A stretch of 36,691 bases of DNA, taken from the IMG/VR virus record IMGVR_UViG_3300037602_000179, positions 1 to 36,691 of that record. One strand, written 5' to 3'. The DNA comes from a virus (lineage: Duplodnaviria; Caudoviricetes). This document shows positions 1 to 36,691 of the stretch, in pieces. Position numbers and translations under genes: made by a program. Each line of letters begins with the position of its first letter. Position 1 is the first letter of the stretch. The notes under the pieces are model-generated. The model ran no database searches, was not told the DNA's origin, and saw only the letters and a program-made list of their open reading frames with translations.

Positions 1-342
1 GCTGCGGCTGATGCTGAGTATAAGGATAGACCCACGGCGATTAATGTAAGGGCCAGATGCTCTGAGATGTTCGAAAAAGAGTTGGTCAATTGTCATGATC
101 AAGGTGACATTTATTATCACCTTCAAGAAGTGAGAGGGAAGGCTTGCGAAGCTGTCTCTCAGGTCATGGCGACACTTGATCCTATTGTAACGGTTGAGGC
201 AAGAGCTGTGAGACCTTCCATAGTCTGGGCTCATAGCCTTTACGGCGACGCCAATCAAGCCACACAGCTAATCGAACGAAATCGGATCTCTCACCCTTCT
301 TTTATGCCAATTGAATTTGAGGCAAGGGTGAATGAGCAGTGA
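1..342 (+). CDS. Mu-like DNA circularization / tail protein, C-terminal part (5' truncated by window)
   Basis: Frame is open from base 1. C-terminal motif PSIVWAHSLYGDANQATQLIERNRISHPSFMP is typical of Mu gpN-like proteins. Precedes the baseplate hub gene. Confidence 0.75.
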   Translation, partial: AAADAEYKDRPTAINVRARCSEMFEKELVNCHDQGDIYYHLQEVRGKACEAVSQVMATLDPIVTVEARAVRPSIVWAHSLYGDANQATQLIERNRISHPSFMPIEFEARVNEQ

Positions 343-1414
343 AGAATTTGTTGTTTTAAAAATTGACGGCAAGCCCTATGAGGGCTGGAAATCGATGTCC
401 GTCAAATATGATGCAAAGAGTCCTGAGAGATCTTTTCAGGTGCAAGCGTCAGACGGGATTGTTCAATCCATCCTATCAAGCCCGAGTCCAATACAGCCAG
501 GGTGTGAGGCCGAGTTATTATCGAATGGTGATTTGCTGGTCAAGGGATATATTGAGGATGTTGAAAGATCTTTCGATGCGAACAGCCATCACCTTTCAAT
601 CTCAGGAAAATCTAAAGGCAAAGACGCGGTTGACAATAGCGCGGTTCATGGCACGGGCGAGTTTAAAGATAAGAACTTGCTTCAGATAGCCAATGAGCTC
701 GACAAGTTTGGCATTGGCTTTAAGAGCGATGAAGATCTGAGAAAGATCACCTTCCGGCTAAACAACGGCCAGACGGTCTTTAAGAACATTAACAGAGCAG
801 CAAGGCAGCAAGGCTTGTTTCTTTATGGCAATGCTGACGGATCAATCAGCATCACTCGCCATGGGAAAAAGCAGCATACCGGCGGGATCATTGAAGGCTT
901 TAATCTTAAAGCGGGATCATCAACCTTCACAGAAGAAGGTCGTCACTCTGATTATATTGTCAAAGGTCAAATGCCAGCTGGAACAAAAGCCGAGAATACG
1001 CAGGTCAAGGGTGAAGCCAAAGACGAGGGCGTTAAGCGCTATCGCCCAAAGATTTGGATTGCGGAAACGGCCATTGATAAGCAACGCGCTCAAGAAAGAG
1101 CCGAGCATATGAGGGCCGCCTCAGCGGGCGAAAGCGTCAAAGCTTCGATTACCATGCAAGGCTTTAGAGATGAGGGCGGCAGGATCTGGGAGGCTGGATG
1201 GCTTGTTTATACGGGGAGTCCAACCCTTCTTATAGACCAGGACATGGCGATCTCAAGCGTGGAACTTTCTCAAGACGAAAAGTCACAAGGGAGCTTGGCA
1301 AAGCTTGAGCTTGTTCATCCATCGGCGTTGCGAGCGGATAAAGCAAAAGGCAAGTCGAAAAAATCAACAAAAAAGACAGGGGGCTCGTCTTCGGACTGGC
1401 ATATTCCATGGTAG
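332..1414 (+). CDS. Mu gp44/gpP-like baseplate hub protein
   Basis: N-terminal LKIDGKPYEGWKSMSV, SGKSK...D, and RYRP-containing C-terminal half. 360 aa, in the canonical position before the spike gene. Confidence 0.88.
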   Translation: MSSEEFVVLKIDGKPYEGWKSMSVKYDAKSPERSFQVQASDGIVQSILSSPSPIQPGCEAELLSNGDLLVKGYIEDVERSFDANSHHLSISGKSKGKDAVDNSAVHGTGEFKDKNLLQIANELDKFGIGFKSDEDLRKITFRLNNGQTVFKNINRAARQQGLFLYGNADGSISITRHGKKQHTGGIIEGFNLKAGSSTFTEEGRHSDYIVKGQMPAGTKAENTQVKGEAKDEGVKRYRPKIWIAETAIDKQRAQERAEHMRAASAGESVKASITMQGFRDEGGRIWEAGWLVYTGSPTLLIDQDMAISSVELSQDEKSQGSLAKLELVHPSALRADKAKGKSKKSTKKTGGSSSDWHIPW

Positions 1415-1887
1415 ATGAAAGCCATAGCTCATCAAATAACACAATGTCCAGGGTAATCCTGAAAAGCACGAAAGATGATGGCAATCAGCAATTGATCTCC
1501 TATGACGGTCTTGAGGGAGAACAGCACACTGATGTTGTGAAGGTTCAGCAATATGGCTTTTCTTTTCATGCGCCACCAGGTGCTGAGGGCGTCGTTATCA
1601 ATATGAACGGGTCCAGGGATAACCCCATGGTTATCGGCGTCGAGATGCCAGATCAGAGACCAACGGGAATGCCTGAAGGCGGTGTTCGCGTTTATGATGG
1701 CTCCGGCTCATACGTTGATTTTAATAATGGTGGCACCGTAACGATCAAGTGCGACAAGCTTGTTATTGATTGCCCAGACATAAATCTTGGCGGCGAGGGC
1801 GGCGTCCCCGCATCCAAGGAAGGCACGATTGATACCGGCGGCTTTGCTGATGTGAGCAGTCTGTCAACAAGAGTTAAGATCATTTAG
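1408..1887 (+). CDS. Mu gp45-like baseplate assembly / spike protein
   Basis: QQYGFSFHAPPGAEGVV...G.RDNP...RPTGMPEGGVRVYD motif. Lies between the gp44-like and gp46-like genes. Confidence 0.88.
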   Translation: MVDESHSSSNNTMSRVILKSTKDDGNQQLISYDGLEGEQHTDVVKVQQYGFSFHAPPGAEGVVINMNGSRDNPMVIGVEMPDQRPTGMPEGGVRVYDGSGSYVDFNNGGTVTIKCDKLVIDCPDINLGGEGGVPASKEGTIDTGGFADVSSLSTRVKII

Positions 1888-1896
1888 AGGTGGCTC

Positions 1897-2475
1897 ATGG
1901 GCTGGCGTATCAGAATAAGAGAGGATGAAGGGTGTGAAGACCAGCCATTCTTGGCATGGGATCATGTTCTAACAAGATTCAGCGAATACGAGTACGGCTT
2001 TGACTGGGCTCTTGCTGATAGCGACGAGACTCGAAATCAAGGCGGCTTAAGAGCCAAGGCTGCAATTCACACTGCGGTTATCATTCAACTATTCACAGAC
2101 AGACGAGCTCTTGAGGATATGGAGCTTCCTGACGATGGTCCTGACCGGCGCGGCTGGTGGGGAGACTCTGTTGATGTGAGAGACGATCTTTTTGAGACAG
2201 AGCTTGGCTCCTGGCTATGGACCTTAAGGCGCTCCATAATAAATCAGGACGTTCTTGATCGCGCTCAGGAATATACCGAGATGGCTTTGGAGCCACTCAT
2301 TGCCCAAGGTGTTTTCGCTCGAATTGATGTGACAACACGTCAGGGCAACATAACAACCAACACACCGGAGACAGGCGTTTTAATTATTGAGGTTGATGGG
2401 TACGGGCAAGACGGTCTCAACATTTACAACCAAAAATTCGATGTACTCTGGAGTCAGATTAGGATGGCTGCATAA
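1897..2475 (+). CDS. Mu gp46-like baseplate protein
   Basis: TAVIIQLFTDRRA...DRRGWWGDS...LGSWLWTLRR is the hallmark of the gp46 family. Confidence 0.92.
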   Translation: MGWRIRIREDEGCEDQPFLAWDHVLTRFSEYEYGFDWALADSDETRNQGGLRAKAAIHTAVIIQLFTDRRALEDMELPDDGPDRRGWWGDSVDVRDDLFETELGSWLWTLRRSIINQDVLDRAQEYTEMALEPLIAQGVFARIDVTTRQGNITTNTPETGVLIIEVDGYGQDGLNIYNQKFDVLWSQIRMAA

Positions 2476-3548
2476 TGGCTTTTAACGTGCCAACTTTAGA
2501 AGAGACGGTTAAGCGGTCTCGGGAAAGATTTAGGGCTGAGATGCCTGGCACAGACGCCAACATCTGGCCGAACAATATTTATGTTACTGCAAAGGCGCTG
2601 GGCGGCGCTATCTGGGAGCTTTATCAGTATCTCAGCTGGATTAAAGATCAGCGCTTTGCAACAACGGCTGACGGAGATCAACTTGACGAGCATGGTGTTC
2701 CTTTTGGAATATCTCGCAATCCCGCGAGCGCGGCAACTGGTGACATTATTATTACTGGAACCGCCGGTTACACGGTTGTCGAGGGAACGGTTTTCGAGCG
2801 CTCAGATGGTATTCAATTTGAGACCACTGTGGATGTTGTGCTGGACGCAACCGGCTCGGGCACAGTTAACGCTCTTGCTCTCTCCTTTGGGGTTGATACG
2901 AACACCGTCTCGGAGACCGAGTTAACGCCAATTGTCGCGAACGCGGATATTACCTCTGCGCTTGTGAATGAGATTGGATTAACCGGCGGCGCTGATATTG
3001 AGGATGACGAAGCTTTAAGAGCTCGCATTCTCTTAAGGAAGCGCTTCCCTCCGCAGGGCGGCGCTGTTCATGATTATGTGTTTTGGGCTTTAAACATATC
3101 GGGCGTTACAAGAGTCTGGGTTGATCCTCTGGCTTACGGGCCTGGCACTGTTGGTGTTTGGTTTATGACCGACGACTCAACGGCAAACGGCATTCCTGAC
3201 GCTGTAACCCTGGGTAATGTTGAAGCTTATATAAACACACAAAAACCTGTTACCGCGAACGTGACCATACAAGCGCCAACTGCGGCAACGATAGACATTA
3301 CAGTTGATCTTGAGGGTACGCCAACGCAGGCTGTGCAAGACAGGATTAGCGCTGAAATTGCAGAGGTGTTTAGAAGACAGGTTCAAGTGAGCTTGCCGAA
3401 TACACCTTACACACTTAATGAAAATTTGTTCTGGCAGGCGGTGGCTCAGGCAACCGGCTCTTCAGCCCATACTGTGGATCTGAAGATTAGCAACCTTACA
3501 CTGTCGGCTGGCTATGTGCCGGTCATGGGAACTGTTTGTTTTACGTGA
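2475..3548 (+). CDS. Baseplate J / Mu gp47-like wedge protein
   Basis: TGGADIEDDEALRARIL...PPQGGAVHDYVFWA...GVTRVWV...GPGTVGV motif. Confidence 0.93.
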   Translation: MAFNVPTLEETVKRSRERFRAEMPGTDANIWPNNIYVTAKALGGAIWELYQYLSWIKDQRFATTADGDQLDEHGVPFGISRNPASAATGDIIITGTAGYTVVEGTVFERSDGIQFETTVDVVLDATGSGTVNALALSFGVDTNTVSETELTPIVANADITSALVNEIGLTGGADIEDDEALRARILLRKRFPPQGGAVHDYVFWALNISGVTRVWVDPLAYGPGTVGVWFMTDDSTANGIPDAVTLGNVEAYINTQKPVTANVTIQAPTAATIDITVDLEGTPTQAVQDRISAEIAEVFRRQVQVSLPNTPYTLNENLFWQAVAQATGSSAHTVDLKISNLTLSAGYVPVMGTVCFT

Positions 3549-3593
3549 GATTTATGGGCCAGTCTAAAGTCTCTGCAACATTAGGAGGACAAG

Positions 3594-4592
3594 ATGACAG
3601 ATCTTGGCTGCTCATCACCTTCGCAAGGCAACGCGCCTTGTCCGATTGAATATGATGAAATCTTAAAGCAGGTCTGCGCTTATTTCCCTCGTGGCGAAAG
3701 CTTTTTCAGCGTTGATAAAGAGGGAACGGTCATGCATTCAATGGTTCGCGCCATTGCATGGCTCCTGTATGACGTAAATTTAAGGGCCTGCGAGCTTTTG
3801 AATGAATTTAGGTGCCACACAGCCAACGAGACTTTAGACCTCTGGAACGCCGATTATGGGCTTCCTGACGAATGTGGAATCAACGATCTCTGCGCAAAGG
3901 TTGCCGCAACCGGCGGCGCGACTTGCGAGTATATCGAAGGGCTGGGGGAGTTACTTGGTTATGACATATGCTGCGAAGAAATTGAACCTGCCGCGCAAGC
4001 GGGATGCTTTCAGGTGGGATGCACTCGTTTACCTCCCGCTAGCAATTTTAAGTATGGCGGCTCTGAGCTTGGGTTTTCTTGCCTGGGTTATTGCGACCCT
4101 ATTCCTTGTGGCTCTCCTCTCGGGCAAGCTCCTCTTTCAAGCGCTGAGTGCAACATTGCGGGATACTCCGTATCTGGCTGCGATGAAGAGGAAGCCACGT
4201 CAGCTTGTGCTCCCGTTGCCGAATGTGAAGTCTGGTCGGAGCCATGCACGACGCCGTTTATATCGGGGTGCTACAAGGCTCTTGAGCACGATTATGTTGG
4301 CAATGCTTATCATTATATCGTTGGCTTTCGTGACGACGACTCATCATTGCTCGGCACATCTGCCTCCTGCGAGGGAGGCTTTAGAGCTGGCGACGCGGCC
4401 ATTTGTTTGGGATACGACCCCTTGGGAACTTATAATGCCGGAGTGGCCGTTCCTCAACCTTATTCCATTGCCGGATGTTGGGATACTGGATGCACCGAAC
4501 TCTGCGCCCCTCCAGTGAATGAAGTGATGTGCTTTGTTCAACGCTATGGGCCTGCGCACACAGTTCCAGTGCGCAGATTCTGTTCAACTTAA
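3594..4592 (+). CDS. Mu gp48 / YmfQ (DUF2313)-like baseplate protein, extended and cysteine-rich
   Basis: FPRG, ELLNEF..HTANETLDLWNADYGLPDEC, GGATCEY...LGYDI and C-terminal PAHT match the family. Follows baseplate J. I count 28 Cys in 332 aa. Confidence 0.8.
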   Translation: MTDLGCSSPSQGNAPCPIEYDEILKQVCAYFPRGESFFSVDKEGTVMHSMVRAIAWLLYDVNLRACELLNEFRCHTANETLDLWNADYGLPDECGINDLCAKVAATGGATCEYIEGLGELLGYDICCEEIEPAAQAGCFQVGCTRLPPASNFKYGGSELGFSCLGYCDPIPCGSPLGQAPLSSAECNIAGYSVSGCDEEEATSACAPVAECEVWSEPCTTPFISGCYKALEHDYVGNAYHYIVGFRDDDSSLLGTSASCEGGFRAGDAAICLGYDPLGTYNAGVAVPQPYSIAGCWDTGCTELCAPPVNEVMCFVQRYGPAHTVPVRRFCST

Positions 4593-4602
4593 GGAGTTTA
4601 AT

Positions 4603-5118
4603 ATGAGCGTTCATGGCTTTGGCCCTCTTGGCACGAAGGCGGTAACAACAAGGCCCTCCATTGAGCCGGATAATTTTGGTCAGCAAACATGGTTTGCGGA
4701 TGCGACGGCCTCCGGCGCAAATGACGGCACGGTGGTTAGTGCGGGCTTTTTAAACTCGCTTGTTGCTCAGTTGGTTTATATCTGTCAGGTCGGCGGAATA
4801 AACCCAGGCAACAATCAGGGCTACGACAGTGCCTTATATGAAAACATCTTATCTATCATCAAAAAAACGGTCGAAAATCCAAGTGCTGTTAATGTCTCGG
4901 CAAGCGCTCATGGGGATATAACAACCATGAACGTTCAGGCTCAGCTGGAGGATTTACGGTCAAAGATAGACAATCTCGGCGATAACTTCGCGACCGACCC
5001 CGAACTTCAAACTGCAATTGTTAACTTGATAGGATCTGCAACATCAGCTGGCGACACTCTCGGCGAGCTGGAGGGGCAGATTGCAAACATTACGATTACG
5101 CAAGGATCTTCAATATGA
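4603..5118 (+). CDS. Tail fibre anchor / proximal protein (paralog A)
   Basis: ATG 4603 follows an AAGGAG RBS. DGTVVSAGFLNSL...GGI resembles the baseplate-anchoring N-terminus of Mu-type fibres. Paralogous to 8141..8446. Confidence 0.6.
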   Translation: MSVHGFGPLGTKAVTTRPSIEPDNFGQQTWFADATASGANDGTVVSAGFLNSLVAQLVYICQVGGINPGNNQGYDSALYENILSIIKKTVENPSAVNVSASAHGDITTMNVQAQLEDLRSKIDNLGDNFATDPELQTAIVNLIGSATSAGDTLGELEGQIANITITQGSSI

Positions 5119-5969
5119 CTTTATACAATCCAGGCTCCATGCAGAGCATCTTCGAAAATGGCGGATCATTTGAGAAGCTTTATGCTCTTGACAAGACTGT
5201 GATGGATATGGATGCGGCAGGTCTGATTGACCTGACAATCTCAACAACGGCTCCGGCTGATACAACAGTGATATGGTTGAATCCGGTTGCCGCAGGTGCT
5301 GCGGCTGGTGCTGCCAGTTATCATAATGGAACAGCATGGGTGACGTTAACTCCTGGCGGCTTATATCTTCACCTGAAAAATAAAGCTGGCGACACTGACA
5401 GTATCCTGCACAAGTTTGATGCAACGACAGCACCGACAGCAAATGATGATGCCGCTGATACTGGCGGCAACGGCACGTTCCAAGTTGGCTCTGTCTGGAT
5501 CGACGTAACAAATGATGAAGCTTATCGTTGCGTTGACGCGACTGCAACAGCTGCGGTTTGGGTAAACACTTCGGTTGAAACTGGCGATCTTGGTTCTCTG
5601 GCTACACAGAACGCCAACGCTGTCGCAATCACAGGAGGCACTATTGATGGAGCGACAATTGGCGGAACAACACCAGCTGCCGCTGACTTTACAATCGTTG
5701 ATATTGCGAACCAACTTCAACTTCCAACATGGGCCACAGCTGGACGCCCTGGATCGCCGGTTGCTGGTGATATGGGCTTTAATACAGATAATGGGAATAT
5801 CGATTTCTATGACGGTTCTGCCTGGGTTTCTACTGGTACAGTTGATAGCTTCCTTGAGCTCTCTGATAGTCCTGCTTCCTTCGCAGGTGCTGGATTGCAG
5901 TTTGTTCGTGTTAACGCAGGCGCGACAGCTCTTGAGTTCGCTGGCATCACGCAAGGATCGTCTATCTAG
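5115..5969 (+). CDS. Tail fibre-like protein (paralog B1)
   Basis: ATGA-coupled to the upstream gene. Contains phage fibre motifs TAPTANDD...GSVWID, LGSLATQNANAVAITGGTI, RPGSPVAGDMGFNTD...YDGSAW and FLELSDSP. Confidence 0.7.
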   Translation: MTLYNPGSMQSIFENGGSFEKLYALDKTVMDMDAAGLIDLTISTTAPADTTVIWLNPVAAGAAAGAASYHNGTAWVTLTPGGLYLHLKNKAGDTDSILHKFDATTAPTANDDAADTGGNGTFQVGSVWIDVTNDEAYRCVDATATAAVWVNTSVETGDLGSLATQNANAVAITGGTIDGATIGGTTPAAADFTIVDIANQLQLPTWATAGRPGSPVAGDMGFNTDNGNIDFYDGSAWVSTGTVDSFLELSDSPASFAGAGLQFVRVNAGATALEFAGITQGSSI

Positions 5970-6409
5970 TGACCGCTTACAATCCCTCTAGCCATCGCAC
6001 ATTGTTTGAGGTTAGTGGGGCTCTGGAAAGCCATTGGGGACTTGAAAAGCTCGCGCAAGATTTAAACGCTGCGGGCTTAATCAGTCTTTCTGTTGGTACT
6101 TCGGCCCCAGCTAACACAGCACTGGCATGGCTTGATGTGGCAGGGGCAGGCGCTCAAGGCAGTCCTGGCACACTGAAATTTTATGATGGAGCTGCTTGGG
6201 TAACTGCAACGGCGAGCCTTTTAAATCGGCATCTTGGTGGCGTTCGTCAAACGACTGGAACCACCTTCCCAAGCGATCCGATTGTTGGTGACGAATTCTA
6301 TCATTCAACTGACGAGATTCTTTACAAAAGAGTCAATGATGGCGGCTCTGAATTTTGGTTTGACATCAGCTCCGCTGGCGGCGGTGGCTCTTTAACCTGG
6401 GGGTTATAA
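5969..6409 (+). CDS. Tail fibre-like protein (paralog B2)
   Basis: GTG start overlaps the upstream TAG. N-terminal YNP...AAGLI...SAP...W...YDG.AW domain is shared with 5115 and 8451. Confidence 0.62.
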   Translation: MTAYNPSSHRTLFEVSGALESHWGLEKLAQDLNAAGLISLSVGTSAPANTALAWLDVAGAGAQGSPGTLKFYDGAAWVTATASLLNRHLGGVRQTTGTTFPSDPIVGDEFYHSTDEILYKRVNDGGSEFWFDISSAGGGGSLTWGL

Positions 6410-6822
6410 TGGCATTTCCAACAAGCCCATCGGTGAACGATCAGCATACTCATGGCGGTTTTATCTACATCTGGGATGGCAATGCGTGGAAGCGTGCGAC
6501 AGCAACAGCGTATCAGGCCACAGACATAACCTTCACACCAACCGGCGATGTTTCAGCGACAAATGTCCAGAATGCAGTCGCGGAGGTTGATAGTGAGAAG
6601 CTTGCATTGGCTGGTGGCACTATGACCGGCATATTAAACGGCACGCAATTCAAGGCTTCAGAGTTTGTTCTTATAGGGTCCTACGCGGGCTCTGGCAACT
6701 ATCCAGCTGCGGCGGGTAATGCTGGCGCTGTGTTAATTGACACAACCCTTGGGTCTGGCCGTCCTGTCTATTCCGATGGTGTGAATTGGCGGCGCATGAA
6801 CAACAACAATATTATTATTTGA
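6409..6822 (+). CDS. Tail fibre-like protein (paralog C1)
   Basis: FPTSPSVND..THGG..YIWDG..W, ATNVQNAVAEVDSEKL and C-terminal PAAAGN.GAV...RPVYSDG.NWRR motifs. Confidence 0.65.
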   Translation: MAFPTSPSVNDQHTHGGFIYIWDGNAWKRATATAYQATDITFTPTGDVSATNVQNAVAEVDSEKLALAGGTMTGILNGTQFKASEFVLIGSYAGSGNYPAAAGNAGAVLIDTTLGSGRPVYSDGVNWRRMNNNNIII

Positions 6823-6829
6823 GGAAAAA

Positions 6830-7399
6830 ATGGCAGTTGCATATGTTTCTTTTGATCTGAGCGGCACAACTCGGTACACATACTTTCCAGATGACAGCGT
6901 ATTCGGCGGTGACGTTACTGCCTATATCACAGGGTTGTTTCCTGGAGCGAGTAACATCGCTTCGCAGCCAACACAATTTACGGCTCAGCAAACCATTATC
7001 GATGACGAGGAAGCGGCTTCAAATGCGCTTGAGAGTCTAGCGAATAGCGCGACTGACCTATCGGCTCTGGAAAACCTTGCTGATGATGCGGCAAATCTCG
7101 AAAGCCTCTCCAGTAACATCAACACGCTTAACGATCTCATTGGCGACAATTCACCATTACAAGCTTTGGCCGATGATCAGGCGGCGCTTTCCGGTATCGT
7201 TGCTGGCACTCAAGATGTCACCGTTCCAAATCTTACGGTTACAAATCTTTTAAAGGGTGCTCATTTTGCCAACGCTGCAAGCTTACCTCCAGCTGCGGGG
7301 AATCAAGGCGCTGTTGCTTATTTTGGGAATAACAGAAGGCCTGTTTATTCCGATGGTTTTAATTGGCGCAAATTCAGAAACGACAATGTGGTAATCTAA
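6830..7399 (+). CDS. Tail fibre-associated protein (paralog C2)
   Basis: GAGGA RBS. Central coiled-coil-like segment. C-terminal LPPAAGNQGAVAYF...RPVYSDGFNWRK is shared with 6409..6822. Confidence 0.6.
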   Translation: MAVAYVSFDLSGTTRYTYFPDDSVFGGDVTAYITGLFPGASNIASQPTQFTAQQTIIDDEEAASNALESLANSATDLSALENLADDAANLESLSSNINTLNDLIGDNSPLQALADDQAALSGIVAGTQDVTVPNLTVTNLLKGAHFANAASLPPAAGNQGAVAYFGNNRRPVYSDGFNWRKFRNDNVVI

Positions 7400-7810
7400 T
7401 GAGCTATATTAAATTCACCCTGGATGGAGAGGATCGTTATACATTCTTTCCAACAGACCCACCGGACATTCCGGCTGAAATATTAAGGCTGTTCCCAGGG
7501 GCGAGTAATATATCCTGGCAGGCAGCACAATTCTCCGAGCAACAGGCTATTATTGATGAGGGCGAGGCTGAAGAGCAAGCGCTTGAAGGCATGGTCGGCG
7601 GCGAGGAGCTTGAGATTACAATCGCCACGGAGTTCCTGAGACTCAAGAACGATTTCTACAACAGCACGCTTCCAAAGATGACTTGGGAAGACCGTGGAAC
7701 TATCGCTTATTCTCAATAACGGCTATGGTTCGAGGGGCGGCACAGTTTATTGGGATGGTCGCTATTGGCGAAGATCTAGCAATGGCGGTTATGTCGCTAG
7801 CGGGGTGTGA
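7399..7810 (+). pseudogene. Tail fibre-associated protein (paralog C3), split by a +1 frameshift near 7711
   Basis: N-terminus is paralogous to 6830 (RYT.FP, LFPGASNI). Frame 0 stops at TAA 7717-7719. The +1 frame (7712-7810) continues LNNGYGSRGGTVYWDGRYWRR, matching the paralog's VYSDG.NWR, and ends in a TGA coupled to the next ATG. Confidence 0.65.
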
Positions 7811-8130
7811 TGATGACTTGGGGAATTGACGAAATAAATGCTGTAAAAACAGAGTGCAGCGATAGAATTTATGCGCTTCTCAAGGATCTTGAGACGCAGA
7901 TGAACATTAACGTCACAGCGGCTGATTACATTGATATGAAGGTTGACGGCGTGACGCTTTCTCCGTCTCAGCAAGCAACAATTGACATGGGCCGTGCGCT
8001 CAGGGTGTGGGTTACGTCCATGCGGCAAAAGTCGGCTGAGCTCATAGCAAATGAAGACGACACCTATAGTAACGATAGTCACTGGCCACCATACCCTGCC
8101 GGTGCAGAACAATTTGTTTCATATTTTTAA
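7810..8130 (+). CDS. Putative tail fibre assembly / chaperone-like phage protein
   Basis: WVTSMRQKS.EL...D.Y.NDSHWP motif typical of small proteins next to phage fibres. TGATG coupling. Confidence 0.5.
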   Translation: MMTWGIDEINAVKTECSDRIYALLKDLETQMNINVTAADYIDMKVDGVTLSPSQQATIDMGRALRVWVTSMRQKSAELIANEDDTYSNDSHWPPYPAGAEQFVSYF

Positions 8131-8140
8131 GGAGGCTTAA

Positions 8141-8446
8141 ATGCCAGGTTTTGGACCTTTAGGGGCGAATGCCTCAACGGTGAGGCCGTCAGCAACCCCT
8201 GATGCTTATGGCGTGCAGACGTGGGCGAAAGATTGCTCAGCGGCTGGCGCATCTGATGGTACTATCATCGATGCCAGCTGGTTTAATACTCATACAGGTA
8301 ACTGGGTTTATGCTGCCGGTCAGGTTGGCGTGACGATCACAAACGATCAAACCAACGATACTTACTTTTATCAAATCATTCAGAACATTGCGCAGGCAGA
8401 AATTTCTGCGGCAATAACTTCACCTACACTTTCTTGGGGGCTGTAA
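8141..8446 (+). CDS. Tail fibre anchor protein (paralog A2)
   Basis: AAGGAGG RBS. GFGPLG...RPS..PD..G.QTW..D..A.GA.DGT is shared with 4603..5118. Confidence 0.6.
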   Translation: MPGFGPLGANASTVRPSATPDAYGVQTWAKDCSAAGASDGTIIDASWFNTHTGNWVYAAGQVGVTITNDQTNDTYFYQIIQNIAQAEISAAITSPTLSWGL

Positions 8447-8450
8447 ATAA

Positions 8451-9269
8451 ATGGCATACAATCCGCAAACAGATGCTCATCAGATTTATTCGGATGCCAG
8501 CTTTCCTTCACCCACTCTCCATACGACCGGCATCCATATGTTTGTTCAAGAGATGGCGACGGCTGGTTTAATAACTTTCACGACTTCAGCTTCAGCTCCC
8601 GCAGGACCTTCGCTTCATGATGTCTGGTATAGGCCGGACACAGGACTCTCAGGTAATGCGGCAGCGGCAGGAAACTCGGCTCTGTTTTATTATGACGGGG
8701 CGACTTGGCAAACTATGACGCCAGCTTTCTTCGCAGCTTATATCGGCGGCGTTGGTGGCTTTGGCACAGGGTCAGGCGACTTCCAGGCTGATGGATCCGT
8801 TCCTATGACGGGCAACCTTGACCTTGACGGCAATCGCATCATCCTTGACGCGGATGCTGATACTTATATTGACACATCAACTGATGATCGGCCCGTTCTT
8901 GTTGTTGGCGGCGTTGCCATCGCAACTTACACAGCGGATGGAATTGTTTATCCAGCCGCCACTGGGAATACAGGGGCCGCCTATGCGCCGGATTTATCAG
9001 GCAATGTGCGCACGTTTGACCTAACGCTTGACAACAACGTGACCTTTGGCGCTCCAACGGTGCCTGCCAATGCGGTGGGCGACTATGTGCATTTTCGTTT
9101 GACTCAGGACGGTACGGGTTCGCGGACTGCGGCATGGAATGCGGCATTTGATTGGGGCTCAACTGGCGCTCCAACATTATCAACTGCGGCGGGTGCGATT
9201 GACAATATGGTTGGTTATGTGGCCAGCACAACAAAGATCGAGATGTCCTTGGTTGACACGGGTTATTAG
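8451..9269 (+). CDS. Tail fibre-like protein (paralog B3)
   Basis: YNP N-terminal domain, DGSVPMTGNLDL, and C-terminal LTQDGTGSRT..W...F.W...APTLSTAAGAID domain seen in phage fibres that precede LamG proteins. Confidence 0.68.
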   Translation: MAYNPQTDAHQIYSDASFPSPTLHTTGIHMFVQEMATAGLITFTTSASAPAGPSLHDVWYRPDTGLSGNAAAAGNSALFYYDGATWQTMTPAFFAAYIGGVGGFGTGSGDFQADGSVPMTGNLDLDGNRIILDADADTYIDTSTDDRPVLVVGGVAIATYTADGIVYPAATGNTGAAYAPDLSGNVRTFDLTLDNNVTFGAPTVPANAVGDYVHFRLTQDGTGSRTAAWNAAFDWGSTGAPTLSTAAGAIDNMVGYVASTTKIEMSLVDTGY

Positions 9270-9281
9270 ACGGGGGATTGC

Positions 9282-12200
9282 ATGAGCAATCAAACAAGAA
9301 AATATTATTTTGGATCTGGTAGCATCAGCCTATCTGGAAGCTCAGCTTTATTTGACGGCTCTTCAGCTTACCTTGACCGAACTTTTGCTAATGCCAATGG
9401 AGCTAATGACTGGACATTCTCTTATTGGCAAAAACTATCCACTACCGGATTAGCATCGATGAGGATTTTTTCTGGTGGTAGCGGTGGCGCTCAATACGAT
9501 GAGGTTGGTCTCGATAGCGACAACTTAGCTTTTGACAGCGCAGCTACTGGGACTCAGCTTGATGCGTTCAAATCACGGGATGTTACGGCCTGGGCTCATG
9601 TTTGCTGGGTAAAAGAGGGAAATAATATTGAGCTGTTTGTGAACGGTGAAAGCCGTGGAACACTTTCGTCTTCAGCCACTTCGGATGGCATTAATAGCGC
9701 GAACTTGCATGAGATTGGCAAATCTATATTGGGAGGAGACTTTTTTGAAGGGTTGGTGACGGAAGTTCATTTTCTGGATGGCTTAGTGGGCTCACCTTTT
9801 GATTTTGGTCAGTTTGGCAGCAATGGTGTATGGGAACCCAAACAATGGGTTGAGAGCTATGACGCAGACCTTGGAACGATGACTTCAAATGAAGGGACAC
9901 AACTTGCTTTCGAGGCTGGTGGTGTCGATTATTTATTTACATCTACACCAACTTCTTATGAGGTGTCAGCAATCGCAACAGATGGGAGTTTAACATCCAA
10001 ACAAACCGCAGCCACGACAACAGCCAGAGTGTCTACTCTTCTGCAACAAGGTGGAAACACCTATATAGCCACAAAATCCCGAAACACATCCGGCACTGTA
10101 AAGCTTTATAAATTTGACACCGTTACAGAGACATTAAGCGAGGTGCAGTCATTCAGCACTCTTGAGGGTTATGATATTCATGGCTTTGCCGCTGGCGGCG
10201 AGTCTTATGTGGTTGTTATTAATCTTAAAAACGGATCAAGTAACCACAATGTAAATTCTACGGTTTATAAGTTAGATACCGTCACGGACAGCTTAACCCA
10301 AGTGTCAACGTTTGCCACCAACGGTGGGTACTATTTTGACACCACTGAGATTGGTGGCGTTGTTTATGGTGCGGTTGCCAACTTTACGAATTGGAATGGC
10401 GTTGGAAGCATTAGCGGGACATATAACATCAATTCGAGGGTCTATACATTTGACACTGTAACGGAGACATTTAACTCCGTTCAGACGATTGCGACAAATC
10501 AGGGTTTTTTGACCACATTTATCGAGGGGCCGACAAAGACATATTTGCTTTACGGAAACTCAGGTCCCGACACTGCTTCTATTTATGTTTGGGATGGAGC
10601 ATCTTTTGTCTCAACTGGCCAAACTTTAGGTCACAGAGCGTTTGTTGAGAGATCTGTCTTGGTTAACGACTATGGCGACCATTACGTGCCGATAGGAACG
10701 GATCGACCTGGTGAGGCTAATTCTCTTTTCTTTATAAATGAAAGCGCGGATCTTCTTGAGAACGTGCAGTCTTTGAGCGGAGCTTCAAGAAACACCACTA
10801 TTGCTACCGTTGGTTCCAATCAATATTACTTTTCGACAGGACTGACGGACGGCTATGCTTATAGATGGCTGCCGGATCGTTCGAAATTGGTTGGCGACCC
10901 TATTTCGGTTTATGGGGCAAATGGGTTTCACTTGCTGCCTATATTTCCTTCAGATGGAGTGTTTGACGCTATTAACTTAGGCAAAGATTTCTCTGGAAAC
11001 GGCAATGACTTTAACGTCAATGGTGGCTTAACAAGCAGCTTTGACAGCCCTTTTACCAACCATGCCGTGTTAAACAGCCTTGATCCGAACGCTGGAGCTT
11101 TGTCAAATGGAAATTTGACGCTTGCATCAGGCACAGCCAAAGCAACTATTAACCCCGCCACTGGAACGTATGATTACGAAAAGGGGGGCGTTGAAGTTAC
11201 TTATGACGCTGACACAAACGGCATATTCGATGATGACCTGACGGCTGACACTTATGACTTTGGTCAGAACGGGTTTACGGCAACTGGCGCTGATAGTTTA
11301 ATTTCAGCGGCAACGTTACCAACTCCCTTGGTGGCAAACCCGACCTCAATTCAGGGTGCATTAACCTTCACCTCGACAGGCGCAGCAATTAATGTTCCTG
11401 TTGTTGACAGTCAAGGCAGCAATGTCAACCTGTCAACAGATGGGGCGCTAATTGTTGTTAAACGTACAGACGCATCAGGCGATTGGTACTGGATTGACAC
11501 GGTGGGGGGCGCAGGTAACTACTGGTCATCGAATGACACCGATCCTCAAACATCGGATGGGAATCTCTGCACAGCAATAAATGACGGTTCCGTCTCATTT
11601 GGAACTTCCTTGCCTGCTGGCAACTACGTTCTTTACTACTTCGTTGTTACGCCTGGCGTGTTTGACATTGTATCTGTTGCGACAGCAGGCTCAGCAATAA
11701 GTGTTCCGCACTCTCTGGGCTTGAAGCCTGATTTTATTATTCATGCTGACGTGTCAAATGGTGGTGTTCGCAGTATCTACCATTCAGATCTTGGCGCAAA
11801 CAATCGATTGCGCCTCAATGGAAACAATACATCAGAGGCGTCAACTCGATGGAACAACACAGAGCCGAATGCTACGACATTCGACATTCTCTCCGGTGCT
11901 GCAAACAATAGGCTGTACCTTTGGTCAAACCAAGCAGGGGTTACAAATTTTGGCAGCTACACTTCCAACAACTCTACGGATGGCCCTGTCGTTAACACTG
12001 GCTTTAGCCCATCGATCATGGTGTTTAAGTACGATGCGGCAGGAGGTAATGGCTGGAAGATCAGAGATGCTGCCATGCAACCTTACAACGATGACGCAGA
12101 TGAACGGTTGCTTTTAAACACAAGTGGAGCGAATACGGTCAGCACAGCGAATCTAGACTTCCTTGCGACCGGAGCAAAGCTGCGATCAAATAATTCTGAC

Positions 12201-12284
12201 GTCAATGACTCAAGCGTTACGTACTATTATATGGCCTGGGCATTGCATTCCACAGGGGGGGCAACCCCAGCAACAGCAAGATAA
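9282..12284 (+). CDS. Large tail / receptor-binding protein: LamG (concanavalin-like) domain, EAR/EPTP-like beta-propeller insert and C-terminal beta-rich domain
   Basis: WTFSYWQK...AWAHVCWV...LFVNG...IG...FEGLVTEVHF (LamG). Repeats of Q...T..G....F..GG..Y..V.N.....NS.VY..D. C-terminal HSLGLKPDFII and GPVVNTGFSPS. Confidence 0.72.
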   Translation: MSNQTRKYYFGSGSISLSGSSALFDGSSAYLDRTFANANGANDWTFSYWQKLSTTGLASMRIFSGGSGGAQYDEVGLDSDNLAFDSAATGTQLDAFKSRDVTAWAHVCWVKEGNNIELFVNGESRGTLSSSATSDGINSANLHEIGKSILGGDFFEGLVTEVHFLDGLVGSPFDFGQFGSNGVWEPKQWVESYDADLGTMTSNEGTQLAFEAGGVDYLFTSTPTSYEVSAIATDGSLTSKQTAATTTARVSTLLQQGGNTYIATKSRNTSGTVKLYKFDTVTETLSEVQSFSTLEGYDIHGFAAGGESYVVVINLKNGSSNHNVNSTVYKLDTVTDSLTQVSTFATNGGYYFDTTEIGGVVYGAVANFTNWNGVGSISGTYNINSRVYTFDTVTETFNSVQTIATNQGFLTTFIEGPTKTYLLYGNSGPDTASIYVWDGASFVSTGQTLGHRAFVERSVLVNDYGDHYVPIGTDRPGEANSLFFINESADLLENVQSLSGASRNTTIATVGSNQYYFSTGLTDGYAYRWLPDRSKLVGDPISVYGANGFHLLPIFPSDGVFDAINLGKDFSGNGNDFNVNGGLTSSFDSPFTNHAVLNSLDPNAGALSNGNLTLASGTAKATINPATGTYDYEKGGVEVTYDADTNGIFDDDLTADTYDFGQNGFTATGADSLISAATLPTPLVANPTSIQGALTFTSTGAAINVPVVDSQGSNVNLSTDGALIVVKRTDASGDWYWIDTVGGAGNYWSSNDTDPQTSDGNLCTAINDGSVSFGTSLPAGNYVLYYFVVTPGVFDIVSVATAGSAISVPHSLGLKPDFIIHADVSNGGVRSIYHSDLGANNRLRLNGNNTSEASTRWNNTEPNATTFDILSGAANNRLYLWSNQAGVTNFGSYTSNNSTDGPVVNTGFSPSIMVFKYDAAGGNGWKIRDAAMQPYNDDADERLLLNTSGANTVSTANLDFLATGAKLRSNNSDVNDSSVTYYYMAWALHSTGGATPATAR

Positions 12285-12297
12285 ATAGGAGAACCAT

Positions 12298-13011
12298 ATG
12301 GCTTGGGCTATTTGGGAAAATAACAGCGCCACTCTATTGAGGGGTGGCGCATTTAAAAAAGACGGCACACAATATCCTGCGGGATGGTTGTTAAGCGCCA
12401 CTGAGGCCGAAAGAGCCGCCTTAAGCATTTACCCTCATCGAAGGGAGCATGTAACGTTGGGCGACCTTCAGGTAAAAGGCGCAGCAACAACATCACTTGT
12501 GAATGGCGAGGTTGTTACGACGCAACCCGCAGTTGACATGGACATTGAATCCGCAAAAGCCAAAGCTCGGCTTATGGTGAACGAGTGGCGTGATAAGATA
12601 TTCTTATCAGTATTTGAGTATGGCGGTAAATGGTTTGAGGCTAACGAGCGGTCATCTGAAAACATTGATCGGATGTATAATCGGGCAACAAGCGGATCAT
12701 CATGGCCAACTACAGCATGGACTGCGGTCGATGATACGGATCTTCCTGTTGATGCCAGCAAAATGATTGAGCTTGGAGATGCCTTGCTGGACCGCAATCA
12801 TGCGGCTCACTTTGCGGCTCGTCAAGCAAAGGCAGCCATTAAGGCGGCCAATTCTGTCGCTGAGGTGCAGACCGCTATAGACAGCTTTAAAACGTCAAAT
12901 AAGGTCAATCAGCCCATTGAGCAATCTGATCATTCTGCAATGGTTGGGGCGCAGGGTTATGTGGCCGATCCAACAATCAATTATGTGATTGTACCTGACG
13001 GAGTGTTGTAA
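12298..13011 (+). CDS. Tail fibre assembly-like protein (DUF4376-like C-terminal domain)
   Basis: DGTQYPAGWL...ER..L N-terminus and FEYGGKWF..NE.S..NI...W...DD...V.A..M..LG.A C-terminus. AGGAG RBS. Confidence 0.6.
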   Translation: MAWAIWENNSATLLRGGAFKKDGTQYPAGWLLSATEAERAALSIYPHRREHVTLGDLQVKGAATTSLVNGEVVTTQPAVDMDIESAKAKARLMVNEWRDKIFLSVFEYGGKWFEANERSSENIDRMYNRATSGSSWPTTAWTAVDDTDLPVDASKMIELGDALLDRNHAAHFAARQAKAAIKAANSVAEVQTAIDSFKTSNKVNQPIEQSDHSAMVGAQGYVADPTINYVIVPDGVL

Positions 13012-13012
13012 A

Positions 13013-13447
13013 ATGTCGGGCTTTGAAAGTCCGCTGATTGTTGAGATCCCGTTCATGGATAGCAGCGACATGGTTGTTATACAAAAGCAACTTGTTTACC
13101 GCTCATCCAGGTACGGGATTTTTAAAGTAAATAGGGGGTTTATTTCAGATCTTGCGTCGATCCCCAAGGGGGCTCGATGGCTGATCTCGAAAGTGGAAAA
13201 GCACTCGGCGGCAGCTGTCATACATGATGCTCTCTATGTGTACCATCCTTTGAGCAAGGAGGATGCTGACGATGTGTTCCTTGAGGCGATGGCCGTGAGC
13301 GGCGTACCTTTATGGAAGCGAGTAATTATGTACCTGGCTGTTAAATATCACGGTGGCCAGTACTTCGATAATCCCGATCAGAGGTCGGAAGACAAATCTC
13401 TGTTCGATCATGTGCCAAAAGTATCGGCACCTCAATTATCAATTTAG
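13013..13447 (+). CDS. DUF1353 family phage protein
   Basis: GFISDLASIP...AAVIHDALY...EDADDVFLEAM...GV..WKR.IMYLAV is the family signature. ATG at 13013. Confidence 0.85.
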   Translation: MSGFESPLIVEIPFMDSSDMVVIQKQLVYRSSRYGIFKVNRGFISDLASIPKGARWLISKVEKHSAAAVIHDALYVYHPLSKEDADDVFLEAMAVSGVPLWKRVIMYLAVKYHGGQYFDNPDQRSEDKSLFDHVPKVSAPQLSI

Positions 13448-13456
13448 GGGGACTGT

Positions 13457-14227
13457 ATGTATAGACATACGCATAAAGATCCTGTGATAGATCTCTGTGA
13501 CGATCTTATCGCAAGTACGGAGGGCTGCGAGCTTAAAGCTTATTATTGCCCAGGAGGCAAGCTGACCATTGGTTACGGTCACACTGGGCCGGATGTCTAT
13601 GAGGGCATGAAGGTTACTAAAGAGCAAGCGAATGAGCTTTTATTTAAAGACATTTGCCGGTTTAAGAACGGGGTCGAAAAGCTTTTAAAAAGAGCGGCTC
13701 AGCCTCATGAAACCGCCGCCTTTACTTCATTCGCCTTTAACATCGGCCTTGGTGCTTTTGCTCGATCCACGGCATTGCGCTGCTTTAACAGCGGTGAGTA
13801 TGGCACTTATGACAGGGCGGCTTTGCAGGCTTCGAATCTTGAGGATTTATCCGGCGTGATGTGGGGCTTTGCGGCCTTCCGCATGGTCAATGGGCAAATT
13901 AGCAAAGGGCTGGTTAAGCGACGAGCTTACGAAGCCGAGCTTTTTGCAACCGGCGGCTGGCATAGAGCCACGTCAGATCGAATGCCACAGGTGATAGATG
14001 ATCCTGAGCCAAAGCCAAGGATCTTGAGACCTGGCATGACGGGAGAGCTTGTTTCGCAGCTCCATGATGCTTTGGAGGAAGTTGGGCATCCTTGCTATGC
14101 GGGGAATGCTTATACGTTTGTGACGGCAGCTCAGGTCAAGGCCTTTCAGGCAAAGCATGGGCTTAAAGCCGATGGCATTTATGGTCCGGCCACTTGCGAA
14201 AAGTTAACGGAAGCTTTGGGGGATTGA
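13457..14227 (+). CDS. Phage endolysin: GH24 lysozyme plus C-terminal peptidoglycan-binding domain
   Basis: EG.ELKAY.CPGGKLTIGYGHT, SFAFNIG.GAF..ST.L, GLVKRR..EAELF. C-terminal LRPG..G..V..L...VKAFQAKHGLKADGIYGP. Confidence 0.92.
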   Translation: MYRHTHKDPVIDLCDDLIASTEGCELKAYYCPGGKLTIGYGHTGPDVYEGMKVTKEQANELLFKDICRFKNGVEKLLKRAAQPHETAAFTSFAFNIGLGAFARSTALRCFNSGEYGTYDRAALQASNLEDLSGVMWGFAAFRMVNGQISKGLVKRRAYEAELFATGGWHRATSDRMPQVIDDPEPKPRILRPGMTGELVSQLHDALEEVGHPCYAGNAYTFVTAAQVKAFQAKHGLKADGIYGPATCEKLTEALGD

Positions 14228-14228
14228 T

Positions 14229-14570
14229 ATGGACGTTGGAACAGTGATGCGCTTGGCCGCCAAACTTCTCGATGTGAATAAGGACGGCAATCTTGCGGGG
14301 GAGACAATGCAAATCGTCACTCCCATCGTTACGAAAGTTTTACCGGCGACGGCAAATCTTATGCCCTTAATTGAGACAATCGTGATGCCCGCTCTTGAGG
14401 AGACTCTTTCATATGAGGAGTATGATCAAATCAATGAGAGTATCACGATGATTAAGGACGGGCTGCAAGATTTGGAAATACAAGCCATGGCAAGCAGGGA
14501 TGCTGTTCTTGCCATGAGCTCAGAGGAACTTAAAGATCACGCTGAGAATACTGGCTTATTTAAGGATTAG
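14229..14570 (+). CDS. Hypothetical phage protein in the lysis region
   Basis: 113-aa ORF tightly packed after the lysin. No recognisable domain and no clear TM helix. Confidence 0.5.
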   Translation: MDVGTVMRLAAKLLDVNKDGNLAGETMQIVTPIVTKVLPATANLMPLIETIVMPALEETLSYEEYDQINESITMIKDGLQDLEIQAMASRDAVLAMSSEELKDHAENTGLFKD

Positions 14571-14574
14571 TTAT

Positions 14575-14862
14575 ATGAAAAAAGCTCTTTTGGTTACTGC
14601 TTCTCTCTTGGTTCTTGCGGGTTGTGATGGGGCTAATAATTTAGGCTCATTGATTCCTGTTACTGATGCCAAGAAAGAAGATCCTAAGCCTGATTATAAG
14701 GAGGCCTGCAAACAAGCCCAGCTATCCGGCTTGAACGATCTTCAGGTGTCTCGAAAGGATCAAACCAGCACGGTAAGTGGGGTTGCGGCGGTGAAGGCTT
14801 ATTGGGCCAAGCTATGCGCAAGCCCAGATAACGTGCCGATGAAGGTTCCGATTAAAAAATAA
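14575..14862 (+). CDS. Lipoprotein, possible o-spanin-like
   Basis: MKK signal peptide with LAGC lipobox. Last gene of the late operon. Confidence 0.6.
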   Translation: MKKALLVTASLLVLAGCDGANNLGSLIPVTDAKKEDPKPDYKEACKQAQLSGLNDLQVSRKDQTSTVSGVAAVKAYWAKLCASPDNVPMKVPIKK

Positions 14863-14891
14863 ATATTGAGAAATATTTTATAGATATGAGT

Positions 14892-14927
14892 AAGCCCCGA
14901 CGCCTTAATTGGTGTCGGGGCTTTTTT
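14892..14927 (+). terminator. Rho-independent terminator of the late operon
   Basis: AAGCCCCGACGCC-TTAATT-GGTGTCGGGGCTT hairpin followed by a T run, 30 nt after the last late gene. Overlaps the 3' end of the convergent ORF 14905..15132. Confidence 0.85.
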
Positions 14928-15132
14928 GCGTTTCTGATAGGATTTTTTCTAGGTTCTCGTTCATGATAGCGAGCATAATTGTTTGCTGCATCTGCATTTG
15001 CATAATGGCAAACATTAATCTATCTCCATTTACTCCATTCTCTTTTACTGAGCTTTCTAGCTCAGCAAAAGAGCTGATGGATTTATCTATAACGCTCTGA
15101 ACGCTTATTTCATTCCCATTCTCATCAATCAC
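14905..15132 (-). CDS. Hypothetical phage protein
   Basis: 75-aa ORF overlapping 15129..15341 by 4 nt. Confidence 0.45.
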   Translation of the reverse strand: MIDENGNEISVQSVIDKSISSFAELESSVKENGVNGDRLMFAIMQMQMQQTIMLAIMNENLEKILSETQKSPDTN

Positions 15133-15341
15133 GCCGCATTCTCCCTTTCAGTTAGTTCGTAAATAAGTGTTTGGACAGCATCCTCCTTGTTCGGACTGAT
15201 GCCATGCCTTGGATGTCCCTTTAATGCGTGCCATAAGAATTTTCTTTCTGACATGTAATACACATAACCAACGGGGATCTCGATTGGAATGCCACCATCT
15301 GAGTCACACTCCAATATTTTGTAAATACAACTTCCTTTCAA
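15129..15341 (-). CDS. Hypothetical phage protein
   Basis: 70-aa ORF with an AGGAG RBS upstream on the minus strand. Confidence 0.5.
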   Translation of the reverse strand: MKGSCIYKILECDSDGGIPIEIPVGYVYYMSERKFLWHALKGHPRHGISPNKEDAVQTLIYELTERENAA

Positions 15342-15408
15342 CTTTCATCTCCTGCAAACAATTACTTGATGCATTATTCATAAGATGAAAATATTAAAGA
15401 ATTGTTAA

Positions 15409-15870
15409 TTACAGTTGTCCGGTGCCACCATTAGCTCTTTCGGTGCTGCGAATCACTGAGATGTAAAGCATGAGATTATTCTTCTCGGTTTCCTTCGCAA
15501 TGTGAAGCAGGTCCATCGCTCTTGTGTTGTCTTGCTCTTCCAAGATTTGCTCGGAAATGCAATGAAGGTTTAGAAGAGTTTTCATGGCCTCTCTATAAAG
15601 ATCCCCCTCCCATGATGGTGCTGAAAGGGCGCAAAGCCCCTCCCTGGCTCCGGTGAGAAGCTTTGGGAGCCATTCCGCTCTTGAGTACCCGTTGAAGGCC
15701 TCCATGGCCTCAGCGCTTATGGGAGGGTCGTTTATGGGCAAGGGCGCTGGGCGTTGCTGCGGAGGCGGAGCCGGTGGTTGCTGCGGCTGTTGTTGGCCGT
15801 GTTCGGATTGAAGTTTTTGACCCGTCTCGATGAGCTGTTTTCTCGTCGGCATAATTTGATTTAAATTCAT
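15409..15870 (-). CDS. Hypothetical protein with Gln/Pro-rich linker
   Basis: ATG with GGGGG RBS. QQQPQQPPAPPPQQRPAPLP low-complexity segment, then a helical domain. Confidence 0.55.
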   Translation of the reverse strand: MNLNQIMPTRKQLIETGQKLQSEHGQQQPQQPPAPPPQQRPAPLPINDPPISAEAMEAFNGYSRAEWLPKLLTGAREGLCALSAPSWEGDLYREAMKTLLNLHCISEQILEEQDNTRAMDLLHIAKETEKNNLMLYISVIRSTERANGGTGQL

Positions 15871-15908
15871 GATTGCCCCCTAATTAAATTTAAAAGCAGC
15901 ATATATTA

Positions 15909-15927
15909 ATTTGCATTAAATGCAAAT
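15909..15927. promoter_or_regulatory. Palindromic operator candidate between divergent genes
   Basis: Perfect ATTTGCATT-A-AATGCAAAT inverted repeat in an AT-rich divergent intergenic region (15871-15999). Confidence 0.5.
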
Positions 15928-15999
15928 ATGTGCTTTAAGAAATTTCACTAGAGGAAAATTTAACACCCCTACTTGGGGTTGAAACGGGGGGGGGTACTT

Positions 16000-16410
16000 A
16001 TGAGTTTGCCTGATATTGTTGATACGTTGAAGAAAATGGAAGACATGGCTGAGGCTGCGGAGTTTGAGCTTAGACAATCAGGACAAATGAAAGATCCTGA
16101 GATTGCTGGAGTTCTTTTAAAAGATGCTTATAAGGATTATGGGCATCCGACGCCATTAAAGAAGGGGGATCTCGTTAAGCTCAAGAGTGAAAAAACACCT
16201 TACGCTCAACCATCTCCTGATGCCATAGCGCTCGTTGTGGAAGTTTGGGAGCCGGTTACAGCGAAAGAAGCTTCTGTAGCTGTGCAGGAAAAGTTCTCTC
16301 AAATCTATCGCGAAGACATTCTGATTTTTTGCAGGGTGATGGGCGTATGGGTTTATTTCAGCGTTGATAGTCGTTACTTTGAGAAGGTCGGGGAGATTGA
16401 AATTGACTGA
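16000..16410 (+). CDS. Hypothetical phage protein
   Basis: ATG at 16000 after a G-rich RBS. LKKGDLV.L...DSRYFE, possibly SH3/KOW-like. Confidence 0.55.
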   Translation: MSLPDIVDTLKKMEDMAEAAEFELRQSGQMKDPEIAGVLLKDAYKDYGHPTPLKKGDLVKLKSEKTPYAQPSPDAIALVVEVWEPVTAKEASVAVQEKFSQIYREDILIFCRVMGVWVYFSVDSRYFEKVGEIEID

Positions 16411-16780
16411 TTTTGTTAAAAGCATCGACCCCATCGATAAAAGGGTGGGAGAGATGATTAAAAAAAAGAGGCTACTTGCAGGTCTCACCCAAGGGGATCT
16501 TGGTGACGAATTAGGTCTGACTTTTCAGCAAATCCAGAAGTATGAAAATGGCATGAACCGCGTCTCGGCAAGCAGGCTTTATAGGATTGCTAAGGTGCTG
16601 AAGGTAAGTGTCAGCTACTTCTTTTCTGAGCTTGATAGCACAATTAAACCTGACCCAGCGGAGGCGATTTTGCGAACATCGGATGGAGTTAAGATGGCAA
16701 GGGCTTATTGCTCAATTAAAAATCCAAAGGTGAGGCGAAATGTGACAATTTTGGTTTCGTCACTGGTTGAGGAGGCATAA
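16403..16780 (+). CDS. XRE-family helix-turn-helix regulator
   Basis: DPID..VG..I..KR...GLTQ..LG..LGLTFQQIQKYENGMNRVSASRL is the alphaproteobacterial XRE signature. Start is uncertain (TTG 16403). Confidence 0.92.
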   Translation: MTDFVKSIDPIDKRVGEMIKKKRLLAGLTQGDLGDELGLTFQQIQKYENGMNRVSASRLYRIAKVLKVSVSYFFSELDSTIKPDPAEAILRTSDGVKMARAYCSIKNPKVRRNVTILVSSLVEEA

Positions 16781-17376
16781 TGTCACAAAGAAATAGTGAG
16801 TACGAACTCAAAGAGAATAATGATTATTTTACCCCTGACTGGGTGGTTCACAGGCTGTTTAACGGCTTTCCCTTCCCTCTCCTTGAGGGAGGGGTCTGGG
16901 ACCCGTGCTGCGGCGATGGCGGCATCGTTAAAGCGTGCCGAGCAAGGGGGTTGCGAGCAGATGGGTCTGATTTGAATGATTATGGCTTTGGTCAAACTGG
17001 GGTTGATTTCTTGGACATAAAAGATCTTCCCGTAGGCTTTCGCCATATAGTCACAAACCCGCCATATGGGCCGCAGGGCAAGCTTGCAGTCGATTTCCTT
17101 GAGCATTCATTGAACCTTGTTAGCAAATCTGAGGGGATGCTGGCTTTTCTTTTGAAGGTCAACTTTGATAGCGCAAAAGGAAGGCGACATATCTTTAAAA
17201 ACAACTATATGTTTGAGGGTGAGCTTAGGTTGCTTGAGCGAATTAGATGGACTAATCTTGTTCAAGCTGCGGCGGGACCTTCCGAGAATCATTCGTGGTT
17301 TGTTTGGAATGGGGAAGGACGGCGATTTAATTATCCGGTTAAGTTGTTCGCGGAGCCGATTGAGGCGGCAACATAA
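16780..17376 (+). CDS. Phage DNA adenine methyltransferase
   Basis: DYFTP, SAM-binding WDPCCGDG and catalytic TNPPY motifs. Confidence 0.85.
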   Translation: MSQRNSEYELKENNDYFTPDWVVHRLFNGFPFPLLEGGVWDPCCGDGGIVKACRARGLRADGSDLNDYGFGQTGVDFLDIKDLPVGFRHIVTNPPYGPQGKLAVDFLEHSLNLVSKSEGMLAFLLKVNFDSAKGRRHIFKNNYMFEGELRLLERIRWTNLVQAAAGPSENHSWFVWNGEGRRFNYPVKLFAEPIEAAT

Positions 17377-17427
17377 TGAGAGAGATGGTTTCGACCTTCT
17401 TTTTTATTTTAAGCAACACTAGGAGGC

Positions 17428-17724
17428 GTGATGCTGGAGGAAGATTTCAAGCTATTCTTTATAGAGGCTCTTGAGAATGGAGAGATTCCTATCATTAGGT
17501 ATCACGGGGGGTCTCAGCCAGGTAAGCTGAGGCACATTGACCCTAAAACAATTGGAAACGATCGCGTCAGAGCCAAGTGTTTAAATTCTAATGGGATTAG
17601 AACTTTTTTGTATAATAAAATTGAGATAATCGACGATCTGGATCAGGAAGCAGATAAGCGTTTTTACTCTCCCAAGCCAAAGAAAGGTGTGCTAGGTCGA
17701 TTTCTTGACTGGTTGTTTGGTTGA
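17428..17724 (+). CDS. Stand-alone WYL-like domain protein
   Basis: AGGAGG RBS. I.Y.GGSQPG..R.I.P..I....VRA.C..S...RTF...KI pattern resembles the WYL SH3 barrel. Confidence 0.55.
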   Translation: MMLEEDFKLFFIEALENGEIPIIRYHGGSQPGKLRHIDPKTIGNDRVRAKCLNSNGIRTFLYNKIEIIDDLDQEADKRFYSPKPKKGVLGRFLDWLFG

Positions 17725-17765
17725 GAAAAACAAGACCGCCGAGCGGAGGTACCAACTTTCTCGAA

Positions 17766-17794
17766 GATCCCCATCTCAATTAAAGATGGGGATC
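17766..17794. terminator. Hairpin between convergent units, probable bidirectional terminator
   Basis: GATCCCCATCT-CAATTAA-AGATGGGGATC, a perfect 11-bp stem between the WYL-like gene (+) and the integrase unit (-). U tracts are weak. Confidence 0.55.
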
Positions 17795-17887
17795 GAAATT
17801 GCAATCTAAAACACTGGCTCGCACACACCCTTCTCCTTAGTGACTTTCACCTTAACAAGCCCCATCTTCACATCTTGTTCGATATGT

Positions 17888-18100
17888 TTAAGTTTTTTGA
17901 GGATGTTTGAGGGATGTGTTTATTTGATGGGTATATTTCACAACCCCTTTAACAGCAATCTTCATAACTAGGTCAGGGTGATTCTGAACCTCAATATCTT
18001 CTTTAGGTACGCCTGCTGCCAGCAAACCAGATAAGCAATCCTCAATATAATCCATTTGCTCTTTGTGTAAATGAGAGGCTACTTCTTTGGGTGTTTTCAT
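17888..18100 (-). CDS. Hypothetical protein downstream of the integrase
   Basis: 70-aa ORF with ATG and a purine-rich upstream region. Confidence 0.45.
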   Translation of the reverse strand: MKTPKEVASHLHKEQMDYIEDCLSGLLAAGVPKEDIEVQNHPDLVMKIAVKGVVKYTHQINTSLKHPQKT

Positions 18101-18120
18101 TTCTCTATCTCTATATTAAT

Positions 18121-19407
18121 TTATCCGACCTTCTTAGCAGCTCGGATCATTGATATAACATTATCCTCTTGCACCTCATTGGCCAAGATAGCCTCAAGGT
18201 GCCTGCCCCATTGCTCCAGGGCCTTGCGCATCTCTGGTTCGTAATGGTGCCAGTCATAAACTTTATCATTAACTCCGCCGGTTCCTTGGTGATTAAGAAT
18301 CCTGTTTCTTAAATCTTTATCATAACCAAAGGAGCTGAGCTCTGTGTTCATGGTCCTTCTCAAATCGTGAGATGTAAACTTGAAGCCAAGTTCATCTCGC
18401 TTGCGTCTAATAGCCTGAACAACAACGTCATGCTTCATGGGCTCTTTTCCCCCACGCAACGGCGATGGAAAAAGATGCTTCGAATCTCCCGATAGCTCCA
18501 TTGCTCTTTTCACCAGTGAGACTGCTAATGGACTGAGCGGCAGAATGTGAATGCTGCTATTCTTTGTTTCAGGCAAAAAGTAAAGAGGGCGGTCATCCAG
18601 CTTCAGTCGATCTTTAGGCATCTGAACTATTTCTGAGGTACGCTGTCCGGTAACAAGCTCAAGCTTAGCCGCAATAGATGTCAGCTCCGACACATCCTTC
18701 CCTTTGAACCCGTTCCAAAAACGTCTGATCTGGTCGTTATCGAGAACGGTCTCCCTCTCTTCCTCCTTATGCCTCGCCCTGATACCTGAAGCCGGATTAG
18801 TGTTGACGACCAATTCATCCATCCCCCAGTTAAAAATCTGCCTCATCTTTTTCACGACTCTGTTGGACGTGACAAGCGAGCCCTTGTCATAAGTCTTGTC
18901 TCTGATTTTTTTTATGTGCAAGGGTGTGACTTCCATATGATCACCATCAACTCGTTTTTTTCCAATGACGGGGTAAGCGTGATTTTTCATCTGATTTCTA
19001 AAGTCATACATGGTGCGCTCTTTAACACCTCTCTCGACTAAGCTCTGCTTAATGAACAGCTCGACAAGATCTTCAAAGGTCACGCCCTTGTCAGCCCAGA
19101 TGTTTTTAGCGGCCTCTTTTCTTGCCGCCTCATCAGCGGCAGGATCTTGCCCCGAATTAATAGATGCTCTTAATTTGTTATATTCAGACCTGGCTTCCTT
19201 AAGCGAGGTTCCAGGGTAATAGGCAAAGGTGTGTCTGCGCCGAGCTCCGGCCTTGTTCGTGTAAACGATAGAGAAGGCCTTTGATCCTTTATTTACGCGC
19301 AGGCGCATTTTTGCTGATTGAGAATTTGTATCTATATAATCGTTTGAACTTTTACCGTCCTCACACTTGACACGATGAACAAAAGCATCGGTGAAGTTCA
19401 CCTTCAT
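18121..19407 (-). CDS. Tyrosine integrase with N-terminal arm-binding domain (P4-like family)
   Basis: Catalytic residues TGQR, TKN, HDLRR, LNH and VYD. N-terminal LRV...SKAF...Y.....RRR.....YP..SLKEAR arm domain. Adjacent to the tRNA att. Confidence 0.95.
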   Translation of the reverse strand: MKVNFTDAFVHRVKCEDGKSSNDYIDTNSQSAKMRLRVNKGSKAFSIVYTNKAGARRRHTFAYYPGTSLKEARSEYNKLRASINSGQDPAADEAARKEAAKNIWADKGVTFEDLVELFIKQSLVERGVKERTMYDFRNQMKNHAYPVIGKKRVDGDHMEVTPLHIKKIRDKTYDKGSLVTSNRVVKKMRQIFNWGMDELVVNTNPASGIRARHKEEERETVLDNDQIRRFWNGFKGKDVSELTSIAAKLELVTGQRTSEIVQMPKDRLKLDDRPLYFLPETKNSSIHILPLSPLAVSLVKRAMELSGDSKHLFPSPLRGGKEPMKHDVVVQAIRRKRDELGFKFTSHDLRRTMNTELSSFGYDKDLRNRILNHQGTGGVNDKVYDWHHYEPEMRKALEQWGRHLEAILANEVQEDNVISMIRAAKKVG

Positions 19408-19424
19408 AATTACCCCCTAAAATT

Positions 19425-19714
19425 TTTGCGGTACATTTGCGGTACACTACAGACAACGACACCTTTTTACAGCTTTGTACAGAAAACTACAACTCTGGAC
19501 AGTTATGCAAATAAAAACAGTGATTTGCAGGTGTTGTTGATTGTAGGGGGTTGTTGTGCTATGTCAAGTGGACCTATTGCCTTCTAAGCAGTAGGTCCGA
19601 GGTTCGAATCCTCGTGGGATCGCCATTTCTTTTTCAATAAAATCAACAGGTTAGAAGTAAGAACTCTACGGTTTTTACTCTTGGGTCTTGTCTAAATATT
19701 CTCTTGCGGTACAT
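19425..19714. repeat. Integrase arm-type repeats TTGCGGTACA, three copies
   Basis: Tandem TTTGCGGTACA at 19425-19435 and 19436-19446, and TTGCGGTACAT at 19704-19714, flanking the att core. Confidence 0.7.
19576..19625 (+). other. att core: 3' half of tRNA-Arg(TCT) comprising anticodon arm, T arm and 3' acceptor strand with CCA; not an intact tRNA
   Basis: ATTGC-CTTCTAA-GCAGT anticodon arm, CGAGG-TTCGAAT-CCTCG T arm and TGGGATCGCCA end. No 5' acceptor strand or D arm upstream. Confidence 0.9.
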
Positions 19715-19741
19715 CCGAGCCGGATTTTAGCCGTTTTCAGC

Positions 19742-19974
19742 TCATTTTTTATGAATTTCGTTTAGGTCATAGAGTTGCAGCTCTGTCCTCAACCATAATG
19801 ATTTTTGCCCCTTTGTTTTGCCACAGGGGGAAACCATTTTTATTTATCCAGTTGTAGATTGTTGCACAGTGCACATCGCATCTAAAGCATAGAGTCTTCA
19901 TGGGTTTAATAAGGGCTAGCAGTGTGTAGGCCTTTCTCAATTATTTCTGCTTCAATTGCTTCTGCCTGTTCCAT
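19742..19974 (-). pseudogene. Frameshifted AlpA-family / excisionase relic
   Basis: Minus-strand pieces read MEQAEAIEAEIIEK / ...DVHCATIYNWINKNGFP / CGKTKGQKSLWLRTELQLY in successive frames, matching the AlpA pattern TIY.W....FP......G....W...E. Confidence 0.6.
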
Positions 19975-20501
19975 CCCTTTATTCCTTTGATTTAAATTTA
20001 TTTTTGATGAACTTGTAAAATGTATAAACATTCCAACCAATAACGAAGAGAATGAGAATTGCAAAAAACATCATTTTAGTAGGAAATTGAATTACGAATT
20101 CTGGAAATGTTAGGGTTATAAGATCAGGCATGTAGTTTTTCCTTCCTCGACACTTTTTATTTAATTGTGACAGAAATTATAGCCTACCCACTTCTTGCCT
20201 AAGAAGGGTGGTAATTCTGTATATGGTAAGACCAGATCAAAATTTATCATGGGTTGCTGATCTTTTTCTTTTCTCGTTTCCATATTCTCTCTCTTCCTCT
20301 TTACTTTTAGTCTTTGGCTAAATCTTCTTGTTCATGTACAGCTCTCAATGGTCCAAAGAATTTCTTTCTTCCAATGGAAAAGATATTTTGTAATGATTAG
20401 ATGAAAAATATTTTGTTTATTATTCAGGAGTAGGCATGTGAAGCAAACAAATTAGGTTCAATTTGTAAGGCAAAGATTGTTTGTTCCATATCTATAAAAT
20501 T

Positions 20502-22085
20502 ATGGCTGGGAATATCTTTATCAATTATCGACGCGAAGACACACAAGATTTCGCAGATAGTCTTTATGTTCGCTTAGAAAAAGCATTTCCGCGTGAAAAA
20601 ATTTTTATGGATGTTGATAACATTCCTCTGGGGCGTGATTTTGTTGAAGTTCTAGATGAGCAGGTATCAAAATGCGAAGTTTTGTTGGTGGTCATCGGCA
20701 AAAATTGGTTTGGAAAAAAGGAAAAAACTGATCTGCCATCTCGTCTACATGATCCTAAAGATTTTGTCAGGTTAGAAATAAGCGCAGCTTTAGCTCGTAA
20801 CATTCTTGTCATTCCTATATTGGTTCATGGTGCAGAAATGCCCAAAGAAAGCCAGCTGCCTGAAGATCTAAAGTCCCTGGCAAGACGGCACGCCATTCGA
20901 ATTTCCCATGAAGGACGCGGCAGCGATATTGGTCGGCTTGTGACAGAATTGAAAACCATTTTGGGAGATGACCAATCAGCCAGGAAAGCACAAAAACCTA
21001 ACTCTCATCTGATCAAATTAGGAGCTGTAGCCCTATTGGCTTTGGCAGCAGGGGGATGGTTTTTATATGGGTATCAAAAAGGTCAGGAGAATAGCGTCTC
21101 CAACAATGAGCAGGGAAAGCATAAATCACAAGCTGGCTATAAAGATATAAAGACAGTTCCTAATTCAGATGTCTTGAGCCTTCATGTCTCTAAAGATCAA
21201 AAATATTTTGGTCTTATGGGGTATTATGCACAAATTTGGGAATCGAAGACTGGTCGAATGGTGCGCGAAATTCCACGAACGCATAAGAATCTTCCTGGAG
21301 ATATTGTTTTTTCACCTGACTTCAGCACTATCGTCACAACTGGTTGTAATATTTATTCAAACAGTAAGAGCCGGTGTATAGAAGGGGAAGCCAAAATTCG
21401 GGAGTGGAAGAGCTTAAAACTCTTGAGGTCAATAAAAATTCACAAAAAAAATGCCTATGCTCTAGCAATGGCAGTCGATGGAAAATCGTTTTTTACCGCC
21501 GGCTGTGAAGATTACAACGATGAAAAAATTAAATGTGATTTGTTTTATTTAAAGCAATGGGACATCAATTCAGGCCAGCTCATTCAACAGATCAAATTAA
21601 ACAATATTATCTATTCCATCGCTGTCCACCCTAAAGGTGACATCTTATATCTAGGCGGGCTAGCCTCACAAATTGAAATTGTGAATATTAGGCGCGGTAC
21701 AGTGCAGGCAAAATTTTCAGGCTTTAAAGGCAGCATTTATTCTCTAGCACTTTCACAAGATGGTAAGATTCTGGCTGCTGGTGGTGGGGATGATAAGGTT
21801 ATGATTTGGAATGAAAAATATGCTGATCCAGAGATGACTTTATCTGGCCATAAGGATGATGTCATTAGTGTTGATATTTCGCCAGATGGAAAAAAGGTTG
21901 TTTCTGCCAGCCGTGATAGAACTGTTAGAGTCTGGGACCTATCCTCAAAAACATTGATAGATACATTTGAAAATTTTGATAATAACACTCTACATGCTGC
22001 CTTCATCTCAGGTGATAAAAAATTTGTGTCAGTAGAGCAATTCAAAGACTTTACAATTTGGCAAAAAACAACCGGTGAGGAGTAA
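20502..22085 (+). CDS. TIR domain - transmembrane helix - WD40 propeller protein
   Basis: IFINYRRED...IFMDVDNIPLGRDF...DFVRLEI TIR with the catalytic Glu. Hydrophobic LGAVALLALAAGGWFLYG. WD repeats such as GHKDDVISVDISPDGKKVVSASRDRTVRVWD. Confidence 0.9.
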   Translation: MAGNIFINYRREDTQDFADSLYVRLEKAFPREKIFMDVDNIPLGRDFVEVLDEQVSKCEVLLVVIGKNWFGKKEKTDLPSRLHDPKDFVRLEISAALARNILVIPILVHGAEMPKESQLPEDLKSLARRHAIRISHEGRGSDIGRLVTELKTILGDDQSARKAQKPNSHLIKLGAVALLALAAGGWFLYGYQKGQENSVSNNEQGKHKSQAGYKDIKTVPNSDVLSLHVSKDQKYFGLMGYYAQIWESKTGRMVREIPRTHKNLPGDIVFSPDFSTIVTTGCNIYSNSKSRCIEGEAKIREWKSLKLLRSIKIHKKNAYALAMAVDGKSFFTAGCEDYNDEKIKCDLFYLKQWDINSGQLIQQIKLNNIIYSIAVHPKGDILYLGGLASQIEIVNIRRGTVQAKFSGFKGSIYSLALSQDGKILAAGGGDDKVMIWNEKYADPEMTLSGHKDDVISVDISPDGKKVVSASRDRTVRVWDLSSKTLIDTFENFDNNTLHAAFISGDKKFVSVEQFKDFTIWQKTTGEE

Positions 22086-22149
22086 TTAATCAAAGCAAAT
22101 AGAGAACAAAAGCTGACGATAAAATTTTCTTACTTACCTTCCAACGCAA

Positions 22150-23202
22150 TCACTCTCTTCCCCTAACCATCACAGGGGCACCGCCATAAGCCAATAGCGC
22201 ATTCGCATCAGGGGCAATATCTCGAATATTGACCCATTCTTGATGCTCTGATGAAATTTGGTTTTGTACCAGGCGTACAAATGTTAGAACTTTTGACCGA
22301 TCTCCTTGTTGTGCGGCCTCTCGTGCCTCTCCTAACAGGGTTGATTGAATGTGCTCTAAGTTGGCAAGAGTTGTGGCATACCGCGCTGCGTTGCGTTCAT
22401 CCAAATCCATCAAGGAGCGAGCATAATTAGCTGTGTAGATACTAGCAGCAACAATGCCAAATGCCATCACGATGCGTTCATAAGAGCTAAGATTTAAAGC
22501 TGCAGCCCAAGAAGGTAAAGTGATCCAACCTTGCTCAGCTAAAAAATGCAAACTCGCCACTACAGTTATAAGTACCCAGACGCATGTTAAGCCGACACTC
22601 AATAATTTCCAAAGGTTTGTATGCCCGGCAGCTGCAAGATGTTGTGAACCACGTCCTTTATAATAAGCCAGTTGTACATCTAGCTGATAGCGCCGGAAAT
22701 ATTCAAGTTGTAGCGGAAGCAAAGCAGTCTCTTCTGACATGAGCGGTTCATCAGTTTGGACCACCTCATCAAACAATTGAATGCGTGTAATTTCAGCGAT
22801 GCCCCGATTTTCCATCCATTTTTTAAAGGGCTGTTTAATAACGAGCCATTGGGCAATAAGAAAGGCTATGACAAGCAACCCATATTCTACAGCTAAGGCC
22901 AGCCATTTGCTCTCCACACCAAATTTCTCATCTAACCGCAAGACAAGTGCAGTGCCGATGATGGAGGCTAAAGCAATAGCATAAATCCCGGCACGCCCCC
23001 AAAAGCGATACCATTTTTGCGATCGTATGGCTTTGGCATCTGCAGTGTAGAAACGGCTTATGATGTCTTCGATCTTGGGTTGTTCAAGAACACGTTTTAA
23101 GGCACCTGCCTCGGGCGGGAGGTTTCTGGCATGGATCGTCGGGCGTAGCTGCCAATCATCAGATTCGTTTTGACCGACAATGGATATTGGATCTTGAGAC
23201 AT
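22150..23202 (-). CDS. Membrane protein with two SLATT/DUF4231-like 2TM units
   Basis: Two TM hairpins, followed by W...R..AE..R and by RY...L...E...W respectively. Linker Y...L..Q..YY. This is the pattern of tandem SLATT domains. Confidence 0.65.
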   Translation of the reverse strand: MSQDPISIVGQNESDDWQLRPTIHARNLPPEAGALKRVLEQPKIEDIISRFYTADAKAIRSQKWYRFWGRAGIYAIALASIIGTALVLRLDEKFGVESKWLALAVEYGLLVIAFLIAQWLVIKQPFKKWMENRGIAEITRIQLFDEVVQTDEPLMSEETALLPLQLEYFRRYQLDVQLAYYKGRGSQHLAAAGHTNLWKLLSVGLTCVWVLITVVASLHFLAEQGWITLPSWAAALNLSSYERIVMAFGIVAASIYTANYARSLMDLDERNAARYATTLANLEHIQSTLLGEAREAAQQGDRSKVLTFVRLVQNQISSEHQEWVNIRDIAPDANALLAYGGAPVMVRGRE

Positions 23203-23336
23203 AAGAGTTTCTCTTGAAGTAAGCTTACGGAAATCCAGATCTATTCAAGGTTATCAATCTATTTCTGCCTTGTCATAAAACAAATCATCAGTTTTACTAT
23301 TATTGTTTAAAACTGTTGCATTTGAGTGAGGGCGGT

Positions 23337-26300
23337 ATGGCCGAAGGTAAAACGCAAGACGGGCAAGATAACAACCCTGAAAAGCTGAAAGTTTTTATTT
23401 CTTACTCACGGGTTGATGAAAAGTTTGCCGATGAACTCGTTGATGGTTTGAACTTTGATGGCCGCTTTGAAGTAACCATTGATCGCCATTCAATCAAGCA
23501 AGGTGAAAAATGGAAGCCTCGTCTACGTGCATTGATTGAAGCCGCGGACACGGTAGTCTTTATCCTATCGCCAGAGAGTGTCAGTTCTGAAATTTGCCAA
23601 TGGGAAGTGGATGAGGCTGAAAGGCTAAAAAAACGTTTGATTCCAGTATTGTATCGACCGCTTGAAGGGGGAACACCACCAGAGCAATTGGCAGATATAA
23701 ATTATATCGACTTTACTGGTGATGGCACCTTAATGGCGGGTGTTACAAATCTTGTGACCAGCTTAAAAGAAGACTTGAGTTGGTTAAAAGAAAGCACACG
23801 GCTTTTAAATTTGGCACTGGATTGGGAGAGAGCTGAGCGTCGTAATAATCGTTTGCTTTCTGGCCAAGATATAATTGATGCAAAAGCTTGGGTAGATGGC
23901 TGTCCTGAGGATTCTGAGATAACAGAATTACATCGAGATTATATTAAAGCTAGTGAGTTTGAAGAAGAAATACGAAAAGATGAGGAACGCAAGCGTTTAG
24001 AGGAGTTAGCAATCGCTTCAAAAAGAGTTGCTCGCCGCACGACAGTGGGCCTGCTAGCTTCTTTTCTTTTAGCTGGATTGGCAGTCTGGTTTGGTTGGCA
24101 AGCTTATTTGGGAGAACAAAAAGCAGAAAAACAAACAAAAATAGCCACTGAAAAAACCATTGAAGCAGAAAGACAGAGAGAAATAGCTGAGAAAAATAGT
24201 CAGGTTGCTAAATCTGAAAAAGAGAGAGCGAATACGACCTTAAAAGAGTCTCAGCTCTCACAAACAAAATTTTTATCAAAAAGTGCCACTGAGTTAATGA
24301 AACAAAATAGATTTGGATCATTACCAGCTTTACTTGCGCTTGAGGCACTACCGGATCCAAATAGTCAGAATGAGTTAAAACGTAGCCGCCCCTTTTGGTT
24401 GCAAGCGAACAATGCTTTGTTACGTTCAGAGTATTATAATTTAGAAAAAAAGATTTTTTCTGAGCATAAGCATTATGCCATGGATTTAGGCTTTAACGTT
24501 GATGATCATTATATCGTCGTCTCAAAAGACAAGGTTGTGCAACTATGGTCACTAGAAACAGGCAAGGAGCTCAAACGTTTTGAAGGTCACAAAAAATTTG
24601 TCACGAGTGTCGCACTGAGCACTGATGGCCAGTATATTGTCAGCGGGTCTCGGGACAATACTGTCCGGGTCTGGTCCGTCGCTACAGGCAATGAGCTCAA
24701 AAGGTTGCAAGGCCATGAAAATAATGTCACGAGTGTCGCACTGAGCGCTGATGGCCGGTATATTGTAAGTGGGTCTGATGACAAAACTGTCCGGCTTTGG
24801 GATTTTGCTACAGGTGAAGAGCTCAAACGTTTTGAAGAAGATAAATATACCTTCACTAAGGTGGCATTTAGCGCCGATGGTGACCATGTCGTCACCTTAT
24901 CATATGACATGACTGTCAGGCTTTGGTCCATGGCTTCAGGTGAGGAACTCAAACGTTTTAAAGTTTCTGAAAGACTTTCTTCTCTCTCTTCATTGAGTAC
25001 TGATGGCCGTTACATTGTCGTCGCGAAAGATAAGGCCTTGCAACTTTGGTCAATAGAAACTGGTAAAGAGGTGCAACTCTTTGAAGGTCATACAGATGTC
25101 ATCACTAGCATCGCAATGGGTTTAGATAATCGCTATATCATCAGCGGGGCTTGGGATAAAAGCGTAAGACTTTGGTCTGTTGAAACAGGAAAAGAAATTG
25201 CATTATTTGAAGGCCATGAAAGTTCAGTTATCAATGTGGCACTAACAGCTGATGATGGGCATATCGTCAGTTATTCAAGTGATAAAACGATACGAATGTG
25301 GGCTCTAGAAAGAGACCTTAAGAGCAAAAACTTTGAGGATCTTGAAAGTGATATCTATAGTGTCGTCATTAGCGCCGATGGTCGCTATGTCGTTAGTGGA
25401 TCTCTATATGGTACGATACGCCTCCGGTCAGTTTCATCCGGTGAGGAAATTAAACGCTTTAAGGGGCATGAGAGTGCAATTACTAGCTTATCGTTGAGTG
25501 CAGATGGTAAATATGTTGTCAGCGGTTCCTATGACAAGACTGTACGGTTATGGTCGCTAGAAACAGGTGAGGAGCTCAAGCGCTTTAAGGGGCATGAAAA
25601 AACTGTTAAAAGCGTGGCCCTAAGTGCAGATGGTCGCTATATCGTTAGCGGATCAAATGACAACACTGTGCGACTCTGGTCAACGAAAACAGGTCGCGAG
25701 ATTAAACGATTTAAAGGCCATGAATATCCAGTGACCAGCGTGTCCATAAGCGCGGATGGCCGGTATATGGTCAGCGGATCCTATGACAAGACTGTACAGT
25801 TATGGTCACTGGAAACAGGCCAAGAGCTCAAACGGTTTGAAGGCCATGAAAGTGATGTTACCAGTGTAACAATAAGCGCCGATGGTCGATTTATTGTCAG
25901 CGGCTCAAGGGATGAAACAGTACGGCTCTGGTCAACAGAAACAGGTAGAGAATTGAAGCGTTTTATTAACTACCGTTATACTGACACAGATATGCAAAAG
26001 AGGTTTACCAGAATGGTCGTGAGCTTGGCGCTAAGTGCAGATGGCAAGTATCTTTTAACTGGGTTAAGTGATAATTCAGTGCAGCTGTGGTCTGTAGAAA
26101 CGGATATGGTGATAAAAAGCTCATATATTTCAAAAGGCTTGCTAACCAGTGTGGCACTTAGTGCCGATGGACGACATATTGTCAGCGCTTCAAAAGCACA
26201 ACCCACGTTAAATAATAGGACTATACAATACTGGAATGTGCCAGAGTTCGCATTAATAGAAAGAGTACAAAACTCGATGCCAAGGTGTCTTACAAAATCT

Positions 26301-26480
26301 GAACGGTCGAGTTATTTCCTCTCTCTACAACCTCCTAGGTGGTGCATCACGGGGGTAGGGCAAGAAACAGAAAAAGACCCTAGTCTATGGCAACCTAAAT
26401 ACCCTTATCACACTAAGGCCTGGAAAGAGTGGCTCATGGCCAAAGATGCCGGTAAACCGGTCATTATGCCAGCAAAATAA
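23337..26480 (+). CDS. TIR domain - helical linker - transmembrane helix - 14x WD40 protein
   Basis: KVFISYSR...VFILSPESVSSEICQWEV TIR with the catalytic Glu. TM VGLLASFLLAGLAVWFGW. I count 14 WD repeats, mostly 42 aa. ATG 23337 follows GAGGG. Confidence 0.92.
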   Translation: MAEGKTQDGQDNNPEKLKVFISYSRVDEKFADELVDGLNFDGRFEVTIDRHSIKQGEKWKPRLRALIEAADTVVFILSPESVSSEICQWEVDEAERLKKRLIPVLYRPLEGGTPPEQLADINYIDFTGDGTLMAGVTNLVTSLKEDLSWLKESTRLLNLALDWERAERRNNRLLSGQDIIDAKAWVDGCPEDSEITELHRDYIKASEFEEEIRKDEERKRLEELAIASKRVARRTTVGLLASFLLAGLAVWFGWQAYLGEQKAEKQTKIATEKTIEAERQREIAEKNSQVAKSEKERANTTLKESQLSQTKFLSKSATELMKQNRFGSLPALLALEALPDPNSQNELKRSRPFWLQANNALLRSEYYNLEKKIFSEHKHYAMDLGFNVDDHYIVVSKDKVVQLWSLETGKELKRFEGHKKFVTSVALSTDGQYIVSGSRDNTVRVWSVATGNELKRLQGHENNVTSVALSADGRYIVSGSDDKTVRLWDFATGEELKRFEEDKYTFTKVAFSADGDHVVTLSYDMTVRLWSMASGEELKRFKVSERLSSLSSLSTDGRYIVVAKDKALQLWSIETGKEVQLFEGHTDVITSIAMGLDNRYIISGAWDKSVRLWSVETGKEIALFEGHESSVINVALTADDGHIVSYSSDKTIRMWALERDLKSKNFEDLESDIYSVVISADGRYVVSGSLYGTIRLRSVSSGEEIKRFKGHESAITSLSLSADGKYVVSGSYDKTVRLWSLETGEELKRFKGHEKTVKSVALSADGRYIVSGSNDNTVRLWSTKTGREIKRFKGHEYPVTSVSISADGRYMVSGSYDKTVQLWSLETGQELKRFEGHESDVTSVTISADGRFIVSGSRDETVRLWSTETGRELKRFINYRYTDTDMQKRFTRMVVSLALSADGKYLLTGLSDNSVQLWSVETDMVIKSSYISKGLLTSVALSADGRHIVSASKAQPTLNNRTIQYWNVPEFALIERVQNSMPRCLTKSERSSYFLSLQPPRWCITGVGQETEKDPSLWQPKYPYHTKAWKEWLMAKDAGKPVIMPAK
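24440..26240 (+). repeat. 126-bp-period WD40-coding tandem repeats
   Basis: Recurring GAGCTCAA(A/G)CG.TTT.A.GG.CATGA and GC.GATGG.CG.TAT.T.GT.AG.GG motifs at 126-nt spacing. Confidence 0.8.
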
Positions 26481-26489
26481 TATCTAGTC

Positions 26490-27683
26490 TTAAGCTGTTG
26501 AGCTTAGATCAAACCCACTTGCAAAATCTTGCTGCTGGACTTGTCGGCTCACAGCTTCTTTAGCAAGCTCATAGGCAAGATCTAAATTTTTAGGGTTGTC
26601 GAATTCTCGAAGCTCTTTAACTTTTTCATCAGATAGATCAAGTCCAAGAGTTTCCTTAAGCCAGTCTTGCTCTAGGACGACATCATAGTGCTGGAAAGAA
26701 AGCAGGCTCTTGCCAGGTTCAATATGGTCGCTTAAGCACTCTCCTGTAAGGTCTCCAATTTCAGAATTAATCGGCCAGCTTTGGTTGGGGTTAGAAAGCC
26801 ATTGCAACAAAGTGAGAACCATAGTTTCATTATCAGTTATGAGCCCCTGAAGCGCATCAATGGCCATGATGCCCGCAACCCGTTTGTGCATTTTTTCTGC
26901 ATCATATTTATTTCTATAGTGCCCCGTGCCAACAGAAGTTATTAGAAGGTTATCAGGTCCAAGTGGCCAATTGAAACCATATCCTTTAATACCAGCAAGC
27001 ATGAGGCTTTGTAGCGCTGGGTTGTTATGCGGTGAAACACCGCCATCAATAAAAGCACCAGGTTTTTCTCCCTGCACAACTTCAAAAGATTTGTGGGCAA
27101 AATAATAAGGCGCTGCCGTGCTGGCACGTACCAGGTTGGAGAGTTTATAGGATTTATTACCGATATAATCTGGCTTGCCTGTTTCTGGATTATCAGCAGG
27201 ATCATTCCAAAATTTTGAATTTGGGTTATTGGTCAAAATCCACGGGCTGCCCGTATCCAACCTTTTCATCATGATGGCCAAACCAGTTTTTAACTCATCT
27301 GAGTCTAATGTGAGACCTTGTAATTCTTCTTCTATGCGTTTTGTTAATTGTCTTTCATTAAATTTTGGCGCCAGCCCGCCAATGCGATACCATGGTTTTT
27401 GAAAAATTTTCGGCGCCCAATCTTGAAACCGTTCTTTAACATAAGCTGCTGTTTTTCCTTGAGCTAACAAGGTTGCCAACATTGCACCAACGGAAGTGCC
27501 GCTAATGAGGTCATAATAATCTGACAAGCGAAAATCATCGCCTTTTCCTGAGCGTTCTTTCAAGATCTTTTCAATTTCTTCCAAAAAGGCAATGGTAATA
27601 ATACCGCGCGTACCACCGCCAGATAATGAAAGTACGCGTTTTGGTCCAGGCTGTTCAATTCTTGCTTTGATATTTTCGGACAT
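26490..27683 (-). CDS. Patatin-like phospholipase
   Basis: Intact GGGTRG oxyanion loop, GTSVG nucleophile elbow, ASTAAP and catalytic DGG. Confidence 0.93.
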   Translation of the reverse strand: MSENIKARIEQPGPKRVLSLSGGGTRGIITIAFLEEIEKILKERSGKGDDFRLSDYYDLISGTSVGAMLATLLAQGKTAAYVKERFQDWAPKIFQKPWYRIGGLAPKFNERQLTKRIEEELQGLTLDSDELKTGLAIMMKRLDTGSPWILTNNPNSKFWNDPADNPETGKPDYIGNKSYKLSNLVRASTAAPYYFAHKSFEVVQGEKPGAFIDGGVSPHNNPALQSLMLAGIKGYGFNWPLGPDNLLITSVGTGHYRNKYDAEKMHKRVAGIMAIDALQGLITDNETMVLTLLQWLSNPNQSWPINSEIGDLTGECLSDHIEPGKSLLSFQHYDVVLEQDWLKETLGLDLSDEKVKELREFDNPKNLDLAYELAKEAVSRQVQQQDFASGFDLSSTA

Positions 27684-27801
27684 CTGTCACCCCACGTACA
27701 AAACGGAACAATAAAGACAAGTCATATTTTTCCTGTATTATAGAGGTGAAAAAAGAAATGTCTTGTTTGTTTTAAGGTGAACCCGCAAGAGGAAGAGAAG
27801 C

Positions 27802-28419
27802 GTGGCAAAAAAAACAATCAAACAAGTTAAACCAATCATAATTGGCGTGACAGGGCATCGCAATCTAAATAGCAATGATCAGAAGCTCATCAAAAAAATC
27901 ACAGGTGAGCTTCGCTCCATAAGAGATGCTCATCCGGGAGCCGAATTTGTTTTGCTTACTGGGCTTGCCGAAGGTGCTGACCGGTTGGTCGCAAAATTAG
28001 CAATAAAAGAACTGAAGGTAAGGCTAATTTCTGTTCTAGCTGTGCCAGAAGAGTTTTTTGTGATGGATTTTACTGATGCGCAATCGAAGCGGCAATTTAA
28101 AAACTATTTGAAGAAATCAGATGAAGTTCTAACGGCACCTTTGCTCTCTAAAAAAGCCTGGCAAAACTATTCACCCTCTCGCAACAACCAATATGCTTGG
28201 ATCGGAGCCTTTATTGCATTGACCTCAAATTATCTGATCGCAATTTGGGATGGCAAACCTGCTCGCGGACGTGGTGGCACGGCGGAAGTTGTTCGTTGGT
28301 TTAAACATGGGCGCATACCAAAGTTGATGCTAACAGAAATGACCCCAAATATGCGCAAAGTTGGTTTGAGAAAGCGAGACAAGAAATCAGTTCATGAGTT
28401 TGTGCATGTAAAGGTTTAG
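27802..28419 (+). CDS. Stand-alone SLOG-superfamily (YpsA-like) nucleotide-binding protein
   Basis: IGVTGHR, TGLAEGAD and LIAIWDG....G.GGTAEVV motifs. GTG start with a purine-rich RBS. Confidence 0.78.
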   Translation: MAKKTIKQVKPIIIGVTGHRNLNSNDQKLIKKITGELRSIRDAHPGAEFVLLTGLAEGADRLVAKLAIKELKVRLISVLAVPEEFFVMDFTDAQSKRQFKNYLKKSDEVLTAPLLSKKAWQNYSPSRNNQYAWIGAFIALTSNYLIAIWDGKPARGRGGTAEVVRWFKHGRIPKLMLTEMTPNMRKVGLRKRDKKSVHEFVHVKV

Positions 28420-28564
28420 AAGAAAGTTAAAAGAAGGTGGACAATAAGAATAGCTAAAGATCAATATCCTACTGAGCAGTCTGTTCAATAAAACTAAAAA
28501 GCTTTCATCTTCTATACACATCCGGATATAAAACCTGTATGAAGACATGCCTTAAATACAAGGC

Positions 28565-28813
28565 TCAAGCGTTCATTTCCCAAATCAATTTCTCTCCATT
28601 GTTTGAGATTGTTACACCATGCTTATTGAGGGCGGTAAGTATTTTCTCAACAGTTTCAACTTTTGCGGTTAAGACCTGTTTTTCCACTTCGACACGTCTC
28701 AAGGTAGAGATTGCAACACCCGCTTCATCTGCCAATTTTTGATGAGTGAGACCTGCCGCGACTCTAGCAACTTTAATTTGAATTCCCTTGATGACAATCA
28801 TTCTCATATCCAA
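28565..28813 (-). CDS. Small XRE-family HTH protein
   Basis: QIKVARVAAGLTHQKLADEAGVAISTLRRVE...AL..HGV pattern. Confidence 0.8.
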   Translation of the reverse strand: MDMRMIVIKGIQIKVARVAAGLTHQKLADEAGVAISTLRRVEVEKQVLTAKVETVEKILTALNKHGVTISNNGEKLIWEMNA

Positions 28814-29187
28814 TCAGTCAGACTTTTACTTGTTTAGACCATAGTAAGAATCATTTTTAATTAAAAAAAGCAAAATTTTACTTTTTGAAGTATAAAAATA
28901 ACTGTTTTAAAGTAAAAAATTGTATAATTTATAGTCTAAATGTATTTAGTATGTATATTTTCTTTAAAACATAATACAATTACGAAAAAAAGATTGTCAA
29001 TACAATAGTACTACTTTAAAAGGGATATTATACATGTGATATCAATTTTATTTATGTTTATAAATAATTATTTTATTGTATAAATATGTTGTATATAAAT
29101 AAATATGATAATAAAAACCAATTAATGAATTTAATATTTTTGTATTAGTTAAATTATTAAGTAATGCTTGTGTTTAAAGGGTGTGGT

Positions 29188-30618
29188 ATGGAGTATTTAG
29201 TGTAGCCAGTTGTTTTATCTGGTGGAAGCGGAACACGCTTATGGCCTTTATCAAGGTTGTCTTTCCCAAAACAATTTTTAGACCTCGTTGGTAAGACATC
29301 TCTATTTCAAAAAACTATACAAAGAGTACAAGGTAAGCAGTTTTTATCCCCTTCTATTATGTGTAACTCAGAGCATCGCTTTATAGTTGAGGAGCAGCTA
29401 GGCAGAATTAATGTTAAAGCTGATAATATAATACTCGAGCCAGTTGGTAGAAATACAGCACCAGCTGTTTTATCGTCAGCTCTGTTGGCTTCTAAAACAA
29501 ATGAAAATCAATTAATACTTATATTACCTTCAGATCATTTAATTGAAGAAGAGTTGCAGTTTCAAAGTTTAATTACTTCTGCTGTACCTGCAGCTTTGGA
29601 CGGTCAGGTAGTCTTGTTTGGTATTGCACCGACTTCAGCCCATACAGGTTACGGTTATATTGAAGTTACAAAAGAGAAAATAGCGTCCACGAACATTGTG
29701 AAAAAATTTCACGAAAAACCGAGTGGATCTCTAGCCAAACAGTATATTGCCTCAGGGGATCATTTCTGGAATTCAGGAATATTTTTATTTAAAGCGCAAA
29801 CTATTATTGAAATCTTTGAACATTTAGAGCCAAAGATGGTTGAGTTATGTCGAGCTTCAATTGAAGAGGCTGAAAAAGATTTAGATTTTATCCGCTTAAA
29901 AGAAGTACATTATAAAAAATGTAAAAATATATCACTTGATTATGCTGTCATTGAGCAAATTTCAAACATAGTTTGCAGCCCATGTGAATGTAAGTGGAGC
30001 GATCTGGGGTCATGGAGTTCAGTAAAAGATATTACGCCATCAAATGATGAAGGTAATTCAAAGCAAGGTGATGTGCTATTTGAAGATAGTAGCAATTGTT
30101 ATGGCTATAGCTCTGATGGAAGAAAAATAGCCTTTGTAGGAATGGAAAATACCATAGCCGTGACTACAAAGGATGCGATTCTAATAACCTCTAAAGAAAA
30201 GTCCGAAGATGTTAAAGCGATTGTAGATAAAATCAAACACACAAATTGTGATAGTGCAATCCATCATAAAAGAGTGTATCGCCCATGGGGGTGGTATGAG
30301 AGTTTGGATAATGATGATCGCTACCAAGTTAAGTGTCTTATGGTAAAGCCAGGGGCAAAATTATCTTTGCAAAGTCATCATCACAGAGCAGAGCATTGGG
30401 TTGTCGTCTCTGGTTCTGTCAATGTAACGGTTGATGATGCTATTTCTCTCCTTTCGGAAAACCAATCTACCTACATCCCAATTGGCGCAACTCATCGATT
30501 AGAAAATCCAGGAAAAATACCCGCTCTCTTAATTGAGGTACAATCGGGAAGCTATCTGGGCGAAGATGACATAGTCCGCTATGAGGATGTTTATGGGCGG
30601 GTTGAAGTTGATGCTTAA
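29188..30618 (+). CDS. manC: Mannose-1-phosphate guanylyltransferase / mannose-6-phosphate isomerase; in-frame TAG at 29203-29205 (possible pseudogene)
   Basis: PVVLSGGSGTRLWPLSR (upstream of the ORF-track start), FPKQF, EPVGRNTAPA, WNSGIF, WSDLGSW and cupin RPWG...HHHRAEHWVVV. Confidence 0.92.
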
Positions 30619-31459
30619 AGCGGTGAGTGAGAACATAAATTCAAAAAGTACAACAAAAATAATCACAGCAAATAACTTACCTCGGATGGCGGTGAGTGAT
30701 TTGTTGGAAGGGCTAAGAAACCATCAGCTTTGGTGGGTCTTTGCTGTCCACGATATTAAGCAGAGATTTCGTAGATCTATGCTTGGTCCGTTTTGGTTGA
30801 CTTTGAGTATGGGAATCTTTGTTGGCTCTTTAGGGTTTGTAATGAGCCAATTGTTTGATCAAGATATAAAAATTTTCGTACCTTACCTTGCAACGGGTAT
30901 TATCTTCTGGACACTCCTAACAACAATCATCACGGAGGGGTGTGCAAGCTTTATCGCAGCTGAAGGCTACATAAAAAATGTGCCTATGCCTTTAAGTGTT
31001 CATTTCTATCGAATGGTAGCACGCAATAGCATCATATGGTTGCACAATATGGTGATATATCTATGCGTGTTTGCCTTATTTATCCATGCAGTCTCTTTAA
31101 ATAACTTGCTGTTTATCCCAGGCTTCATTTTGTTTTTAGCGAATGCAATTTGGATTGGCCTCATGGCAGCTATTTTATCTACTCGTTACCGTGACATCCC
31201 TCAGGTCATTACTAGTTTTATTCAAGTGGTATTTTTTGTCACCCCAATTTTCTGGTCGGTAGCGACCTTTCCTGAAAGACCAGCATTTGTTGATTGGAAC
31301 CCCTGTTATCATTTGCTCGAAATTGTAAGGGCTCCTTTATTAGGTCAAACACCGCATAACCTATCCTGGCTGGTAGCAACAGGTTTGCTGAGTGTTGGTC
31401 TCCCAATAACCTTGTATCTTTATCGCCGTGCCTATGCGCGCATTCCATATTGGGTGTAG
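30611..31459 (+). CDS. wzm: Polysaccharide ABC transporter permease
   Basis: DIKQRFRRSMLGPFWLTL, RYRDI.Q, FFVTPIFW and NP..HLLEIVRAPLLG motifs. Start is uncertain (30611 or 30686). Confidence 0.9.
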   Translation: MLKAVSENINSKSTTKIITANNLPRMAVSDLLEGLRNHQLWWVFAVHDIKQRFRRSMLGPFWLTLSMGIFVGSLGFVMSQLFDQDIKIFVPYLATGIIFWTLLTTIITEGCASFIAAEGYIKNVPMPLSVHFYRMVARNSIIWLHNMVIYLCVFALFIHAVSLNNLLFIPGFILFLANAIWIGLMAAILSTRYRDIPQVITSFIQVVFFVTPIFWSVATFPERPAFVDWNPCYHLLEIVRAPLLGQTPHNLSWLVATGLLSVGLPITLYLYRRAYARIPYWV

Positions 31460-31468
31460 GAGATCGTT

Positions 31469-32182
31469 GTGGCGCATATTTCAATTAAAAATCTGACAGT
31501 AGAATTTAAGGTCTATGGCTCAAGCTCGCGGTCTTTAAAGAACCAAATCTTATCACAAGCAACAGGCGGCAGAATTGCTGAAAACACTGATGATGCGGTG
31601 ATCGTAAAAGCTCTTGATAATGTGTCCTTGGAAATCAATGACGGTGATCGCATAGGTCTTGTGGGTCATAACGGAGCAGGGAAGTCCACTCTCCTTCGTA
31701 CCCTAGCCGGCATCTACAAGCCAACATCTGGTTCAATTGAAATTGAAGGAACAGTTGGAACTTTAATCGATCCCTCAGCTGGCATGGATTTAGAAGCAAC
31801 AGGCATAGAAAACATCTATTTGCGGGGCTTTGTACTTGGGATGAGTAAGGGAGAAATTGATGAAAAAATTGAGGGAATAGCTGAGTTTACTGAGCTTGGT
31901 GACTTCTTACATCTACCAGTAAAAACTTATTCAGTAGGCATGTTCTCCCGATTAGGATTTGCAATCTCAACGGCCATTTCTCCAGATATATTGTTGATTG
32001 ACGAGGGAATCGGCGCTGGTGATGCTGGTTTTATAGAGAAGGTTAATAAGAGAATGAATGAGTTTTTATTTAAAACAAAGATCATTCTTTTTGCGTCACA
32101 TAATCAGCAATTGCTGGATAGTATTTGCCATAAGAAACTACGCGTTGATACTGGCCGTTTATTGGAAATGAAACATGCTTAG
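31469..32182 (+). CDS. wzt: Polysaccharide ABC transporter ATPase
   Basis: Walker A GHNGAGKST, YSVGM..RLGFA signature, Walker B LLIDE. No C-terminal carbohydrate-binding domain. Confidence 0.92.
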   Translation: MAHISIKNLTVEFKVYGSSSRSLKNQILSQATGGRIAENTDDAVIVKALDNVSLEINDGDRIGLVGHNGAGKSTLLRTLAGIYKPTSGSIEIEGTVGTLIDPSAGMDLEATGIENIYLRGFVLGMSKGEIDEKIEGIAEFTELGDFLHLPVKTYSVGMFSRLGFAISTAISPDILLIDEGIGAGDAGFIEKVNKRMNEFLFKTKIILFASHNQQLLDSICHKKLRVDTGRLLEMKHA

Positions 32183-33503
32183 TTCAAAGAATGAATTGTC
32201 AAATGAGTCAGTGTTGATTGATGGGAAAAATATGTCTCTTCATCATGGAACGGGTATAGCGACATATGCAAGGAATTTATGTTCAATAGTCTCTGATTTG
32301 GATATTAAGGGACATGTCCTATTCGGTGAAAATTTTCCAAAACAAAAAAAAGCAATTCATTCAGAGATTGCATTCTTTGATCATAAATATGATGAGGGAA
32401 GGTTTGAAAAACAACTAAGAAGAATTTTAAATGCTAAATCCTATATTTTTCCGCCAAAACCTTTTCAGATTTCAATGAGTGATAGGGTTATAAAAGATAA
32501 TTTTAAGAGCCAACTACCAATTGCGCATCAATATTGGAATGCGAGCAATATTTTTGATACGAGCGTTATTTCTTTTCATTATTTAGGGAAGATGCAAACG
32601 ATTAAAAATCCAATGAATGTGCCAATTGCACATTGGACATATCCTGTTCCTTTAAAATTAGAAGGGGCAAAAAACATATATACCATTCATGATTTGGTTC
32701 CTCTTCGGCTTCCTTATACAACATTAGACAGAAAAAAAAGCTTTTATAAAATGATTGAAACTATCTGTGCGCAGGCGGATAAGATCATAACGGTCTCAGA
32801 GCAATCGAAAAAAGATATACATGAATTTTTTGGACTGCCTGATGAAAAGGTCGTTAATACGTACCAACATGTAGATATACCAAAAAAATATTTAGAGGCA
32901 AAAAAAGAAGAAATTCAAGCATCTATTAAAGGTCTGTTTGACTTAGATTATAAAGAATACATTCTTTTCTATGGTGCTATTGAGCCTAAAAAAAATGTAG
33001 GACGATTAATAGAAGCCTACTTGGCGTCTGGTCTTGATATCCCACTCGTTATTGCAGGAAAAGATGGGTGGTTGGTTGAGAATGAGTTGAAATTTCTAGA
33101 TGCTCCAGCGGTAAAGTATTTAAAGACCGAAGGGGGGGTAACAAAAGAAAAGAGTAAAATCATCCGGCTGAACTATGTTCCCTTCCCGCAGCTAGTCAAT
33201 CTTATTCGAGGTGCAAAATGTGTTGCGTTTCCATCTCTGTATGAAGGTTTTGGTCTTCCAATTGTTGAGAGCATGATTTGTGAAACGCCAGTTTTAACAA
33301 GCAATTTAGGGGCGACAAAAGAAATCGCAGGTGAAGCCGCGTTGCTGGTCGACCCATATGACGTGAGAAGTATTAGGGATGGTTTGTTGAAAATGATTAG
33401 TGATGAAAACCTATTAAAATATAGAAGTAGTAAAATGGCAAGCAATATTCAAAAATTTTCAAATCATAAAATAAAGGAAAAAATAAGATATATTTATAAT
33501 TAG
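32175..33503 (+). CDS. Glycosyltransferase family 4 (WbpX/mannosyltransferase-like)
   Basis: GTGIATY, TIHDLVP, GAIEPKKN and FPSLYEGFGLPIVESM motifs. Confidence 0.9.
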   Translation: MLSSKNELSNESVLIDGKNMSLHHGTGIATYARNLCSIVSDLDIKGHVLFGENFPKQKKAIHSEIAFFDHKYDEGRFEKQLRRILNAKSYIFPPKPFQISMSDRVIKDNFKSQLPIAHQYWNASNIFDTSVISFHYLGKMQTIKNPMNVPIAHWTYPVPLKLEGAKNIYTIHDLVPLRLPYTTLDRKKSFYKMIETICAQADKIITVSEQSKKDIHEFFGLPDEKVVNTYQHVDIPKKYLEAKKEEIQASIKGLFDLDYKEYILFYGAIEPKKNVGRLIEAYLASGLDIPLVIAGKDGWLVENELKFLDAPAVKYLKTEGGVTKEKSKIIRLNYVPFPQLVNLIRGAKCVAFPSLYEGFGLPIVESMICETPVLTSNLGATKEIAGEAALLVDPYDVRSIRDGLLKMISDENLLKYRSSKMASNIQKFSNHKIKEKIRYIYN

Positions 33504-33566
33504 GGCATTTAATCAGAAAAACAAATTTAAGGAAATTAGTAGCTTTTACAGCTTTTAGAGGTATGG

Positions 33567-34424
33567 ATGTTACACAGTGATTTGAGGGATATATTTTCTA
33601 CCTACAACAGGTCTGAAATAGAAGCTTTAATTAGAAGTGAAACTAGGGCTTGTTATATTGGAAATGGATTAGTCCTCTGTATAGTTTTAGGCAAGTATAA
33701 ATTCTTTTTAGATTCTTCCGATATTGGTTTTTCTCCTCATCTTATTTTTGATGGATATTGGGAGTTTTGGCTAACCCAATTTATGATTGAGAATATTAAA
33801 CCTGCTGACAAAGTTTTAGATATTGGTGCAAACCATGGTTATTATTCGGTTTTAATGGCGGATTTGGTTACTGATCTAGGTTGTGTTCATAGTTTTGAGC
33901 CTAACCCCCATATCTTTAAATTAATGTCTAATTCTCTATCGATTAATGGATTTGGTGGAAGAAGTATTCCTTGGAATTACGCGATATCTAATTCTAAGGT
34001 AGAGCAGTTAGTTGACTTTTTTGTACCTAACGGAGAACCGAAAAATGGAAGATTTCTCTTTGAAAATGAGAAAGTGTCTGATTTCAATGATTTAGGGGAG
34101 GTAACAAAAGTAAAAAGCCGTAAATTTAATATTGACGAATTTGGTGGTGTGGATTTTATTAAAATTGATGTTGAAGGAGCTGAGGTTATTGTTCTTAATT
34201 CAATTTCAGAAATGCTGTCTATGTACAATCCACACTTAGTTGTAGAGGTGAATTTTTCAAGAGGTTATACATATGAAGATGTGCTCAATCTAACAAATTC
34301 AGAAACGCTATTACATCATTTGGATTTTGATGGAAATATTAAGCCCTTAACTATAGAGCAAAGTCAAGTAGAGCGTATTAATGATGATTGGTTAGTGTAT
34401 TCAGGGCCTTTAGTGTCTAGTTAA
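33567..34424 (+). CDS. FkbM-family SAM-dependent methyltransferase
   Basis: VLDIGANHGYYS, SFEPNP and DFIKIDVEGAE motifs. Confidence 0.9.
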   Translation: MLHSDLRDIFSTYNRSEIEALIRSETRACYIGNGLVLCIVLGKYKFFLDSSDIGFSPHLIFDGYWEFWLTQFMIENIKPADKVLDIGANHGYYSVLMADLVTDLGCVHSFEPNPHIFKLMSNSLSINGFGGRSIPWNYAISNSKVEQLVDFFVPNGEPKNGRFLFENEKVSDFNDLGEVTKVKSRKFNIDEFGGVDFIKIDVEGAEVIVLNSISEMLSMYNPHLVVEVNFSRGYTYEDVLNLTNSETLLHHLDFDGNIKPLTIEQSQVERINDDWLVYSGPLVSS

Positions 34425-34452
34425 CTAAATAGTATTAATGGCTCTTTCTTAA

Positions 34453-35502
34453 TTAGATTAAAGCGCCACTCCAGCAAGACTCAATTTGCAACCAACCGCC
34501 ACCTCCTGAACGGCCTCCGCAAAGAGTGATAATATCATTTCTATTCAGGAGCAAAATGCTGGACAAAGAAAGGCTATGATAGTCAGTCGAGTGGTTGCTG
34601 CCAATAATAGTATGGCCTAATTGAAAGTTTTCGCTGCTACCATTTCGTCTTAAAAAAAGGCGAGCCCAAGAACCTGAGGGCATACCATCAAACCGTGCTG
34701 TTGCCGTAAATAAATAATGGCCATCTGTTGGTGCAGTAAATGTAGAGTTGGATTGATTATAATGCCCGCCATTATTTTCCAAAACTGTATCAAAAATTAA
34801 ATTTTGTGCATCATTTTGAAAAGTTTGACTAGCTGAAGGTGATGCCCTAAAGGATGGTCTGTTCGGTATTGTTAAAAAGCCATCGCGAACCCGCATTACA
34901 TCCGTCCAATTACTACCATCCCCGCTTACCTTCAAATGAAAGTTATCATCACCCGTCAAGCCCATCTCGGCACGCCCTGAAAATCCTGTCTGGAATAACA
35001 GGCTAGCAGTATCTGTCTCTGTATTTTTATTGACTTTTAATTGATGGTCACTTCCTTCATGGTTTAAAAGTGTTGCAGGTGAGTTGACGGACAATCTGTT
35101 CGTTAAATCAGCAGTAGCATTTACGCCAACCAAGGAAGTGGGATTAGTGGAGGCGGTACCGCCGGAACCAGCACTCCCCCAATCATTTCCATTCCAAACT
35201 AACAAGAGGTCTTCATCTTCAACCCAACACAACCACCCCTCTTGCGGCGTGTAAAACATCCAAGAGCCATCCTGCCATGCTGCAATTTGATTGTCCTTTC
35301 CCAGCCACTCATCTGTTCCGTTAGCTCCAACGATAAAACGATCTCCTTCATTCAAAGATGAGGGCGGCAGCGTCATAGATTGACTGATAGCAGATAACTG
35401 AATAAGCGCATCAAGAGCGAGAAGAGCATCATTATGAGTTACATGTTTTTGAGCTTGGCTAGGGGCCATGAAAGGTAGCTGTAAGTTAGATGTTTTGTAC
35501 AT
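34453..35502 (-). CDS. DUF2793 domain protein with C-terminal C1q-like domain
   Basis: LPF.APSQAQKHVTHN.AL..LD, W.F..P.EGW and LLFQTGFSGRAEMGL.GDD (DUF2793). FD.V..N.GGHYN...STFTAP.DG.Y.F (C1q). Confidence 0.85.
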   Translation of the reverse strand: MYKTSNLQLPFMAPSQAQKHVTHNDALLALDALIQLSAISQSMTLPPSSLNEGDRFIVGANGTDEWLGKDNQIAAWQDGSWMFYTPQEGWLCWVEDEDLLLVWNGNDWGSAGSGGTASTNPTSLVGVNATADLTNRLSVNSPATLLNHEGSDHQLKVNKNTETDTASLLFQTGFSGRAEMGLTGDDNFHLKVSGDGSNWTDVMRVRDGFLTIPNRPSFRASPSASQTFQNDAQNLIFDTVLENNGGHYNQSNSTFTAPTDGHYLFTATARFDGMPSGSWARLFLRRNGSSENFQLGHTIIGSNHSTDYHSLSLSSILLLNRNDIITLCGGRSGGGGWLQIESCWSGALI

Positions 35503-35628
35503 TTCGGTCTCCAATAAAAGTTAAATTTATTATTGGTGAGGCTATGGTTGGTGGGGACAGATTCTAACAAATTTGACATTAACAACCCGTGTATAGGAAA
35601 TTAGTGCGTGATATATGGTATAATATTT

Positions 35629-36691
35629 CTATTTAACGTTGCGCTGTTTTTGTAGATGTTCAGTGACGCAGAGTCTTATTTTATTGTAACCTTGGCGATT
35701 AGGGTGACCATCCATTGGCAGGTAATCATGGCTTGTAATCGAGCACCAGCTAAAGGGAATTGAATGATTTTTCAATAATTTTTCTGTTTCAAGTGAATCG
35801 TGATTTTTGGCTGAGAGTGCAGCCTCATCTCTTTGGGGAACCAAGATGACACTCAGCTTGTTATCTGTTCTTTTCAAAAATTTTATGGCGTTATTGGCAT
35901 CACTATTTAAAGAGATAGGTGATGAATTTTTAGAGTCAAAAGACGAATAAGCCAAAGCAACAAATTTATAACTATAAGAGATATGCATTAAAGCTTCGTG
36001 GAGCCGTGCAAATCTCGAGTGATTTTTAAAGCGAATATTGGATCGATCGATTGAGCGCTCAATAATGCTATCTTCGCTTTCGTTGTTTAGTAGTGGCAGC
36101 CAATATTCTGAGCCCGAGCAATTATAGTTATTCATACAATCCAACTGATGAGAAGACCAATTATGTGTTCTTCTTTTAAAATCATTTGATATTGCAATAA
36201 TTACAATTTTTTCAAAATTAAAGTCTTTTGATAAAAGGTGTCGAGTAAGAAGTTCCCATTGAAGTAGTCCATAACCCTGTAAGCCGCCATTAATAAGGGG
36301 GGTGGAGAAGTTATTTTCAAGTTCAGGGAACCAGGGGCACCCTCCTTGTCCTTCGGTAAAACTGTCTCCTAAAATTAGAACTGAATTATCTTCAGGTTTA
36401 ATGTTTCTTTTTTGAACAAACCCCAAATTATTCGTTTTATATTTACAGTTATATTCAATGTGATGATTTAAGAAGGGAAGTTTAGAAAGCTTTCCTGGAA
36501 AGCCATAAGTTGCAAGGGATGAGATTTGTCTATCAGGCTTGTAAGCCCAAATTCCTTTGGAGATATTTTGAAAAGCATCTTGAGAAGCAAATAAATATCG
36601 ATGCTGCCAGTAATATAGCGGGTCAGAAGTCATGAGCCGAAGACTAGTCTCAATGCCCAAGAAACTTATGATAAGTAAATATATGAAGTAC
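35629..36691 (-). CDS. SGNH/GDSL hydrolase-like membrane-anchored protein (5' end beyond window)
   Basis: LGDSFTEG, NGG..GYG, ND and DGHPN..GY blocks. The frame stays open to base 36691 through a hydrophobic YFIYLLIISFLG segment. Confidence 0.8.
   Translation of the reverse strand, partial: YFIYLLIISFLGIETSLRLMTSDPLYYWQHRYLFASQDAFQNISKGIWAYKPDRQISSLATYGFPGKLSKLPFLNHHIEYNCKYKTNNLGFVQKRNIKPEDNSVLILGDSFTEGQGGCPWFPELENNFSTPLINGGLQGYGLLQWELLTRHLLSKDFNFEKIVIIAISNDFKRRTHNWSSHQLDCMNNYNCSGSEYWLPLLNNESEDSIIERSIDRSNIRFKNHSRFARLHEALMHISYSYKFVALAYSSFDSKNSSPISLNSDANNAIKFLKRTDNKLSVILVPQRDEAALSAKNHDSLETEKLLKNHSIPFSWCSITSHDYLPMDGHPNRQGYNKIRLCVTEHLQKQRNVK

Follow-up and report, generated by a model that had tools for sequence, protein, structure and literature searches.

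Nucleotide-centric SLOG/SLATT/TIR conflict systems were reportedly described by Burroughs et al. 2015 and by Burroughs and Aravind 2020. In the accounts available to us, the described Thoeris systems consist of a TIR protein and one effector, and in type I Thoeris the SLOG domain of ThsA activates its fused enzyme. Type VII Thoeris (ThsB + ThsH), a TIR and SLATT pair, is anti-phage and makes canonical cADPR (10.64898/2025.12.03.692087); the main text of that paper contains no WD40 protein or patatin and lists 'phospholipase' effectors as not yet tested, and its introduction gives type III Thoeris as several TIRs with a SLOG-containing effector. Shaseng was described as two TIRs and a SLATT protein (10.1101/2024.12.27.630466). 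In the TPR-centred BcTir/BcTpr NAD+ systems, a YspA-type SLOG, patatin and TIR are variable partners of one conflict scaffold, and WD40 and SLATT are absent from the main text (10.1101/2023.05.26.542521). Patatin is not mentioned in the available portions of Kaur 2020 (PMC7159879) and Kaur 2021 (PMC8195603), and periplasmic sensors were noted in other systems in what was available of PMC10907252. Our literature search found no description of SLATT, SLOG, patatin and TIR combined; an earlier prediction in Burroughs 2015, Burroughs and Aravind 2020 or bioRxiv supplements is possible.

The window is the whole stretch of 36,691 nucleotides from a virus record (Caudoviricetes; IMGVR_UViG_3300037602_000179). 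The sequence-only reading placed in it a candidate immune system of five adjacent genes at 20502..28419, all of which were found intact by ORF calling and profile searches, with the domains and motifs that it had named. The features are as follows.

about 19570..19626, + strand: 3' part of tRNA-Arg(UCU), from anticodon to 3' end (25.4 bits, below gathering score)
20502..22085, + strand: receptor 1, TIR-TM-WD40 (TIR at 12-143 of the TTG-started ORF, hydrophobic helix, WD40)
22150..23202, - strand: SLATT-family membrane protein, 350 aa (SLATT_3/SLATT_1-like units)
23337..26480, + strand: receptor 2, TIR-WD40 (TIR, helical linker, hydrophobic helix, coiled coil, 14 WD repeats)
26490..27683, - strand: patatin-like phospholipase (PF01734, E 5e-26)
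27802..28419, + strand: stand-alone YpsA-like SLOG, 205 aa (profile and fold match)

The gaps between the genes are 64, 134, 9 and 118 bp in order, within the 9-134 bp first given. The orientations alternate (+ - + - +), so the five genes cannot form one operon, as the earlier reading had cautioned. A promoter scan gave 23 sites, against 24.3 in shuffled sequence.

No named system was matched at cut-off, since PADLOC and NCBIfam matches were partial or sub-threshold, and the claim that this combination is not a named system stood. Similarly to type VII Thoeris and Shaseng, the window has TIR genes with an intact Glu (by sequence alignment, as in Thoeris broadly) beside a SLATT candidate membrane effector, whose profile match lies just below cut-off; the two TIRs recall Shaseng. 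It differs from both in its large membrane-anchored WD40 TIRs, its distinct 350-aa SLATT family and the added patatin and stand-alone SLOG. The predicted logic of a TIR signal and a SLOG domain controlling an enzyme resembles type I Thoeris (ThsB + ThsA SIR2-SLOG), but the 205-aa SLOG stands alone with no SIR2 and no ThsA match, its fold is YpsA-like, and it is coupled to a phospholipase. Type III Thoeris shares several TIR genes with the window; the two TIRs reached only 31.8 and 37.3 bits with the ThcB4 model, whose cut-off is 220, and ThcA was not matched. The patatin has the fold and catalytic motifs of CBASS CapV, but its partner is a SLOG, it scored 107 bits against the CBASS_lipase cut-off of 200, and no CD-NTase cyclase was found in the five genes and annotated flanks. 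The receptors share TIR, helical linker, hydrophobic helix and WD40 sensor with TIR-nSTAND1-WD40 proteins, but the central STAND NTPase typical of Avs/NLR-like proteins is absent from both, and the stretch from TIR to helix (~20-90 residues) is too short for one. Compared with BcTir/BcTpr, there is no TPR/glycosidase scaffold gene, and patatin and SLOG are coupled directly. Animal Toll-like receptors offer an analogy confined to overall architecture, a single-pass protein with the TIR inside. Thoeris types I and VII and Shaseng already provide both the components and the scheme of a TIR signal, a SLOG sensor and a SLATT or phospholipase effector.

The cluster had been placed directly beside a tRNA integration hotspot. 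The integration site was borne out, but an intact tRNA was not: ARAGORN and Rfam at gathering score each returned 0 whole tRNAs in the window, and only the tRNA-Arg(UCU) 3' part was present, ~880 bp from gene 1 and adjoining an integrase. This part is likely the attR of a prophage to the left, which marks the integration site and lies outside the system. Contigs without the prophage connect the tRNA-Arg end directly to the cluster. One of them, a 40.5-kb contig from run X9 (a macroalgae metagenome with near-identical DNA), spans 20345-31500 and is connected to the tRNA end, and depth in this run was zero across 17001-19505. Prophage cargo was therefore ruled out; the five-gene cluster belongs to the host chromosome and is present without the prophage in another sample. 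Viral contigs searched for patatin or SLATT relatives yielded none, and plasmids gave no SLATT match and 11 distant SLOG matches. In run X11 a strain lacks gene 1, the first TIR-WD40 (contig joint 19635 to 22166), so receptor 1 is optional; genes 2-5 remain together.

Both TIRs had been read as keeping their catalytic Glu, and the alignments agreed. The TIR of receptor 1 is SARM1-like: in sequence comparison its best structural relative was this NADase, and the Glu of the TIR motif DFVRLEI aligns with that of SARM1 WVHKEI, which we take to be the catalytic residue of SARM1. It is followed by one hydrophobic helix and a WD40 propeller with two close Cys pairs (C282/C292 and C335/C345). The Glu of the second TIR is present in 120/120 of the homologues listed, and a TIR Glu was kept in 49/49 aligned TIR regions from the patatin-centred loci and the window. 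For receptor 2 our own HMM counted 14 WD repeats, the number first proposed, ahead of a C-terminal tail with a Cys pair. The hydrophobic helix occurs in 107 of the 120 listed homologues, 96 of which have more K/R before it. Elsewhere the TIR-linker module of receptor 2 is fused to Sel1, lysozyme, FGE-sulfatase and peptidoglycan-associated lipoprotein domains. For the receptors of this window, we predict periplasm-facing WD40 propellers and cytoplasmic TIRs. A hypervariable sensor was considered and rejected: between two strains, 2.2% of propeller residues and 2.3% of TIR residues had changed, which gives no sign of a fast-evolving sensor.

The second gene had been called a 4TM SLATT-like protein. 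The SLATT assignment held, weakly by profile: NCBIfam SLATT_1 matched two stretches at 40.2 bits (cut-off 41), 46/50 members of the family match SLATT_3, and HH comparison gave a match to a canonical SLATT_3+SLATT_1 protein with 85% probability over 93 columns. The hydropathy scan showed three helices at >=1.7 and did not bring out a fourth. The structure model is all-helical (pLDDT 90) and had no match among PDB folds at E<=0.001. The protein is predicted to act as a pore effector. In the patatin, the GxSxG and DGG motifs are kept as claimed; GGG, GTSVG and DGG all align with CapV, its best PDB match (E 4.5e-20). A quick version of the patatin tree did not firmly place the window protein.

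Pfam recognised the stand-alone SLOG only below cut-off (YAcAr, E 2.5e-4), and the SLOG profile gave only spurious OmpH matches against the PDB by sequence. The model of the protein (pLDDT 93.6) was clear by fold, with YpsA 2nx2 as best match (Foldseek E 1.4e-6, Z 16.0, rmsd 2.6, 152 aligned residues), compared with Z 7.3 for ThsA. Judged by this modelled fold, it is clearly a YpsA-clade member of the SLOG superfamily. It is predicted to read a nucleotide signal and to be tied to the patatin.

A set of 301 Hyphomicrobiaceae genomes gave 89 patatin matches, and co-occurrence was analysed within +-8 kb of 80 of them. SLOG was found in 27 of the 80 loci, SLATT in 19, TIR in 18, SLOG with SLATT in 15, all three in nine and a TIR-WD40 protein in five. 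In 21 of the 27 SLOG loci the two genes share a strand and SLOG immediately follows the patatin, overlapping it or separated by no more than 46 bp, and in two they are fused; the divergent pair in the window is unlike this usual co-directional arrangement. Seen from SLOG, 27/38 matches in the same genomes sit in patatin loci and four more beside SLATT. At the genome level, patatin and SLOG occurred together in 29 genomes against 9.3 expected, patatin and SLATT in 26 against 12.1, and SLATT and SLOG in 20 against 5.9, counts which are not phylogenetically independent, as the sample was centred on a trio-bearing genome and consists of incomplete MAGs. TIR genes occurred in 12/31 patatin loci with SLOG or SLATT versus 6/49 without (p 0.012); at the background density (16 TIR matches per 22.5 Mb), ~0.3 loci would be expected. 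Several loci fall in both test sets. The genes thus do co-occur elsewhere, as the sequence-only reading needed, and a conserved core of patatin and SLOG, often with a window-type SLATT, is observed, with loose linkage.

A fixed five-gene system was rejected. Of the patatin loci, 43/80 have no SLOG, SLATT or TIR in reach, and whole patatin clades stand alone; of the 49 best SLATT matches, 29 have long loci, 13 of which lack every partner; TIR partners vary (WD40, Sel1, TPR, lysozyme, FGE); and gene 1 is absent in one strain. The conserved linkage of TIR to a non-TIR effector that marks Thoeris broadly is present here but loose, with a TIR within 8 kb in 9/15 loci carrying the patatin, SLOG and SLATT trio and none in 6/15.

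These trio loci without TIR, the alternating orientations, the loss of gene 1, the kinship of TIR1 to an NADase and the tendency of conflict genes to cluster anyway would fit two or three independent units gathered at a tRNA hotspot, in which the TIRs kill by NAD+ depletion and patatin-SLOG and SLATT answer other signals. We regard such an assembly as distinctly unlikely, as TIR enrichment is specific to those patatin loci that also carry SLOG or SLATT, X11 retains genes 2-5 as a block, and fusion proteins join the parts. A TIR-WD40-SLATT fusion with window-type SLATT, alignable end to end, occurs in three genomes (L200, L202, L208), and window-type patatin is fused to TIR in two (TIR-WD40-patatin in L202, TIR-patatin in L259). 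TIR-WD40-patatin was seen only once, and since a Met immediately precedes its patatin domain, it could be two in-frame genes. Further fusions are patatin-SLOG (L022, L212, L237) and SLATT-TIR (L010); extensions in L195 and L210 were left out of the counts. The TIR-WD40 fusion proteins have no hydrophobic helix between TIR and WD40, so that propeller chassis can be cytoplasmic.

Since many alphaproteobacterial genomes carry related genes as neighbours or fusions, the five genes on balance probably form a Thoeris-like suicide circuit, in which a TIR-made messenger would act on a SLOG-controlled patatin and a SLATT pore. First, the propellers would cluster on binding a cue at the envelope side, for example an attacking phage or a damaged cell wall. 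The clustered cytoplasmic TIRs would then cut NAD+ and produce an ADP-ribose-derived messenger, a step suggested by the known chemistry of TIRs and by the conserved Glu. The SLOG would bind this messenger and switch on its partner patatin, which would hydrolyse membrane lipids; the tight coupling and fusion of patatin and SLOG genes point to this step. In line with the proposal for type VII Thoeris, SLATT would likely answer the same messenger by opening a pore, and the infected cell would die. The patatin/SLOG/SLATT set would be the stable output, and the TIR receptors exchangeable inputs.

The SLOG might instead be a brake in the same circuit, which would set a threshold either by removing the messenger, through degradation or sequestration, or by keeping the patatin inactive in the manner of an antitoxin. 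The polar motifs invariant in its family (GHR, AEGADR, WDG..G.GGT) could be catalytic, viral YpsA-clade SLOGs were proposed to degrade cADPR-like signals in the accessible part of PMC9503650, and SLOG is rarely far from patatin or SLATT while patatin is often alone. We consider a brake unlikely: the many family patatins that lack a neighbouring SLOG sit poorly with an obligatory antitoxin, and the patatin-SLOG fusions copy the layout of ThsA, where SLOG activates.

Wired as proposed, the circuit might also serve a purpose other than phage defence, with envelope damage, competitors, predators or an algal host triggering stress lysis or membrane remodelling. Cell-wall domains (lysozyme, YARHG, PG-binding, M15 peptidase, PASTA) in related TIR fusions and neighbours, the near-identical macroalgal DNA and the link of YpsA to cell division, as given in part of PMC6459960, would agree with such a role. 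It appears quite improbable, as the TIR+SLATT systems reported as tested, in the accounts at hand, are anti-phage and the locus sits at a prophage integration site.

If the Thoeris-like circuit is true, its phospholipase under SLOG control would add a new type of effector, and YpsA-clade SLOGs would gain a ligand. The natural single-chain fusions (patatin-SLOG, TIR-WD40-SLATT) allow the wiring to be tested directly and could show what the YpsA-type SLOG binds. Tentatively, the locus may even represent a Toll-like-receptor-type pathway, with single-pass TIR receptors and exchangeable periplasmic sensors that would detect envelope attack before phage DNA is expressed and pass it to a single common output in the cytoplasm, with a YpsA-type SLOG as messenger-gated patatin switch. 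Outward-sensing membrane TIR receptors would then mean bacterial immune signalling across the inner membrane, as in Toll-like receptors.

The cluster at 20502..28419 consisted of five uninterrupted ORFs with intergenic gaps of 64, 134, 9 and 118 bp, in agreement with the sequence-only reading of five adjacent genes 9-134 bp apart:

20502..22085 (+), gene 1, receptor 1: TIR, one hydrophobic helix, WD40 propeller
22150..23202 (-), gene 2: 350-aa SLATT protein
23337..26480 (+), gene 3, receptor 2: TIR, helical linker, hydrophobic helix, coiled coil, 14 WD repeats
26490..27683 (-), gene 4: patatin
27802..28419 (+), gene 5: 205-aa SLOG protein

Both TIR domains had been read as keeping the catalytic Glu, and this held: the TIR1 residue lined up with the Glu of SARM1 WVHKEI, and that of TIR2 was conserved in 120/120 homologues listed. 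The patatin, as claimed, kept all its catalytic motifs; it was related to CapV, yet scored under the CBASS cut-off. The predicted fold of gene 5, earlier called a stand-alone SLOG, matched YpsA (Z 16.0) far better than ThsA (Z 7.3). Profile comparison placed the SLATT-like gene 2 product as a divergent SLATT member; the fold search found no solved structural relative for it. The 14 WD40 repeats proposed for gene 3 were also recovered.

We lean slightly towards a single circuit, of which the anatomy and the linkage are directly observed. An envelope-side cue would cluster the receptors, whose TIRs would produce an ADP-ribose-derived messenger; SLOG would bind this and switch on the patatin, and the SLATT pore would open, killing the cell.

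The co-occurrence data bear on this circuit. Among 301 genomes from the family of one Hyphomicrobiaceae MAG, patatin occurred in 76, SLATT in 48, SLOG in 37 and all three in 16, every pair being enriched 2-3 fold, although these genomes are related, not independent, and incomplete. For each genome the searches score only a handful of candidates, and the two test sets share about eight loci. Patatin loci (±8 kb) were fetched for 80 of 89 matches, the nine omitted being weak or fragmentary. They carried SLOG in 27, SLATT in 19, TIR in 18, SLOG with SLATT in 15, all three in nine and none in 43. TIR genes were present at 12/31 loci with SLOG or SLATT vs 6/49 without (chance expectation below one). 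The partners thus do co-occur elsewhere. That they are independent units with directly toxic TIRs is an improbable reading. At 21 of the 27 loci SLOG came next after patatin in the same orientation, at most 46 bp away, and at two the pair was fused; such adjacency and fusion evidence is unaffected by genome completeness. A SLOG acting as a brake is unlikely, if a little less so than independent units. A trigger other than phage is the least probable alternative we considered.

Starting instead from SLATT, a search of GTDB genomes with 50 aligned sequences gave 97 loci. The best 80 contained patatin in 20, SLOG in 14, TIR in 33 and patatin with SLOG in 12; in the best 49 these numbers were 19, 13, 15 and 11, and those of at least 15 kb had a partner in 16/29 and none in 13/29. 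Of at least 502 SLOG loci in metagenomes, the best 80 held mostly longer SLOG fusion proteins, with TIR at 31 and patatin at three; the two closest stand-alone SLOGs among them both adjoined patatin.

Fusions physically join each component to another in some genome. TIR-WD40-SLATT chains (1413-1439 aa), alignable end to end, occurred in three genomes (neighbourhoods L200, L202, L208), with a partial fourth in L203. Other fusions were patatin-SLOG (L022, L212, L237), TIR-patatin (L259), SLATT-TIR (L010) and a single TIR-WD40-patatin (L202), which may be two in-frame genes. TIR partner domains comprised WD40, Sel1, TPR, FGE-sulfatase, lysozyme, YARHG, RHS, nSTAND1 and FHA-RDD.

Several neighbourhoods showed further arrangements. 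TIR fused to a phage-type lysozyme (L008:4773-7937), YARHG (L004:6618-7964) or PASTA and a papain-like protease (L269:1714-3147) adjoined patatin or SLATT genes. In two Methyloligellaceae genomes (L024, L032) a TIR-RDD-FHA protein and a PG-binding/caspase protein flanked the SLATT gene. The patatin at L195:7734-9788 had its SLOG position taken by 200 extra C-terminal residues that belong to no Pfam family and may serve as an alternative sensor. At Actinomycetota loci (L050, L051, L057, L058, L060, L062, L064, L066, L068-L070, L072, L075) a distant member of the gene 2 SLATT family adjoined a ~520-aa TIR protein, commonly accompanied by another SLATT gene. Domain scanning covered L050 alone, where this TIR protein was fused to GDPD (glycerophosphodiester phosphodiesterase) and had a canonical SLATT_3+SLATT_1 gene as its neighbour.

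In receptor 2 a basic patch precedes the hydrophobic helix, which was kept in 107/120 homologues, 96 of these 107 having a K/R excess on its N-terminal side. Its N-terminal module is elsewhere joined to Sel1, lysozyme, FGE-sulfatase or peptidoglycan-associated domains, which are usually exported, and the receptor 1 propeller has two Cys pairs with members ten residues apart. Together these features predict a cytoplasmic TIR and an outer propeller. The fusion proteins lack the helix between TIR and WD40, which argues against this layout being general. The propeller was no more variable than the TIR in the two strains compared.

The left 19.4 kb of the window is prophage, with baseplate, lysozyme and integrase genes. 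In region 1-19626 the baseplate genes are Mu-like, the lysozyme bears a PG-binding domain and the integrase is of the tyrosine type; a 1000-aa LamG/DUF7483 protein is also encoded there. The cluster had been placed beside a tRNA integration hotspot; no whole tRNA was found in the window, only the 3' part of a tRNA-Arg(UCU) (~19570-19626), taken as attR. The att site showed an extended inverted repeat centred on the anticodon loop (19570-19597). Contigs were compared for 4 of 24 listed metagenome runs. In run X9 a single contig spanned 20345-31500 connected to the tRNA end, with nothing across 17001-19505; the cluster therefore belongs to the host chromosome. In run X11 position 22166 followed immediately on the tRNA end; gene 1 is thereby absent, and genes 2-5 remained together up to 28521. 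Run X14 covered all five genes on two contigs with a 178-bp hole between them. The best named relatives were mostly Alphaproteobacteria. An 82-aa ORF (28565-28813, -), resembling by eye an XRE-type helix-turn-helix regulator, probably lies outside the cluster, since it sits past the point where the X11 contig departs. In a manC-like gene (mannose-1-phosphate guanylyltransferase/isomerase; 29188-30618, +) codon 6 is an in-frame TAG, 5' of the nucleotide-binding motif, which marks either a pseudogene or an assembly error; the gene opens an O-antigen-type locus with an ABC transporter, a glycosyltransferase and an FkbM methyltransferase.

In type VII Thoeris, TIR is partnered by SLATT and cADPR is the signal, type I gates SIR2 by SLOG, and phospholipases are named among candidate effectors yet to be tested (10.64898/2025.12.03.692087); Shaseng combines SLATT with two TIRs (10.1101/2024.12.27.630466), and BcTpr-like scaffolds have YspA and patatin as variable partners (10.1101/2023.05.26.542521). 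By analogy, the cluster likely follows a Thoeris-like working logic. The window failed the membership tests for type I and type III Thoeris, CBASS and STAND systems. The view that the combination is not a named system stands, no description having been found in the literature searched; outside that search lie two Burroughs/Aravind papers, which reportedly cover predicted SLOG/SLATT/TIR systems.

The window's SLATT family also lay near a TIR gene in two named Paracoccus genomes (L061, L071), possible tractable experimental sources. The sequence comparisons argue for a real, recurrent, modular conflict system, whose new elements are the tight patatin/YpsA-SLOG unit, the window's SLATT family and NTPase-free TIR receptors with a predicted membrane layout.
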